64,000 nt of DNA from a virus (taxonomy: Duplodnaviria > Caudoviricetes), in the IMG/VR virus record IMGVR_UViG_3300012665_000316, positions 17,287 to 81,286 of that record; one strand, 5' to 3'. The notes beneath the pieces were generated by a model that did not search any database, was not told the DNA's origin, and saw nothing but the letters and a program-made list of their open reading frames with translations. This document shows positions 1 to 64,000 of this stretch, one piece after another; the first letter of the stretch is position 1; each line of letters opens with the position of its first letter. Both the position numbers and the translations under genes were made by a program.

Positions 1-1
1 A

Positions 2-3000
2 TTAAGTGTGTATGCTAAAAAAGGAAGTGCGCAATCGTTTGATATAGTTGCAACATTTAGCGGATATGATACAGTTGTAAGTAGATTAAATTACGATTTT
101 ACCAATACTACTTTTACAGCTTCCAATGACGGTACTGACGGTTTAATATCTGAGGATTACGGCCGTTTGGAATTAGATAACGGTTGGAACAGGATATGGT
201 TAACTGTATATGACACTACTGGTTTAAACACTGCACTAACATATACAATATATCCTCGAGGAAATGCTGGATTTGCAGGGTTTACTAGAATTTACGGATG
301 TCAGTTACAAAATTCTAGTGACCCGTCATTTTACTTAGAAACTAAAGACGGCGAGTATACATCACATGCTAATTTTAATATTACTGGAGCAGGGTCTGGT
401 GTAGAAGTAGTAGCTGATGAAGTTCGATCAGGAGCAGTATTCAACACACGATTAACAGACATTGGATTAGGAACTGGCGGTAGAGGATATTCTATTGCAT
501 CAAATAATGCACAGGGCGGCGATGATACATTAATCATATTAGCAGGTTCCGACGAAGGCACTGCTACAAATTACACTGGCATGAGAGCTTTTATACGAAG
601 CGGCACCGGAGCAGGACAATACGGTTATATCTCTAACTATAATTCGACTAGTAAGTTTGCACAAGTACTTAAAGAATCGTTTGGATCTATTGTTATTAAT
701 TCAACTTCTGAAACTACAGACAGTTTCACAGTGGGCGATCCGTCTATGGTGGCAAATTTGTACATAGATCAGCCAGTACAATTTATTCCTACGTATTATT
801 CTACTAATGTAACTAGGGTGTCTGCAAATACAGTTACCGTTTTAGCAACAACCGGTGGGTCTACAAATACAGTTTCAGTTAGTAGTACTCTCAAACTAGC
901 AGTTAATATGCCTGTTAAATTTGTTGGAACTGCTGCTGGCCAGCTGTCAACAGAATTTACATACTATATTAAGGAAATTTTAGGAGTTCAAACAATTACT
1001 CTTAGTACTTCACCATTTGGTCCACAGTGGCCGTTAAGTCCGGTGACTAATATATCTGCATTGACAATGATTCATCCTGAATATACTAGCTATATCACTG
1101 CACCGACTGCTAATATGATAGATCTAATGCCAATTTCGTTTACCGGAACTGCTATTAGTAGTATTATAGTTGGTCAAATATACTATGTCAGCGAAGTTAT
1201 AGATAGTAATACATTTACCATTGCAAGTAATATTTCAGAATTTACTATAACCGGCACAGCGGCAACGACAAATTATTTGACCACTACTGGAGCAACTAGT
1301 TTAGTACCATTGAATACTATATATTTTTCTGGTAATGTGTTTGGAGGAGTCAGTGCCGCAACAAAATATTACATAAGCAATATTATAAATTCGTCAACAT
1401 TTACTATTGCAGAATCATTAATTGAAGTTAATGTATCAGCAACTGAAGTTACTACAAACTTAATTACAGTAGAATCAACAGTTGGTTTTACTCCTGATTT
1501 TCCAATTATTTTTAGAGGCAATCAGTTTGGCGGGTTGACTACAGAGACAGTATTTTACATACTTGCGATTAATGACGGAACATCATTTACTGTGGCAGCA
1601 AGTCCAGGCGGCAGCGCAGTAAATTTAACTTCAGAAATTGGCAGTATGCAAGCATTTACTGCGGATAGCTCTCCTACATTAGCTAGCTCTTCAGGTAGCA
1701 TGACTGGAACAACAACTAATGTTAAAACAACATTAACGCATGGAATAGGATCTATGAATGGTACATTCTCAACTAGCTTATTTGGAAACGTAGTTAGCGG
1801 AGATACTTACTATATTAAAACTATCGATACTGATTCATTTACAGTATCGAGCACAGTTGGGGGCTCAACATTTGCACTCAAGACTGATCTTGGTTCAATG
1901 AACATGGGAGAAGTTGGATGGGATCATATAAATCCAGGAACTCCTATTGAAGCAGCACTAACTAATTCTTCTGTTTATTTTATAGAGCCTCGATTAACAT
2001 TCTCATCTCCTGAATATAGTCAAGTTACATCTAGTTTAACTACACTATCAGGGGTTGTATGGGAATCAATCGAATATGGTAACGGCGTTGCAATAGCATT
2101 ACCAAGCGGTGGCCAAATTGCTAATAGATCAACTAACGGCACAACTTGGACGCCAATTACTTTACCAGTGGTGTCTACTTGGACTGATATAGCTTACGGA
2201 AAAAATTATTGGGTAGCAATTTCTAATGAAGAACCAATTATTGATAATTCTCCTGTTATATATTCAGTATCAAACGGCTCTGGCTGGCGTACAACTACTA
2301 TGCCGTTTAAGGCTAGTTGGAAAAAGATAGTCTATGGCAACGGAAAATTTGTAGCAATTGCAAATGACGCTAATAAAACATTTTACGGCGTGCCAGCAAC
2401 TAATATTACAGGTAGTGGTACAAACGGATTATTTTCAGTTGCTGTAAAAGGGACTACTTACACTATATCAGTTGTTGCTTCTGGCTCAGGATATGCAGAA
2501 GGTAATCAATTAAAAATATTAGGAACTGCTTTAGGCGGAACTAGTCCGGCTAATGATGTAACTATTACCGTTGGAGTCTTAACAGTTCCAGCACTTGGTG
2601 GTTCACCGTTTATGTCTGCTATTACGTGGTCCGGAACTGCATTTGATTCTACAGCATCTAGTTACTCTTCGTACGGTACATCGTGGTCCGCTGGTAATCC
2701 TTTAGCTTCAGCACGATACACCGGATTAACTTACGGTAATGGAAAATTTGTAGCAGTAGCTAGTGGAAATTTGTATACTCGGATAACAGCTACAAACGTA
2801 ACTGCTACAGGCTCTGGCGCTAGATTTAATGTTGAAACTAGCGGTACAACTTACCTTGTAACAGTTCCGTTAGGTGGGTTTGGTGGAACAGGATATTCTG
2901 TTGGTCAAACATTAAAAATATTAGGAACTGCTTTAGGCGGAACTAGTCCAGCTAATGATGTAACACTTACAGTTACTGCCGTAGTAGTAGGGCTAGGTGG

Positions 3001-4534
3001 CCCAACTACTGAAATTGACACAGTTTCTGCTGTAGGAACTGCAATATCTAGAACAAGCTCATATAGCACAGATGGTATAAGTTGGACCGTTAGTACACTG
3101 CCTAAATCTAGTGCTTGGTCAGGAGTAGCTTACGGTAATGGATTATTTGTAGCAGTATCATCATCTGGTGATACTACAGCATACAGTACCGACGGCATAA
3201 ATTGGTTAAGTAGCGCAATAGCAATTGACGGTGTAGATAATATATGTTACGGTCAGGGAGTTTACCTAGCAAGTGCAAGAACTGGTGATATCTCATATAC
3301 TTCTGAAGATGGTAGAATGTGGACACCTAGAGCAATCTCAAGCGGAATTGGATACAACGATGTTGCATTTGGATTTATAGGTACTAACTACGATGGACGA
3401 TTTATAACAGTATCTGGCACTAACAGATCAAGCTCTGTTTCTGCAGGATGTAAGACTAAAGGCCGAGTAGGAGTTACCTCTGGAAGAATTACCTCTATTA
3501 CTATTTGGGAACCAGGATCTGGATATGCTAGTCCGCCTACTGTTAATTTATTTGATCCTAATATTACGCTAGCGGCAACAGCTGAACCAAGGATTAGTAA
3601 TGGCACATTGGCAAATCCTACATTTATTAATAGAGGTACAGGTTATAATACTAACTCGACTATCATTAGTATTCTAGGAGACGGCTATGCTGATACTTTC
3701 CAAACAGGGTTAACTCTTATTGTTAAAGATTTGAGTCGATTGCCTGGCCCTGGCGATAATTTAACAATCGCAGGAAGTAATGTAATTTATAAAGTAACTA
3801 GCGCATCAGTAGTGTTTGGAACTGTTGCTCCAAACATTAAAGCAAATATTCGAGTGTCACCAGATGTAACTGTTGCAACAAGTCCGGCTCACGAGGCTGC
3901 TATAGAAATTAGAACAAAGTATAGCCAGGCTCGATTAACCGGTCATGACTTTTTAAATGTCGGATACGGAAATAAAACTGATTCTAATTATCCAGGAATT
4001 CCTACAAATACTGTACTTGCACCGCAGGATCAAGCAGTTGAGGTTAACTTTGGTCGTGTGTTCTATGTGAGTACTGACCAGGACGGTAACTTTAAAGTAG
4101 GAGATTTGTTCGGAGTTGAACAAGCAACTGGTATTGTTACAATTAGCGCAAGTCAGTTTGGTTTAAGTGGTTTAGAAACACTAAGTTTAGGTGGTATTGC
4201 GGTTGGTAATGCTAGTGTTATTGTTCGCCAGTTTAGTACAGATCAAACAATGCTTGCAAATTCAAACGAACTTATATCAACTCAGCGAGCAATTAAAGCA
4301 TATTTAACTGGCAGACTAAGCCAGGGCGGATCTAACACATTTACCGGCCAATTAATTGCTGGTACTGTACTAATCGGTGGTCCAAACAAAATTAGTAGTA
4401 CAATACCTGAAGGTCTTGCAGGCTCTAAGGTAGTAATGCCAACTAAGGTAACTGTAGACGGACAGTTTGCTGGATGGGATGGAGACGGAATGGCAATGGC
4501 AATGTTTATGAAGTCGTTTGTAAAGAAAAGATAA
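2..4534 (+). CDS. Large virion structural/tail-fibre-like protein, 5'-truncated (frame open from window start); paralogue of the 3392-aa protein
   Basis: Frame open from base 2 (TTA AGT GTG). Thr/Ser/Gly-rich beta-type sequence, repeated W..(I/V)AYGNG.FVA propeller-like blades, C-terminal RLTGHDFL...STDQDGNF.VG.LFGV.QATG block shared with 4580..14758. Confidence 0.7.
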   Translation, partial: LSVYAKKGSAQSFDIVATFSGYDTVVSRLNYDFTNTTFTASNDGTDGLISEDYGRLELDNGWNRIWLTVYDTTGLNTALTYTIYPRGNAGFAGFTRIYGCQLQNSSDPSFYLETKDGEYTSHANFNITGAGSGVEVVADEVRSGAVFNTRLTDIGLGTGGRGYSIASNNAQGGDDTLIILAGSDEGTATNYTGMRAFIRSGTGAGQYGYISNYNSTSKFAQVLKESFGSIVINSTSETTDSFTVGDPSMVANLYIDQPVQFIPTYYSTNVTRVSANTVTVLATTGGSTNTVSVSSTLKLAVNMPVKFVGTAAGQLSTEFTYYIKEILGVQTITLSTSPFGPQWPLSPVTNISALTMIHPEYTSYITAPTANMIDLMPISFTGTAISSIIVGQIYYVSEVIDSNTFTIASNISEFTITGTAATTNYLTTTGATSLVPLNTIYFSGNVFGGVSAATKYYISNIINSSTFTIAESLIEVNVSATEVTTNLITVESTVGFTPDFPIIFRGNQFGGLTTETVFYILAINDGTSFTVAASPGGSAVNLTSEIGSMQAFTADSSPTLASSSGSMTGTTTNVKTTLTHGIGSMNGTFSTSLFGNVVSGDTYYIKTIDTDSFTVSSTVGGSTFALKTDLGSMNMGEVGWDHINPGTPIEAALTNSSVYFIEPRLTFSSPEYSQVTSSLTTLSGVVWESIEYGNGVAIALPSGGQIANRSTNGTTWTPITLPVVSTWTDIAYGKNYWVAISNEEPIIDNSPVIYSVSNGSGWRTTTMPFKASWKKIVYGNGKFVAIANDANKTFYGVPATNITGSGTNGLFSVAVKGTTYTISVVASGSGYAEGNQLKILGTALGGTSPANDVTITVGVLTVPALGGSPFMSAITWSGTAFDSTASSYSSYGTSWSAGNPLASARYTGLTYGNGKFVAVASGNLYTRITATNVTATGSGARFNVETSGTTYLVTVPLGGFGGTGYSVGQTLKILGTALGGTSPANDVTLTVTAVVVGLGGPTTEIDTVSAVGTAISRTSSYSTDGISWTVSTLPKSSAWSGVAYGNGLFVAVSSSGDTTAYSTDGINWLSSAIAIDGVDNICYGQGVYLASARTGDISYTSEDGRMWTPRAISSGIGYNDVAFGFIGTNYDGRFITVSGTNRSSSVSAGCKTKGRVGVTSGRITSITIWEPGSGYASPPTVNLFDPNITLAATAEPRISNGTLANPTFINRGTGYNTNSTIISILGDGYADTFQTGLTLIVKDLSRLPGPGDNLTIAGSNVIYKVTSASVVFGTVAPNIKANIRVSPDVTVATSPAHEAAIEIRTKYSQARLTGHDFLNVGYGNKTDSNYPGIPTNTVLAPQDQAVEVNFGRVFYVSTDQDGNFKVGDLFGVEQATGIVTISASQFGLSGLETLSLGGIAVGNASVIVRQFSTDQTMLANSNELISTQRAIKAYLTGRLSQGGSNTFTGQLIAGTVLIGGPNKISSTIPEGLAGSKVVMPTKVTVDGQFAGWDGDGMAMAMFMKSFVKKR
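2509..2964 (+). repeat. 54-bp near-identical direct repeat (2509-2562 and 2911-2964) encoding LKILGTALGGTSPANDVT
   Basis: attaaaaatattaggaactgctttaggcggaactagtcc(g/a)gctaatgatgtaac occurs twice with one synonymous mismatch. Confidence 0.9.
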
Positions 4535-4554
4535 TGTTGTATTTTATACACAAG

Positions 4555-4561
4555 ATAAATA
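4555..4561 (+). promoter_or_regulatory. T4-like late promoter (ATAAATA) ahead of the giant structural gene
   Basis: gATAAATA followed by a GGAG RBS and ATG at 4580; the same box recurs upstream of most structural genes. Confidence 0.65.
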
Positions 4562-4579
4562 ACATATATGGAGCTATAA

Positions 4580-7500
4580 ATGGCAGAATTTAAATTAGGT
4601 AGAATTAAGTTTGTATGGCGCGGCCAGTGGGTCGCTGCTCGCGAATATTTGGTCGATGACGTGGTTCGCAATGGCGGACAAAGTTACATATGTGTAAGCA
4701 GCCATACTGCCAGTACGCTGTTTGCTACTGATTTATCTTTTATCCCAACAAAGTGGAATTTAGTAAGCGGCGGCACAAATTGGGCCGGTGATTGGGACAC
4801 TTCGATATATTATAATGTTGGCGATCAAGTAAGCTATGGCGGTGTCGTTTATATTTGTACAGAAGCCCATGTATCTGCCTCAACAGAACTTCTTGGATTA
4901 GAAGACGATTCTGACAAATGGGATGCGTTCGCAGCCAGCTTCCTATGGAGAAATGATTGGACTACTGCCACTCGATATCGTTTAAACGATCTTGTGCAAT
5001 ACGGCGGCACAACTTATGTGTGTAACACCCCACACGTTTCTGCAACTACTACGTCAACCTTTACTGTCCTAACAGCTTCAGGCAACGGAACTAATGCAAC
5101 ACTAACATTTGCATCACAGATTATACCTCCATTTACTGTTGGGTCTACTATTGTCATAGCTGGAATTAATCCAGCTGGGTATAATAATGCATCGGCTACT
5201 GTTATAAGTTGCACAGCAACATCAGTAACTTACGCTAATACTACCACTACTGCATATAGTTCAGGTGGTACTGTTTTCGGCGATACATATTTTGGCTTAG
5301 AAAAAGATCAAACAAAATGGTCTGCATTTAATAATGGTATCACATACGTAGGCGATTGGTCTGCTTTAGAAAGATACAAACTTGGTGATGTAGTGAAGTA
5401 CGGAGCAAGTACTTGGATTTGTACAGCATTTCACACTTCAACCGCCGCATTTGATAATACCAAGTGGGAGCAATTTACTGAGGGACTACAGTTTGAAAGT
5501 ACCTGGTCCGATTCAACTATCTATCAAATAGGCGATACTGTAATATACGGCGGCTATTCTTACATTGCAAAAACGAATAACACTAACAAAAATCCAAGAG
5601 CAGAATCTGCTGATTGGGAAGTATATACAACCGGATTTAATTTCCAAGGAGACTGGTCGGATGTTACTGACTACCTTGTCGGCGATGTTGTAAGATTAGG
5701 CGGTTATACATACCTAGCAGTAGAAGATAATACAGACGAAATCCCACCAAACGCAACTTACTGGAGCCGATTAAATTCAGGCAACAAGTGGAAAGACACT
5801 GTACAAGTATATACAAACATTTCTGCAGTAACAGTAACTGGTTCTGGTATTAACGCATCGTTTGATGTAACAAGATCTGGAACAGTATATTCTGTAACGA
5901 TTAATAACGTTGGACAAAACTTTGCTAATGGTGACACTCTTAAAGTACTAGGTAATGCAGTTGGCGGCTTAAGCCCGGTCAATGATGTATCTATTACAGT
6001 TACCGGCGCTACATTAGGCGAAATTGATACTGTTACAGCTACAGGAGCATCTGTAACATGGACAACAGCTAGTGCTTATGTATTAGGTGATTTAGTGTTT
6101 TTTGGTGCAAGTACATATATTTGTACAGCCGCTCATACCGCATCAAGCCTAAATAGACCAGATGCTGACACTACCGCAACATATTGGAATTTATTTGCTG
6201 GTGGAGCTGCCTCAGCAGTACTAACTACTCCCGGTGATACATACTACTACGGCGAACAAGGCCCTACAAGATTACCAATAGGTTCAGATGGTCAAATACT
6301 TCGTGTTCGCGGAACATACCCAGCATGGGCATTTTACGGAGTTATTAATAACTTAGTATATGTTTCTCCAACTGGTGTAGACGACATGTCCGAAGGCCGA
6401 GGATTAACTATTGATAAACCTTGGAAGAGTGTTCGATTTGCTACAGATCAAATTGAACGCGGCTATCAAAATACTAACGCTAAATCCTTATTAGAAAAAA
6501 ATAAGCTGTTCATGATGCGAGAAGTTACTAACTGGATTACTTACACATATACAGTTAATGTGGCATCTAGCTCAAATGCAACTAATTTATTCACAGCAGA
6601 TACTACTGAAAATTTAACAGTTGGAATGCCAATTGAATTTTCTGGTACAACTGGAGGTGTTACAGCCGGTGTAACATATTTTGTTAAAACAATACCGAGT
6701 GACACTACATTTTCAATCAGTAACACACAAACTGGAATAGTACGAACATTAACATTAGGCAGCACACCGATGACCGGTACACTGTCATATGATAGCGCCA
6801 CATGTGAAAGAGACACTGGATATCTAGTAGATGCATTAATATTCGACATCAGTCACGGCGGCAACGGTAAAACTACAATTGCAGCCAACGCATATTATAC
6901 TAGAGCTGGCAGCGCATATATTAATTCAAACTTTGGTCAACAACTTACTCAGACTGTAGCCGCATATAACTATCTAAAAGTCTTAGTTTCAGATGTTTTA
7001 TCAAATACGTTATCAGACAATTATCAAGATTTAAATAATGTTGCATACCCTGCTGAACAAATTATTGATAGTACATTAACTGCTGAGTTTGGAGCAGTTA
7101 ACACATCAGTGGCATTGTTAAACATTGTTACAGATGGATTATTAGCAGGAAGTGCATCGGCCATTCCGGCAGCAATATTTCCAAACTCTACAGTATCTGT
7201 AAAAACAGGAACATATTTTGAAGTTCTTCCAATTACAGTACCGAACTATACTGCGATTGTTGGCGACGAATTGCGTGGCACAGTAATTAATCCGCAACCT
7301 GCAATTAAATCATTAGTTAACGATAAGCCTAAAACTATATCAGCACTAGAAAGAATTAAAAGTGTTATCCCTAACTTAATTTCTAACGCTACAATAGTTC
7401 CAACGGTTGGAAATACAGAACCTCAACAGTATATTATTAATAGTAACGAAAGTACTGCTGAAGAAAGAGTAAGATTAAATGTAGGAACAATGTTAGATGT

Positions 7501-10500
7501 CCTGTCTACTGGCATTACAGAGTTACCAACATTTGTCCTCCCAACTCCTACAGGCGGAACAGGAAATGCTTTTACAGCCGGATATTTAGATGCGGCTCGT
7601 TTGGTATATGCTAATAAAGCATTCTTACAAGCAGAAGTTAGTGCATGGATTGATGCACAAATTGCAGCCAATACAAGTCCATTTAATGGATTCACATACG
7701 CAGGCACTGATCGTACAAAGTGCGAACGAGATGTAGGTTATATTGTTGATGCATTACGCTACGATTTGACATACGGCGGAAACTTGGCAACAGTTATTGC
7801 GGCTCGTTCATACTATGCAAATGGGGTGTTAGTTGAAGTTGGCGAGGAAGAACAAGCTAAAGCAGTTCAATTACGTATTAAAGACATCATTGATAATATT
7901 GTTACAGGTAATACTGCTGGCTGGACTAAGACTCCTGCTAACGTATTGACACAAAACGTTAGTGGAACTGCTGGTTCAGCGCCAGCCGCAACATTTGCCC
8001 AAGCACGTATTCAAGAAATACACAATACTATTGACACAGGTGTAACTCCAACGACAATTGCTCCAGACATTACTTGGACTGCTGCCGGCTTGCAAACATT
8101 TGCAGGCAATATCAATAGCACTGAAATTCAATCAGCGGCAATTGCGTGGGTCAATCATACATACCCGACATTCATTTATAATACCACTACTTGTGCTAGA
8201 GATGCTGGATATATAATTGACGCATTAAAATATGACATGTTGTTAGGAAGTAATTTCTTATCGATATGGAATGCGATGAGTTATTACAGAGGATTAACTA
8301 GCACCGATGTTGTTTTAAATTCTCAACTTTCTCCTACACTAGGATTACTAGGATTTGTTGGAGCATCTGTTCTTGAAAGCGGTAAAGCAGTGACTGGTAT
8401 TACTGGAAATCTTAATGCCACTGCATATGTTGATCGTAGTATCGACGCTATCTATAGCTTAGTTAATGATGGGATTGGTGCATTGCCTACAGAAGTGATG
8501 ACAGATCCGAGCAACGCAGATGTCGACTATGTAAATGCTAAAGCTCAAATTGCTCAAAACTATGCTTTTATTAAGGCAGATGTTAGCAAGTATATAGAAA
8601 TTAACTTTCCAGCTATATGGTCTTCCATTGATCAAGCAACATGCCAACGAGATATTGGTTATGTATTAGATGCCATTCGTTATGATTTAACATATGGCGG
8701 AAATACTCAATCTTTAATTGCTGGAAGTTCTTACTATACATACATTAATTTAGTAATTGATGAAAGCGAATCAGTAGCAACGCTTGCGGCCTATGCTCAT
8801 TTAAAATCAATAATCAAACGCATTGCTCAAAGAACGTCAATTACTCCACAATCAGGAAATGCTGTATCTCAAGTGATTTCAGGCACAGGAGATGTAGCCG
8901 GTGCCGCAGGCACATTTGCTGAAAATCGTGTTCAAGATATCTATGATTGGATTGATAACGGAGTTGCTCCGACAAGAATCCTACCTAACGACAGCTGGGT
9001 TGATTCTAACTTAGTAGCTGGATTTGCTGAACTTCAAGCAAGAAAGGCTGAAATTCAAAGTGACGGTCTTGGCTATGTAGAAAAATTCTTCCAAGAATTA
9101 TCATTTAATCGAGATACCTGTTCTCGAGACATCGGCTATATGGTTGATGCTATCGGCTATGACGCAATGTTTAACAGTAACTTTGCTTCAATTACAGTTG
9201 GCAGAAGTTATAACCGAGCAATTTCTTCAGCAGTATTAGTATTAGCCGAGCAAAAATCAGCAAGTTTAGGACTAATTAATTTCTTAAAATATAAAATTCA
9301 AGGAATTATAGTCAACGGTGCAATTGCAAAAACATCAACAGTCATCGATAACATTGTTGACTCAATCAACGGTGGTGCAACTCCTAAGCTGTCATGGCCT
9401 AGTTACTCAACGGTTGACGCAGAAAACTATGCAGCCGCAAAATTGATTTGGGAAAACAAATCATTTGTAGAAGCAGAAGTATTGCAATATATTTCAAATA
9501 ATTATCCAGCTGTTGAATATAACAAGGCATTGTGTGCTCGAGATGTTGGTTATATCATTGATGCTATACGTTACGATTTAACCTACGGCGGAAATGTAGC
9601 AACTAGACAATCAGCAATTTCTTATTATTCTCAAATAACTGATGGGCTTCAAATTGACAGTAACGATTTAACTGCTACAATTAATGCTTACGGTCAAATG
9701 AAAACTGTTATTCAAGCAATTTCGCAAAACGGTGCATACTCTGCACTACAAAATAAAGTAGCTAGATTAACAGGCCCAACAGGCGATGCAACATCTGCAA
9801 CAACTGTTGGCACATTAATACAAAATGCTATTAATTATATTACAGATCCAGATGCTAACCCAATTACCGAATCACTACCTAGTACTTCTTGGGTATCTCC
9901 TAGCATTGTTTCTGTACATTCGTTATTGCAAACTAACAAGGCAACAATCCAAGCTCAAATAACAACATTTATTGCTACAAACTATCCAAATTTAGTATAC
10001 AATAGTGCAATATGCGAGCGAGATGTAGGCTATATTATCGATGGTATCGGTTATGACCTAATGTTTAACAGCAATTATAGATCTGTTAAAGCCGGTATGA
10101 GTTATTATCAAGCTCAAGCATCTTTGGTTATAGGCGATCAAAAGCGAGCAACTTTACAATCTTACCGAGAGTTAGCCGGAATTATAGCTTCTTATGCCAA
10201 CACCAACACTGTTGCAATAGCAAGTATAAGAGCAAACATGGCACACATTATCAACATTCTTGATAAGGGTGTAGGTATGACTCCCGAAACACATGGTTCA
10301 CTGGCATATAGAAACAATGTATCAACTGTTAAAGCATCTGAGATAATCAAAGCTAATACAGCCTTCTTGGCAGCAGAATCTACAGCATGGATTAGAGATC
10401 AATATACATCTACTGTTATTTCAACTACAACGCCAAATGTGTTTACAACTAGCACATCTCACAATTTTGTTGTAGGCGATCCTGTGCAAGTAACTTCTGA

Positions 10501-13500
10501 AGAGATCGATGCGTTAATCACTCAAGTAGCTACAACTGGCAATTTAGTAACATTCCAAAGTACAACAGGGTTTGTTGCTAACATGAAAGTTAGTGTTACA
10601 GGTATAGGTATTGGTCTATTGACAGGCGGTACATATTACATCAAAACTATAGAAAGTGATACCACTGTAACATTAAGCTCTACAGTAGGCGGCACGGCCA
10701 TAGATCCAGGTACTGCTTCTGGATTGTTAAATGTAACAGTTGGCGGTCCTTGGGCCGGCCTGAATAACGGAACGGTTTATTATATTGCTACAATTCCAAC
10801 GGCAACATCTTTTACACTAATTAACGATCCGATTGTAGCAGAATCAATAACTGTCACTGCCGAATCCGGAGTAATGAATATTGGATATGCATTTAATGAT
10901 GCATCTTGCAAACGAGATATGGCAGCATATATTGATGGCATAGTGTATGACATGATTTGGCCAGGTAACTATAAGTCAACTAAGGCAGCACTTCTATATA
11001 ATAATGCAGTCGCTGGATCACAAAGATCAGACATGTTCTGGGTAAGCAATTCTACTGGTTTAAGAAATTGTACATTGCGTGGTTTGATTGGCGACTTAAC
11101 CGAAGCAAATACGTACGGTACTAAGCGTCCAACAGCAGGTGCGTTTGTAGCGTTGAATCCAGGATTTGGTCCAAACGATCGAGAAGTTTGGGTACAAACA
11201 AGATCACACTACTCACAAAACGTTTCAATGTTTGGTACAGGTTGTACAGGTGCTAAGATTGACTCTAGTTTACACGCAGGCGGTAACAAGTCAATGGTTA
11301 AAAATGACTTTACAACAATTATCAGCGATGGTATCGGTGTATGGTGTACTGGTGCAGGCTCGTTAACAGAACTTGTTTCTGTGTTTAACTACTATGGTTA
11401 CGCTGGATATATTGCTGACAAAGGCGGACGTATCCGTGCTACTAACGGTAACAGTTCATATGGTACATATGGTGTTATTGCTGAAGGTATATCTAGTAAA
11501 GAAACTCCGCTTTATGGTAATGTAAACAATCAAGGTGCTCAAGCACAGATTACAAATACAGTAACTGACGGTCTTAGCGAAATTCTTAGATTAGAATTTG
11601 AAAATACTGGTGTTAACTACACTAACGCGGCCTACACTATAAACGGTAGCGGCTTCGGTGCAACGGCTATCGGTGATGAATTCAGAGACGGCACTGTATT
11701 CCAAACACGTATTATTGATGCAGATAACGGAGAAGAAGTTGGAGGTACAAGTTATGGAACGGCTGCTAATGCTGGACAGTCGGGCGATACAACTTCTATT
11801 ACAATTGCAGCCACTGATCAAGCATTAAGTTCTGCGTATGTAGGTATGAGAATTCAAATTACTGCTGGAACAGGAGTAGGGCAATTTGCAAACATTGCTA
11901 CGTATGAAACTGGTTCAAAGATTGCAACCGTTACTAAACCGTCAACTGGTGCTCCAGGATGGGATCATGTTGTTCCAGGAACTCCTATAGAATCAGCATT
12001 GGACTTAACAACAACGTATATCATTGAACCTCAAATATCATTTACAGGGCCAGGATATACTGCAACTGCAAGAACATTAGCTCCTAGTGCAACTTGGAAA
12101 GCAATGACTTACGGCGATAACAGATATGTTGCTATTTCTGGAACTACTTTAACTTCTTATTCAACTAATGGTACTTCTTGGACACAAGGCGGAGCATTAG
12201 CATCAAGTTCTACTTGGGTAGATGTAGTATACGGAGGCGGACAAGGAGCAACAGCAACAGCAATTGTTGGCGGCCTTGGCGGACGTGGTGCGCAATTAAG
12301 AGCAGTTTTAGGCGTAGCAAATACCACAGGATTGCCAACAGCTGATCAAATTAGCTCTGTAGAAATATTAGATGGTGGCCAAGGCTACTTGACTCCGCCT
12401 GTTATTGTGTTTACTCCTGTTAGCGGCGGCTTAGGGGCGCTAGCTACTTGCCAAGTATTAGACGGCAAAATTATTAATGTTACTATAGTTGTTCCAGGAT
12501 CTGGATATACTGTAGCACCTACAGTAGTTGCAGCAACCGATAGAATTACAAAAATTATAGTTAATTCTTGGGGTTCAGGTTACACTGGTGCTCCTCAAAT
12601 TAATATTATAGGTGGCGGCGGTTCTGGAACCACAACAACAGCAGTAGTTACTAATGAAGGCGTGTCACGTATTAAGTTAACAGATACTAATACCTTTGAC
12701 GAAGACCAACAGGCCTTTGCAGGATTCTCCGGCACTGGCTATACATCAACTCCTACTGTTCAAATTGTTGATACTTCAGCAAAATTTGTAGCAATTGCCA
12801 GCGGGTCTGGAAACAACTGTTATAACACTACTGCTAATATTAACAGTACATGGACAGCTGGGTCTTCTACTGGTAAAACAAGTTTAGCGTCGATTGCATA
12901 CGGCGGCGGCTATTATGTAGCAGTTGGTGGAACTAATGAAGCAGTTCGTAGCGTAACCGGTGCTATATGGACTAATGCGTCTAGTATGCCTACTTTAGGT
13001 GCCGGTACCTGGAAAGCTGTTGCCTACGGCAATGGAACTTTTATTGCAATATCCACAGGTAGCAATGCTACAGCTAAATCATCTAATGGTTTAGCTTGGA
13101 CTTCCGGTACTGTATTGCCTGCATCAACAACTTGGGCTAGCATCACTTACGGTAACGGTAGATTTGTTGCCATAGCGAGCAGTGGTACAATTGCCGCTGT
13201 CAGTTATGATAAGGGCACAACTTGGGTACAAACTGTGCTACCACAAAGTGTAACTTGGACTAAAGTTAGTTACGGCCAAGGTCTATTCTTTGCAATAGCC
13301 AGCGGAACTGCGGTATGTGCTACTAGCCCAGACGGCGTGTTATGGACTGAACAAGCAATGCCAAGTTCATCAGGTTGGATTGATGTTCAATTTGGAAATA
13401 TTAATAAGAGACCATTGTGGACTGCTATTTCTGGCACAACTGGTACTATTGCAGCCAGCATTAGAACTGGTGCTACAGCAACTGGTAGAGTTAAGGTAGG

Positions 13501-14758
13501 TGCTGGATCAGTTGTTGAAGTTAGAATGGTTGAACCAGGATCTGGATATCCATACGGTACTGTTTCTGCTACCACAGCTACTACGAATTTAATCACAGTT
13601 GATAACACAGTTAATTTAGTTAATAATCAACCAATTGAATTCTTAGATGCATCAGGTGGTGGCCTAGTAAGAGAACAAACTTACTATGTAATTGGTTCAA
13701 CTATTACATCAACACAATTTAAAGTGGCTAGCACATCCGGAAGCACTACTCCTGTAGTATTAGATACAGCCGCTATATCTGGAATGACTTATAGAGCAGG
13801 CCCGATTACTACATTGACTGATCCTAGTAACGTAGAAAATGCTGTATTAAGAGTGCGACTAGGTGATGGCGGATTAGGTAATCCTTCATTCTCAAATAGA
13901 GGTACAGACAATACAACTGCAACTACTGATGTACTTGGCGATGGTTATAGTGATCTATTCCAAGTAAGCACATTTGTCAACGTGTACGGATTATCAGATT
14001 CACCAACACCTGGTGCAAACGTTGAGTTTGCAAGCATTCCTGGTGCGTATTATAAATTGGTTACTGTAACAAATTATGTTCAAGACCTAAAAAATCCAGG
14101 AACATATACTGCAACATTCCAAATTAACCCAGGTTTAACTACCTTACTAGCACCGCTACACGGTGATAGAGTTACTACAAGACTAGCGTATTCACAAGTT
14201 CGACTAACTGGACACGACTTCTTGTATATTGGTACTGGCGGATTTGATAAAACAAACTATCCTAATGTTGATATTACTACGGCAATACAAGACAACCAAG
14301 CAAACTTCTCAGGTGGTGGACGAGTATTCTTTACGTCAACTGACCAAGACGGTAACTTTAACGTTGGTAACTTGTTCGGAGTACAACAGGCAACTGGTAC
14401 AGCTACATTGAATGCTAGTGCGTTTAACCTAAGCGGCTTGAACAGCTTGCAACTAGGTAGCGTTTCTTTAGGAATTGGATCAGCTATTATTACGCAATTT
14501 AGTACAGATCCGTTCTTTACAGCAGATAGCGATAATATTGTACCAACACAGCGAGCAATCAGAGCTTATATTACAGCACAAATTGGTGGCGGACAAAGCT
14601 CGTTGAACGTAAATACATTAACGTCGGGTGTAATTTACGTTGCTGGAAATTCGATAAGTACTACAACAGGTGCAGGAATTAGCGTAACAAGCAAGATGAA
14701 CTTCACAGGTGGTATTGATGGTGCTCCAGTAGCACTTGGATACTTTTTAACAAGATAA
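4580..14758 (+). CDS. Giant (3392 aa) virion structural/tail-fibre-like protein with N-terminal carbohydrate-binding (CBM5/12-like) repeats
   Basis: N-terminal repeats W...Y..GD.V.YGG..Y.C...H; 8 central CxRD.GY..D...YD...GN repeats; YGNG.FVA blades; C-terminal block shared with the upstream paralogue. Confidence 0.75.
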   Translation: MAEFKLGRIKFVWRGQWVAAREYLVDDVVRNGGQSYICVSSHTASTLFATDLSFIPTKWNLVSGGTNWAGDWDTSIYYNVGDQVSYGGVVYICTEAHVSASTELLGLEDDSDKWDAFAASFLWRNDWTTATRYRLNDLVQYGGTTYVCNTPHVSATTTSTFTVLTASGNGTNATLTFASQIIPPFTVGSTIVIAGINPAGYNNASATVISCTATSVTYANTTTTAYSSGGTVFGDTYFGLEKDQTKWSAFNNGITYVGDWSALERYKLGDVVKYGASTWICTAFHTSTAAFDNTKWEQFTEGLQFESTWSDSTIYQIGDTVIYGGYSYIAKTNNTNKNPRAESADWEVYTTGFNFQGDWSDVTDYLVGDVVRLGGYTYLAVEDNTDEIPPNATYWSRLNSGNKWKDTVQVYTNISAVTVTGSGINASFDVTRSGTVYSVTINNVGQNFANGDTLKVLGNAVGGLSPVNDVSITVTGATLGEIDTVTATGASVTWTTASAYVLGDLVFFGASTYICTAAHTASSLNRPDADTTATYWNLFAGGAASAVLTTPGDTYYYGEQGPTRLPIGSDGQILRVRGTYPAWAFYGVINNLVYVSPTGVDDMSEGRGLTIDKPWKSVRFATDQIERGYQNTNAKSLLEKNKLFMMREVTNWITYTYTVNVASSSNATNLFTADTTENLTVGMPIEFSGTTGGVTAGVTYFVKTIPSDTTFSISNTQTGIVRTLTLGSTPMTGTLSYDSATCERDTGYLVDALIFDISHGGNGKTTIAANAYYTRAGSAYINSNFGQQLTQTVAAYNYLKVLVSDVLSNTLSDNYQDLNNVAYPAEQIIDSTLTAEFGAVNTSVALLNIVTDGLLAGSASAIPAAIFPNSTVSVKTGTYFEVLPITVPNYTAIVGDELRGTVINPQPAIKSLVNDKPKTISALERIKSVIPNLISNATIVPTVGNTEPQQYIINSNESTAEERVRLNVGTMLDVLSTGITELPTFVLPTPTGGTGNAFTAGYLDAARLVYANKAFLQAEVSAWIDAQIAANTSPFNGFTYAGTDRTKCERDVGYIVDALRYDLTYGGNLATVIAARSYYANGVLVEVGEEEQAKAVQLRIKDIIDNIVTGNTAGWTKTPANVLTQNVSGTAGSAPAATFAQARIQEIHNTIDTGVTPTTIAPDITWTAAGLQTFAGNINSTEIQSAAIAWVNHTYPTFIYNTTTCARDAGYIIDALKYDMLLGSNFLSIWNAMSYYRGLTSTDVVLNSQLSPTLGLLGFVGASVLESGKAVTGITGNLNATAYVDRSIDAIYSLVNDGIGALPTEVMTDPSNADVDYVNAKAQIAQNYAFIKADVSKYIEINFPAIWSSIDQATCQRDIGYVLDAIRYDLTYGGNTQSLIAGSSYYTYINLVIDESESVATLAAYAHLKSIIKRIAQRTSITPQSGNAVSQVISGTGDVAGAAGTFAENRVQDIYDWIDNGVAPTRILPNDSWVDSNLVAGFAELQARKAEIQSDGLGYVEKFFQELSFNRDTCSRDIGYMVDAIGYDAMFNSNFASITVGRSYNRAISSAVLVLAEQKSASLGLINFLKYKIQGIIVNGAIAKTSTVIDNIVDSINGGATPKLSWPSYSTVDAENYAAAKLIWENKSFVEAEVLQYISNNYPAVEYNKALCARDVGYIIDAIRYDLTYGGNVATRQSAISYYSQITDGLQIDSNDLTATINAYGQMKTVIQAISQNGAYSALQNKVARLTGPTGDATSATTVGTLIQNAINYITDPDANPITESLPSTSWVSPSIVSVHSLLQTNKATIQAQITTFIATNYPNLVYNSAICERDVGYIIDGIGYDLMFNSNYRSVKAGMSYYQAQASLVIGDQKRATLQSYRELAGIIASYANTNTVAIASIRANMAHIINILDKGVGMTPETHGSLAYRNNVSTVKASEIIKANTAFLAAESTAWIRDQYTSTVISTTTPNVFTTSTSHNFVVGDPVQVTSEEIDALITQVATTGNLVTFQSTTGFVANMKVSVTGIGIGLLTGGTYYIKTIESDTTVTLSSTVGGTAIDPGTASGLLNVTVGGPWAGLNNGTVYYIATIPTATSFTLINDPIVAESITVTAESGVMNIGYAFNDASCKRDMAAYIDGIVYDMIWPGNYKSTKAALLYNNAVAGSQRSDMFWVSNSTGLRNCTLRGLIGDLTEANTYGTKRPTAGAFVALNPGFGPNDREVWVQTRSHYSQNVSMFGTGCTGAKIDSSLHAGGNKSMVKNDFTTIISDGIGVWCTGAGSLTELVSVFNYYGYAGYIADKGGRIRATNGNSSYGTYGVIAEGISSKETPLYGNVNNQGAQAQITNTVTDGLSEILRLEFENTGVNYTNAAYTINGSGFGATAIGDEFRDGTVFQTRIIDADNGEEVGGTSYGTAANAGQSGDTTSITIAATDQALSSAYVGMRIQITAGTGVGQFANIATYETGSKIATVTKPSTGAPGWDHVVPGTPIESALDLTTTYIIEPQISFTGPGYTATARTLAPSATWKAMTYGDNRYVAISGTTLTSYSTNGTSWTQGGALASSSTWVDVVYGGGQGATATAIVGGLGGRGAQLRAVLGVANTTGLPTADQISSVEILDGGQGYLTPPVIVFTPVSGGLGALATCQVLDGKIINVTIVVPGSGYTVAPTVVAATDRITKIIVNSWGSGYTGAPQINIIGGGGSGTTTTAVVTNEGVSRIKLTDTNTFDEDQQAFAGFSGTGYTSTPTVQIVDTSAKFVAIASGSGNNCYNTTANINSTWTAGSSTGKTSLASIAYGGGYYVAVGGTNEAVRSVTGAIWTNASSMPTLGAGTWKAVAYGNGTFIAISTGSNATAKSSNGLAWTSGTVLPASTTWASITYGNGRFVAIASSGTIAAVSYDKGTTWVQTVLPQSVTWTKVSYGQGLFFAIASGTAVCATSPDGVLWTEQAMPSSSGWIDVQFGNINKRPLWTAISGTTGTIAASIRTGATATGRVKVGAGSVVEVRMVEPGSGYPYGTVSATTATTNLITVDNTVNLVNNQPIEFLDASGGGLVREQTYYVIGSTITSTQFKVASTSGSTTPVVLDTAAISGMTYRAGPITTLTDPSNVENAVLRVRLGDGGLGNPSFSNRGTDNTTATTDVLGDGYSDLFQVSTFVNVYGLSDSPTPGANVEFASIPGAYYKLVTVTNYVQDLKNPGTYTATFQINPGLTTLLAPLHGDRVTTRLAYSQVRLTGHDFLYIGTGGFDKTNYPNVDITTAIQDNQANFSGGGRVFFTSTDQDGNFNVGNLFGVQQATGTATLNASAFNLSGLNSLQLGSVSLGIGSAIITQFSTDPFFTADSDNIVPTQRAIRAYITAQIGGGQSSLNVNTLTSGVIYVAGNSISTTTGAGISVTSKMNFTGGIDGAPVALGYFLTR
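6800..10970 (+). repeat. Eight copies of a C-x-R-D-x-G-Y-x-x-D-x-x-x-Y-D-x-x-x-(G/S)-N protein repeat
   Basis: TCERDTGY, KCERDVGY, TCARDAGY, TCQRDIGY, TCSRDIGY, LCARDVGY, ICERDVGY and SCKRDMAAY in the translation. Confidence 0.85.
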
Positions 14759-14773
14759 AACGGAGAAACAAAC

Positions 14774-15094
14774 ATGGCAACAGGAAGATTAGGTGTAACG
14801 GCAATTCCGGCTACTACATTAACAACAGCGTATACAGTACCAACCGGCTTTTATGCTGTTGCTACATTATCAATTACTAACAGAAATACAACTCCAATAA
14901 CAGTAAGAGTAGCGTTATCTGCATCAGGTACCCCAAATCCTGAAGATTATATCGAATACAATACTAGTATTATTGCAAACGGAGTATTTGAAAGAACTGG
15001 CTTGGTAATGCAAGCTGGATTAAATCTAGTTGTATATTCAGATACTGCTAGTGTCGGTGCTACGGTTTACGGCATTGAAACATCAACAGCATAA
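14774..15094 (+). CDS. Small virion-associated beta protein; paralogue of the N-terminal domain of 32418..33605
   Basis: GGAG RBS; PEDYIEY.T.I..NG.FERT aligns by eye with DRDYIEWGT.V..KASFDRT of the 395-aa ORF. Confidence 0.6.
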   Translation: MATGRLGVTAIPATTLTTAYTVPTGFYAVATLSITNRNTTPITVRVALSASGTPNPEDYIEYNTSIIANGVFERTGLVMQAGLNLVVYSDTASVGATVYGIETSTA

Positions 15095-15105
15095 GCGAGA
15101 TAAAA

Positions 15106-15717
15106 ATGGCAAGATATAATACAGTAGCACCAGTTGGAACGTTAACAGGAGCAGGATCACTTGTTACCGCCGACCAAGGTCTTTTTACAGAATTATCTGG
15201 AAGTGCCCCGTACACGGTAAATTTAAGTGATCCACGTAAATCATCAGGTCAGAACCAAATTTTTTACAACAACACATTAGGATTAGTAACATTGCAAACC
15301 CCGGTTGGATCTATTAATGGCCCTGCTTCTAACTCTGGCGTAACATATATTACAACTCCTAAGAGTGTAACTACTTTAACAGCAGTTGGATCAAACTATG
15401 TTGTTACTAGTGCAGGCGGCAACCAGTTTATTAATGTGGATGTTACTACTAGTATTACTGCCCTAGCAAGTCAATTATTGTGGATAAACACTACTTCTGC
15501 TCCGATTACAGTTACGCTACCTGCATCTCCTTCTAAGGGAGATACAGTTCGTTTCATAGACATTGCAAATACATTTGACACAAACAATTTAACTATTGCA
15601 AGAAATAGCAGACCAATCATGGGTGCCGCAGAAGATATGACAGTTAGTACAGAAGGCGCAGCCTTTGATTTAATATTTTATGACGTTACACAAGGTTGGA
15701 GAGTATTTACAATTTAA
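15106..15717 (+). CDS. Tail fibre/baseplate-associated protein
   Basis: C-terminal TLPASPSKGDTVRFID...FDTNNLTIARN...GWR module typical of T4-like fibre/baseplate proteins; structural gene context. Confidence 0.6.
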   Translation: MARYNTVAPVGTLTGAGSLVTADQGLFTELSGSAPYTVNLSDPRKSSGQNQIFYNNTLGLVTLQTPVGSINGPASNSGVTYITTPKSVTTLTAVGSNYVVTSAGGNQFINVDVTTSITALASQLLWINTTSAPITVTLPASPSKGDTVRFIDIANTFDTNNLTIARNSRPIMGAAEDMTVSTEGAAFDLIFYDVTQGWRVFTI

Positions 15718-15726
15718 GGATAGTAG

Positions 15727-16671
15727 ATGGCAACGTACTCAAGTTTTAAGAAAATTAATAGTGATGCTATTGTTGACAGCACCATTGTGGCTGCTGACAT
15801 TGCTTCAAACACTGTTCCGGCCGCCGCGATCACGGCAGGTAATGTACCGTCAACCGCATTTAGTGGTACTGTTACCTCTAGCAAGTTAGCGTCAACGATT
15901 GATCTCAGCGGAAAAACTGTTTCGTATAGACCAATAGTTAATAATGATATATCGGGTAGTGCTGGAATTGCTGGAACAAAACTAACCAGCGGCGCTGCCA
16001 CTACTAATTTAGGATACACTCCGGTTAATCAAGCCGGTGATAGCATGTCAGGACAACTAATAGTTCCAGCTGGAAGTGTTGGCGCACCTAGTATTGCGTC
16101 TAGTGGCAGTACTAATTCAGGTATTAATATAACCACTAACAATGTGGCTATCGTAGCTGGGGGTGCCACCGCAATAAACGTTGACGGCAGCGGCTTTATT
16201 ACTAGACCAAGTCATCCGATATTTCAAGCATGGGGTACAGCGGGCTGGTTATATGCAGGCACTTACGGCGGCACTGGCGAGCGAGAACTACAAAGTCAAA
16301 TGGGATGGGCTACTTCCCATCAATATGGTGCCTCTAATTTTGATCAAAACAACGGTAGATTTACTGCCCCTGTTGCAGGATATTATAGATTTTCAACTTG
16401 GTACTACTTGTTAAACGATGCTAATACTCCGCCTAATTATATACATCCTTTCTTTAGGAAGAACAATAATAGAGGATGGACTAGTGGTGGACGTAGTCCG
16501 TATCTAATGGCCATGCATCAGAATACCAATAGTTACGATGACGGATTCAGCCACAGTGCAGTGATTGATATGGCTGCTGGAGATTTTGTTAGCCTAGCTG
16601 TAGTATGGCACGGTAATAGTAGTCGACATCATGCCGGCCACCAGTATTTTAGTGGACAGTTAATAGGATAA
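15727..16671 (+). CDS. Tail-fibre/receptor-binding protein with C-terminal C1q-like domain (paralogue 1)
   Basis: F.A...FDQNNGRFTAPVAGYYRF...GD.V.L...FSGQLIG C1q signature; N-terminus shared with the next two genes. Confidence 0.75.
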   Translation: MATYSSFKKINSDAIVDSTIVAADIASNTVPAAAITAGNVPSTAFSGTVTSSKLASTIDLSGKTVSYRPIVNNDISGSAGIAGTKLTSGAATTNLGYTPVNQAGDSMSGQLIVPAGSVGAPSIASSGSTNSGINITTNNVAIVAGGATAINVDGSGFITRPSHPIFQAWGTAGWLYAGTYGGTGERELQSQMGWATSHQYGASNFDQNNGRFTAPVAGYYRFSTWYYLLNDANTPPNYIHPFFRKNNNRGWTSGGRSPYLMAMHQNTNSYDDGFSHSAVIDMAAGDFVSLAVVWHGNSSRHHAGHQYFSGQLIG

Positions 16672-16674
16672 ATT

Positions 16675-17643
16675 ATGGCTACGTACTCAAGTTTTAAGAA
16701 AATTACTACCGAAGGAATCATTAACGGTGCTGTCACAGGGGCAACATTAGCCGCTAATTCCATTGTTTCTGCAGACTTTGCCAGCGCCAGTGTGCGCACA
16801 TCAGACATACAAGACGGTGCTGTAGGTACTACGCAATTAGCCAGCACTGTGGATCTTAGCGCAAAAACTATCACGTATAGACCAATTGTTAATGCTGACA
16901 TTGCAACCACTGCAATCACAGGCGCACAGCTAGCCAGTGGAGCAATTGTTAATAATATTGGATACACACCAGCTAGTAAAGCCGGCGCAACTTTAACTGG
17001 ACCATTAAGATTACCTGCTGGATCAGTCGGTGCGCCATCTACAGCCAGTTCTGGTGATACTAATACTGGAATTTATTTTGCAGCCGCAGATCGTGTTGAT
17101 ATTGCTACTGCCGGCGGAAACCCAAACAATTTTGTAAGAAGTGGTGGAAATATATCACACATTCAGCCAAACATGCCAGCATTCCATGCTAGCGGCAACG
17201 GTGGTTGGTACTACGGCAACAGCTTTGGTGGTGTAAATAGATGGACAGAACTTAACACCCTACAACCAGGCGGCGGCTGGGCATGGCAAGTTGTTCAAAA
17301 GGGCGGAAGCAATTGCAGTTCCAATGGTCGTTTTACAGCTCCGGTAGCTGGTTGGTATAGTTTTTATTGCCAGACTTATGCCTACAGCGATACTAACAAT
17401 AGTGCAGGATATACCCACTTTAATATTGGATACAATGGTACCGTCGGTACTGATAGAACTACTGGTCGAGCTCCCCATACACTATACGGTCACGCTGTCA
17501 GTGCTAACCATGTACCTGGAATTATGACCACTTTAGAAATATATCTAAATCCTGGTGATTATGCCATCCCGCACCCGTACATGTCCAGCGCGATACGATT
17601 CCACGGTGACCATAGTTTATGGTGCGGATATTTAATAGGATAA
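16675..17643 (+). CDS. Tail-fibre/receptor-binding protein with C-terminal C1q-like domain (paralogue 2)
   Basis: PAFHA...GRFTAPVAGWYSF...L.PGDY...WCGYLIG; MATYSSFKKI start. Confidence 0.75.
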   Translation: MATYSSFKKITTEGIINGAVTGATLAANSIVSADFASASVRTSDIQDGAVGTTQLASTVDLSAKTITYRPIVNADIATTAITGAQLASGAIVNNIGYTPASKAGATLTGPLRLPAGSVGAPSTASSGDTNTGIYFAAADRVDIATAGGNPNNFVRSGGNISHIQPNMPAFHASGNGGWYYGNSFGGVNRWTELNTLQPGGGWAWQVVQKGGSNCSSNGRFTAPVAGWYSFYCQTYAYSDTNNSAGYTHFNIGYNGTVGTDRTTGRAPHTLYGHAVSANHVPGIMTTLEIYLNPGDYAIPHPYMSSAIRFHGDHSLWCGYLIG

Positions 17644-17651
17644 TAAGATAA

Positions 17652-18620
17652 ATGGCAACCTACAACAGTTTTAAAAGAATAGCTACAGATTCATTTGTTG
17701 CCAACTCAATTGGCAGTGCAGATGTGGGCGCAGGAGCAATAACCAATGGTAAACTAGCAACTGATGCTGTTACATCGGCCAAGGTTGCTACAGGTGCAAT
17801 TGGTGCCGCCCAACTAGATGCTACAGTGGATCTTAGTTCAAAAACAGTTACATATAGAACTATAGTAAATGCAGACATTAGTGGATCAGCAGCCATTGCG
17901 TCTACTAAGTTAGCGGCAGGCGCCGCAACTAGTAATTTAGGATACACCCCGTTAAACCTAAACGGTAGTTCTATGTCCGGACCATTAACCGTAACTGCTG
18001 GCAGTGCAGGCGCACCAGCTATAGCATTGAGTGGTAATACTAATACTGGAATTTACTTTGGTAACGACGATACTGTGCGTATCACTACCGCAGGAACAGA
18101 ACGAGCAAGATTTGATTCAAGCGGTCGTTTCCTACAAGGCACTGCACAATCTAGTGGTAGCCCAATGTTTCAAAGCCACGGAACTGGCGGTTGGTTGTAT
18201 AATAATCAACTAGGTTCTGGAACAGGCTGGCAAGAAATTAACGGTAACTTTGGCTGGACTGGGTACCAACGCGGCGGAAGCAATTTTAATTATGGCAATG
18301 GAAGATTTACCATTCCAGTTTCAGGATTTTATAATTTTCAATGGCTAAGTTATCAACACAACGATACTAGCTGGACCAGCGCCACTGGACACATGCACAT
18401 GGGTCTAAGTAGAAGCGGTAGCATTCAGTCAGGTGGCGGACGCACCCCTCACGGTATATGGGCTCACGGTAACGGTAGTCCTTACCCACACGGCCTGAGT
18501 TGGCAAATTGACGTTTATCAGCCCGCAGGCGAATATGCTGGAATTTTCTGCTACTGGTCCAACAATAATAACAGATTCCATGCAAGTCATTCGTTTTTCA
18601 ACGGATATTTGATCGGATAA
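17652..18620 (+). CDS. Tail-fibre/receptor-binding protein with C-terminal C1q-like domain (paralogue 3)
   Basis: PMFQS...GRFTIPVSGFYNF...FNGYLIG; MATYNSFKRI start. Confidence 0.75.
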   Translation: MATYNSFKRIATDSFVANSIGSADVGAGAITNGKLATDAVTSAKVATGAIGAAQLDATVDLSSKTVTYRTIVNADISGSAAIASTKLAAGAATSNLGYTPLNLNGSSMSGPLTVTAGSAGAPAIALSGNTNTGIYFGNDDTVRITTAGTERARFDSSGRFLQGTAQSSGSPMFQSHGTGGWLYNNQLGSGTGWQEINGNFGWTGYQRGGSNFNYGNGRFTIPVSGFYNFQWLSYQHNDTSWTSATGHMHMGLSRSGSIQSGGGRTPHGIWAHGNGSPYPHGLSWQIDVYQPAGEYAGIFCYWSNNNNRFHASHSFFNGYLIG

Positions 18621-18642
18621 ATACAACGGAGAATACACAAAC

Positions 18643-19272
18643 ATGGCACAATTTTCGGTTTTTTTAACAGCTCTAGAAAGCAAACTACTAGAGCACACAG
18701 TGGCTAATCCGTCAGACTGGATAGATAATCTAGTCGAATGGAGAGTACGGATTGCTCAAGACGAGTATCTTCCAACAGCAATTGAACAACTCAAAGCCAG
18801 TGGCGCTACGAGTATTCCAGCGAGTCGCGACGCAATAATTTTAGCAGTAGATTTGCCCGCAAAGGATCCTAATTGGACACCGGTTGAGAGAGACGATCCC
18901 ACTGATGATTTAGTTGTAGAATATACATTTGATTTGGAAGACGATGACATTAAAATGTTAGCTTGGATGTATGAAAATCCCCATACACATATTCGAACAT
19001 GGATCACAGAACGTTGTCAGGTTGCTATTAAAGAAAAAGCAGATGATATTTTTAAACAACTATTAGCAGACCCAACCTGGACTGATCCAATTCCAACTGA
19101 TCCGGCTGCTTTAATTGATCTTGTAGAAATAAAAACGGCTGCTCAGCACTTAGCAGAAACTACAGCGGCAATGGCAGTACTACAGGCATCGTTGTCTACA
19201 GATGGCGGCGAGCCATATGTGCCCCCTACTATTCCGTTTATGACTTTTAAGCATCATAACTCAAATACTTAA
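18643..19272 (+). CDS. Two-repeat helical protein, possible fibre-assembly chaperone or accessory
   Basis: Internal duplication (NPSDWIDNLVEWRVRIA.DE...IP / NPHTHIRTWITERCQVA.KE...IP); own ATAAATA box at 18617 and GGAG RBS; directly follows the C1q genes. Confidence 0.45.
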   Translation: MAQFSVFLTALESKLLEHTVANPSDWIDNLVEWRVRIAQDEYLPTAIEQLKASGATSIPASRDAIILAVDLPAKDPNWTPVERDDPTDDLVVEYTFDLEDDDIKMLAWMYENPHTHIRTWITERCQVAIKEKADDIFKQLLADPTWTDPIPTDPAALIDLVEIKTAAQHLAETTAAMAVLQASLSTDGGEPYVPPTIPFMTFKHHNSNT

Positions 19273-19288
19273 AAATTAGTATAGTAAT

Positions 19289-19314
19289 AAAAAAGCACCC
19301 TCGGGTGCTTTTTT
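19289..19314. terminator. Bidirectional intrinsic terminator between the convergent fibre and enzyme operons
   Basis: aaaaaa-gcacc-ctcg-ggtgc-tttttt, with A/T tracts on both sides. Confidence 0.9.
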
Positions 19315-20923
19315 AATCTTTGTTGTTATAGTGTTTCTTTTTTAAGTATTGATAGTGCGTAGGACACTTGTTAGCAACTAGTTCATTTTTTATCTTTTTC
19401 TGAGCCCAATATTGTTGGGTGACAATGTTAAAAATGGGTGTATCATTATTAGAACATAATTTATCATATTTGATTTTTTCTAACGACATTCGATTCACTG
19501 GCAAACTATGATTTCCTACAAATATATCTGGAAATCCTCCATCGTTTGTGCCAAGCTCATGCGATCGTAACATTTTACCAGCAATATCAGATGCTAGTGT
19601 ATGTAGTTCAGACAGGTCCTTATCAATCATACGGCGATCCATTTCTATGTTTTCAGTAACATGTTGCCAGTACGGAGTATCTCTACGCGATGATAATGTA
19701 TAATGACAAGTAACAAAGGTCTTAAAACTCTGCATAGTTAGATTAGCCATATAATTAAACCAATCAACATGCATTTTATTAACTTGCTCGTTATCTAGTG
19801 TTTGGAATAATAAAACTAGCATTTCTTGAACACTAAACAATCCTGTACTTTCTAAAGGTTCTATAAATGCGTAAGACAATCCTACACCTACTACATTTTT
19901 CTCCCAACATTTATCGTGTGTACCGTTTTTAATTTTAACTAATCTAAATTCTAAATTATCCGCACGATTGGGATCATGATATTTCATCTTGTCACTATTT
20001 AAATACTTTTTGTATTCTTGTAGCGCATCTTCTTCGCTGATAAATTTAGTACTGAATACATAACCGCTGCCAATACGATGATATAACGGAATATTCCAAA
20101 CCCATCCGTTATTATATGCTGTACAATTTGTGACATTTTCCATCTCAGTTTCTTTATCACTGTATGGTACATGACAAGTCCAAGCACGGTCGTTAGGTAA
20201 TAAGCTATTAAAACTTTCAAACGGTACGCCCATGGCTTGTTCTAATAACATAGATTTAAATCCAGAACAGTCAATATATAAATCGCCTCTGACTTGTTCG
20301 CCGTTTGTTAAAACAAGATAGTCAATATAACCGTCTTCTTCTTTAACAATATGTTCGATATGTTGTTGAGTATGTTTAACACCGGCTGGGATACAAAATT
20401 TATCTCTTAAAAATTCACCAAATAATGCCGCATCCATATGATATGCCGCATCATTTTTAAAACTATACCCTTCTAGTTTATAGTCAACGCCGTCGCATAT
20501 TTTATTATTGTAAATTAACGGCATTGAGCTATACATACAATCGTAAAAATCATTCCAAGATGTTTCCGGGTATAGTAATTTTTTGTAATACCAATCAGTA
20601 GTACCGTTAATTGTATTTTTTCTGTCTTTTACCCCAAATGGATAATAAAATGACTCGCCTTTCTTGTAAAAATCAGTGAACTTAATAGCTAGTTTATGTG
20701 TGGCATTACAGTACGGCATCCATTCTTCATCCTTTAAATCTAGAAGATGCAAGAATAAATTTAATGTACCTAGTGTTGATTCTCCTACACCTACTGTAGG
20801 TACATCGGGAGATTCCACTAGTTCAAAATTAATGTTGGGGAACTTTTTTGATAGAAGTGCGGCACTCATCCACCCTGCACTACCTCCACCAACTATTACA
20901 ATTTTTTTAATAGGTTGTTTCAT
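19313..20923 (-). CDS. Flavin-dependent tryptophan halogenase family protein (PrnA-like)
   Basis: GGGSAG FAD motif, CNATHKLAIKF (catalytic Lys), WVWNIP, FIEPLESTG. Confidence 0.9.
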   Translation of the reverse strand: MKQPIKKIVIVGGGSAGWMSAALLSKKFPNINFELVESPDVPTVGVGESTLGTLNLFLHLLDLKDEEWMPYCNATHKLAIKFTDFYKKGESFYYPFGVKDRKNTINGTTDWYYKKLLYPETSWNDFYDCMYSSMPLIYNNKICDGVDYKLEGYSFKNDAAYHMDAALFGEFLRDKFCIPAGVKHTQQHIEHIVKEEDGYIDYLVLTNGEQVRGDLYIDCSGFKSMLLEQAMGVPFESFNSLLPNDRAWTCHVPYSDKETEMENVTNCTAYNNGWVWNIPLYHRIGSGYVFSTKFISEEDALQEYKKYLNSDKMKYHDPNRADNLEFRLVKIKNGTHDKCWEKNVVGVGLSYAFIEPLESTGLFSVQEMLVLLFQTLDNEQVNKMHVDWFNYMANLTMQSFKTFVTCHYTLSSRRDTPYWQHVTENIEMDRRMIDKDLSELHTLASDIAGKMLRSHELGTNDGGFPDIFVGNHSLPVNRMSLEKIKYDKLCSNNDTPIFNIVTQQYWAQKKIKNELVANKCPTHYQYLKKKHYNNKD

Positions 20924-22131
20924 GTAGTTTTAAAGTAGTTATAATTCATTTTTTCGTCAATAATTCGTAAATTAAGAGGTGTAAAGAACCATGACCTTCC
21001 TGTTAATAAAGTGCCATTCTTGTGCATTTTTTTATATTCATCGATAGTATTTGCAAATTCTTTACTCTTACTTAATCTTACATTTGCCTTATCTCTAGCA
21101 TATTGCCAAAATTCAGTATTGAAGTTAGTCCCACCGTGATATAAAAACGACAGCATGTCTTCTAGAGATTTTGCTAATTTAGTAAATTCAGCGTTTACAA
21201 AAAATTCATTATATCTTTCATTTTTATTTAAATGATGTAAAAACAGTTCAGCAATTTCAACATAACAAAAAATACTGCTTGCACTCAACGGTTCAAAAAA
21301 TAATGCTCTGTTACCGTTTTTTAATATGCGTTTATCTAAAACTTTTTTAGTATAATATGACTTAAATTTATATTCTTTTACATCAGCTTTAGTTATATTA
21401 GTTGAAAATATAGTGGACATATCATCTAATACTTGTTCTTCGGTACTTATAGAATCATTAAACAAGTAACCGTATGTGTGCCTAGTAGCTAATGGGATAC
21501 CAAAAGTCCAACCGTGTTTTGTTGCGATATGTTCAGTGTGTGTAAATTGACCAGTCATATGTGGTTCTGTATTATATACAAAACATCGGTTAAGCGGCGA
21601 ACAATCGCTTATATTATAATCAGAATAGTCAGATGGAAATCCTCTGCAATCGATAATATAGTCAAATTTTTCAATAGCATTGTTGATAACTACCTGAACG
21701 CACTGAAATTTATTTGTAACGTCTGTTACTTCACCTTCTAAAACTTTAAATTTTTCAGGCCATAATTTTTTAAATCGTTCAAAAGCAAATTCTTTTAACT
21801 TAAAATTATTAAAATGCAACGCATACCCTGCACCAAATACAGGATTGATCCAGCTGTGCTCTCTCCAATTTATATACTTAGTACCAAATTTAAAAGTCCC
21901 GTCAAGTTGATCTAAATCTGTAGTTAGATTAAATCCAGTTCCATTTTCTAATGTTGTAATAAAATTAGGATTAGTGCTTTCGCCTATTCCTAGTATAGGT
22001 GTTGCTGGATCGTAAATAGAAACCACGTCCCATGCATTACTAAGCCACGGGATAATGTGAGAAATAGATACGATTCCGGCTGTGCCGGCTCCTATAACTC
22101 CTAACCGTTTTTTATTTAAATTCGGGCCCAT
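20920..22131 (-). CDS. Short, divergent tryptophan-halogenase-family flavoprotein
   Basis: GAGTAG, GIGEST, TFKFGTKY; WTFGIP and FEPLSAS are altered versions of WxWxIP and FxEPLES. Confidence 0.8.
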   Translation of the reverse strand: MGPNLNKKRLGVIGAGTAGIVSISHIIPWLSNAWDVVSIYDPATPILGIGESTNPNFITTLENGTGFNLTTDLDQLDGTFKFGTKYINWREHSWINPVFGAGYALHFNNFKLKEFAFERFKKLWPEKFKVLEGEVTDVTNKFQCVQVVINNAIEKFDYIIDCRGFPSDYSDYNISDCSPLNRCFVYNTEPHMTGQFTHTEHIATKHGWTFGIPLATRHTYGYLFNDSISTEEQVLDDMSTIFSTNITKADVKEYKFKSYYTKKVLDKRILKNGNRALFFEPLSASSIFCYVEIAELFLHHLNKNERYNEFFVNAEFTKLAKSLEDMLSFLYHGGTNFNTEFWQYARDKANVRLSKSKEFANTIDEYKKMHKNGTLLTGRSWFFTPLNLRIIDEKMNYNYFKTT

Positions 22132-22654
22132 AAATCCATCCTACTATTGTATGTCTAACTCCGCGAGTTACTGGAGTTACACGATGCACCATGTAAGACG
22201 GAAAAATTGTTATAGTGCCTTGTTCTCGAATTTTCTTATCAGTTATAGCAGGCATAAATTCTAAATCACCACCGTCGTATTCTGCAGGATTAGTTAGCTG
22301 TATAGTAAATGATAATTTTCTAACACTATCTCCATCCATAGAATCAGTATGCCACACATAGTGATCTTCTCGATCAGCTGAGTATCTGAATACAAGTGGG
22401 GGATCTTTTTTATTATAACCTTCTAAATGATAACGAAAACTAGACGAATTTGTTAAGAATATTGTTCTAAAAATTTGATCTTCTAGTTGTTCAGATATAC
22501 CTTGGTTGCATATCTGAACACTTCTAAATTGCTTTTGTGTGATAAATTGTCCAAATTTACGAACAGTTCCTTCCACCCATCGAGATGAGTCACGTACAAT
22601 TTCGTTACATTCATCTGGTGAAAGAAGGGGTATTGAAATTGTACGAGACGGCAT
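22112..22654 (-). CDS. 2OG-Fe(II) oxygenase (prolyl-4-hydroxylase/PKHD-like)
   Basis: WHTD...RKLS...YDGGDLEF...FPSYMVHRVTPV.RG.R. Confidence 0.9.
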   Translation of the reverse strand: MPSRTISIPLLSPDECNEIVRDSSRWVEGTVRKFGQFITQKQFRSVQICNQGISEQLEDQIFRTIFLTNSSSFRYHLEGYNKKDPPLVFRYSADREDHYVWHTDSMDGDSVRKLSFTIQLTNPAEYDGGDLEFMPAITDKKIREQGTITIFPSYMVHRVTPVTRGVRHTIVGWIYGPEFK

Positions 22655-24276
22655 TATTCTTTACCGTTATAGATATTTTCTTTAAGATATTGATAGTGTG
22701 ATGGAGCAGATTCCATTAACGAATTAATGTACTCTTTCTTTTGATCCCAGTAGTCTTGAGTTTGACTTGTGTAAAACTCCGGAACTGTACCATGCCTTGA
22801 CTCAATTAACATCTTAACAACTGCCATTTGTGTTGGGTTTACTGGTAATGTATGCATTCCTACTAGAATATCAGGCATGCCACCCATACTTTGATCTGCT
22901 GGCATAGTATGTGTTTGCAATAGCTTAATTGCTAAATCGCCGGCTGCTGTTGGCGGAACCTGATTAAACTTCCGATCAAACATCAACGGATCCATTTCTA
23001 TATTTTCAGTAACATGTTGCCAGTACGGAGTATCTCGACGAGAACTAAACACATAATGATATGTTACAAAATTCTTAAAACTTTCCATAACATAGTTAGC
23101 TATATAGTTGAAGTTATCAACATGAATTTTATTAATCTGTTTGTTGTGCAATGTTTCGCATAGTTTTAGTAATAGTTCTTGAACACTTAATAAACCAGTA
23201 CTTTCTAACGGTTCTACAAATGCATATGATAGGCCTACCCCGACGCAATTTTTAACCCATGCTCGAGTATGAGCCCCGTTTTTAATTTCAATTAATCTAA
23301 ATTCACAAAGTTTACTTCTCATTGGATTATGTACAGTCATTGCATCACTGTCTAAATAATCTTTGTACTCTTGCAATGCATCTTCTTTACTAATAAATTT
23401 ATCGCAAAAAACATAACCACTGCCAATTCTGTTGTATAACGGAATGTTCCACACCCAGCCGTTGTTATGCGCTGTACAGTTTGTAACGTTTTCCATTTCT
23501 ATTTCTTTGATAGAGTACGGAACATGTGTTACCCATGCATGATTGTTGGGCAAATGACTTGAATATGATTCAAACGGTACACCCATGGCTTGTTCTAGTA
23601 GCAACGATCTGAATCCAGTACAGTCAATAAACAAGTCAGCTTCTAGTGTATCACCGTTGTCTAATTTGAGGCCACTGATATAGCCGTCGTCTTCTTTAAT
23701 AACTTCTTCAATGTGTGCTGACACATGTACAACTCCTGCTGGAATACAAAATTTATCTTTTAAAAAATTACCGAATAGGGTAGCATCCATATGATAAGCA
23801 GAATCATTGCGCCAGCTGAAACCTGGAAGTTGACCATCCTTATTATCAAAAATCTTAGTTTGATAAATCATAGGCATTGAACTGTATAGATTTTCATAAA
23901 AATCATTAACGTCCAACTCGGGATTCATAACTTTTTTAACATACCAATCGGTTGCGCCTTGTTGGGTATTTTGTAAATCTTTGACACCGAAAGGATAATA
24001 AAATGTTTCGCCTTTTTTATAAAAATCTCTAAATTTAATAGCTAACTTATATGTAGCATTGCAATACTCCATCCAGTCTTCGTCCTTGAGACCTAATAAT
24101 CCTAGATATTGATTAATAGTGCCTAAGGTAGACTCACCGACACCAATAATTGGTACATCAGGCGACTCAACTAGTGCAATCTCCATGTCGGGAAATTGTT
24201 TTGATAACATGGCTGCACTCATCCAGCCAGAACTGCCACCGCCGGCAATTATAATACGTTTAATAGGTTTTTTCAT
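22654..24276 (-). CDS. Flavin-dependent tryptophan halogenase family protein (PrnA-like)
   Basis: GGGSSG, CNATYKLAIKF, WVWNIP, FVEPLESTG; close paralogue of 19313..20923. Confidence 0.9.
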   Translation of the reverse strand: MKKPIKRIIIAGGGSSGWMSAAMLSKQFPDMEIALVESPDVPIIGVGESTLGTINQYLGLLGLKDEDWMEYCNATYKLAIKFRDFYKKGETFYYPFGVKDLQNTQQGATDWYVKKVMNPELDVNDFYENLYSSMPMIYQTKIFDNKDGQLPGFSWRNDSAYHMDATLFGNFLKDKFCIPAGVVHVSAHIEEVIKEDDGYISGLKLDNGDTLEADLFIDCTGFRSLLLEQAMGVPFESYSSHLPNNHAWVTHVPYSIKEIEMENVTNCTAHNNGWVWNIPLYNRIGSGYVFCDKFISKEDALQEYKDYLDSDAMTVHNPMRSKLCEFRLIEIKNGAHTRAWVKNCVGVGLSYAFVEPLESTGLLSVQELLLKLCETLHNKQINKIHVDNFNYIANYVMESFKNFVTYHYVFSSRRDTPYWQHVTENIEMDPLMFDRKFNQVPPTAAGDLAIKLLQTHTMPADQSMGGMPDILVGMHTLPVNPTQMAVVKMLIESRHGTVPEFYTSQTQDYWDQKKEYINSLMESAPSHYQYLKENIYNGKE

Positions 24277-24301
24277 GCAATGTCCTTGATTGACTTGGTA
24301 A

Positions 24302-24307
24302 TATTTA
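24302..24307 (-). promoter_or_regulatory. Internal late-type promoter (TAAATA) upstream of halogenase 22654..24276
   Basis: Minus strand cTAAATAttaccaagtcaatcAAGGAcattgcATG. Confidence 0.5.
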
Positions 24308-24317
24308 GTTATGTGTT

Positions 24318-24950
24318 TTAGATGTAGGTTACATCTTGACTATCGTCGTTTCTCCAAAGATCCCTATGAAGATTAAACGATATAGAAATTCGAGTATCAT
24401 CTGTTTTATTTTTTTCTACAGAGTGTTGTAGCCAGCCAGGGAATAGTAATAATTTACCCACTGCTGGCTTAATATCACATTGTCTATCAGCTATGTTACC
24501 AAACGGAAATAATTCTTGACGCATCCAGGGTGTAGGATTTGTCATAATAAACATACCATCGTTGCCAGTAGTCTGATAATAGTATGTACCAGAGATATAA
24601 GCATCTTCATGTTGATGCCAATCTTGTCCTTGATCCTTGCTAGTCTTATTGAACCAACTATGTCGTAAAGCAACAGGGACTGGATGTCGAGCTTGTGTCT
24701 GATCAATGTATTTTTTAACGTGATTTTCGATGTATTTTTTTAAATGATTTAGCTCAAAATCTTTAATTGAGTTAGTACGAGCTTTAATATTTGTTTGTAC
24801 CCCGTCTTCCCATCCTGGTGGATTATTAAAATGATCAGTCTGTTCTATTAACGGTAACTTTTTTTTAATCTCGTCTTGTATTAAAAAGATTTCTTGCATT
24901 GTTCCTTGATGTTCGTATATCAATATAGGAAATAGCGATTTAACTGGCAT
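24318..24950 (-). CDS. Putative 2OG-Fe(II) oxygenase (HxH type, TIGR02466-like)
   Basis: WHQH...ISGTYY...LLLFPGWLQHSV...RISISFN. Confidence 0.85.
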   Translation of the reverse strand: MPVKSLFPILIYEHQGTMQEIFLIQDEIKKKLPLIEQTDHFNNPPGWEDGVQTNIKARTNSIKDFELNHLKKYIENHVKKYIDQTQARHPVPVALRHSWFNKTSKDQGQDWHQHEDAYISGTYYYQTTGNDGMFIMTNPTPWMRQELFPFGNIADRQCDIKPAVGKLLLFPGWLQHSVEKNKTDDTRISISFNLHRDLWRNDDSQDVTYI

Positions 24951-24951
24951 A

Positions 24952-25647
24952 TCACAGTCCTTTATCTTTTAAAATTTTTCTACGTTTAAAGTATTGCCCA
25001 TTGAGTGTAAATGGAGTAATTCCAACTTGTTTAATAAATTCAGCGTGTGATACAGTATGCATTGAAATCTTTATATCAGATTCTGACAACGGGACCACAT
25101 GAGCCAATTCTTTACCTGCTGGAATTGTAATATCTTTAGGAAACATAGTTTTAGGAATTAGCAGGTTTACACTAGTAGTATGTTGATATTTGTAATCAAC
25201 TACGCCGTTAACTACAAATGGTTTAAATTCGTCATCGTGCCAGAATGTATTGGTGTAAAGAAAATTAACGCCTGTTTTTTCCTTTATTTTCCACGGACTA
25301 TTTAATTTTACGTGATGAAATCCTTTAAGATAGTCTCCCCACTGTTTAGGATGATGCCCTTCTGCTTCTTCTTCCGGAAACCACTTTAACATACCGCCTT
25401 CAATCCCGATCCAGTATTCTTCCCAACTTTGCAATATAAAGCCAGTTCGATATAGTGTGCTTACACCCGGACATGTTTTCATAGTGCCGCGCATAGGACC
25501 TTGATGTTTAATAGTAGTTGGTAAATTTTTCCAGAAACTAGGAAGCCTTTCCTCTGCATATAAAATAGGAAATAGCGTTTCTACCTCAGGATGGGCAGTA
25601 AAACAATCAAGAACAATTTTTGGTTTTTTAAAAAAGAATGAAAACAT
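24952..25647 (-). CDS. Conserved phage protein with dUTPase-like motifs (paralogue 1, DUF6065-like)
   Basis: KTCPG...KLNSPWKIK...GVVDYKY...IPAGKELAHVVPL. Confidence 0.5.
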   Translation of the reverse strand: MFSFFFKKPKIVLDCFTAHPEVETLFPILYAEERLPSFWKNLPTTIKHQGPMRGTMKTCPGVSTLYRTGFILQSWEEYWIGIEGGMLKWFPEEEAEGHHPKQWGDYLKGFHHVKLNSPWKIKEKTGVNFLYTNTFWHDDEFKPFVVNGVVDYKYQHTTSVNLLIPKTMFPKDITIPAGKELAHVVPLSESDIKISMHTVSHAEFIKQVGITPFTLNGQYFKRRKILKDKGL

Positions 25648-25652
25648 GATTA

Positions 25653-26363
25653 TTACCTATAAGTTTTTTTAGAGTGAAATAATTGAGCATATATCCCTGC
25701 CCAGTAGGTACTAAGACGATACTTATAACTAGACCTAGTCCACTCGTCTTTACTTGAGATATGATTAACAGCCATCTGCCAGTCATCTCGTTTAAACGGA
25801 AAAACTACTACTAAAGGATCCCCTGGGGATATAGTAAATGATTTTTCCTTAATCAAGCTAACAAGGCCGATAGGTTCGTTATGTTGATCTGTATCTACTA
25901 CTCCTGGAAAAATTGAAAATTCTTTTCTAAATCTGTAGTAAGGATCAAACAACATACAACTATAACCAGGCGGTGTTTTAATATGCCATGGTTGATTGAT
26001 TTTAAGGTAGTGATGTTTTTTATCGTCTTCAGCTTTAAATTGCGCCTGATACCACGGATGCTTACCTACATGTTTATCAGTGTGTCGGCATCGATAATCA
26101 AAGTCTGTAATAAATTTTGAATCAATATATTCTTTAACTTGCACTTCGTAGGTTGCACGTATTACATATCCAGTAGTCATGTAATCTAACACTGGCACAC
26201 ATCGTTTGATTGTAGGTGTATGCGGTTTAGTATACGGTTCAATTTCTGGAATTTCAATAGGTGTATCTTTATACCATTCTGGAATTACTTTGCCAGCAGG
26301 CACCGGTGGAAATAGCTCGATTGCTTCTAAATCACTAGTAGAAAATGTTATTAAGTTGGTCAT
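25653..26363 (-). CDS. Conserved phage protein with dUTPase-like motifs (paralogue 2, DUF6065-like)
   Basis: KRCVPVLD...PWHIKTPPGYSC...PGVVDTD...PGDPLVVVFPFKR. Confidence 0.55.
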   Translation of the reverse strand: MTNLITFSTSDLEAIELFPPVPAGKVIPEWYKDTPIEIPEIEPYTKPHTPTIKRCVPVLDYMTTGYVIRATYEVQVKEYIDSKFITDFDYRCRHTDKHVGKHPWYQAQFKAEDDKKHHYLKINQPWHIKTPPGYSCMLFDPYYRFRKEFSIFPGVVDTDQHNEPIGLVSLIKEKSFTISPGDPLVVVFPFKRDDWQMAVNHISSKDEWTRSSYKYRLSTYWAGIYAQLFHSKKTYR

Positions 26364-27097
26364 TTAAATTGTTTTTTAGAATGAAATAGTTTTTTATAAG
26401 CATTAAACAAATAGTATTTTGATTTGTCTAATATAGTATTTGCAGTAAATTCGGATTCCCAGTCGTCTCGCTTAAATGGTATAATCTGTACTAATGGATC
26501 ACCACAAAAGAATCGAACTTCACTATTGGATTTAGTCAAGTACCCTACCACTGGAATTTTTTGATTAAATTTATCAGTGTCAATGATAGCAGGTAGAATG
26601 CTAAATTCGTTTTGAAATAAGTAGTAAGGCTGTATCACCAAACAACTATAACCAGGTGGGGTTTGTATAGACCACTCAGAATTAAATCTAAAATAATTTC
26701 CAAGATGTTTCTTTTCTATTGACCGCATTGGACATGTATTTTCAGCATAAATTCCAACCGCATTATTAGGATGAAGACCCTGCATTTCATCAGTCTTGTT
26801 AGAATCATTTATCTTATTATTCACAGTATTAGCAGTTAAAATATTCATTTTAGGAACAAAATTTTCAATCTTTTCACTTACTCTAACTTCGTAAGTTGCC
26901 TTGAGAATATATCCTGCTGTTAAAAAATCTTCTACAGGAATACAAGCTCGAATACTTTTTAATGCATTTTCATCAAAACTATAAGTATCTTTGGCCGCAG
27001 CCATATTAGCATACCATTCGGGTAAACAATCTCTGGCAGGCACCGGCTTCCAGTGTTCTAACGCAGTCTTATCGTCTATGTTAAATTTAATCTTCAT
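26360..27097 (-). CDS. Conserved phage protein with dUTPase-like motifs (paralogue 3, DUF6065-like)
   Basis: RACIPVED...WSIQTPPGYSC...PAIIDTD...GDPLVQIIPFKR. Confidence 0.55.
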   Translation of the reverse strand: MKIKFNIDDKTALEHWKPVPARDCLPEWYANMAAAKDTYSFDENALKSIRACIPVEDFLTAGYILKATYEVRVSEKIENFVPKMNILTANTVNNKINDSNKTDEMQGLHPNNAVGIYAENTCPMRSIEKKHLGNYFRFNSEWSIQTPPGYSCLVIQPYYLFQNEFSILPAIIDTDKFNQKIPVVGYLTKSNSEVRFFCGDPLVQIIPFKRDDWESEFTANTILDKSKYYLFNAYKKLFHSKKQFK

Positions 27098-27696
27098 CTA
27101 TTAATTTTGTCTTCGTCTATTTCTATTAACCATGTGGTTAATATATATTTGCTTTTATCCCCGATAGGAGGATTTCCCCTGTGAGTATGAGTCCAATCAG
27201 CTGGCCATACTAACAGTTTATTTTTCTTGGGAACGATTCTAGTATTTTGATATAAAAATTCTGTTTCGCCTGCGTCGTCTATATCGTTCATGTAAAGCTG
27301 TATTACAATTCTTCTTTTAGAATCTTCCCCAAGTGCTTCATAATGCCACTGATGAAAGCCGCCTCCTGGAACAATCTTTTTCATCTTGATCTGTTCTACT
27401 TTATAAGACCTATCTTGGAGTATGCTAAACTTGTCAGTATAGATGGGCATTATTTTTTGCCACAACACTTCGAGAAAATGATTTACATATTGTGGATGTA
27501 GTGTGCTAATCACTTTTGGATCCAGCATATAAAGCTGTTCGTCATCCTTCCAGTGTTTAGGAACAGTATCTTGTTGGTGCAATGATAAGTTGGCTATTTT
27601 ATCGTAGTAGTTGATAACATCTTGAAAGTATGAGTTTTGAAAGTAGTTTTCAAATATTCCAATAAATCCCTGAAATTCATATTTTTCAAAATTCAT
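27094..27696 (-). CDS. 2OG-Fe(II) oxygenase
   Basis: FHQWHYE...YMND...GETEF...WPADWTHTHRGNPP...KYILTTW. Confidence 0.85.
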   Translation of the reverse strand: MNFEKYEFQGFIGIFENYFQNSYFQDVINYYDKIANLSLHQQDTVPKHWKDDEQLYMLDPKVISTLHPQYVNHFLEVLWQKIMPIYTDKFSILQDRSYKVEQIKMKKIVPGGGFHQWHYEALGEDSKRRIVIQLYMNDIDDAGETEFLYQNTRIVPKKNKLLVWPADWTHTHRGNPPIGDKSKYILTTWLIEIDEDKINR

Positions 27697-28358
27697 TCTA
27701 TTTCTAACCTATAATTACCAGCTAACGAAATTCTCACATCATCCGTACTATAAAACGGATATACTTGATGCTGTAACTCCGATGGAAATATACAAATCTT
27801 GCCTTCAAGTGTTTTGTCAACAGGAATGGGATAGTTATTAATTTTTCCAAGAGCATCGACGTACACAAACTCGAAATTAGCAGTACGATTTTTAATCAAG
27901 TCTGGGTTAGCAATATTATCTTTTTCCTCGGCCATAGTGTATGGAATAGTAGTCCATATCACAAAACTATAAATTCCGCTATGGTTGTGTAACGGCAAGA
28001 ACTCACCGCGCCGTTGAAGATTTACCCATACTCGTTCGAGAGATAATTTAATTTTTTTGTTTTCAGCGTTTGCTACAAAATTAAATAATCTGTCAAAATA
28101 TTGATATTTGTTTTCGTAGATACCTAATAATTTTAGTATTTCTTTATCTATCAACGAAACTAACTCGTCTGATAATTTATAATTTGTTGAATAGCCTTGT
28201 TGTTTTTTATGATAGAGTCTTAATAAATCCTTAGACTCATTTAGATCTGTCGAAAAGTCCGTAAGGAACTTATTTGTTTCTTGTTTTATTCGTTGGAATA
28301 TAAACGGATTAAACGTATCCAAATATAGACCTACGTTAGGAAGATCGTAAAAGCTCAT
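27693..28358 (-). CDS. Putative 2OG-Fe(II) oxygenase (HxH type)
   Basis: LPLHNHSGIYSFVIW...IFPSELQHQVYPF...RISLAGN; paralogue of 60895..61545. Confidence 0.8.
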   Translation of the reverse strand: MSFYDLPNVGLYLDTFNPFIFQRIKQETNKFLTDFSTDLNESKDLLRLYHKKQQGYSTNYKLSDELVSLIDKEILKLLGIYENKYQYFDRLFNFVANAENKKIKLSLERVWVNLQRRGEFLPLHNHSGIYSFVIWTTIPYTMAEEKDNIANPDLIKNRTANFEFVYVDALGKINNYPIPVDKTLEGKICIFPSELQHQVYPFYSTDDVRISLAGNYRLEIE

Positions 28359-28395
28359 ACTACTAATTATCTAGAATCAGTAGCGTCTTTTGCAA

Positions 28396-29925
28396 TTATG
28401 ATTGTTTAGCAGTTTGTTTTAAAAAGTTAATGAAGTCGACATAACTTAAATTATCCCGTAACAAATTATCTACGGTTTTTTGATACCCAGCAATAACTGC
28501 ATTCATGTCAGTTAACCCTAAGATAGGAACGGTATTTCCAGAAAATATTTTTGAGGAAGTTTCTGGTGCAATGTGTCCGGTTCCGGCTAGTACATAGCTC
28601 CACAGTCCCATGTCAGGTGCTCCAAATGAGATATCAAGATCTCGGTTTGAAGGCATTTGCGTCTTACACATGGTTAGTAAATTGTCAACAAATTCTGTTT
28701 TGGTAGCGCCTGAGTTAACATATTTCCAAAACTCACTATCAGTTCTTCCACCCATATAGTGAGCAATTAGAAATTCTTTAGTAGTGTCGTATAATTTAGC
28801 AGTGCGACGATTATAACTATTTCTACTGCCGGGATTTAATGTATCGTCTAAATTAGATTTTAAAAATTCAAGAACAAATGATAACAGTTGTGCAATTGTA
28901 GTGTGTATGCTAGTAGCTTCTAGTGGCTCTGCAAATGCGGCAGCAAGGCCAACAGCTAGGCAATTTTTATCCCAGGCATTCTCAAGTCTGCCAGTATCAA
29001 ATTTTAATACTCGTATTGGATCAATCGGCCTGCCTAGTGTAGTTTCTATTTCTGCCTGTGCTTGATCTGCATTGATAAAATTATCATCAAATACATATCC
29101 GCAACCTTTGCGTTGTTGATTTGGTATTTGCCACATCCACCCGGACGATTGCGCCCAGGCAGTAGTATATAATTCTGGACACTCATTTTCTTCATAGGGT
29201 AATAAAAACGGCATTGCTGAGTTTACAGGTAAATTTTTTCGATAACTTACCCATTTAGTTCCTAATTTTTTTACAAGCACCTGTCGGAATCCACTGGCAT
29301 CAACAAAAAAGTCACCCTTAACTACGGTTCCGGTCTTTAACAATACTGATGTTATATTTCCATTTAGAGAATCTAAATTTACATCTAATACTTCGTCGTC
29401 CATAACAGTTACCTTATGAGTCTTCATAGCAACTTTTTTAAAATACTTGCCGACGTTGTGTGCATCAAAATGTAATGCAGTTCCTACATTATCAAAAGAT
29501 AGTGTTTTTTTATTAAAACTAGAAACGTTACGTTCTATTTTTTGTCCTAGTACTGAACTCAGATGTACATTTTTTGGATCAGTACTATGATAGTGAGCAA
29601 ATATATAATCAACTACACTTTCTGTGCTAGGAGTCCCGCCAATTGGACCCATATAACTTTCACCTACTGTTTTCCAGTCTTTGTGATGAATACCATACTT
29701 TAATGTAGCCCCAGTTTCTTGCAAAAATTCTAATAGATCACATCCAAAGTCCCACATTTCATTTTTTAAAATTGATGTGAGCAATCCGGTTGATCCTTCT
29801 CCAGCACCGATAATACCTATAGCAGAAGATTCAATTACTGTAATAGTATGTTCCGGTTTAACTTTACTAATTAACAATGCGGCTAACCATCCAGCAGTTC
29901 CGCCTCCAACAACAACTATGTTCAT
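28396..29925 (-). CDS. Flavin-dependent tryptophan halogenase family protein
   Basis: GGGTAG, GAGEGS, ATLKYGI, WMWQIP, FAEPLEATS. Confidence 0.9.
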   Translation of the reverse strand: MNIVVVGGGTAGWLAALLISKVKPEHTITVIESSAIGIIGAGEGSTGLLTSILKNEMWDFGCDLLEFLQETGATLKYGIHHKDWKTVGESYMGPIGGTPSTESVVDYIFAHYHSTDPKNVHLSSVLGQKIERNVSSFNKKTLSFDNVGTALHFDAHNVGKYFKKVAMKTHKVTVMDDEVLDVNLDSLNGNITSVLLKTGTVVKGDFFVDASGFRQVLVKKLGTKWVSYRKNLPVNSAMPFLLPYEENECPELYTTAWAQSSGWMWQIPNQQRKGCGYVFDDNFINADQAQAEIETTLGRPIDPIRVLKFDTGRLENAWDKNCLAVGLAAAFAEPLEATSIHTTIAQLLSFVLEFLKSNLDDTLNPGSRNSYNRRTAKLYDTTKEFLIAHYMGGRTDSEFWKYVNSGATKTEFVDNLLTMCKTQMPSNRDLDISFGAPDMGLWSYVLAGTGHIAPETSSKIFSGNTVPILGLTDMNAVIAGYQKTVDNLLRDNLSYVDFINFLKQTAKQS

Positions 29926-30558
29926 TTAATATCCTTCTCTGTTGTCAAACGTTAACATTACGTTCATAGCAACAACTACTCGTAAATTGCCTGTAGTATG
30001 CGCAGGTGTATGGTGATCAAGCCATGCAGGGAAAAATAATAAATCACCTTCCTCTACCATCATTTGTTTTTTATCAGGCCAATACATTTCAGGCAATTCG
30101 TTTTTATTTTTTGTTGGAATAACACTTTTCATCATTCTAGCGTTAGGATTTAAAAATACAGTTCCTGAATTTTCGTTGTCTAGGGTTACGTAGTGTACCG
30201 CAGACCATTGTATTGTTTTTGGACCACCAGTATGATCATGCGGAAATTGAGAAGTAGAATTAGTCATCATTCCGTACCAGCAGGTTACTTTAAAAGTCCA
30301 CCCTTTAGAAAAATCAATACCGGTAAATTCTAAAAATTCTCGAATATCATCTTCGTAAAATTTTGACAACATCATCCACGGTATCTTGTGAGCCCCTGGA
30401 ACGTAATCTGTATAGGCATTAGTCACAGTGTCATTAACGCCATTCCTAACATATTGCGGATACACATTATCCATAAGATACTTTTTAATCTTATCGTGAT
30501 TGCGCACTTTTAACTTGACCAAGTTAACCGGAAACAGCGGGACAGGAGTTATTGACAT
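29926..30558 (-). CDS. Putative 2OG-Fe(II) oxygenase (HxH type, TIGR02466-like)
   Basis: FPHDH...WSAVHY...LLFFPAWLDHH...RVVVAMN. Confidence 0.8.
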   Translation of the reverse strand: MSITPVPLFPVNLVKLKVRNHDKIKKYLMDNVYPQYVRNGVNDTVTNAYTDYVPGAHKIPWMMLSKFYEDDIREFLEFTGIDFSKGWTFKVTCWYGMMTNSTSQFPHDHTGGPKTIQWSAVHYVTLDNENSGTVFLNPNARMMKSVIPTKNKNELPEMYWPDKKQMMVEEGDLLFFPAWLDHHTPAHTTGNLRVVVAMNVMLTFDNREGY

Positions 30559-30559
30559 G

Positions 30560-31279
30560 TCAGTCTACCCATTTGGAAAAATTATCAATGATCGGCTGTT
30601 CAAACTCATATCGATCAATAAAGAATAGTAGTGCAGTACGTGGTTCGGATACTGTTACCTTAAAAGTGTTTGGTCTGTGCCATAGATTAGAATCATAAGC
30701 AATTAATCTATTATAAACATTGCCCATTCTTATAGTTTCTTCAAAGTGAGAATGATTGTTTTTTAAATCGCGTTTGTATTCGTCTGTTACTACGCTAGTA
30801 GTGTTAAACTCTTTCCTAGATTTAAAGTCAGGTATGGCAAAATTTTCTTCTCCTTTCTTTAAAAAGATAGAAGTGCCGCTGTCAAAATTAGTTTCGTTGG
30901 GATTTAAATACACTAGCCCGGCTAGTGTAACATCGTCATTATGTATCCATCCAATGTTTGCTTCATTGTCGGAATATAATTCATTGATATGAAAACTTAT
31001 GTGTATTACAAATTGTGAAATTCCAGGAAATACTTCTCGTGCAAGTTTTTTAGCAAAAAATACTGCAAATTCTTTAGTTTCTGGATCAAAAGATTCTAGT
31101 AGATTAATAGTACGTTTTCCGGGATATCTCTCTGATTTTTCGTATGTTTGTTTTTTAGACAGTGCTAAAACTTTATCAGGGTTATTGAAGAAATTATTTT
31201 TACAAATAACTGATCCTGCTAGCGGGTGAGTTGTTTTGTCTAAATTGTAAACAGGCATTTTGTTTACTGCTTGCATCAT
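30560..31279 (-). CDS. Putative 2OG-Fe(II) oxygenase (DUF6445-like)
   Basis: NFFNNPD...YPGKRT...GWIHND...LAGLVYL..GTS...NRLIAYDS.LWH. Confidence 0.7.
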   Translation of the reverse strand: MMQAVNKMPVYNLDKTTHPLAGSVICKNNFFNNPDKVLALSKKQTYEKSERYPGKRTINLLESFDPETKEFAVFFAKKLAREVFPGISQFVIHISFHINELYSDNEANIGWIHNDDVTLAGLVYLNPNETNFDSGTSIFLKKGEENFAIPDFKSRKEFNTTSVVTDEYKRDLKNNHSHFEETIRMGNVYNRLIAYDSNLWHRPNTFKVTVSEPRTALLFFIDRYEFEQPIIDNFSKWVD

Positions 31280-31833
31280 ACCATTCCTTTTGGATTACGT
31301 TGCAAATCAAATGCATGTAGGTAGTTTGGGCCAGATATAGTTACATAGTGTAAGAAAACTTGAATACACTCATTTCCTTGAAACGAGTCACGCCAGTGGT
31401 AAGATTTAGCACCTTTGTAAACTACAGCATCTCCAGGGTTTAATGAAACAGCGGCTGTAGTGCCATCGGGTCTAGTGAAATGTATAGGCCATTTATCTCC
31501 TGCAAGATTCACACTTACACTAATTTCACAAGCCTCAGCATCGATATGAGATTTTAACTCGGCGCCTCGTTTATACCATCTACCATAGCAATAGGTAGGA
31601 TATAATCTTTCCCCCACTAGGTCATTCATATAAAAAATCTTTGAAATTAGCAATTGATTTACTATAGGACTATTATACAACGCCGGCGAGCCAGCAACCT
31701 GTGGATCTGCTTTAGCAAAATTACTAATACATTGTTTTTTAAATTCCGAAGCAACAAAATTGGCTGCTACGGGATGTAAAAAATCTTCCACAACAAAATA
31801 GTTGTCTTTTTGTAAATCAGAATTCATTATCAA
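31276..31833 (-). CDS. 2OG-Fe(II) oxygenase
   Basis: LKSHID...CEISVSVNL...PGDAVVYKG...HWRD...QVFLHY. Confidence 0.8.
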   Translation of the reverse strand: MIMNSDLQKDNYFVVEDFLHPVAANFVASEFKKQCISNFAKADPQVAGSPALYNSPIVNQLLISKIFYMNDLVGERLYPTYCYGRWYKRGAELKSHIDAEACEISVSVNLAGDKWPIHFTRPDGTTAAVSLNPGDAVVYKGAKSYHWRDSFQGNECIQVFLHYVTISGPNYLHAFDLQRNPKGMV

Positions 31834-32126
31834 TCTGGATCAATCACACACCAAACGTCAAGTTCAGGCAAACAGTGATATATCTCTCCGCCTACAACTA
31901 CTTTTGAACCAGCTGCCGAATGCATAAGTACTCGATCGCCAACTTTAACAGTCATAGGTATAAGAACTGCCGTTTTTTCAGAATACTTTCCTGGCCCGAC
32001 TGCTACAACAGTTCCACGGGTTGACACTTCTGCCGCCGCATCTGGTATAACAATGCCACCTCTAGATAATGTATCTGGGCTATCTTTTTTAACTAAAATT
32101 CTATCGTGTACTGGCCGCAAAATCAT
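31830..32126 (-). CDS. groES: GroES (Cpn10) co-chaperonin
   Basis: LRPVHDRILVK...GGIVIPD...GTVVAVGPG...VKVGDRVL; AGGAG RBS. Confidence 0.92.
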   Translation of the reverse strand: MILRPVHDRILVKKDSPDTLSRGGIVIPDAAAEVSTRGTVVAVGPGKYSEKTAVLIPMTVKVGDRVLMHSAAGSKVVVGGEIYHCLPELDVWCVIDPD

Positions 32127-32173
32127 AAAAAAACTCCTGTATTAATTCTAAGATATTTATACAGGAGTTTTTT
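32127..32173 (-). promoter_or_regulatory. 15-bp hairpin sequestering the groES RBS, with an exact T4 late promoter TATAAATA (32154-32161) running into the loop and a 3' U-tract
   Basis: Minus strand: AAAAAACTCCTGTAT-aaatatcttagaatta-ATACAGGAGTTTTTT-T-ATG. Confidence 0.85.
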
Positions 32174-32200
32174 AACCCGCTAAGGTTATGAAACTATATG

Positions 32201-32416
32201 CTAGCCCATAACTGTGATCAATTCAATTTTTCCAACCCAGTCAGTAGTACTCAGTTTTCGAATTCTATTTAAATCGCCTGCAAAAGCATCGGCTTTTTGT
32301 TGGGCAAGTTTCTTATTTGTGGTATGACGTCCTTGCAAACTATCTTGATCCATTATGCGTTGTGTTTGATTTAGCGTTCGACTAAACGCCATAATAACAT
32401 ATATTTGCTGGCTCAT
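32201..32416 (-). CDS. Hypothetical protein (71 aa)
   Basis: ORF begins 1 nt after the stop of the preceding minus-strand gene; no motif recognised. Confidence 0.55.
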   Translation of the reverse strand: MSQQIYVIMAFSRTLNQTQRIMDQDSLQGRHTTNKKLAQQKADAFAGDLNRIRKLSTTDWVGKIELITVMG

Positions 32417-32417
32417 A

Positions 32418-33605
32418 TTATTTCACCATGATGTATGAAGGCAACCCACGACCGTAGTTTGCTCCTGAAGGAACTCCCCAGGCATCACTCAAACCATTCC
32501 CGTCTTGATAATCATCCCAGCCATATATGTTAGTAGTAAGGCCATTGGTAGTTGCTTGATCGGCCCAGCTAAGATCACCAGTCATACCAAAATTGTTACT
32601 GTTATTTGACGTTAGTGGATATGTAGTACTAAGATTATTTTTAGATAATACTTGAACTGGATAATAGCTACCTCCTGTGTTTATCTGCGATCCTATATTA
32701 CCATTATATAATGCTATAACGGAAAAAGCAGTGTTATCGTTTGTAGGTATTACATTCCATGCGGGCCTGACCCTGACATCAAAGCCGCTTAACCACGGCA
32801 GTGTTTGATGATAGTTGTCAAATACACGAGTGTACACTTGAGAGTCGGGGATATATGTCGGAGTATTAAACGTACCGTAAGAATATGTGTAAATATTTTT
32901 CCAGTCATTTGAAGCAAACGCACACCAGGCAATTTTGCTAATAGGCATTCCTAGCACATTGATTGAAAAATTATTAGATGAGCTATAACTATTAGCACCG
33001 CTTGACCCTACATACGCACTACGACCTGTTAGTCTAGGTATGTGAGCAGAGCTATAAACAGGATTAACTGCAGAGTTATTGGCAACTATCATCCACCCAC
33101 CGCCGTCCCACGCCGGATCCATGATGCAATAAACTTGTTGGGCCGGTGCCATCGGACTTGGTTTAATCCAATATACGCCATCTGTAATTGTACCAGTAGT
33201 AGCTTTAATCTGAGCGGCACTTGATCCTGCGGTCAATCGAGTAAGACCGTCCGGCACAGTATCAGCAGGTACCTCTGGGGTAAATTCAGCATTACCCCAA
33301 CCCATAACTTGTACATTGACATCGCTGACGTTACAAGTAGCTACTACCCAAGAACCTGCTCCTAACATGATTTGTGTTCTATCAAACGATGCCTTTGGAA
33401 TAACAGTAGTACCCCATTCGATGTAATCACGATCTAGTGGATCTGGATCCTCTCCGTCTGCAATAGCTATAGCTACAGAAGCTACGCTTGTTCCAACATT
33501 ACAAAAATTAACTGTTACAATTTGAAAATCGTCTGACGTATTTCTATATACCGGCTGAGTTAACCCTGGTAAAAGTCGTCTAGCCGCCATTAATCCTGAT
33601 TTCAT
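32418..33605 (-). CDS. Virion-associated protein: small beta module fused to a fibrinogen-like (FReD) domain
   Basis: TDGVYWIKP...QVYCIMD...GGGWMIVA is the fibrinogen-C N-terminal signature; N-terminus resembles 14774..15094; ATAAATA box at 33636-33642 (-). Confidence 0.65.
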   Translation of the reverse strand: MKSGLMAARRLLPGLTQPVYRNTSDDFQIVTVNFCNVGTSVASVAIAIADGEDPDPLDRDYIEWGTTVIPKASFDRTQIMLGAGSWVVATCNVSDVNVQVMGWGNAEFTPEVPADTVPDGLTRLTAGSSAAQIKATTGTITDGVYWIKPSPMAPAQQVYCIMDPAWDGGGWMIVANNSAVNPVYSSAHIPRLTGRSAYVGSSGANSYSSSNNFSINVLGMPISKIAWCAFASNDWKNIYTYSYGTFNTPTYIPDSQVYTRVFDNYHQTLPWLSGFDVRVRPAWNVIPTNDNTAFSVIALYNGNIGSQINTGGSYYPVQVLSKNNLSTTYPLTSNNSNNFGMTGDLSWADQATTNGLTTNIYGWDDYQDGNGLSDAWGVPSGANYGRGLPSYIMVK

Positions 33606-33676
33606 AAATATTCCTTATATCACACTAGTTAATGATATTTATGCGTTATCTTGGTAACTTATTTGGTTTTAAAGTT

Positions 33677-34123
33677 CTAGATTAAATCCATAACATCGAA
33701 CAGTGTTTGTAACTTTGTTCTTACAGTTTTATTAGCAAAACTGCTACGAAGCCCTTGGTGTAAGGGTTTAGGAGCATTATCAATAGTTGCCCATGCCCAA
33801 CCAACGTGCTCGTTACTTAGTACTGGTACAAACTCGTTATCAACTAAGCAGAGATAGGTATGGAAATTAAACACAGCATCATTACTGACAAATGTTTCAA
33901 TAGGGATTGTCTTTAAGATTGTGAAATTATTACCAATTTCTTCAATAATTTCACGTTGCAGACCTTGCCAAGCAGTTTCACCTTCGTTGTTAGTCCCGCC
34001 GACCAGACCCCAAGTTCCAGCATGTTTGCCTTCTGCTTTTTGTAATAATAAAAACCTGCGAGTATTTTTGGCGTATATCAATGCGCCACTACACACGATT
34101 TCTGTTATAGTCTTAGTCTCCAT
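33677..34123 (-). CDS. Nudix hydrolase
   Basis: Complete Nudix box GTNNEGE-TAWQGLQ-REIIEEIG. Confidence 0.9.
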   Translation of the reverse strand: METKTITEIVCSGALIYAKNTRRFLLLQKAEGKHAGTWGLVGGTNNEGETAWQGLQREIIEEIGNNFTILKTIPIETFVSNDAVFNFHTYLCLVDNEFVPVLSNEHVGWAWATIDNAPKPLHQGLRSSFANKTVRTKLQTLFDVMDLI

Positions 34124-35565
34124 CCACCTTCTCTATATTCACCTTCAAATGATTTGGTCCATGCTAGACCATCCCACTTGTATTGTACTCCAGTGTATAT
34201 ATTCGTTTGATAGATGAGAGTGTCTTCACTCTGAGCGGCATTAAAGATTACAGACCAAGCAGATCCTGTCCACTCTACAATGTCGTTTTCTTTGGCTACA
34301 AAGTCTACGCCACTTGTTGATTTCCAACCGTCTGGACCGTCTTCGTTGTCCAAATCACCAATATTTTCAATGATTAGATAACGGCGACCTGCTGTTACAG
34401 GTTGATCGCTACCTTCCTTATTTGGACGCTTAGGATTAAAAGTTAGTGGATTTATAATAGCATCAAATGTACCGGGGCTTGCACTACGTGGTCCGCTAGC
34501 ATTTAGATCAGAGTCGCTAGGATATGTATCAGAGTCCCAGTTTATAATCAATAGAGTATTGTCATCGGGATGAAGCGCAACTGAACCTATGACTTCGTTG
34601 CCATTAGGTTGCTTTAAGAAAATTTGTGTATAGCCCGCTTTGTATTGTCCAGGATACTGATCAAAGATTGCATTCCAATTTACTTCAGGACCAATTTTCA
34701 TATGAATAGCTAACGGGTCATCTCGATCTGTAAAAGGCTCAGTTCTTCCTAATAGTCTTGCTTGTCCGTTATAAACTTGAACACCGTATCCAGATACGTT
34801 TGCATAAAAAATTGCAACTGTGGTGATGCCTTCTTTTGCGCCATCGGCAATCGGGTCAGTACCGAGGCCGTCGATGTAAGTTGCTTCGGGAGGAGTAATG
34901 CCAGTTTGCATACTGGTAATAATTTGTGTAATAACTCCCATCTGTTTGATTTTTACAGGTGGGTTTAACCAGATTGGTGTTTCAAATGTTAGTGTAGCAA
35001 TGTCAATAGGAGAGTCTGCCCCAACCGGAACACTACGCGAACTCCAGACTAAGTCTTTAATTTCTAAAGTAGTTAGACTGGTCCAGTCAATGTAGTTGTC
35101 TGTAGTTTGTAATTCCAATGTTGGATTGAATAAAACTAAAATTTGTTCAAGAATTTGTAATTTCTGGTCAGTGTTTGCTGACCATAGGTCACATTTCATT
35201 GTTAGTTTGAAAGGTGTTGGCATCAATCTTTCAACTGTATAGTTAGCACCTTGTCCTGTAGTGTACTCGCCGGTTGCTTCGTCAATAGCACGTTCTCTCA
35301 CATGCGTCTTACCAATATAGGTTGAGTCTGCAAGACGACTAGTATCCATGGTTAGACCGTTGATATAGACAGAAATTCGAGGAGTGGAATTTATTTTATT
35401 CTCACTGTTCTGTCTCATAATTGAGGCAGCTTGTCTATCAGCGTCACCATAGACTACCGGTATGCGTACCAATCTGCCATCACCATACTTAACTGTAAAG
35501 TTACTGAGTACTCTGATTGTTTGTAGCAGATATCTTCGAATCTGACCGTCGTAAAAATGCAACAT
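34105..35565 (-). CDS. gp15: Tail completion/sheath-stabiliser protein (T4 gp15-like) with C-terminal extension
   Basis: FYDGQIRRY...F..F.V...RIPVVYG...PRISV...P.P..L...L.....Q.LQILEQI..LFNP pattern; next to neck genes. Confidence 0.7.
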   Translation of the reverse strand: MLHFYDGQIRRYLLQTIRVLSNFTVKYGDGRLVRIPVVYGDADRQAASIMRQNSENKINSTPRISVYINGLTMDTSRLADSTYIGKTHVRERAIDEATGEYTTGQGANYTVERLMPTPFKLTMKCDLWSANTDQKLQILEQILVLFNPTLELQTTDNYIDWTSLTTLEIKDLVWSSRSVPVGADSPIDIATLTFETPIWLNPPVKIKQMGVITQIITSMQTGITPPEATYIDGLGTDPIADGAKEGITTVAIFYANVSGYGVQVYNGQARLLGRTEPFTDRDDPLAIHMKIGPEVNWNAIFDQYPGQYKAGYTQIFLKQPNGNEVIGSVALHPDDNTLLIINWDSDTYPSDSDLNASGPRSASPGTFDAIINPLTFNPKRPNKEGSDQPVTAGRRYLIIENIGDLDNEDGPDGWKSTSGVDFVAKENDIVEWTGSAWSVIFNAAQSEDTLIYQTNIYTGVQYKWDGLAWTKSFEGEYREGGWRLRL

Positions 35566-36935
35566 TATAAATCTGCCTTTGGTTTAAGTGCCTTACTAAC
35601 ACTACTTCGCTGATCAATGAATGACTTGTATAACGTCCATGCCACGGTACTTGATGCCGGAGCAGATGAACTTAAAGTAATTTTAGCATTGCCGCCTGTA
35701 CCGCTAGTAACAGTACTTGTAGTTACTAGCTCGTCTCCGATCATTACCTTAGCACCCATACCTGCGGTGTAAGTAATGGCAGTTTGAATAACAGTAGTAG
35801 ATGCAGTTGGAATATCAACTCCTTCATGCACAATAGTAGTTCCAGTAATATTTTTATTATTAATAAATCCAGTCTTGAGAGTCTGACGTGTGTCACTATT
35901 AGTAAGAGTGTGACGAATCTTGTCTTCAACTTTAACCCAACGAGCACCATCATACCTATATAATCGGTTAGGCATCATATCAGTGCGCAAAAAGAAATCA
36001 TCTTCTGCAGGCAGTTGGGGGAACTGAATGCCATGCCCAAAGTCTACGCCGTTTGGTGGATAACCATCGCCCAGCAAGTAACCAGAGTATCCAGAACGCT
36101 TGGCTCGGTTGTTTACCTCGGCAGTATTATTTGTAATGTTACTTGCATCAAGAACTGTCTCATCGGCAGTTTGTAATAGTGTTTGACCGTTAGTTGGATC
36201 AACTGCTAGAGTATAAAACTGTCTAGTTTCAAATCCGCTTAACGGAGAATCGGCTTCAGCCTGTGCCAACACGCTATCATTGATTTCTAATTCTTTGTTA
36301 GCAGTACTCAACAATTCACGCAAGGTCACATTGCTATTTTCATTGGCAGGTTGATCAAGAATATCTGCAAATTGTTGATTGTCAGTGATCTTTTTAAGTT
36401 TTAATCTGTACAAGTGCGGGTACCAGGTTACTGAGAATCCTTCACTAGCACGACCTACATCTTCAATTACATAGTAACGAGGCAAGCTAAAGTCAAAATC
36501 ATTTAAGGCAAACTCATCACGCAAATGCGGCAGTTCTATTACATCACCACTAAGTGGTTTACGTCCAATGTATGTGATAAAATCGTTAATATGTACAGTC
36601 ATGAACAAGGTATCATTATCGATGAACAGACCAAATTGACTTAGGTTGAAGTCAATATTTTGTACATTATATAATCCGCGGATTTTATAAATTGACGGAT
36701 CATACTTGCGATCTCTATTTTCTAACAACAGCAAATCTTGGATATTTGTCACAGCTACACCATTCGTATAGTGTGGTTGATCAGCAGTTGCAGTTGCTTG
36801 GTCAGGGTTTGACGGACCAAGGTATTTGTGCAGATACACGTCTGTACCACCAACCTGAAACATCTCAGAAATTTGGCGGTCTATAAACTTGTAATCTTGC
36901 CCTCGTTCGGGTTTGTATAAGGATAATCGCGGCAT
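35565..36935 (-). CDS. gp14: Neck/head-completion protein (T4 gp14-like)
   Basis: DLLLLENRDRKY...L.QFGLFI..D.L...H.N...GDVI.LP pattern; context with gp13 and gp15. Confidence 0.6.
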   Translation of the reverse strand: MPRLSLYKPERGQDYKFIDRQISEMFQVGGTDVYLHKYLGPSNPDQATATADQPHYTNGVAVTNIQDLLLLENRDRKYDPSIYKIRGLYNVQNIDFNLSQFGLFIDNDTLFMTVHINDFITYIGRKPLSGDVIELPHLRDEFALNDFDFSLPRYYVIEDVGRASEGFSVTWYPHLYRLKLKKITDNQQFADILDQPANENSNVTLRELLSTANKELEINDSVLAQAEADSPLSGFETRQFYTLAVDPTNGQTLLQTADETVLDASNITNNTAEVNNRAKRSGYSGYLLGDGYPPNGVDFGHGIQFPQLPAEDDFFLRTDMMPNRLYRYDGARWVKVEDKIRHTLTNSDTRQTLKTGFINNKNITGTTIVHEGVDIPTASTTVIQTAITYTAGMGAKVMIGDELVTTSTVTSGTGGNAKITLSSSAPASSTVAWTLYKSFIDQRSSVSKALKPKADL

Positions 36936-36939
36936 AATG

Positions 36940-36961
36940 ATATTTATCGTAAGATAAATAT
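36940..36961. promoter_or_regulatory. Palindromic back-to-back pair of late promoters driving gp14-like (-) and gp13-like (+) genes
   Basis: aTATTTATC-gtaa-GATAAATAt perfect inverted repeat; each arm is an outward-facing ATAAATA. Confidence 0.8.
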
Positions 36962-36976
36962 GAGTGGAGAACTAAT

Positions 36977-37768
36977 ATGTCAGACACTTATCCATCAGAC
37001 CCAGGGCAATCAACAGCCCTACAAGAACGCAATAAAGCGTTCGAATATGTACGAACCATGTTGGGCGATGGCATGGTTGAAGTCGAACTAGACCCTATTC
37101 ATTACGAAACTGCACTAGATCGTGCATTAAACAGATACCGTCAAAAAAGTCCTAATGCTGTAGAAGAAAGCTATATGTTTTTAGAGCTAATTCAGGATAC
37201 TAATGAATATAGATTACCTGACGAAGTTATTGCTGTACAAAGTGTATTCCGCAGGGCCATAGGCTCACGTTCTGGCATGGGTGCCGGCGGTACGTTATTT
37301 GAACCATTTAACTTGGCCTATACTAATACCTATTTGCTAAGTTCAAGCATGATGGGCGGCCTGGCAACATATGAAATGTATGCAGGATATCAAAAATTAG
37401 TAGGTAGAATGTTTGGTAGCTTTATTGAATTTAGCTGGAAACCTACTAGTCACATATTGAATATTTTACAAAGACCGTTTGCAGATGGCGAGCAAATCTT
37501 AATACGTTGCCAGAATTTTAGACCTGACTACGTGTTGTTGCAGGATACCTATGCAAAGCAATGGCTAAAAGACTATACCTTAGCAGTCTGTAAAATCATG
37601 TTAGGCGAAGCTCGTAGCAAGTTTGCTAGCATCGCAGGCCCTGGCAGTTCGATCACTATGAACGGTGCTGATTTGAAATCGAGTGGCAAAGAAGAGCTAG
37701 TTGCCCTGGATAAAGAATTGGATACTTACGTAGCAGGCGGAACGGGCTATACATTTATCATTGGCTAA
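36977..37768 (+). CDS. gp13: Neck protein (T4 gp13-like)
   Basis: LG...VEVELD..H...D.AL..Y...YRLPDEV..V...W.K.Y.LA..K...G..RSKF..I.GP...MNG pattern. Confidence 0.75.
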   Translation: MSDTYPSDPGQSTALQERNKAFEYVRTMLGDGMVEVELDPIHYETALDRALNRYRQKSPNAVEESYMFLELIQDTNEYRLPDEVIAVQSVFRRAIGSRSGMGAGGTLFEPFNLAYTNTYLLSSSMMGGLATYEMYAGYQKLVGRMFGSFIEFSWKPTSHILNILQRPFADGEQILIRCQNFRPDYVLLQDTYAKQWLKDYTLAVCKIMLGEARSKFASIAGPGSSITMNGADLKSSGKEELVALDKELDTYVAGGTGYTFIIG

Positions 37769-37776
37769 CAAATAAT

Positions 37777-37805
37777 TTGACCTTGTAATAAATCTGTTAT
37801 ATACT
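37777..37805 (+). promoter_or_regulatory. Sigma70-type promoter for the dNMP kinase gene
   Basis: TTGACC-17 bp-TATACT, then AGGAG RBS and ATG at 37829. Confidence 0.7.
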
Positions 37806-37828
37806 AGCGATACTTTAGGAGATTCGCT

Positions 37829-38524
37829 ATGATTATAGGTGTATGTGGGTTTATTGGTTCGGGCAAAGATACCATTGCAGATTACTTGACTAACTTCCAC
37901 GGATACCGACGAGAATCGTTTGCAAATAGTCTAAAAGACGCAGTAGCATATGTGTTTGGATGGGATCGTACTATGCTAGAAGGCCGTACTACACAAGCTC
38001 GTGCATGGCGAGAGCAAGTAGATCCGTGGTGGGCAGAACGCTTAAACATGCCTAACTTAACCCCACGTTGGGTCCTGCAATACTGGGGCACAGAAGTATG
38101 CCGCAAAGCATTCCATGACGATATTTGGATTGCAAGCCTAGAAAATAAACTCCGAACAAGCAAGGACGATATTGTTATTAGTGACTGTCGTTTTCCTAAT
38201 GAGATTAAGTCAATCAAAGATGCTGGCGGAATTGTTATTCGTGTAAAGCGTGGCAATGAGCCCGAGTGGTATAATGATGCCGCAGATATGAACGCAGGCG
38301 ATCGCTGTATGAACTATATGACTGCTAAAGTACGTATGCAAAAACTTGGCATTCATGCTAGCGAAACTGCATGGGTAGGAACCAAGTTTGATGCAGTTCT
38401 AACTAACGATGGCACCATTGATGACCTAATGTCAAAGGTTAAAGATCTGGTACAAGGTCACCCTGTTTCCAGCGAATCCCATCCTTATGTAGAACCCGCT
38501 GACAATTTGCACACACTGTCTTAA
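37829..38524 (+). CDS. Deoxynucleoside monophosphate kinase (T4 gp1-like)
   Basis: IIGVCGFIGSGKDT P-loop, FANSLKD, R..LQYWGTE..R, ISDCRF.NE, H.SE. Confidence 0.9.
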   Translation: MIIGVCGFIGSGKDTIADYLTNFHGYRRESFANSLKDAVAYVFGWDRTMLEGRTTQARAWREQVDPWWAERLNMPNLTPRWVLQYWGTEVCRKAFHDDIWIASLENKLRTSKDDIVISDCRFPNEIKSIKDAGGIVIRVKRGNEPEWYNDAADMNAGDRCMNYMTAKVRMQKLGIHASETAWVGTKFDAVLTNDGTIDDLMSKVKDLVQGHPVSSESHPYVEPADNLHTLS

Positions 38525-38774
38525 GATTTGTATGACGGCAATTGTTTAAATCTCCGTCAACATGAAACACCGCAAACACCTCCTTATGTGGGCTTTTAAA
38601 TCCGCATTTGTCGCAGGTGTTTTTTATTTTATAGCCGGCGCGAAACCACCTAGGCGATCCTGCGCTGTCGCCATCGTATAAACAAGCTTCACACAGCTTT
38701 CTGTAATAAGTTTTCTTACCTTTGTGATAATTTATAGCACAAGGGCGTAATCCGCATGAACAAAGTGGTCTCAT
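38439..38774 (-). CDS. Small Zn-binding HNH-family nuclease
   Basis: CSC..C, CEAC, CDKC...FHVDGDLNN...NLKTVCANC; TAAATA box 5 nt upstream of ATG. Confidence 0.65.
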   Translation of the reverse strand: MRPLCSCGLRPCAINYHKGKKTYYRKLCEACLYDGDSAGSPRWFRAGYKIKNTCDKCGFKSPHKEVFAVFHVDGDLNNCRHTNLKTVCANCQRVLHKDGIRWKQGDLVPDL

Positions 38775-38840
38775 ACGATTATTTAAGCCTTTTTACCCCC
38801 TTTTTCAGTTGGTATAAGTAGCCTAAAAATTCAAATCACC

Positions 38841-38847
38841 ATAAATA
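38841..38847 (+). promoter_or_regulatory. Late promoter (ATAAATA) for the sheath/tube operon
   Basis: cATAAATA, then GGAG RBS and ATG at 38882. Confidence 0.65.
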
Positions 38848-38881
38848 CATATAGAACATGTACTCATGGAGATTATAAAAA

Positions 38882-41800
38882 ATGGCTCAACTAAGTTCAC
38901 CAGGCGTAAGCGTATCAGTTATAGACGAAAGTTTCTATACTCCAGCTGCCGCAGGTACAACACCTTTAATTATTGTTGCTTCCGAAGAGAATAAGCAAAA
39001 CGGCTCAGGCACTGGCATTGCTCCAGGTACTATTAAAGCTAACGCTGGTCAAGTATACTTACTTACTAGCCAGAAAGATCTTGCTGATACTTTTGGAACA
39101 CCAATTTTCAAAACAGACGCAAACAACAATCCTATTCACGCTGGAGAACAGAACGAATACGGATTGCAAACAGCATATTCATATCTAGGCGTAAGCAACC
39201 GAGCATTTGTTGTTCGTGCAGACCTTGATGTAAAACAATTAGATGCTTCAGCAGATGCTCCAGCTGGACTACCAGCAAATGGAACATATTGGTTTGATAC
39301 AGCTAGTACATCATATGGTATCTTTGAATGGAATTCAGCAGATGCAAGCATTACTAACGGTCAATCTTTTGTTGCTAAAACTCCAATCGTTATCACTGAT
39401 GTAACTAAAGTTGTAGACGGTGCTCCTAAGTCATCAGTTGGTTCCGCAGGCGATTATGCAATCGTTGCAACAACAACTTTAAACAAGTTATTCTTTAAAA
39501 ACCGTGCAGGTGCTTGGAAACAAGTAGGTAGCAATGATTGGGCTAAGGCTTGGCCAGCAGTAACTGGTACTAAGACAAACCCAACAATTTCCGCAGCCGG
39601 TGTTGGCGAACATATGTTGACTATCAATACTGTAAACATCGATACTGGAACATTAACTCTTGACGGGCTAGTTACAGCAATCGGTTCAACAGTAACGGGT
39701 GTTACTGCCGCTAAAGTAAACGGCAAATTAGAATTATACCTAAACGGCGATGTTGACTCGCTAGCAATTTCTGGAACACTAACTGGCGTTAGTGCAGATG
39801 CAAGCGCAATCGGTATCAAAGCAGGTACATATAAAGCTCCAAAATTACAAATTTCAGCACACACTAGTGTTCCGTTATTCAAATCAACTGACGCAAGTCC
39901 ACGTCCAACGGGATCTGTATGGTTTAAGACAACTGAGCCAAACAAAGGTGCTAGCGTAAGAGTTAAGCGTTACAACGACTCGACCGCAGCCTGGGAAGAA
40001 ATTAGCTGTAACTTATACCAAAATGGACACTCTGCACTATCAGGTTTAGATGCAGGCGGTGGTGGTATCAACTTAGGTGCAGGCACATTGTATGCTAAAT
40101 TTAATGATGCTGAACTAACAGGCGCTGACATTGAAGCTAACTTTAAAGTATACAGAAGAATTGCAGCCGGTGAAACAAAAATTGTTTCTTCAATTGTAGA
40201 CGGTTCAACATTCCAAGCTACAGCAGGATCTTTCACAATTCGCGAAAGCATGAAGGGCGAAACAATGTTAAGCGATGCTATTACAGTTTCGTTTACTACA
40301 GATTCAGAATCTACTGATGCAGATTTAGTTGCTGCCGCAATTAATGCCGCAATGGCAGGTGCTGGTTATACTGTAGACGCAGTTTTCTACCCAATTACTT
40401 CAAGTGTTGTTGCTAGCGTTGATAGTGCTAACCGAATTGTTATTCAGCATATGCAAGGCGGCGAAATTTACATTAATGACGGTACAGCTAGTGCGTTCCG
40501 TGATGCAGGCTTCTCAGTAAATACACCAAACTTATATCAAAATCCAGACGAAGTTAGCGGCAACTTTGTAGCTACGTTATGGAAAACATTAAGCTATACT
40601 TCAGGTGCAGACGCCCCAACAAGTTTAACAGCAGATGGTCAACTATGGTATAATTCTATTATTGACGAAGTTGATATTATGGTACACAACGGCGAACGTT
40701 GGGTTGGTTACCTACAATACACGCAAAATGCAGGTGGCGGTACTACTACTGATCCAGCTGGTCCAATTGTAAGTGCAACTGCACCGACAACACAGTCAGA
40801 CGATACAGCATTAGCTAACGGTGATTTGTGGATTGACACTAGTGACTTAGAAAACTTTCCAATGGTTTACAAATTCAACTATGCTACACAAAAGTGGGTA
40901 TTAGTTGATAGCAGTGACCAGTCAACTGAAAACGGAATTTTATTCCGTGATGCACGTTGGAATACTACAGGTTTAGTAGCAACACCTAGCACTATTGCAG
41001 AATTATTAGAAAGCGATTTCTTAGACTTTGATGCACCGGATCCAGCACTATATCCAAAAGGTATGTTGTTATGGAACTTACGCCGTAGTGGTTTCAACGT
41101 AAAACGTTTTGTACGTGACTATGTTGATGTTACAGCACGTAACCACAGATCAAGCAACGACGAATTGATGACAAGTTATTATCCACATCGTTGGTTGTCA
41201 GAAGCTGGCAATCAAGAAAACGGTGCAGGAACATTTGGTCGCAAGGCACAACGTAAGGTTGTAGTACAAAAACTACAAGCCTTGGTAAATGCTAACCAAC
41301 AAATTCGTGACGAAGAAGCACGTATTTTTAACCTACTTGCTTGCCCAGGATATCCAGAGCTAATTGGTGAAATGATCAGCTTGAACTACGATCGTGGTTT
41401 AACAGCGTTCATCGTAGGTGATACACCTCCAAGATTGACACCTGATGCAACATCACTATTGAACTGGGGTACTAATCAAGCCGGCGCATTAGAAGATAAT
41501 GATGACGGTTTAGTTTCAAGCGATGAATACATGGCAGTGTTTTATCCATGGGGATACACTAGTGACAACATCGGTAACAACGTAGTTGTTCCTCCAAGTC
41601 ACATGATGTTGCGTACAATTGCATTGAATGACCAAGTAGCTTATCCATGGTTTGCACCAGCTGGTACACGCCGCGGTGGCATTACTAACGCAACAGCAGT
41701 TGGTTACATTACAAGTGAAGGCGAATTCCAGTCAGTAGCATTAAACACTGGACAGCGCGATACACTTGCTCAAGTCAAGGTAAACCCATTGACCTTTATT

Positions 41801-42178
41801 ACAGGAACAGGTCTTGTAAACTATGGTCAATACACCAGAGCAAGAAACGCAAGCTCGTTAGATCGTATCAACGTAGCACGTCTAGTGATTTACTTACGTA
41901 GACAGTTTACACAATTGGCAAAACCATATGTGTTTGAACCAAACGACAAGATTACACGAGACGAATTGAAGGGCGCGGCAGAAAGCCTATTGTTAGAGCT
42001 AGTAGGACAACGTGCATTGTATGACTACATTGTAGTTTGCGATACAAGTAATAACACACCAGCAAGAATCGATCGCAGTGAATTGTATCTTGATGTAGCC
42101 ATCGAGCCAGTCAAGGCAGTTGAGTTCATCTACATTCCACTAAGATTGAAAAATACTGGTGAAATTGCAGGTCTATAA
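38882..42178 (+). CDS. gp18: Contractile tail sheath protein
   Basis: LSSPGVSVSVIDES N-terminus; C-terminal YPWFAPAG.RRG, RINV.RL, FEPND..TR, VCD..NNTP..ID, P.KAVEFIYI. Confidence 0.95.
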   Translation: MAQLSSPGVSVSVIDESFYTPAAAGTTPLIIVASEENKQNGSGTGIAPGTIKANAGQVYLLTSQKDLADTFGTPIFKTDANNNPIHAGEQNEYGLQTAYSYLGVSNRAFVVRADLDVKQLDASADAPAGLPANGTYWFDTASTSYGIFEWNSADASITNGQSFVAKTPIVITDVTKVVDGAPKSSVGSAGDYAIVATTTLNKLFFKNRAGAWKQVGSNDWAKAWPAVTGTKTNPTISAAGVGEHMLTINTVNIDTGTLTLDGLVTAIGSTVTGVTAAKVNGKLELYLNGDVDSLAISGTLTGVSADASAIGIKAGTYKAPKLQISAHTSVPLFKSTDASPRPTGSVWFKTTEPNKGASVRVKRYNDSTAAWEEISCNLYQNGHSALSGLDAGGGGINLGAGTLYAKFNDAELTGADIEANFKVYRRIAAGETKIVSSIVDGSTFQATAGSFTIRESMKGETMLSDAITVSFTTDSESTDADLVAAAINAAMAGAGYTVDAVFYPITSSVVASVDSANRIVIQHMQGGEIYINDGTASAFRDAGFSVNTPNLYQNPDEVSGNFVATLWKTLSYTSGADAPTSLTADGQLWYNSIIDEVDIMVHNGERWVGYLQYTQNAGGGTTTDPAGPIVSATAPTTQSDDTALANGDLWIDTSDLENFPMVYKFNYATQKWVLVDSSDQSTENGILFRDARWNTTGLVATPSTIAELLESDFLDFDAPDPALYPKGMLLWNLRRSGFNVKRFVRDYVDVTARNHRSSNDELMTSYYPHRWLSEAGNQENGAGTFGRKAQRKVVVQKLQALVNANQQIRDEEARIFNLLACPGYPELIGEMISLNYDRGLTAFIVGDTPPRLTPDATSLLNWGTNQAGALEDNDDGLVSSDEYMAVFYPWGYTSDNIGNNVVVPPSHMMLRTIALNDQVAYPWFAPAGTRRGGITNATAVGYITSEGEFQSVALNTGQRDTLAQVKVNPLTFITGTGLVNYGQYTRARNASSLDRINVARLVIYLRRQFTQLAKPYVFEPNDKITRDELKGAAESLLLELVGQRALYDYIVVCDTSNNTPARIDRSELYLDVAIEPVKAVEFIYIPLRLKNTGEIAGL

Positions 42179-42199
42179 CATATAACGGAGTCTTAAAAA

Positions 42200-42826
42200 A
42201 TGTCAATCGGATCATTATCAAAATTCACAGTACCTTTAGCTAGCGATAGCTCGTCTAGCGCACAAGGTATTTTGATGCCAAAACTCAAATACAGATTCCG
42301 CATCATGTTTGAGAACTTTGGTGTATCAACACCAACAACAGAGCTAACTAAGCAAGTTGCCGCGTCAAAGCGTCCAGTAGCAAAGTTTGGAGATATTAAA
42401 TTAGAAGTTTATAACTCCACAATGCACTTAGCAGGAAGAGGAACTTGGGATCCTATTACTGTTGACTTACGCGACGATGTAACTGGATCAGTTAGCAAAT
42501 TAGTTGGCGAACAAATGCAGAAGCAATTTGACTTCTTAGAGCAAGCTTCAGCAGCCGCAGGCGGCGATTACAAGTTTACTATGCGTCTAGAAATGTTAGA
42601 CGGTGGTAACGGTAAAGATGCTGTAGTCTTAGAAACATGGGAATGCTATGGTTGCTATGTTGTCCAAGTTGACTACGATGCTATTTCATACGCTACTCAA
42701 GAAGCAGCCATGATCAAGCTATCAATTCAACCTGATAACTGTATTCAAACAACAGGTAACTCAGCAATGAAGAAAGCTACTAGAGGCACAAGTACTGCTA
42801 CTACTGGCGGCGGCGCAAGAGCATAA
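42200..42826 (+). CDS. gp19: Tail tube protein
   Basis: Directly follows the sheath gene; PKLKYRFRI...W.PIT..LRDD...W...GC tube pattern. Confidence 0.85.
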   Translation: MSIGSLSKFTVPLASDSSSSAQGILMPKLKYRFRIMFENFGVSTPTTELTKQVAASKRPVAKFGDIKLEVYNSTMHLAGRGTWDPITVDLRDDVTGSVSKLVGEQMQKQFDFLEQASAAAGGDYKFTMRLEMLDGGNGKDAVVLETWECYGCYVVQVDYDAISYATQEAAMIKLSIQPDNCIQTTGNSAMKKATRGTSTATTGGGARA

Positions 42827-42830
42827 TACT

Positions 42831-42859
42831 AAAAGAAGCTCACTACGTGGGCTTTTTTT
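42831..42859 (+). terminator. Intrinsic terminator after the tail tube gene
   Basis: aagctcac-tac-gtgggctt followed by a T-tract. Confidence 0.75.
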
Positions 42860-42906
42860 ACGGCTTTTGATTATATACCCATATAATATTTTAAATAAAT
42901 ATTACT

Positions 42907-43935
42907 ATGTCCAATCCATATAACGCTTATCGCGATAACAACTTAAACGTTGATACTACTGCTAGAGATTATCAACACGCTGCCAGATTATTTGCAGATG
43001 ATAATTTTAGGTTGGCGCCTAAGTTTGACTTTTTATTCCATACAGTTTTTAGTTTAAACAATGCGGCTGTTAAAGATCAAACACTTACTCAGCGACATAA
43101 GAACGAAATAAACATGTTAGTGAAAAGCGTTTCACTGCCATCAATTAAGTTAGCTACTGAAACAGTACATCAGTACAACAGAAAAAAAGTAGTACAAACC
43201 GGACATAAATTTGACCCATGTACAATTAAATTCCATGATGATAATATGGGATTAATTCGTAAATTATGGGAAAACTACTATGGATATTACTATGCAGATC
43301 CTACGAGCGCAGGCTCACCGGGAAGTGCATATAGTAGAAATGCCATGAAGAGAGCTCCAACAAATAAGTACGGTCTTGACAATAAAAGTGAAGTAAATTT
43401 CTTTAATCACATTACCGTCTATCAATTGTCACGCCATGAATACTTTGCATACAAGCTAATCAATCCTATGATAGCTAGCTTTGATCATCAAACTATGGAT
43501 TACTCAAAAGTGGCTGCTCACGAGTTTTCTATGACATTAAACTACGAAGCTATACAATATTTCAGTGGCACTATATCAGGTGATACTCCTGAAGGATTCG
43601 GAGGAGAGCATTACGATCAAACTCCAAGTCCACTAACATTACCACCGGGAATTACAATCCCAACTACTAGTGTAATGACAACTGATTCTACAGCAGTAAC
43701 CGCACAAACTTTAAATAATACAGTAAGTACAATCAATAACTATCAGAATAATCAAGGTCTATCTAACGGTGGGCAAGCTGGTATTGCATCTAGTCGTACT
43801 ATTGGCTCAACAGGAACAGTTCCTGCAGGCGGTGTGCAAGGCACTGTGTTTCCAAGAGTTTCTGCAAATAATACCACAGTAGTTGCTACTCAAGTAAATA
43901 TAGTTGGAAATAACAACACCGTTATTATAGCATAA
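42907..43935 (+). CDS. Tail-tube-fold baseplate protein (gp48/gp54-like)
   Basis: KSV.LP.....ET..QYNRK......F.P..I.FHDD...Y.L.NP.I...D...DY......L.YE; Ser/Thr-rich C-terminal tail. Confidence 0.55.
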   Translation: MSNPYNAYRDNNLNVDTTARDYQHAARLFADDNFRLAPKFDFLFHTVFSLNNAAVKDQTLTQRHKNEINMLVKSVSLPSIKLATETVHQYNRKKVVQTGHKFDPCTIKFHDDNMGLIRKLWENYYGYYYADPTSAGSPGSAYSRNAMKRAPTNKYGLDNKSEVNFFNHITVYQLSRHEYFAYKLINPMIASFDHQTMDYSKVAAHEFSMTLNYEAIQYFSGTISGDTPEGFGGEHYDQTPSPLTLPPGITIPTTSVMTTDSTAVTAQTLNNTVSTINNYQNNQGLSNGGQAGIASSRTIGSTGTVPAGGVQGTVFPRVSANNTTVVATQVNIVGNNNTVIIA

Positions 43936-43939
43936 AAAT

Positions 43940-44305
43940 ATGAGCAACTTACCTTCAACACAAGCAGTAGACAGCACAGGCGACGTTAAACAATTCTTTG
44001 ACAAATTTTTTGTTCACGAAGTTAGTTTTCCTAGTAACCAAATTGATGCAGTATTAGGATTCTTTTTGAAACGTGGGTTTGATCAAGACAGTGCTAGAAG
44101 TACAAGTATTGTATTGTTAAATCAAGCAAGGATTGACAACGTAAATGTGTTTACATTATTAGATACATTAAAGGCCTTGACTGATGTACAACTGAGTCAG
44201 GTAGTTGCACAGGTATTAAATGCCTACAGAGAAAAGGTTAGTGTTTTAGGTTATAGAGTTGCAACAGTTGCTGATTCTTACGAATCTAGAAACATCCTAG
44301 TATAA
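43940..44305 (+). CDS. Hypothetical protein (121 aa)
   Basis: Well-spaced ORF in the structural operon. Confidence 0.6.
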   Translation: MSNLPSTQAVDSTGDVKQFFDKFFVHEVSFPSNQIDAVLGFFLKRGFDQDSARSTSIVLLNQARIDNVNVFTLLDTLKALTDVQLSQVVAQVLNAYREKVSVLGYRVATVADSYESRNILV

Positions 44306-44306
44306 T

Positions 44307-44747
44307 ATGGCCAGCAAATTTGCACGTGGCAAATTTGTCATGACCCAGCCCGAAAAGTATGTTGGTAACAAAGTTCCAACATACAGATCCAGTTGGGAGT
44401 GGAGTTTTATGAAATTTTGTGACACTAATCCTAGTGTACAAAAATGGGCCAGCGAAGCAATACAAATACCATATAGAGACCCGCTAACTGGCAGACAAAC
44501 AGTCTATGTTCCAGATTTCTTTATTCAGTATGTAGACAAAAATAATAAGATGATGGTTGAACTTATTGAAATAAAACCAGCAAGTCAGCAAATATTAGAG
44601 CGTGTGGGCAAGAACAAATACAATCAAGCACAGTTTATAAAGAATCAAGCTAAGTGGGCCGCAGCCAATATTTGGTGCAAGCAACAGGGGATAAAATTTC
44701 GTATTTTGAACGAAAATGATTTATTCCACAATGGCAAACCTGGATAA
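44307..44747 (+). CDS. gp4: Head completion nuclease (T4 gp4-like, TnsA-N fold)
   Basis: YRSSWE..FM.FCD.NP....WASE...IPY..P......Y.PDF...ELIEIKP...KW.AA. Confidence 0.85.
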   Translation: MASKFARGKFVMTQPEKYVGNKVPTYRSSWEWSFMKFCDTNPSVQKWASEAIQIPYRDPLTGRQTVYVPDFFIQYVDKNNKMMVELIEIKPASQQILERVGKNKYNQAQFIKNQAKWAAANIWCKQQGIKFRILNENDLFHNGKPG

Positions 44748-44754
44748 GTATTGT

Positions 44755-45234
44755 ATGACTAAAAAACTTGAAGAACTTTTAAATTTGCCCGAAAGCAAAA
44801 AAATAGTCAAGACTGACGAGAAAGTGCAGGCTAAAGCAGACGCCGCACCATTCCTTCGCGACATGGCAGAATTTGACAAAATTTCGTCTGCATTGCCAGC
44901 TGTAAAGGGATTAGGCGATGCAAGTGATGCAGAATTTGATGCCCTTGCTCAACGTGCTACAGATGCATATGACGATTTAATTGACTTAGGCATGAACGTT
45001 GAAGCACGTTATAGCAGTAGAATATTTGAAGTTGCGGCTAGTATGCTTAAAAATGCAATCGATGCAAAATCAGCTAAAATTGACAAAAAACTCAAGATAA
45101 TTGAGTTGCAATTGAAAAAACAAAAGTTAGATCAAGATGCTAACAGTGCCGACGATAGTGTTACTCTTCAAGGCGACGGTGTGATTATTACTGATCGTAA
45201 TAGTCTACTGGAAAAATTGAAGAGTATGAAATAA
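44755..45234 (+). CDS. Helical protein, possible terminase small subunit (start re-assigned to 44755)
   Basis: Coiled-coil character and position between gp4 and gp17; ATAAGTA box 4 nt before ATG 44755. Confidence 0.35.
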   Translation: MTKKLEELLNLPESKKIVKTDEKVQAKADAAPFLRDMAEFDKISSALPAVKGLGDASDAEFDALAQRATDAYDDLIDLGMNVEARYSSRIFEVAASMLKNAIDAKSAKIDKKLKIIELQLKKQKLDQDANSADDSVTLQGDGVIITDRNSLLEKLKSMK

Positions 45235-45243
45235 ATACATAAT

Positions 45244-45792
45244 ATGGATACAACTATGAAAAGTTTTAAAGACTACTTACAAGAAAGCAAGCAAGTTTAC
45301 GAGTACAAAGTAAAGATTGCTGGCGACTGCCCTAAAGATTGCGCCAAGACTATGAAAATGGCCTTAGAAAAATTTGGCTGCGAATCTGTTTCAGCAGGCA
45401 AGCGCACACCTATTCAAGAGAGTCCTTTAGATTTTCCAAATCAGAAATTTTCTGAAGTAAACATGTTTGATGTTAAAGTAAAATATCCAACAACATCAGT
45501 TGCATTAGCCGCTTACATTGCAGAACAGTTAAAAATTGCAAACGATCGCATTCGTGTATTAACTCCATATGATTTACGTGAGCGCGAGATTAATGATAGT
45601 ACATTTCAAAATCCTAAAGGTGAATCACTACTAGGTAAAGATTACGATACTGACAGTTCAGCTCAAAATACTGTTGGACAAAAGCACGTTGACAGTTTCT
45701 TAAAAGGATTGTCAAAGACTAAACATAACGGCACACAAGTTAAAGGTTACAATGATCAATTGTTAGCCGATAAACTGCCAACAGGAAAATAA
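45244..45792 (+). CDS. Hypothetical, candidate internal head protein (alternative start 45256, MKSFKDYLQES)
   Basis: ATAAATA box at 45231; MKSFKDYLQE resembles T4 capsid-targeting leaders. Confidence 0.5.
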   Translation: MDTTMKSFKDYLQESKQVYEYKVKIAGDCPKDCAKTMKMALEKFGCESVSAGKRTPIQESPLDFPNQKFSEVNMFDVKVKYPTTSVALAAYIAEQLKIANDRIRVLTPYDLREREINDSTFQNPKGESLLGKDYDTDSSAQNTVGQKHVDSFLKGLSKTKHNGTQVKGYNDQLLADKLPTGK

Positions 45793-45793
45793 T

Positions 45794-46816
45794 ATGAACT
45801 TTATAGACATGTATAAAAAAATTGCCGAGATTGATAGATCGGCTCCTATGTACGAACGTGTAGTAGGTGACGAACCGACTCCCCCAGGAATCAATCGTCT
45901 GACAGGTAAACCAATTGAACCGCAATCAGCACCGGCAGCACCAACAGATGCACCAGCTGTAGTTCCATTAGGTAAGCGTTTTGATCCAAGATTTAAAAAC
46001 GGTCCAGAGCCATATACAATTGACATCGATGGGGTTGTGTACAAATTTGCAGGACGTGATAAATCTGCACCAGGCGGTGGCGAAATTATTAAAGTTCCGG
46101 CTGCTGTAATTGGTATTCGTGGACTTGGAGCAGTTAGTGTTGAGTTAGGTAAAGACGGCATGTACTACCCAGCACCGGCAAGTAACGAAGCGGCTGAAGA
46201 AGTTGAACAACCACTTGACGAAGTTGCACAATTAAGAAAAGATTTAGGCTTAGATTTATTATCAGAAAGTTTAATGGATGAATGCGGCGACATGCCAATG
46301 CCGGGCGCAATGGCACATTCAGATCAGGCAGATTCAGTTACAATGAATATCAGTATGAACGGTTCAGGCAAAGGCGGCATCAAAGACCTAATGGACATTT
46401 TAAAGAATATTGAAGACGGACCTGGCGACTCAGGCGCAGAAATTGTAATAGGCTCAGATATAGAAGATATGGAGCATCCATTTGATGAAGTATACGCAAA
46501 TGAACCTGAAACAGAAGTTCAGCCTATTGATGCAGTCATGCCAACTGGTAATGATTTGTCTAGTAAAGGACAAGAAGCGCCTAAGGTAAACGGTGGCGGC
46601 AACCCAATGGCTATGGAGTCATTAAAGTCTCAACTAGATCGTTTATATCAAGAAATTAAAGAAAGCCATCAAGAAAAAACTACGATGAAGCACATTAAAA
46701 ATCCTACAGCAGGCGAAAAGAAAGCAGGTAAGGATATTAAAGCAGGCACCGCAGGATACAAAGATCGTATCGACATGCTAAAGTCAGCAGAAAAAGATGG
46801 CCGTTTAAAAGATTAA
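45794..46816 (+). CDS. Acidic low-complexity protein, candidate prohead/internal protein
   Basis: Pro/Ala/Glu/Asp-rich; late operon ending at a terminator. Confidence 0.5.
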   Translation: MNFIDMYKKIAEIDRSAPMYERVVGDEPTPPGINRLTGKPIEPQSAPAAPTDAPAVVPLGKRFDPRFKNGPEPYTIDIDGVVYKFAGRDKSAPGGGEIIKVPAAVIGIRGLGAVSVELGKDGMYYPAPASNEAAEEVEQPLDEVAQLRKDLGLDLLSESLMDECGDMPMPGAMAHSDQADSVTMNISMNGSGKGGIKDLMDILKNIEDGPGDSGAEIVIGSDIEDMEHPFDEVYANEPETEVQPIDAVMPTGNDLSSKGQEAPKVNGGGNPMAMESLKSQLDRLYQEIKESHQEKTTMKHIKNPTAGEKKAGKDIKAGTAGYKDRIDMLKSAEKDGRLKD

Positions 46817-46851
46817 GATACCAGTGCAGTTAGGGTGATTAAGACCCTACC

Positions 46852-46878
46852 AAAACCACCCTTCGGGGTGGTTTTTTT
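46852..46878 (+). terminator. Intrinsic terminator with cUUCGg tetraloop
   Basis: accaccc-ttcg-gggtggt-tttttt. Confidence 0.9.
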
Positions 46879-46892
46879 ATGTAAATAAGTTT

Positions 46893-48488
46893 ATGGCAAA
46901 AAGTTTAGACGGCGTCCTAACCAAAAAGGCGCACAGTAAAGAAAGATTCACAGAAGATCAAGTTCGCGATCTATTGATGTGTGCTGACCCTGAAACAGGT
47001 TACTTGTATTTTGTAAGAAACTTCTTTTACATACAACATCCAGTTAAAGGTAAGGTAAAATTTGAACCTTACGAGTACCAAGTTGGGTTGTTAGATTCCT
47101 ATCATAACTATCGATTCAATGTAAACATGATGCCGCGACAAAGCGGAAAGACGACGTGTGCATCAGGATACTTATTGTGGTTTGCAATGTTTCATCCAGA
47201 CCAAACTATTCTAGTTGCCGCGCACAAATACACAGGTTCACAAGAAATTATGCAACGTATCCGCTATGGATACGAATTATGTCCTGATCATATTAGAGCA
47301 GGCGTAACAAACTATAACAAGGGCTCAATAGAGTTTGAAAATGGATCACGCATTGTATCAGCTACTACTACCGGTAATACTGGTCGTGGTATGTCAATAT
47401 CCTTATTGTATTGCGATGAGTTTGCATTTGTGCAACCTAACATCGCAACAGAGTTTTGGACTTCAATTTCCCCGACACTAGCAACTGGTGGACGTGCAAT
47501 TATTACTTCAACGCCTAACAGCGATGAAGACGAGTTTGCTATCATATGGAAAGAAAGTCAAAATACTTTTGACGAGTATGGTAACGAGAAAGACGACCAT
47601 ATTGGCATCAACGGATTTCACGGATATCGGTCAGAATGGAGTGATCACCCTGATCGAGACGAACAATGGAAGATAACAGAGACTGGACGTATTGGTGAAG
47701 AACGATTCCGACGCGAGTACGGTTGCGAGTTTCTAGTCTACGACGAAACACTTATTAACAGTATTAAATTATCTGAGCTTGTTGGAAAAGAACCCGTAAG
47801 TCGAATGGGGCAAGTACGTTGGTTTAAGCAACCTAACCCAGATAGTTTGTATATTGCAAGTCTTGATCCTAGTTTAGGCACAGGAGGCGACTATGCTGCC
47901 ATCCAAGTTTTTGAATTGCCTAGTATGATTCAAGTTGCAGAATGGCAGCACAATATTACTGCTATTCAAGGGCAAATTAAAATAATGCGTGATATACTGC
48001 ATTATATACAAGACACTATAGGGCAAGAAAATACCAACAATATTTACTGGTCCATTGAAAATAACACAGTAGGTGAAGCAGGATTAGTTGTAATTAGAGA
48101 CCTAGGTGAAGAAACATTCCCGGGACTTTTTGTTAGCGAGCCAGTGCGTAAAGGGCATGTTCGCAAATTCCGTAAGGGATTTAACACTACATTTAACAGC
48201 AAAATTTCAGCTTGCGCTCGCCTAAAATATCTCATAGAAACTGATAAAATTACCTTAAACAGCCGAGCATTGCTAAGTGAATTAAAAACATTTATTGCCG
48301 CTGGAACAAGTTTTAAAGCAAAAAGCGGGCAGACTGACGACCTTGTATCTGCACTATTGCTAGTAATTAGGATGAGCACAGTCTTAGCTGATTGGGATCC
48401 TAGAGTTATGGATTTACTAAGTAGTAAAGACACTTTTGAGGAAGATTGGGAGCCACCGCTGCCCATATTTGTTTCCTCTAACATCTGA
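46893..48488 (+). CDS. gp17: Terminase large subunit
   Basis: PRQSGKTT Walker A, LLYCDEFAF Walker B, IITSTPNS, RF.RE..CEF, SLDPSLG and DDLV nuclease motifs. Confidence 0.95.
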   Translation: MAKSLDGVLTKKAHSKERFTEDQVRDLLMCADPETGYLYFVRNFFYIQHPVKGKVKFEPYEYQVGLLDSYHNYRFNVNMMPRQSGKTTCASGYLLWFAMFHPDQTILVAAHKYTGSQEIMQRIRYGYELCPDHIRAGVTNYNKGSIEFENGSRIVSATTTGNTGRGMSISLLYCDEFAFVQPNIATEFWTSISPTLATGGRAIITSTPNSDEDEFAIIWKESQNTFDEYGNEKDDHIGINGFHGYRSEWSDHPDRDEQWKITETGRIGEERFRREYGCEFLVYDETLINSIKLSELVGKEPVSRMGQVRWFKQPNPDSLYIASLDPSLGTGGDYAAIQVFELPSMIQVAEWQHNITAIQGQIKIMRDILHYIQDTIGQENTNNIYWSIENNTVGEAGLVVIRDLGEETFPGLFVSEPVRKGHVRKFRKGFNTTFNSKISACARLKYLIETDKITLNSRALLSELKTFIAAGTSFKAKSGQTDDLVSALLLVIRMSTVLADWDPRVMDLLSSKDTFEEDWEPPLPIFVSSNI

Positions 48489-48498
48489 TAAATATAAC

Positions 48499-50886
48499 AT
48501 GGACGCTAATTTAGATAACATTGCTACCGAGCTGTACGGAAAAATACAAACACGTTTCCCATCGATAAAACTATCAGATGAGGAAGACAACGTATTGAGC
48601 AAAAAGGAAGATATTCCACGTGCTCGATTCTTTGAATTTGAATATTCAGAAGGTGGTCGCCCTATGGGCTCTATAACTATGACCCTTGATCAAAAGGACG
48701 GATTAGTTATAAATGTTAGCGGCGATCTAACAGATGATAGAACACAGTCTACACATCACAATGCTTACGAATGGATCAAATCTTTTAGGTCATTTGCTAA
48801 GGACAGACTTTTAAAATTTGACGCTACTAATATGGGCAAAAGCAACTTGGATAAAAGAGACTATCAGTTTCTTGCAAAACGTGGAGATGGTAACATGATG
48901 GAAAGTAAGTTATTTGGAACTGCACGAGTCAGTTACCAAGATCTAGGAGAAGCTAGATTGATTATCAAACATAATCAACCTGTGAACACAGATCTAGCCG
49001 CTGGCAGAACAATGCACATTGAATGCATTTATATTGAAAATGCTGCCGGTGAACGCTTTAAATACCCAACAAAAAGTATCAACGGTGCTCGTGCATTAGC
49101 AGAGCATATCAAACACGGTGGCATTCCATACGATGGCATTGGTAAACATATTATTGGTCTAAGTGAAGAATTAGCAAGTCTACGCAAGTTTAAAAATTAT
49201 GTAGGCCGACAAGATCAACTATCAGAAGCAATGGGCGATATTACTAGCAAAGTAATGGAACGTATTGAAGTTGTTAAAAAAGAAATTCATCAGTTACAAC
49301 GTCCAACATACTATCAACAATTTGCAGAAGCATTTGAAGAACAAGATGTTCGCGTGATTCCAGAAGATGTAATGTCAGACTGGGTTGATCGTTTAACTAT
49401 TCGTACATTTAACGAAGAATTAAAATCAGTATTTCCATACATTTATAAACTAGTAGATGATGTTGAGTTACCAGTTAAAGAATTAGGCTTTGATGATCTT
49501 TTAAGTGAAGATGACGTTGAGGAAGTAGAAGAAGAAACTACTGAAGGCTACGACCAGGAAGAGCAAGAATTAGAAGAATTCTTTAACAGCATGGTAAGCG
49601 AAGAAGAGAATGAACCAAACCGTTTGTTTAGCGATGACGAACCTACACAACAAAAAGCAATTGAAGATTTAAATGCAATCTTTAAGAACGGTGAATTAGA
49701 TAACGGTGGCGATGGCTTAAATGCTATTCAAACACTAAAAGGTATCATTGACGACGAAACACTAGCTAGTCAATTAAAAAATATCGATAGCGACTTAGAT
49801 GTGACAGCAGTTATTCAGGCGTTTTTAACACAGTATGATCAAGAAAACGGAACTGACATTGCTGAAAAAGTAGATTTCAATGGTGACGGTGATGAACCGG
49901 GTGCAATGGCAGGTGCTACACCTCCTGCGGCTCCAGAAGCACCTGCGGCTCCAGAAGCACCTGCGGCTCCAGAAGCACCAGTTGCCGCTGCTCCTGCAGA
50001 AGAAGAGCCAGCACCGGTAGCAGAAGGTGAAGACAGTAGCCCGCCTTGGGATACTGATGACCACGAAGCTCCTAAATTTAAGAAACCTACAAAAGATCCA
50101 AGAGATCGCGTACAAGCTCTAAGAAATCGTGGCTTACAAGCAGCCATTGCTCGAGCCAAAGATGCGGGCGCGAAGTTAGACACAACATTTACAGTTGGCG
50201 GTCGCCATATGACATTGCATGATGCAATTGAAGAGTGTGGCATGACTCCAATGGAATGCGGCTTTGACAATAACGGTAGTGACTTAAAAGCTATGAAGCA
50301 ATTCATGAGCGGCTTCTTTAATAGAGAAGAACGTAACATTACAATTGGTGGAGAGCGTTTAAAGATTAAATTGGAAAAAGAGTTTCCAGATGCTGACCCA
50401 CAAGATTTAGAAGCCGCATTTGGATTTATTGATAGAATTGATCCACCTGCTGATCTTAAACAACACAACGATATTGTTAGACTGTCCGGTATTAAAAATA
50501 CCCCAGTTGATGAAGAAATGCCAGGCGACAACATGGACATCGATGCTATGTTCAATCAGTTAAAAGGCATGCCCGGCGCTAAAGTAACTAATACATCATC
50601 AGGCAGTATCAACGGCAAGCCAGCTAGCTATAATGATGCAATGGCTCAAGCTAACAATATGAAATTTAAATTGCCTAAGTTTGGAGATGATGACACCGAA
50701 GGTGACGAAGTCTTAGACTTTAGTAATCCCGATAAAATTGGTCAAACAATTCAAAAGAAGATGGGCGGAATGATGCAAGGTGTTCAGAAACAAATGCCAA
50801 ATCAAAACGTACAATTCCCAGGCGGTCAAATGAATCCTGCAGACATGATGAAGGGCATCATGAGCAAAATAAATTTTGGAAAATAA
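48499..50886 (+). CDS. Large acidic hypothetical protein (start re-assigned to 48499)
   Basis: gATAAATA-taac-ATG; globular N-terminal half, acidic/PAAPEA linker, Met/Gly/Gln-rich C-terminus. Confidence 0.65.
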   Translation: MDANLDNIATELYGKIQTRFPSIKLSDEEDNVLSKKEDIPRARFFEFEYSEGGRPMGSITMTLDQKDGLVINVSGDLTDDRTQSTHHNAYEWIKSFRSFAKDRLLKFDATNMGKSNLDKRDYQFLAKRGDGNMMESKLFGTARVSYQDLGEARLIIKHNQPVNTDLAAGRTMHIECIYIENAAGERFKYPTKSINGARALAEHIKHGGIPYDGIGKHIIGLSEELASLRKFKNYVGRQDQLSEAMGDITSKVMERIEVVKKEIHQLQRPTYYQQFAEAFEEQDVRVIPEDVMSDWVDRLTIRTFNEELKSVFPYIYKLVDDVELPVKELGFDDLLSEDDVEEVEEETTEGYDQEEQELEEFFNSMVSEEENEPNRLFSDDEPTQQKAIEDLNAIFKNGELDNGGDGLNAIQTLKGIIDDETLASQLKNIDSDLDVTAVIQAFLTQYDQENGTDIAEKVDFNGDGDEPGAMAGATPPAAPEAPAAPEAPAAPEAPVAAAPAEEEPAPVAEGEDSSPPWDTDDHEAPKFKKPTKDPRDRVQALRNRGLQAAIARAKDAGAKLDTTFTVGGRHMTLHDAIEECGMTPMECGFDNNGSDLKAMKQFMSGFFNREERNITIGGERLKIKLEKEFPDADPQDLEAAFGFIDRIDPPADLKQHNDIVRLSGIKNTPVDEEMPGDNMDIDAMFNQLKGMPGAKVTNTSSGSINGKPASYNDAMAQANNMKFKLPKFGDDDTEGDEVLDFSNPDKIGQTIQKKMGGMMQGVQKQMPNQNVQFPGGQMNPADMMKGIMSKINFGK
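49924..49977 (+). repeat. 18-bp coding tandem repeat x3 (PAAPEA)
   Basis: cctgcggctccagaagca three times in tandem. Confidence 0.95.
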
Positions 50887-50887
50887 T

Positions 50888-51916
50888 ATGAAAACACTAC
50901 GCGACTATATTGATTTAGTAAATGAAAGGTTCAATCAAGCCTTATCAGAAAAAGTTACATTACCTGCAGACGGTAGTGCGCCAGTAACACAAACAGTTAA
51001 CGGTGTTACAATGAATGCGCCGGCGAACGCTGTTAAAACAGGTAGTGGCGGCGTGTTAACAACAAGTAATGGCGCAGCCGTTACTAGTGGAACTCCAGCT
51101 CCAGCTCCGGATGCAGTTGCAGCCGCTAAGGCTAAACTAACACCCAGCCAGTTAAAATGGCTAGGCGGTGCAGATGCAACGGATTCAGCAATTATGGCTC
51201 GTATGCCTAAGCCATTGCCTGGGGAACAAGTACCTGGTACTGCTCCTACAATGACAGCAGCCGATCAAGAAGATGCAGATATGGGAGCCGCAATGAAAGC
51301 TAATCAAGCAGCCGCCATTGGAGCTAATCAAGATGCAGAAGATTTAGCAATGGGACAAGCAATGACTCAAAATGCGGCACAAGCGGCAGCACTTGCCAGC
51401 GGCGCACAAGACGATGCGACAGGCGTTGACGCAGCCGTAGCAGCCAATGCGGCAGCGCCAGCAGTATCACAATCAGCTCAAGCAGCCCCGGCAGCGGCCG
51501 GTAAAGTTCCACCACAACCGACATTGGGTGGCAAACCATCAACTGGTCCTAAGGGTCAAGCATGGTTACAAAAATACGGTGCAACCCATAATCCAGATGG
51601 TTCGCCAAAGACAGCAGGCGGTGCTCCGGCAGCGGCAGCTAAACCTGCGGCCCCTGCTCCATATAATGCGGCTAAAGATAGCCAACTGGCCAATGCTGCC
51701 ATGCCAAATGCAGGTGTATCTGCTGGCGCTGGACGTGGTGGACAAGGTGGGCCAACAGCCGCACAAAATGCTGAAAGAACATTCAATGCCGCTAAAGATA
51801 GCCAAGCAGCCAATGTTGCTAAAGAAGGCAGAACTGCTCGTAATGACCATGCGTTCATCGATGAGTTAAATGCAATGCGTTCAATTGCTGGACTACCAAC
51901 AAAAAACAAATGGTAA
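50888..51916 (+). CDS. Ala-rich low-complexity protein, candidate internal head protein (start 50888, MKTLRDYIDLVNE)
   Basis: GGA RBS before 50888; internal repeats (Y/F)NAAKDSQxAN at about 51665 and 51785. Confidence 0.6.
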   Translation: MKTLRDYIDLVNERFNQALSEKVTLPADGSAPVTQTVNGVTMNAPANAVKTGSGGVLTTSNGAAVTSGTPAPAPDAVAAAKAKLTPSQLKWLGGADATDSAIMARMPKPLPGEQVPGTAPTMTAADQEDADMGAAMKANQAAAIGANQDAEDLAMGQAMTQNAAQAAALASGAQDDATGVDAAVAANAAAPAVSQSAQAAPAAAGKVPPQPTLGGKPSTGPKGQAWLQKYGATHNPDGSPKTAGGAPAAAAKPAAPAPYNAAKDSQLANAAMPNAGVSAGAGRGGQGGPTAAQNAERTFNAAKDSQAANVAKEGRTARNDHAFIDELNAMRSIAGLPTKNKW

Positions 51917-51932
51917 AATAAACCACATTTAG

Positions 51933-52020
51933 AGCAAGATTCCTCTTGCTTTACTAAATAAAAGTGCGTACAATAACATGTATGCACTTTTTTACTTTAC
52001 AATGGTGTAAAGTGAATTAT
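51933..52020 (+). promoter_or_regulatory. gp32 upstream region: three consecutive hairpins overlapping a sigma70-type promoter
   Basis: agcaaga-ttcc-tcttgct; aaaagtgcgtac..gtatgcactttt plus T-tract; tttactttac..gtaaagtgaa; TTGCTT(51946)-17-TACAAT(51969). Confidence 0.6.
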
Positions 52021-52063
52021 AGGCAAACTTAAATTAAACATAGGCTATTACAGGAGAAAAACT

Positions 52064-53035
52064 ATGGCATCGTTAGCAGAAATCAGAGCAAAGCTCAAGG
52101 CAGCAGAAAACAAAGGTACAGACAATAACAGAACAGGTGGAGACAATTCCATTTATCCGTTCTGGAACCTTAAAGAAGGGCAAGAAGCATCACTACGCTT
52201 CCTCCCAGATGGTAATCAAGACAATACGTTCTTCTGGGCAGAACGTGCAATGATCAAACTACCTTTCGCAGGTGTTAAAGGTCAAACAGAATCCAAACCA
52301 GCAATTGTTCAAGTTCCGTGCATGGAAATGTATGGCGAATCTTGCCCAATCTTGAATGAAGTTCGCGCATGGTTCAAGGATCCAAGTCTTGAAGATATGG
52401 GTCGTAAGTATTGGAAGAAACGCAGTTACATTTTCCAAGGTTTCGTTGTAGAAGACGGACTTAAGGAAGAACAGCGTCCAGAGAATCCAATCCGTAGATT
52501 CATCATTGGTCCACAGATCTTTACAAGTATTCGTGCCGCATTGGTAGATCCAGAGTTGGAAGACTTGCCAACTGATTACATTCACGGTATCGATTACCGC
52601 ATGAAGAAAGGTTCAAAAGGCGGCTACGCTGACTACTCAACATCGAGTTGGGCACGTCGTGAGCGTCCACTAAGTGACGAAGAACAAGCCGCTATCAAGC
52701 AGTATGGTTTGTTTAACTTGAATGATTACTTGCCTAAGAAACCAAGTGAAGTAGAAGTCAAGGTTATGAAAGAAATGTTTGAAGCATCAGTTGATGGTGA
52801 AGCATTTGACATGGACCGTTGGGGACAATACTTCAAACCAGCTGGCATGAGCCAGAACACTGGTGATCCTCAAAAGTCGGCTCCTAAGGCATCAGCGCCT
52901 GCGGCAAGTGATGACTATGATGACGAACCAGCACCAAAGGCAGCGCCTGCTCCAGCACCAGCGGCTGACAGCACAGGTACTGGCGACTCACGTGCCCAAG
53001 ACATCTTGGCAATGATTCGCAATCGTCAGAAGTAA
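52064..53035 (+). CDS. gp32: Single-stranded DNA-binding protein
   Basis: RFLP...F...PC.E.YG..CP....V..W...YW.K..Y.....V..D...F..G..I; acidic C-terminal tail. Confidence 0.9.
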   Translation: MASLAEIRAKLKAAENKGTDNNRTGGDNSIYPFWNLKEGQEASLRFLPDGNQDNTFFWAERAMIKLPFAGVKGQTESKPAIVQVPCMEMYGESCPILNEVRAWFKDPSLEDMGRKYWKKRSYIFQGFVVEDGLKEEQRPENPIRRFIIGPQIFTSIRAALVDPELEDLPTDYIHGIDYRMKKGSKGGYADYSTSSWARRERPLSDEEQAAIKQYGLFNLNDYLPKKPSEVEVKVMKEMFEASVDGEAFDMDRWGQYFKPAGMSQNTGDPQKSAPKASAPAASDDYDDEPAPKAAPAPAPAADSTGTGDSRAQDILAMIRNRQK

Positions 53036-53037
53036 AA

Positions 53038-53059
53038 TAAGGGGACTTTGGTCCCCTTA
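53038..53059 (+). terminator. GC hairpin between gp32 and uvsX (weak terminator or stabiliser)
   Basis: taaggggac-tttg-gtcccctta; no strong U-tract. Confidence 0.5.
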
Positions 53060-53085
53060 AATCATCATTTAGGAGAAATACAAAT

Positions 53086-54144
53086 ATGGCTACAAAAGCC
53101 TTCGATTTATCGAAATTTCGTAAGACCTTGACTAAAAGCATTGACGGTCTAGGCATTGGGTTCAATGACCCAACTGATTGGGTTAGCACAGGAAACTTTG
53201 CTCTCAATTACCTTATTAGTGGCGACTTTAACAAGGGCATTCCGTTGGGTAAGGTTACTGTATTTGCCGGCGAATCAGGCGCTGGTAAATCATATATTTG
53301 TTCCGGTAACATTGTTAAACACGCACAAGAACAAGGCATTTATGTTATCCTAGTCGATAGCGAAAACGCTTTGGATGAGAAGTGGTTACACAATCTTGGC
53401 GTAGATACAAGTGAAGAAAAATTGCTTAAACTCAACATGGCTATGATTGATGATGTGGCTAAAACCATTCATGAATTCATGACAGAGTACAAGGCAATGA
53501 CAGAGCGTCCTAAGGTCTTATTTGTCATAGACTCATTGGGTATGTTGCTTACCCCTACCGATATCAACCAGTTTGAAGCGGGAGATCTAAAAGGCGACAT
53601 GGGTCGTAAACCCAAAGCACTTACAGCATTAGTGCGTAATTGCGTAAACATGTTTGGTAACTATAATGTAGGTATGGTTTGTACAAATCACACGTATGCG
53701 TCACAGGACATGTTTGATCCAGATGACAAGATTAGCGGTGGACAAGGCTTTGTCTATGCTTCTAGTATTGTTGTTGCTATGAAAAAATTGAAGTTGAAAG
53801 AAGACGAAGACGGTAACAAGACTAGTGAAGTAAACGGTATTAGAGCCGCTTGCAAAATCATGAAGACTCGTTATGCTAAACCTTTTGAAACACTTCAAAT
53901 TAAAATTCCGTATGAACAAGGTATGAATCCTTACTCGGGTCTAGTTGACTTGTGTGAGAAAGCTGGCTTGTTGGTGCAGAGTGGAAACAGACTAGCATGG
54001 GTTGATCCAGAGACAGGTGAGGAATTCAAATTCTACCGAAAAGAATGGAAAGATGATAAATTAGATATGTTAATGGCAAAATTTCATATCAAACCTTTAA
54101 CAACAACTACCATTCCAGAGGAGATAAACGAGAATGTTGAATGA
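53086..54144 (+). CDS. uvsX: RecA-like recombinase
   Basis: STGN.ALN..ISG...GIP.G..T..AGESGAGKS, VDSENALD, VIDSLG, NHTY, SGG.G..YASS. Confidence 0.93.
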   Translation: MATKAFDLSKFRKTLTKSIDGLGIGFNDPTDWVSTGNFALNYLISGDFNKGIPLGKVTVFAGESGAGKSYICSGNIVKHAQEQGIYVILVDSENALDEKWLHNLGVDTSEEKLLKLNMAMIDDVAKTIHEFMTEYKAMTERPKVLFVIDSLGMLLTPTDINQFEAGDLKGDMGRKPKALTALVRNCVNMFGNYNVGMVCTNHTYASQDMFDPDDKISGGQGFVYASSIVVAMKKLKLKEDEDGNKTSEVNGIRAACKIMKTRYAKPFETLQIKIPYEQGMNPYSGLVDLCEKAGLLVQSGNRLAWVDPETGEEFKFYRKEWKDDKLDMLMAKFHIKPLTTTTIPEEINENVE

Positions 54145-54370
54145 AACACAAATTGCTGACGTATGGTTGCTTTTCAGCGAATTTATCGATAAAAAACAAC
54201 TAGAAGCAGTAGCAGAACGCTACGTTGATCTACTTGCAGATCTCGGTGTTAGTGACCGTGCGTTGCAAGGTGCAACAGGAAACGATGAGTATCTTGATGC
54301 TGCCGTTGCTTACTATCTTGAAGATAGCGAGAATGCAGAAGAAGATAACGATTACGACGAATTGGAATAA
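54134..54370 (+). CDS. Hypothetical acidic protein (78 aa)
   Basis: Overlaps the uvsX stop; GGAG RBS. Confidence 0.65.
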   Translation: MLNETQIADVWLLFSEFIDKKQLEAVAERYVDLLADLGVSDRALQGATGNDEYLDAAVAYYLEDSENAEEDNDYDELE

Positions 54371-54372
54371 TA

Positions 54373-54828
54373 ATGGGTTGGTACTCTGACATTGCAAAGG
54401 ATATTAGTAATATTCCTAGCGCAGTAAATTTTTATGAAGCAGAATTGCTTGCGGCTCGTACTGAGGTAAAAATTGTTGGCAACATTGAAAAAAATGCCGC
54501 AAATATGCCAGGTGTAGTTGAGCACAGGTTTAATCAACTTCAAGAAATTGAAGCAATTTTAGAGTATTTAAACATTGAACTCCGTAGATTGCGTAGTCAG
54601 CATTTTCGAAAGTATCTTGAAAATTATCAACGTGCGCTGACCAGTCGAGATGTTGAAAAATATGTCGACGGTGAAAGTGATGTTGTAGATTTTGAAAAGA
54701 TTATAAATGAATTTGCCTTGTTGAGAAATAAGTGGTTAGGTATTACTAAAGCACTTGATCAAAAACAATGGCAAATTACTAATGTAATTAAATTGCGTGT
54801 TGCAGGAATGGAAGACGCAACTCTTTAA
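54373..54828 (+). CDS. uvsY: Recombination mediator (UvsY-like)
   Basis: Helical; RALTSRD..KY.DGE..V....I.......KW...I.KALDQK.W pattern; located between uvsX and uvsW. Confidence 0.8.
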   Translation: MGWYSDIAKDISNIPSAVNFYEAELLAARTEVKIVGNIEKNAANMPGVVEHRFNQLQEIEAILEYLNIELRRLRSQHFRKYLENYQRALTSRDVEKYVDGESDVVDFEKIINEFALLRNKWLGITKALDQKQWQITNVIKLRVAGMEDATL

Positions 54829-54852
54829 ACTCATTTGCTCAAAAGTTACCTT

Positions 54853-54886
54853 ATAGGCCTTAAATAATATTGAGGCCTATTTTTTT
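54853..54886 (+). terminator. Intrinsic terminator after uvsY
   Basis: ataggcctt..gaggcctat followed by a T-tract. Confidence 0.75.
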
Positions 54887-54895
54887 GTCAAAGAT

Positions 54896-54924
54896 TTGAC
54901 CTTTGAATATAAAGAATGTATAAT
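54896..54924 (+). promoter_or_regulatory. Consensus-like sigma70 promoter with extended -10
   Basis: TTGACC-17 bp-TATAAT, with TG immediately before the -10; ATG at 54931. Confidence 0.8.
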
Positions 54925-54930
54925 ATACAT

Positions 54931-56121
54931 ATGAACATTGATACACTACTATTAGAAATTGAAAGGGCAGGCTTTCAGAATTTGCCTAAATCAGTTCCTG
55001 GAAAAGATATTAAAATATTAAAAAATCTTTGCTCGTCTATTTCAGGCCCAAATTACATAACTGAAAATCAATCACGATTATTGGTTAAAATTCTCAAAGA
55101 AAATGTTCAGCATTTGCCTATTGATAACTCGATAGTTGAGTTAGCGTTAGCAACTCCTACCTGGGCAAAGACATTTCGACAAGTTGATCAAACTAAAAAA
55201 TTGTTTATTGGAAAAGATATTCAAGGCGATTTAACACTAGTACTCGAAGTTGCATTTAACGCAAATTTGAAGAAAATATTGAAAAATTTAGGCAGTGAGT
55301 GTGACGGAAATTTAGTCACATCAAATGGCAGAGTGTTTTTAACAGACCTAACTGAAAAAAATATTGTACTGTTAGTTGATACACTTATGCCAGAAGGATT
55401 TGAAATTGATCGAACAATCATTGATCACTATAATACCATAAAATCATGGAAAATTGAAGAAATTCAAAGTCGATATTTTACAGAAAATTTAATTGACACT
55501 AACTTATATAAGTCGCTGGTCACTGACATAGGTGAGTTAGCAACTGCAAACATTGATGTTATTCAGGACCGAAGTGTTCGATATCAGTACAATATCAACA
55601 CCCCAAAAAGTACCGAAAAAACACTAAAAAATCAGATAATTTTTCGAAACAATCCAAAGGTGTGGATTGACTCAAATGCCGTAACCTTGCAAGAAGTAAT
55701 TGCAGAACTTCAATCTATTAACAGATTCCCATTGCTACTAGTCATTGAAAGTCATGTACAGCCTAAGGCATTAGAATTTCTAAAAACTATCGATTCTGCA
55801 TTGCAAGATTGTAATATTACTGATAGTGTCGGGGTATATTTTAGACTAGACAACGATCCAATTGGCAAAGAATTTAATACGCTAATTGCAGAAAGAAAGT
55901 ATAATACAGTACTAGATGAGAACACAAAAATTGCCTGCGTATCAAATGGAAAAATACCAAAATTTTTCATTAAATCTGCCTGGAAGCCAAAGGCAGTTAT
56001 ATCCATTGGCACAACCTTGCGACATAGTAAAACTTCAGTGTATGCTAACTGCTGTGACTTAATCGTATCATATCATCACACAGAATCATTGATGGAATTC
56101 AGGCCCAACCTATGTCCGTAA
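54931..56121 (+). CDS. Hypothetical protein preceding uvsW (start re-assigned to 54931)
   Basis: The ORF-track ATG at 54916 lies inside the promoter; the stop overlaps the uvsW start. Confidence 0.65.
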   Translation: MNIDTLLLEIERAGFQNLPKSVPGKDIKILKNLCSSISGPNYITENQSRLLVKILKENVQHLPIDNSIVELALATPTWAKTFRQVDQTKKLFIGKDIQGDLTLVLEVAFNANLKKILKNLGSECDGNLVTSNGRVFLTDLTEKNIVLLVDTLMPEGFEIDRTIIDHYNTIKSWKIEEIQSRYFTENLIDTNLYKSLVTDIGELATANIDVIQDRSVRYQYNINTPKSTEKTLKNQIIFRNNPKVWIDSNAVTLQEVIAELQSINRFPLLLVIESHVQPKALEFLKTIDSALQDCNITDSVGVYFRLDNDPIGKEFNTLIAERKYNTVLDENTKIACVSNGKIPKFFIKSAWKPKAVISIGTTLRHSKTSVYANCCDLIVSYHHTESLMEFRPNLCP

Positions 56122-57578
56122 AACTTATTATACAAGACGAAGTAAACATCAAATTTGAAGGTTTGCCGTTAGACGCTCGTAAGAAATTAGCTAATACATT
56201 TAAGTATGAAATTCCTTACGCACGATATCATCCCGCATTTAAATTAGGTCGATGGGACGGCATGGTCAGTTTGTTTGGCCTCGGCGGCACTGGATATCTT
56301 AATCAGTTAGAAAAGGTGTTAGACATCTTAACTAAGATGGGGGTTCATGTTGAAGATGTAGATGACCGTAGACAAACTAATCACATTTCTTTTACACCCG
56401 TAACAGAAACTTACTGGGCAGACTTAGGAAAAACTTGGCCTAAAGGTCATCCGCAAGAAGGTCAACCGATTATGTTGCGCGACTATCAAGTTGACGCAAT
56501 TAATACGTTTTTAACAAATCATCAGGCACTACAAGAAATTGCAACTGGTGCAGGCAAAACAATTACAACTGCTACACTATCGCATGTCTGCGAAACATTA
56601 GGTAGAACGATTACCATTGTACCTAATAAATCACTAGTAGAACAAACAGAGGAAGACTTTGTCAACGTTGGCTTAGATGTAGGTGTTTATTACGGCGATC
56701 GCAAAGATTTAGGAAAAACGCATACCATTTGTACTTGGCAAAGTTTAAACATTCTCGAAAAGAAAAGTAAAAATCACGAGCATGATATTCTTACTTTAGC
56801 AGAATTTCTTGATGGTGTTAAAACTGTTATTGTTGACGAAGTACACATGGCCAAAGCAGAAGTACTAAAGAATTTGCTCACTCAAAACTTAAACAATGCC
56901 GCAATACGTTGGGGACTAACCGGAACTGTTCCTAAAGAAAAATTTGAGTCAGAAAGTATATTTGCATCTATTGGACCAGTAGTAGGTAGCATTAAAGCAC
57001 ATGAACTACAGGACAAAGGTGTGTTATCAACGTGTCATGTAAACGTAGTACAAATGATTGATTTACCAGAATTTAGTACATACGCAGAAGAATTAAAATA
57101 TCTTGTCACTGACGATGACAGGATGATCTATATAAGCAAACTAATTAAAAAAATCTCACTTACAGGCAATACATTAGTTCTAGTAAACAGAATTGATTCA
57201 GGCAAATTTTTAATAAACGAAATAGACGATGCAGTTTTTATTTCAGGTGAAGTAAAAACAAAAGATCGAAAAGAAGAATATGACGAAATTAAAACAAGTG
57301 ATAACAAAATTATTGTTGCAACCTATGGTGTCGCCGCTGTTGGTATCAATATACCTCGTATCTTTAATTTGGTTCTTTTGGAGCCTGGCAAATCGTTTGT
57401 TAGAGTTATTCAGTCGATAGGCCGAGGCATTCGAAAAGCAGAAGATAAAGATTTTGTACAAATCTGGGATTTAACTTCTACTTGCAAGTATGCTAAACGC
57501 CATCTAACCGAAAGGAAGAAATTTTACAAGGAAGCCAGATACCCTTTCACAATCGAAAAGATTGATTGGCACAAATAA
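56112..57578 (+). CDS. uvsW: SF2 DNA helicase (UvsW-like)
   Basis: LRDYQ, ATGAGKT, IVDEVH, GLTGT, G.NIP, QSIGRG.R motifs. Confidence 0.9.
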   Translation: MSVKLIIQDEVNIKFEGLPLDARKKLANTFKYEIPYARYHPAFKLGRWDGMVSLFGLGGTGYLNQLEKVLDILTKMGVHVEDVDDRRQTNHISFTPVTETYWADLGKTWPKGHPQEGQPIMLRDYQVDAINTFLTNHQALQEIATGAGKTITTATLSHVCETLGRTITIVPNKSLVEQTEEDFVNVGLDVGVYYGDRKDLGKTHTICTWQSLNILEKKSKNHEHDILTLAEFLDGVKTVIVDEVHMAKAEVLKNLLTQNLNNAAIRWGLTGTVPKEKFESESIFASIGPVVGSIKAHELQDKGVLSTCHVNVVQMIDLPEFSTYAEELKYLVTDDDRMIYISKLIKKISLTGNTLVLVNRIDSGKFLINEIDDAVFISGEVKTKDRKEEYDEIKTSDNKIIVATYGVAAVGINIPRIFNLVLLEPGKSFVRVIQSIGRGIRKAEDKDFVQIWDLTSTCKYAKRHLTERKKFYKEARYPFTIEKIDWHK

Positions 57579-57582
57579 GACA

Positions 57583-58089
57583 ATGCAGATTTTAACATTA
57601 GACAACGAGTATTTTTCGTTAAACAATTTACCCGATGAGGTAGATGAAAACACTAGATTCGCTGTACTAGATAATAGTGAACCAAAGGAACCAGACTTTT
57701 TCTTTATGCCTTTAATTTTCTTAGAAAGTTTTAATGCACCTGCAATGGTACTTAGAATTGGCAATGAAGAAGTTACAATGCCTATTGATTGGAGCATTGC
57801 AGTTGGTGATAGTTCAAGTGCATGTGACATTGAAGTATTGCCGTTGACTAGCTTAAACGATAGAGGATTTGAAGCATTAATTTTTAATCCGCTAAGTTCA
57901 TTTAGGGTAGAGTTTAAGAAGATTGAAATTGTAAATTTCTACAATGATGTTAAATGGTACTTTCCAAAGATGAAAAACGGACAACTATTAGCAACCCCTT
58001 TGTCAGCAGGCTCAAAACCAAACTGTGCATACTTTGTTAAAGAAATTAGCAGACAAAGCGAAATCATTCAACTGGATAAGATATTATAA
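57583..58089 (+). CDS. Hypothetical beta-rich protein, possibly Hint-like (start 57583)
   Basis: MQILTLDN start 4 nt after the uvsW stop; mostly beta-strand pattern. Confidence 0.55.
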   Translation: MQILTLDNEYFSLNNLPDEVDENTRFAVLDNSEPKEPDFFFMPLIFLESFNAPAMVLRIGNEEVTMPIDWSIAVGDSSSACDIEVLPLTSLNDRGFEALIFNPLSSFRVEFKKIEIVNFYNDVKWYFPKMKNGQLLATPLSAGSKPNCAYFVKEISRQSEIIQLDKIL

Positions 58090-58358
58090 TGGGAAGCCTT
58101 AAGCCTGGTGCAACCTATGTATACGAGCGAGATAAGGGAACCGTTTATGCTCGTGAATTTGGTGCTGATCCTAGTACACGAAAACCAATTGGTTGGGATC
58201 ACGATCCTCGAACTAGCGATGGTAGGCCGTTACACGATCATATAATGGATGACAAGTTGTGGGGAGAAATTCGGCGAGAAGCAAAGACCAATATCACTTT
58301 ACAAAAGGCCATTGACCGTGTTATAATGATATACAAGTTAAGTAAGGACAGAATATAA
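58089..58358 (+). CDS. Hypothetical protein (89 aa)
   Basis: TAATG coupling on both sides. Confidence 0.65.
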   Translation: MGSLKPGATYVYERDKGTVYAREFGADPSTRKPIGWDHDPRTSDGRPLHDHIMDDKLWGEIRREAKTNITLQKAIDRVIMIYKLSKDRI

Positions 58359-58984
58359 TGGCATTAAAAGTTGCATATTTTCAGCCAATTGTGTTAGCAA
58401 TTGACAATATACCGCCTGTAGAGTTTAGTAAGATTTTTAATCTAGCTGAAACATTACATAGCCGACCAGAATTAAATGATGCCAATAACCCGGCAATTAG
58501 TATTCGTGGCGGGCAACAAATCCAAGTGTACCCTAATGAATTAAATTTAGATGTTACATGGTTAATTAAGTGGTTAGAAACTATATGTCAAGGATATATG
58601 GAATTAGTAACTGCACAGTCAGGTACTGAAGATTTAAAATATTGTAAACCAGTTATAACTAGTATATGGACCATTAGACAAACAGAAGGTCAGTATCAGG
58701 AAATGCATAGCCATCCAGGCGGCAACCTTAGCGGTAACATGTATATTAGTGAGCCTGAACTTGCTGACGGCAGTAATCCCTCAGACGGGCAGATTTTATT
58801 TAGACTTCCACAAACACGTGATGTAAGTAAATTTATAATGAACGATACATGGAAATATAAAGGTCAGCCCGGTACAGTAATAGTATTTCCGAGTAGTTTA
58901 CCGCATACTGTATATCCGTGGAAGGGCCAAGGTAATCGAACTGTTATGGCATTTGATGCAAGATTGGTACCTAAAGATGAGTGA
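58358..58984 (+). CDS. Putative 2OG-Fe(II) oxygenase (HxH type)
   Basis: MHSHPGGNLSGNMY...VFPSSLPHTVYPW...RTVMAFD. Confidence 0.8.
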   Translation: MALKVAYFQPIVLAIDNIPPVEFSKIFNLAETLHSRPELNDANNPAISIRGGQQIQVYPNELNLDVTWLIKWLETICQGYMELVTAQSGTEDLKYCKPVITSIWTIRQTEGQYQEMHSHPGGNLSGNMYISEPELADGSNPSDGQILFRLPQTRDVSKFIMNDTWKYKGQPGTVIVFPSSLPHTVYPWKGQGNRTVMAFDARLVPKDE

Positions 58985-59444
58985 TAAATTAGAACTTAAA
59001 GATGTGTTAGGTGCAGTTGATTGCGGCGCAAGAGAAGTATGGGATGAACTTACTCCTGAACAGCGAAAAAGTGTTGCTTTCTTTTTACTAAACAGATATA
59101 TGAGTTCTGTTAAATCTAGTAGTAGAGATGTTCAAGAACATTTTGTATTAGCCACAAACGAATATTTTAATAAACACTTTTTTGGATTGAGTAAGCACCC
59201 AAAGTTGTTATGGCAGTTACTATGCCTATGCAGTCACGATACAAAAAAGATTATGTTCCACGAATGGATCGGGCATAAGCGTAAGGGTACTAACAAGCGG
59301 ACTAAGGTGTTAGAAGAGTTATACCCAGAAAGAAAACAAGACGAAATTGACCTACTAAGTAACATTATGACAGATAAAGAAGTCAAAGATGTTTGTCGGC
59401 AGTTTGGCATGTCAGAAAAAGATATTGCATCCAAGTTAAAATGA
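58977..59444 (+). CDS. Possible clamp-loader small subunit (T4 gp62-like); start 58977
   Basis: Helical; FLLNRYMSS...NE..N..F..L.KHP..W..LC pattern; replication context. Confidence 0.45.
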   Translation: MSDKLELKDVLGAVDCGAREVWDELTPEQRKSVAFFLLNRYMSSVKSSSRDVQEHFVLATNEYFNKHFFGLSKHPKLLWQLLCLCSHDTKKIMFHEWIGHKRKGTNKRTKVLEELYPERKQDEIDLLSNIMTDKEVKDVCRQFGMSEKDIASKLK

Positions 59445-60139
59445 TGAAACTATCAGTAGTGGATAAACCATATAGTTGCGAACATTGCGGAACAAAGTTT
59501 ATGAAAGAGAAAACTTTGTTTGTTCACGTCTGCGAACAAAAGCGAAGAGCGTTAGCCAAGACTGAAAAGCATGTTCAAATTGGTTATGATACCTACAATA
59601 GATTTTATCAAAAGACACAAAAATTTAAAGGCATTAAAACATACGATGAATTTGCTCGTAGCCCGTACTATAATGCTTTTGTAAAATTTGGCAGTTTTGT
59701 TAGTAATGTAAATCCTCTGTATCCAGATAGATTTATCGACTTTATTGTCACTAGCGGATTTAAATTAGATCATTGGTGCAGAGATGAGTTATACGATGTA
59801 TACGTTCTTGATTTAATAAAAAGTGAACCTGTTGAAACTGCGTTGCAACGTAGCATAACACATTTGATGAATTGGGGTGAAGAAAACAAAGCCGAATGGA
59901 GTCATTACTTTATGTATGTTAGTTTGAGTCGAGCAACATTTGACATCCGTGACGGCAAAGTAAGTCCCTGGTTATTGCTAAACTGTCCTAGCGGTAAAGC
60001 TATGTTAGGTAAGTTTAGTGATGAACAATTAGAAGCAGTAGCACTACAAATCGATCCTCCGTTCTGGGTCAATAAATTTAAAAAACATCGAGATGATGTT
60101 GAACTTGTTAAGCAAGTAGTTAAGGAATCTAAATTATGA
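59441..60139 (+). CDS. Hypothetical protein with N-terminal C2H2-like zinc finger (start about 59441)
   Basis: YSCEHCGTKF..E..L..H.C. Confidence 0.6.
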   Translation: MMKLSVVDKPYSCEHCGTKFMKEKTLFVHVCEQKRRALAKTEKHVQIGYDTYNRFYQKTQKFKGIKTYDEFARSPYYNAFVKFGSFVSNVNPLYPDRFIDFIVTSGFKLDHWCRDELYDVYVLDLIKSEPVETALQRSITHLMNWGEENKAEWSHYFMYVSLSRATFDIRDGKVSPWLLLNCPSGKAMLGKFSDEQLEAVALQIDPPFWVNKFKKHRDDVELVKQVVKESKL

Positions 60140-60324
60140 AAACACGCACACTAAAAGACGCAACTGAAGTAGAAGAATTAAATTTTCCAATTACACTCGA
60201 AGTACACACTAAATGCCCTAGTAAATGGATGCTGATAGACTTAGAAACAGGCGAACATTACATGGGTCAAAATAATGTAGAAAAGTTCCAGCAGTGGAAA
60301 CGTATGGAAAGAAATAATGCCTGA
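60136..60324 (+). CDS. Hypothetical protein (62 aa)
   Basis: ATGA coupling to the upstream ORF; overlaps the next start. Confidence 0.55.
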   Translation: MKTRTLKDATEVEELNFPITLEVHTKCPSKWMLIDLETGEHYMGQNNVEKFQQWKRMERNNA

Positions 60325-60895
60325 TATTGACATTGACTTCTTAGATCGAGAAGAGCCGCTAAAACATATTAAACACGTTGCGGCTTCTATCAACGACAAT
60401 GGAACTTTTAAAAAACATAATTCTGGTGTCTATTGTACTAGTATCCCGTACAATCCTATCACGGGAATGAGTACTATTGATTATAAGTCTGCAGAAGATC
60501 GCGGATACTTTAAGATTGATTTTTTAAATGTGGGAATTTATAAAGGAGTAAGAAGCGAGGACCATCTTACTCAACTTATGGAGACTGAACCATTATGGGA
60601 TTTACTGTTACAGGACGACTTCGTGAACTTGTTGTTCCATGTGAATGGGCATGGGTCTATTCTAAGACAAGCGGCACCAAAGTCTATAGAAGAATTAGCG
60701 GCGGTACTAGCGATGATCAGGCCCGCGAAACGTTATCTGATTGGGAAAGATTGGACTACGGTGATGACAGAAGTTTGGACGAAACCAGAGAATGATGAGT
60801 ACTATTTTAAGAAAGCTCATGCGGTGGCGTATGCAATGGCAATCGTGGTACAGATGAATTTAATCTGCGAAAGTATTAGTTATGGATATCAATAA
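60317..60895 (+). CDS. dnaE: Miniature DNA polymerase III alpha (DnaE)-like catalytic fragment
   Basis: MPDIDIDF, KHNSGVY, FKIDFLNV, LAMIRP and FKKAHAVAYA match C-family polymerase motifs. Confidence 0.8.
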   Translation: MPDIDIDFLDREEPLKHIKHVAASINDNGTFKKHNSGVYCTSIPYNPITGMSTIDYKSAEDRGYFKIDFLNVGIYKGVRSEDHLTQLMETEPLWDLLLQDDFVNLLFHVNGHGSILRQAAPKSIEELAAVLAMIRPAKRYLIGKDWTTVMTEVWTKPENDEYYFKKAHAVAYAMAIVVQMNLICESISYGYQ

Positions 60896-61545
60896 TGGAA
60901 ACTATTAATCTTTCAAATATAGGTATTGTTCAATCACAAGCCAGCCCCGAATTGATGGCAACTGTTGGTGCAGAAGTATCAAAAATTCAATCAGATTTTT
61001 CTAAAGCAATCGCTAAAAATCAAACTCTTGCTGGCAACATTTTGCATGAATATCAACTTACTGATTGTCTTTCTGCTCTAGAAACAAAGACTCGAGAGAT
61101 GGCTATGCTACATCAGGAAACATATAGCAACAGTTATACTACTGGGTTAAATGCTCACACTAATATTTTAGAAAGCGGTAAAATACCTAAACTAAAATTA
61201 AAAAGTGCATGGGTTAATTTTCAGCAAAAGGGAGAATTTAATCCGTTACATAACCATACGGGATTGTATAGTTTTGTTTTATGGTATAAAATTCCTTACT
61301 ATGCTAACATAGAAGAAAGGGCTGGCCCTGGCAGGAAATCTAAAAATCAACTATCTGGAAAGTTTCAATTCCATTATACAGACATTCTTGGAAACATAAC
61401 TGGCTCGGCATTGTCGATAGATAATAAATGGGAAGGGCAGATATTATTATTTCCGTCGTTGCTCAATCACTCTGTTTATCCATTTTATAGCAGTAATGAT
61501 TACAGGATAAGCATAGCAGGCAATTTATTTCTAGTATCGGAGTAA
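60895..61545 (+). CDS. Putative 2OG-Fe(II) oxygenase (HxH type)
   Basis: WVNFQ..GEFNPLHNH.G.YSFV.W...FPS.L.HSVYPFY...RISIAGN. Confidence 0.8.
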   Translation: METINLSNIGIVQSQASPELMATVGAEVSKIQSDFSKAIAKNQTLAGNILHEYQLTDCLSALETKTREMAMLHQETYSNSYTTGLNAHTNILESGKIPKLKLKSAWVNFQQKGEFNPLHNHTGLYSFVLWYKIPYYANIEERAGPGRKSKNQLSGKFQFHYTDILGNITGSALSIDNKWEGQILLFPSLLNHSVYPFYSSNDYRISIAGNLFLVSE

Positions 61546-61549
61546 TTAA

Positions 61550-62143
61550 GTGGACATAGTAATATTAGACAATATAATATCCAAGGAATATCAAGATTAT
61601 CTTGAGCAATTACTTTTAGATAACGGAGAACTTCCGTGGTTCTTAATCCGTAATCTAAATGAGGTAAAGTCGAATCAAGATAATATTTCGTTACCGGGTT
61701 TATCTATACAATCTATTAGTGACGGGAAAGATCATGGAATGTTGGCACTAGTATTTAGAAGTTTGGCATTTAATCTAGCAGAGAAACTTGGAGTTTCTAT
61801 TAATGAAGTTATCAATGCTAGGACATTTTTACAGTTACCTGGCGGTAATCTTCAAGATACTATACCTCGGGAATATCATGTAGACTGTGCAAAACCGCAT
61901 AAAGTTTTATTATATTATGTTAACGAATCTGATGGTAATACTATACTACTCAAACAACGATATCCGTTTTCTTATAACAAGATTAGTGGATTAACTAAAG
62001 GTGATGTCCTACAAGAAATAGAACCTAAGAAAGGTAGAGTAGTGATGTTTGACGGTTCGCACTTTCATTCAAGTACTATTCCTAGTAAACAATTAAGATG
62101 TGTTATTAATCTAGATGTTAGCTTAACGAGGTCTGCGAACTAA
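61550..62143 (+). CDS. Putative 2OG-Fe(II) oxygenase
   Basis: YHVD...LYYVNESDGNT...PKKGR...FDG..FHSS..P...R.VIN. Confidence 0.8.
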   Translation: MDIVILDNIISKEYQDYLEQLLLDNGELPWFLIRNLNEVKSNQDNISLPGLSIQSISDGKDHGMLALVFRSLAFNLAEKLGVSINEVINARTFLQLPGGNLQDTIPREYHVDCAKPHKVLLYYVNESDGNTILLKQRYPFSYNKISGLTKGDVLQEIEPKKGRVVMFDGSHFHSSTIPSKQLRCVINLDVSLTRSAN

Positions 62144-62497
62144 CTGTACACTTTTACGTTTGACTCGTTTTAACGTTAGATTCATTAAGTTTACTGTTGG
62201 ACCTAGTATAATACGCACATCCTTGCTGTTGAATGTTTTAATAGCATAGGCAAATGGCTGTATTAGATCTTTGCAAATAATTGTAATTGGAAATTGTCTA
62301 TTACTTTCCCACCACCATGAATCGCCTATTTCTAAAAACACAACCTTCTCTTCGGGTGTTTTTATAGAATTCAAATCGTAGAAACTTGTTACAAACTGAT
62401 CCTGGTTTATAATAAGTCCCACAAACTCGTCTTCTCCATAGTTTATGACGCTGATAAAGGGTAATTTTTCTTCGATGTTATCTCTTAGTTTTGCCAT
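62123..62497 (-). CDS. Hypothetical protein (124 aa)
   Basis: Plausible globular sequence with a basic C-terminus; divergent from the next structural gene. Confidence 0.6.
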   Translation of the reverse strand: MAKLRDNIEEKLPFISVINYGEDEFVGLIINQDQFVTSFYDLNSIKTPEEKVVFLEIGDSWWWESNRQFPITIICKDLIQPFAYAIKTFNSKDVRIILGPTVNLMNLTLKRVKRKSVQLVRRPR

Positions 62498-62524
62498 AAA
62501 TATAGTATAAAGGTCCTGCCGTTA

Positions 62525-63424
62525 ATGCAAAAAATCTCAACATATTTATATCCAAATAGAATCGAGCTCTTAGCAGATTTGGCTGGCTTTCCTGTGGAGT
62601 ATACTAACGTGTATCAGAGAAATGTAAAAATATATAGCGGCGTCGATAATACCATAGAATTTGATATTAAGAACGCTGATCAGAAACGAATCGATTTATC
62701 AACGCTAACTTCCATCCAGATGCATATCATGGACGCAAAGGGAAAAGCACTTGCATGTAGTCCATACACAGTAACTCCGATGAATCAAACAACTCTCAAG
62801 GGGCTTGCTACAGTCACAATTCCAGCCCTTGATATGGAAATACTGGATGGTCAATTTTTACAATATAGTGTAGTGGCAAAGAAAAATCTAGCAGATGTTA
62901 TACTATATGCCGATTCGCGATTTGGAGCATTGGGCAAGATAGAATTGATAAAAAGTGTTATCCCTTATCACAGCAGACCTGTACAAATTTTTAATTCGTT
63001 TACGGGGGAAATTGATTTAAATGGTGATGTTATTAATCATTCCAGTGCGATCCCTGCCACATTTTACGAAGCCGATATTACACCCGCATTACAATTCACT
63101 GTAGAGATGACAGGATTTATTGGACGCATTTGGCTAGAAGGGACCAAATCTTCTACAATTACTGTAGACTCTTTTAGAAACTCTGCTACATTGCTAACAC
63201 AAACATACATTACTCCAAATTCACAAACTTTAATATGGGCCAATGTAAATGTTGAAGATTTTAAATATTTTAGGGTGTATTATCAAGGCGATAATCCACT
63301 AACACCGACCGGGTCAGTCAATCGAATTTTAGTTAATTCTGATGTATGTGCTGATCCATTCAATACAGTAGACGGCGGCCCATCCGAAGGTAACGCCCTA
63401 GTAATAGACGGGGGAGCGGCATAA
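62525..63424 (+). CDS. Probable virion structural protein
   Basis: ATAAATA box at 62496; G.DN.I.F..KN.DQK beta-sandwich-like N-terminus; ends in DGG..DGG motifs; coupled to the fibre gene. Confidence 0.55.
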   Translation: MQKISTYLYPNRIELLADLAGFPVEYTNVYQRNVKIYSGVDNTIEFDIKNADQKRIDLSTLTSIQMHIMDAKGKALACSPYTVTPMNQTTLKGLATVTIPALDMEILDGQFLQYSVVAKKNLADVILYADSRFGALGKIELIKSVIPYHSRPVQIFNSFTGEIDLNGDVINHSSAIPATFYEADITPALQFTVEMTGFIGRIWLEGTKSSTITVDSFRNSATLLTQTYITPNSQTLIWANVNVEDFKYFRVYYQGDNPLTPTGSVNRILVNSDVCADPFNTVDGGPSEGNALVIDGGAA

Positions 63425-64000
63425 TGTCTTGCGAAATACAATATACGAGAATACAATTAAGAAGAGATATCGCTAGCGATTGGACTAGTAATAATCCAAC
63501 ATTGGCAGAAGGCGAAGCTGGCTATGAAATTGGCACAGGCAAGCTAAAGATAGGCGATGGTGTTACAGCGTGGAACAATCTTGCCTACTTTGATGATCGT
63601 ACTGCTAACTGGACAGATATTACTGGCCGCCCAATTAACTTATCGGATTTAAATAATGATGTTGGCTACATTACACTTGCTGACTTGCCAGCTCCATATG
63701 TATTACCCACAGCAACTGAAGTTAGACTAGGTGGTATTAAAGTTGGTGCTAATTTAACTGTAGCTGTCGATGGTACACTAAACGCAGAGCAGGGCGACTA
63801 TGTGTTACCAACTGCTAGCGATACAGTACTAGGTGGTGTTAAAGTTGATGGAACTACAATAACTATTGATGGTGATGGTGTTATTAGTGCCAATGACCCT
63901 GATCTGTTAGGTAATCTCACAGTATCAGATCAAACTATTTCAGGAACCAATGAGAACGGTGACATTGTACTAGCACCAAATGGTTCAGGATTTGTTTCGG
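63424..64000 (+). CDS. Fibre protein with Mtd_N/hyaluronidase-type N-terminal domain, 3'-truncated, not in the ORF track
   Basis: Manual translation: MSCEIQYTRIQLRRDIASDWTSNNPTLAEGEAGYEIGTGKLKIGDGVTAWNNLAY, then two YVLPTA...LGG(I/V)KV repeats; no stop seen before the window end. Confidence 0.8.
   Translation, partial: MSCEIQYTRIQLRRDIASDWTSNNPTLAEGEAGYEIGTGKLKIGDGVTAWNNLAYFDDRTANWTDITGRPINLSDLNNDVGYITLADLPAPYVLPTATEVRLGGIKVGANLTVAVDGTLNAEQGDYVLPTASDTVLGGVKVDGTTITIDGDGVISANDPDLLGNLTVSDQTISGTNENGDIVLAPNGSGFVS

Follow-up and report, generated by a model that had tools for sequence, protein, structure and literature searches.

For a 12.8-kb halogenase/oxygenase cassette carried by a jumbo T4-like phage, our comparisons favour a link with the tail fibres over one with a small-molecule pathway. 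Within the window (the whole 64-kb stretch of DNA analysed, part of an 81-kb record), we established the cassette's gene content, folds, intact catalytic motifs, promoter, terminator and synteny, and found its DUF6065 family associated with fibre genes in other viruses. The explanation that we place first, and hold tentatively, is that the cassette, transcribed late, serves as a module for protein tailoring or fibre assembly that acts on or with the receptor-binding fibres; the identity of the substrate above all, and the late timing, are the parts of it that we infer.

Gene content and expression signals

The cassette comprises 15 co-directional genes on the (-) strand, from 32126 down to 19313 in the ORF list: GroES, seven 2OG-Fe(II) oxygenases, four flavin-dependent halogenases and three DUF6065 paralogues. 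Gene families were assigned from Pfam profile bits and PHROG matches and metal triads were taken from the sequences; together with AF2 models, these confirmed the 15-gene content of the original prediction. Its claim of tight coupling through overlaps and gaps of a few nt also held, with junctions of -4 (six times), -1, -20, 0, +1, +1 and +5 nt, apart from two gaps of 37 and 41 nt.

15727..19272 (+), fibre genes convergent with the cassette: three paralogues with C1q tips and a 209-aa acidic protein (PF00386 C1q on the first paralogue; tail-fibre PHROGs; synteny kept in every relative)
19288..19315 (no strand), bidirectional intrinsic terminator common to the cassette and the convergent fibre operon (12-bp stem, flanking A and T runs)
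19313..20923 (-), g15, second VirX1-type halogenase (Trp_halogenase, PF04820, 365 bits; 63% identical to g12)
20920..22131 (-), g14, short divergent halogenase paralogue, 403 aa (PF04820, 103 bits in two pieces; PrnA alignment)
22112..22654 (-), g13, 2OG-FeII_Oxy_3, PKHD/PiuC/YbiX-like, HxD...H (Pfam; PKHD/PiuC match)
22654..24276 (-), g12, VirX1-type flavin-dependent halogenase, 540 aa (PF04820, 373 bits; VirX1 match)
24277..24317 (-), intergenic region with a CTAAATA late-type box (24302-24308), 26 nt before g12 (sequence, conservation)
24318..24950 (-), g11, 2OG-FeII_Oxy_5 / TIGR02466, HxH...H (78 bits, over cut-off)
24952..27097 (-), g8, g9 and g10, three DUF6065/phrog_7084 paralogues, dUTPase fold (Pfam for g8, PHROG, AF2 model for g9, alignments)
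27094..27696 (-), g7, 2OG-FeII_Oxy_3, prolyl-4-hydroxylase-like, HxE...H (Pfam; PDB 6IUQ prolyl 4-hydroxylase, 6e-07)
27693..28358 (-), g6, 2OG-FeII_Oxy_5, HxH...H (Pfam; paralogue of 60895-61545)
28396..29925 (-), g5, flavin-dependent halogenase of a clade distinct from VirX1, 509 aa (PF04820, 318 bits)
29926..30558 (-), g4, 2OG-FeII_Oxy_5 / TIGR02466-like, HxH...H (Pfam and triad)
30560..31279 (-), g3, DUF6445 oxygenase, Syn9 gp52 family, HxD...H (PF20043, 36 bits)
31276..31833 (-), g2, 2OG-Fe(II) oxygenase, Syn9 gp54 family (phrog_2954; HxD...H..R; AF2 model)
31830..32126 (-), g1, GroES/Cpn10 co-chaperonin, 98 aa (PF00166, 89 bits)
32127..32173 (-), terminator-like 14-bp hairpin and U-run (sequence; RNA fold -22.3 kcal/mol, z -3.5)

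Late transcription of the cassette, as first proposed, is supported at the sequence level by a position-specific box at the window's structural genes and by late boxes in three cyanophage genera. The expected promoter at its head is a TATAAATA late box at 32154-32161 (-), 28 nt ahead of the groES ATG; exact TATAAATA sites number only two in the 64 kb. The box lies within the 5' arm and loop of the 32127..32173 hairpin, and the groES Shine-Dalgarno AGGAG within its 3' arm. ATAAATA is depleted in the window (13 copies vs 30 expected), and 10 of the 13 lie between genes, 6-35 nt ahead of a start on their own strand, in most cases that of a fibre, neck, sheath or tube gene. Two internal late boxes had also been proposed. 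The one at 24302 is supported because an [ACT]TAAATA box is kept at -27 to -31 before g12 in four relatives (L004, L005, where it reads ATAAATA, L006 and L021), in all of which groES is likewise first; the one at 28364 (TAGATAAT) is conserved, yet does not match a late promoter. The terminator predicted to be common to the fibre operon was found at 19288-19315. A late box also stands 25-30 nt before the gene heading the equivalent cluster in Syn9, S-RIM44 and S-CREM1, and HTVC008M carries a halogenase between terS and terL. With one T4-type late promoter before groES and a second before g12, the cassette would be switched on while virion parts are being synthesised.

Halogenases, oxygenases and dUTPase-fold proteins

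The four halogenases fall into three clades, g12 and g15 being VirX1-type and g5 and g14 falling in others. Full-length alignment of g12 with VirX1 (6QGM; 1.3e-117) shows that it keeps the K79-equivalent Lys, WxWxIP and EPLES. In g14, a gene found in just some relatives, WTFGIP replaces WxWxIP and EPLS replaces EPLES. g5 is 28% identical to g12; its best PDB matches are Trp halogenases (6e-56), VirX1 reaching just 3e-41. The active site of VirX1 is large and accessible, neither a natural substrate nor a gene cluster is known for this enzyme, and in vitro it halogenates many small aromatics (PMC8407142). In the cassette, the unusually open active site of such enzymes may allow halogenation of exposed aromatic residues, with FADH2 supplied by a host flavin reductase. 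Domain searches of the cassette returned neither NRPS nor PKS domains, and those of the 81-kb record neither a carrier protein (PP-binding domain) nor a flavin reductase, in line with what had been noted of NRPS/PKS and flavin reductase, and we count these absences for the fibre-module reading.

All the oxygenase subtypes foreseen (HxD, HxE, HxH and DUF6445-like) were recovered, from triads in the sequence and PF20043 on g3: HxD in g2, g3 and g13, HxE in g7 and HxH in g4, g6 and g11. Despite lacking any Pfam match, g2 is counted as the seventh oxygenase because H94/D96/H144/R146 are invariant among 28 homologues and its AF2 model (pLDDT 93) is prolyl-hydroxylase-like, the best PDB match being PPHD, the EF-Tu prolyl hydroxylase (TM 0.71). 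The PHROG label of phrog_2954, 'ferrochelatase', is wrong for g2, given the invariant HxD...H..R and this structural match. Other structural neighbours of g2 are the small-molecule enzymes SnoN, AsqJ and EctD, and AlkB. g3 matches Syn9 gp52 (phmmer, 2e-14), whose DUF6445 family has been placed in 2OGFeDO (PMC2938197). Three more oxygenases lie in the window outside the cassette, among replication genes; one of them, at 60895-61545, is 35% identical to g6 across 219 aa.

The likeness of g2 to PPHD, of g7 to prolyl 4-hydroxylases and of g13 to PKHD/PiuC counts for protein tailoring. The seven oxygenases might hydroxylate protein side chains; three are of the 3-His TIGR02466 type, and the other four (g2, g7, g13 and g3, the DUF6445 protein) resemble PHD, P4H or PKHD enzymes or come from families seen with them. 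GroES with host GroEL would support folding. Also counted for the fibre-module reading is an Ofd1-like 2OG oxygenase found by MS in purified S-SCSM2R virions (PMC12801897).

The three genes first described as dUTPase-motif paralogues proved to be DUF6065 paralogues with a dUTPase fold. phrog_7084 is matched by g8, g9 and g10 alike and Pfam DUF6065 by g8, with identities of 34% (g8-g9) and 25% (g9-g10); the g9 model (pLDDT 89) matches dUTPases at Z 12.4-10. Subfamily alignments show that g10 and the cyanophage copies have lost the family's own motifs. In Atlas clusters, DUF6065 is 85-100% viral.

Linkage to tail fibres and alternative explanations

The record is a fragment from a jumbo T4-like lineage of the PA5oct-like clade, its TerL being 54% identical to that of PA5oct; a marine or cyanophage identity was not borne out. 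Neck gp15, Nudix, GroES, cassette and convergent fibres follow one another in this order in 7 + 27 related contigs (the synteny extends to at least 27 metagenomic relatives), and they do so down to ~41% DUF6065 identity and 59% halogenase identity. The core order DUF6445, Oxy_5, Oxy_5, three DUF6065, Oxy_5, halogenase is likewise kept down to ~41% identity. Copy numbers differ widely among relatives (halogenases 1-4, oxygenases 5-11). Peculiar to this window are a 395-aa fibre-like gene and a 71-aa gene inserted between Nudix and groES. In Syn9, S-RIM44 and S-CREM1, the cassette's families come immediately after fibre or collagen-like genes, and five families (VirX1-type halogenase, DUF6065, gp52-like, gp54-like and Oxy_5) co-occur in Kyanoviridae and the PA5oct-like clade.

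Across many unrelated viruses, DUF6065 genes come immediately 3' of a tail-fibre gene. The commonest PHROG among their upstream neighbours (n=111) is 'tail fiber assembly' (12 members), several tail-fibre families occur too, and fn3 + Gly_rich_2 fibre-like or tail-fibre proteins lie directly 5' in ~20 loci with at least four fibre types; the sampled DUF6065 and cassette loci are related to one another, and these counts are not of independent events. In a Devosia P2-like prophage, DUF6065 overlaps the fibre-gene stop and precedes sheath and tube, a site that we take, from the P2 gene order, to be the gpG fibre-chaperone position. Haloviral copies adjoin adhesin and fibre genes; other neighbours are DNA ligase (6 loci), DnaB (4 loci) and thymidylate synthase. 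These trimer-type dUTPase-fold proteins, almost only viral, may be fibre-associated partners: assembly chaperones, adaptors or tip subunits. Altogether, synteny across at least 27 related contigs, placement after fibre genes in three cyanophage genera and DUF6065 following fibre genes in unrelated viruses make the cassette-fibre association stronger than the original prediction had it.

The fibre genes at 15727..19272 are candidate partners or substrates. The Trp/His/Asn-rich C1q tips once suggested are only mildly so, counted over whole proteins (W 1.9-2.5%, H 2.8-2.9%, N 7-8%), and collagen-like Gly-X-Y repeats, the P4H target, are absent from these fibres, which counts against a fibre module. 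So do the variable copy numbers, the oxygenases among replication genes, related halogenases placed among photosynthesis genes (psbA and hli in S-MbCM6) or terminase genes instead of beside fibres, the nucleotide-enzyme fold of DUF6065 and its ligase, DnaB and thymidylate synthase neighbours, and the likeness of g2 to small-molecule enzymes and AlkB. We know of no phage for which a modified fibre residue or other product has been demonstrated. Moreover, since variable regions commonly house fibre and accessory genes together, tolerance of insertions could account for their being neighbours.

The published reading, a small-molecule pathway, is the strongest competitor, albeit an unlikely one. 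It would add hydroxyl groups and halogens step by step to a free amino acid or host metabolite, yielding an organohalogen released at lysis or acting in the infected cell. The Syn9 metabolite proposal drew its analogies from cephamycin-type pathways and from bacterial clusters containing halogenases, JmjC/2OGFeDO (gp52-like), SapC and TonB receptors (PMC2938197). The in vitro range of VirX1, the likeness of g2 to SnoN, AsqJ and EctD, and g5, every characterised relative of which acts on free tryptophan, fit such a pathway, and the cassette oxygenases are distant homologues from several families rather than recent duplicates, as expected of multiple steps. However, genes for a scaffold-forming enzyme, carrier protein, transporter or precursor are missing from the cassette, and no PP-binding domain occurs in the 81-kb record. 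Metabolic pathways seldom have a late structural-gene promoter and a fixed neck-to-fibre position, gene content that differs among close relatives fits an ordered one poorly, and DUF6065 occurring alone after fibre genes also counts against it.

Rather less probable is a lack of common function, with redox genes of separate roles duplicating and accumulating at a tolerant, hyperplastic insertion site. Strong copy-number variation, the window-specific 395-aa and 71-aa gene insertion and similar oxygenases scattered elsewhere in the window agree with this, but the same five families recur together in Kyanoviridae and the distant PA5oct-like clade, the core gene order endures, and the cassette genes are tightly coupled translationally.

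We find it improbable that the target is host protein or physiology, with PHD/P4H-like enzymes acting on EF-Tu, ribosomal or regulatory proteins, or oxygenases draining 2-oxoglutarate, to adapt the dying cell to making late proteins. In its favour, g2 has an EF-Tu prolyl hydroxylase as its closest structure, g13 resembles YbiX/PiuC, and manipulation of 2OG and nitrogen status has been proposed for cyanophage oxygenases (Sullivan et al. 2010; PMC3037559). This leaves the halogenases, the DUF6065 genes and the conserved fibre adjacency unexplained, and the draining idea rests on cyanobacterial NtcA biology, whereas the phage here is not a cyanophage by TerL.

Least probable is nucleotide or DNA modification, in which dUTPase-fold proteins bind or process a pyrimidine nucleotide and bases are hydroxylated or C5-halogenated before or after packaging: the fold (Z 12.4) with motif III/IV-like matches (E 1.8), nearby Nudix and dNMP kinase genes, base modifiers of the TET/JBP and AlkB types among 2OG oxygenases, and DUF6065 beside thymidylate synthase, DNA polymerase and nucleotide kinase in HRTV-11 (ligase or DnaB in other contigs) favour it, but profile searches matched none of the seven oxygenases to TET/JBP or AlkB, DUF6065 lacks motif V and the motif IV Arg/Gln, g10 and cyanophage copies lack the family motifs, haloviral copies sit exactly at the fibre-module boundary, late timing fits precursor-level modification poorly, and to our knowledge no halogenase acts on nucleotides.

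Comparison with known systems

Fibre assembly or adhesin genes such as P2 gpG and T4 gp38 are placed 3' of the fibre gene. DUF6065 takes a similar position in the Devosia prophage and many contigs, without sequence or fold kinship to them; here, by contrast, it is embedded among oxygenases on the strand opposite to the fibres. By structure or sequence, g2 and g7 come closest to the prolyl hydroxylases PBCV-1 vCPH, Bacillus anthracis P4H and Pseudomonas PPHD, which share the DSBH fold and HxD/E...H triad at identities of just 12-16%; the adjoining fibres lack collagen-like repeats.

The DUF6065 fold resembles the trimeric dUTPase / dCTP deaminase superfamily (ASFV dUTPase Z 12.4, more than 10 dUTPases at Z >=10, dCTP deaminases Z 6.4-7.3). 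An alignment to Chlorella virus dUTPase, not significant (E 1.8), covers a V-D-T-D resembling motif III and a G-D-P-L-V resembling motif IV. DUF6065 differs from dUTPases in a ~60-aa N-terminal extension that carries an invariant Cys, the missing motif V and the motif IV Arg and Gln not kept, and in most loci its context is fibres and oxygenases, not nucleotide metabolism. VirX1, a flavin-dependent iodinase of cyanophage Syn10 (PDB 6QGM), resembles g12 end to end, g12 and g15 being likened to it by sequence, while g5 and g14 belong to other clades.

The cluster type is already known: the cassette is an enlarged version of the Syn9 cluster (10 dioxygenases, 2 halogenases and a dUTPase-fold Cys protein), for which Iyer, Abhiman, de Souza and Aravind (2010) proposed a halogenated secondary metabolite (PMC2938197). 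Like the cassette, the gp41-gp54 cluster of Syn9, also present in S-RIM44 and S-CREM1, has 2OG oxygenases in tandem that are only distantly related to one another, one or two halogenases of the VirX1 type, a dUTPase-fold protein bearing a conserved Cys, and gp52-like (DUF6445) and gp54-like members, adjoins fibre genes and has a late-type box at its head. The cassette differs in having no JmjC/MINA member by Pfam, in its four halogenases of three clades, its three DUF6065 paralogues, one degenerate, and GroES in first place, and in being convergent with the fibres, whereas Syn9 is co-directional. Its carrier is of a jumbo T4-like lineage rather than Kyanoviridae; this carrier and its relatives, late boxes also in three cyanophage genera, and the association of DUF6065 with fibres are what the present analysis adds.

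Gene content of the cassette and its lineage

The cassette comprises 15 co-directional open reading frames on the minus strand, as the original prediction had it, numbered here g1 to g15 starting from groES (g1). Six of their junctions are 4-nt overlaps of the ATGA type, the rest measure -20, -1, 0, +1, +1 and +5 nt, except for two true gaps, of 37 and 41 nt.

Cassette genes and other features of the window
32126 down to 19313, minus strand: cassette, g1 to g15
g1: Cpn10/GroES (PF00166, 89.2 bits; residues 3-95 on profile positions 2-93 of 93, a full-length match)
g3: DUF6445 (Pfam)
g4, g6, g11: 2OG-FeII_Oxy_5, TIGR02466-like (Pfam)
g7, g13: 2OG-FeII_Oxy_3 (Pfam)
38882-42178, plus strand: tail sheath, 1098 aa
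58358-62143, plus strand: at least two further 2OG oxygenases (three in the original prediction) amid replication genes; the genes at 58358 and 60895 match phrog_81, and the latter (60895-61545) is a paralogue of g6, 35% identical over 219 aa

The source record is an 81,286-bp IMG/VR fragment, with a CheckV completeness estimate of 22%. Outside the cassette, the window encodes neck, sheath, tube and terminase proteins as a T4-like module, and after it come the genes for gp32, UvsX, UvsY and a helicase. The carrier had been described as a T4-like marine phage and is better read as a jumbo T4-like phage: its TerL is nearest to those of PA5oct (54% identity), Phosso and Vibrio 2.275.O, all of them jumbo phages, rather than to Kyanoviridae. 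This lineage counts at least 27 contigs in IMG/VR and no cultured close relative, and searching cultured phages with the cassette by megablast gave no match.

The seven predicted 2OG-Fe(II) oxygenases are all present. Metal-binding triads could be read in each of them, of the types foreseen (HxD in g2, g3 and g13; HxE in g7; HxH in g4, g6 and g11), and six match Pfam above the cut-off. While g2 has no Pfam match, its H94, D96, H144 and R146 are invariant across 28 homologues and its AlphaFold model (pLDDT 93) is a double-stranded beta-helix, so the count of seven is right. The best PDB neighbours of g2 are prolyl hydroxylases, namely Pseudomonas PPHD with EF-Tu (TM 0.71), Dictyostelium PhyA, PHD2 and the collagen P4H of a Chlorella virus, and the nearest neighbours of g2, g7 and g13 alike are protein-hydroxylase-like. 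No JmjC or cupin_4/8 Pfam match was found in the 15 cassette proteins at E <= 0.01. PHROG calls g2 a "ferrochelatase" and g3 a "minor coat protein", labels that we dropped, as both proteins are 2OG oxygenases. The same labels occur publicly on proteins of cyanophage Syn9 ("minor coat protein" for gp46 and gp52, "ferrochelatase" for gp54; phrog_1644, phrog_2954). They are likely propagated misannotations, since motif, fold and the 2010 analysis all indicate 2OG oxygenases.

The four flavoproteins g5, g12, g14 and g15 are confirmed as members of the halogenase family, with PF04820 (Trp_halogenase) scores far above the cut-off. Each carries the FAD-binding GxGxxG motif at its N-terminus (g5 GGGTAG, g12 GGGSSG, g14 GAGTAG, g15 GGGSAG). 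The WxWxIP motif reads WMWQIP in g5 and WVWNIP in g12 and g15, and deviates to WTFGIP in g14. The catalytic lysine (K79 of PrnA and of VirX1, the flavin-dependent iodinase of cyanophage Syn10) was located in g12 by alignment with VirX1 and in g14 by alignment with PrnA. The glutamate of EPLES (PrnA E346) lies within EPLE in g5, g12 and g15; g14 reads EPLS and lacks its equivalent, while keeping the FAD motif and the lysine region. With about 110-140 aa fewer than its neighbours, g14 is also the short member of the set, and it is found in only some relatives. Against VirX1 (6QGM), g12 aligns over its whole length (E 1.3e-117), with the catalytic lysine, WxWxIP and EPLES kept. It shares 63% identity with g15 and 28% with g5, a member of another clade that has its best matches among the Trp halogenases of bacteria (about 1e-56). 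To our knowledge, VirX1 is the only viral halogenase characterised. Its active site is large and open, and its natural substrate is not known (PMC8407142). More distant halogenases have other settings: in HTVC008M the gene is flanked by terS and terL and an oxygenase lies upstream of it, in P-SSM2 it neighbours fibre-assembly genes, and in S-MbCM6 it sits amid psbA and hli genes.

As anticipated, no NRPS/PKS was found by Pfam in the cassette and no flavin reductase (PF01613) in the 81-kb record, a fragment estimated to be 22% complete. Nor does any cassette protein carry a Pfam domain of a scaffold-forming enzyme, carrier or precursor, a search that a short precursor reading frame could escape, and no PP-binding domain occurs in the 81-kb record.

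Promoters, hairpin and terminator

A late promoter had been proposed at the head of the cassette, and a copy of TATAAATA indeed lies 28 nt ahead of the groES ATG. This sequence occurs twice in the 64 kb against 9 copies expected, an approximately 4.5-fold depletion. The 7-mer ATAAATA is depleted about 2.3-fold (13 copies in the window against about 30 expected), and 10 of the 13 are intergenic, in about 3% of the window, 6-35 nt upstream of a start codon on the same strand. The genes behind these copies are mostly those of fibre, neck, sheath and tube; a box close to the start and placed specifically in front of structural genes is the pattern of a T4-type late transcription unit. The depletion, with survivors almost all near starts, suggests selection against stray late promoters. 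The placement fits a functional T4-type late promoter, and the late assignment itself is drawn from knowledge of T4.

Regulatory features of the window
32127-32173, minus strand: hairpin around the groES box, 14-bp stem and U-run (-22.3 kcal/mol, z -3.5)
32201-33605, minus strand: 395-aa fibre-like gene (phrog_11338 N-terminus) and 71-aa gene between Nudix and groES; the former has its own ATAAATA box at 33636
36933-36979: back-to-back ATAAATA boxes, at 36941 (minus) and 36954 (plus), between divergent gp14-like and gp13-like neck genes
19288-19315, both strands: 12-bp bidirectional terminator

The 3' arm of the groES hairpin holds the Shine-Dalgarno sequence of groES. RNA reading through from upstream would be terminated there or have its ribosome-binding site hidden, and a late start within the loop would free the site. 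The hairpin is missing in relatives; at two related loci (L004 and L006) a plain TATAAATA box follows Nudix. Because the relatives lack it, we place its origin at the insertion, particular to the window, of the two genes upstream, with which it probably arose. Neither the 395-aa nor the 71-aa gene was found in the related contigs examined.

Two internal late-type boxes had been predicted and one stands. CTAAATA lies 26 nt upstream of g12, and four relatives carry a matching [ACT]TAAATA box at -27 to -31, which in one of them (L005) is the canonical ATAAATA; at 28364 there is no match to the late-promoter motif. The proposed terminator common to the cassette and the convergent fibre operon is present. 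The P-HM2 and field transcriptome papers do not mention genes of the cassette type.

The DUF6065 family and its fibre neighbours

The remaining three genes, g8, g9 and g10, had been read as dUTPase-motif paralogues. They match phrog_7084 (1e-35, 1e-43 and 1e-17, respectively), and g8, at 27.9 bits, passes the cut-off of DUF6065 (PF19541; 26.6 bits), a profile matched by 29 of 54 homologues. A model of g9 built from the 54-sequence alignment (pLDDT 89, pTM 0.83) gave marginal support for a dUTPase fold with Foldseek alone (E about 1e-3). In an exhaustive structural search, more than 10 dUTPases scored Z 10-12.4, ahead of dCTP deaminases (Z 6.4-7.3), and unrelated folds stayed under Z 5. In a PDB profile search the V-D-T-D and G-D-P-L-V stretches of the family align to dUTPase motifs III and IV, at an E of 1.8 only, and motif V as well as the Arg and Gln of motif IV, expected of an enzymatic trimeric dUTPase, are absent. 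The structural match set against these missing motifs thus indicates a dUTPase-like fold (Z 12.4) without membership of the enzymatic dUTPases. We also looked for a relationship of DUF6065 to SapC, a protein of bacterial halogenase/TonB clusters, and saw none: not one of the 54 members matches SapC, even at E <= 1.

The invariant cysteine of the family, TPPGYSC, DTD and PFKRD-W are retained in g8 and g9. The g10 subfamily (g10 itself at 24952-25647, minus strand) has lost TPPGYSC, DTD and FKRDDW, and its orthologue is kept in all relatives. Cyanophages carry one copy each, such as gp43 of Syn9, and these match g10 best. Within a hetero-oligomer, g10 may be a subunit that is non-catalytic. In the Atlas, 85-100% of the members in clusters of the family are viral.

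The DUF6065 profile and g12, used as queries on IMG/VR, yielded 7 + 27 contigs of the lineage of the window, with identities ranging from 87% to 41% for DUF6065 and from 95% to 59% for the halogenase. All of them share the order neck gp15, Nudix, GroES, cassette and then, in convergent orientation, the 209-aa gene, the three C1q fibres and the giant fibre. Within the cassette, a stable core runs DUF6445, Oxy_5, Oxy_5, three DUF6065 genes, Oxy_5 and a VirX1-type halogenase, around which copy numbers vary (1-4 halogenases, 5-11 oxygenases, 3-4 DUF6065). Across 76 halogenase loci, a recognisable oxygenase accompanies 59 and DUF6065 34.

DUF6065 also occurs outside the full cassette. A scan of genome contigs returned mostly short, viral-looking MAG contigs, and only a locus of a Devosia sp. 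MAG lies clearly in a large cellular contig (553 kb; L091, 7995-8720). There, DUF6065 sits in a P2-like prophage and overlaps the stop of a fibre gene, in the order Tail_P2_I, DUF4815, PTR fibre, DUF6065, ahead of the genes for sheath, tube and tape measure; neither an oxygenase nor a halogenase lies near it. We take this slot to be that of the fibre-assembly gene G in P2. Among 111 non-redundant upstream neighbours on viral contigs, the commonest PHROG is "tail fiber assembly" (12 members), followed by tail-fibre families (3-4 each), and after clustering and re-scanning, about 14 loci were seen to have a fibre-like protein with fn3 and Gly_rich_2 immediately 5' of DUF6065. Five more loci hold a mini-module of a tail fibre, a 150-aa gene, DUF6065, an oxygenase and a gp54-like oxygenase. 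In haloarchaeal myoviruses DUF6065 marks the junction of the replication and adhesin-fibre modules, and in other lineages it follows DNA ligase in 6 loci and DnaB in 4. Overall, about a quarter of the assessable loci have a fibre gene at most two genes upstream, of at least four fibre types, counted over loci that are not phylogenetically independent. This adjacency is well above what is expected of a random phage gene, among loci that share kinship.

A recurrent set, in which DUF6065 precedes a pair of 2OG oxygenases with the gp54-like one last, was seen at loci L055, L067, L072, L096 and L101, and also at L059, L074, L092 and L093; a tail-fibre gene and the 150-aa gene often precede the set.

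Possible roles and relation to known clusters

The accessory genes seen most often in marine T4-like phages include those for 2OG oxygenases and for "PrnA-like" halogenases, and we know of none among these enzymes whose natural substrate has been established. A single isolate can carry 24 oxygenase genes (PMC9602691).

Our best reading of the cassette, held tentatively, is a late, fibre-linked module for protein tailoring or fibre assembly. We favour it because of the conserved position, the late boxes, the hydroxylase-like g2, g7 and g13, the open VirX1 site and the association of DUF6065 with fibres, and because neither cassette nor record holds a scaffold enzyme, carrier protein or reductase. 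An Ofd1-like 2OG oxygenase has been detected by mass spectrometry in CsCl-purified S-SCSM2R virions (PMC12801897). Against this reading stand the plastic copy number, the three more oxygenases amid replication genes, one of them a g6 paralogue, and the halogenases and DUF6065 genes that lie away from fibres. We also know of no report of a modified phage fibre. The late timing and fibre linkage of the original prediction are strengthened, by the boxes and by synteny and DUF6065 neighbours, respectively, while its substrate part is a hypothesis. Collagen hydroxylation is rejected for this phage, as the neighbouring fibre proteins have no Gly-X-Y runs.

A published alternative, which we consider rather unlikely, is a small-molecule pathway: Iyer et al. 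(2010) proposed halogenated and hydroxylated metabolites derived from amino acids (PMC2938197). It accounts for the diversity of the oxygenases and agrees with known halogenase chemistry, but leaves the gene context unexplained. That the region is hyperplastic and functionless is less probable again. Host-protein hydroxylation or the draining of 2OG is more doubtful still, and a role in nucleotide or DNA metabolism, suggested by the dUTPase-like fold and some neighbourhoods, is the least probable, as the cassette has no TET/JBP- or AlkB-like oxygenase.

In its most specific form, the fibre-linked reading would have receptor-binding fibres enzymatically halogenated and hydroxylated during late morphogenesis, with trimers of the DUF6065 dUTPase fold acting as fibre-specific adaptors that would offer the tips to VirX1-type halogenases and 2OG hydroxylases. 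We regard this combination as improbable. If true, it would provide the first halogenated virion protein and a natural role for VirX1 and many cyanophage 2OG oxygenases, and host-range determinants would include enzymatic marks invisible in sequence.

The closest published cluster is that of Syn9 (gp41-gp54). There, as in S-RIM44 and S-CREM1, a VirX1-type halogenase, DUF6065, Oxy_5, a gp52-like and a gp54-like gene lie directly downstream of fibre, structural or collagen-like genes, and a late-type box precedes the small head gene by 25-30 nt. From these boxes, expression in the cultured carriers would be late. Sullivan et al. (2010) listed PrnA, a "ferrochelatase-domain" protein and oxygenases as sporadic cyanophage genes and suggested 2OG/nitrogen signalling (PMC3037559).

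The cluster type is therefore already known, its function unsolved, and the cassette is a variant of it in another lineage. Finding the same module in an unrelated jumbo-phage lineage, headed by a putative late promoter and anchored to fibre genes, with a dUTPase-fold member from an almost purely viral, fibre-adjacent family, makes a 15-year-old question experimentally addressable in phages already cultured. What is gained is a way to test the natural role of VirX1 and the cyanophage oxygenases, rather than a new kind of system. Like the Syn9-type cluster, the cassette combines several tandem 2OGFeDO families, Trp-halogenases and a dUTPase-fold Cys protein, and by phmmer g2 matches gp54 and g3 matches gp52. 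Unlike in Syn9, a member of the JmjC/MINA clade (gp49-like) was not found in the cassette by Pfam. The cassette further differs in its phage lineage, in having GroES as its first gene, in its four halogenases of three clades and in its dUTPase-fold triplet with one degenerate member.
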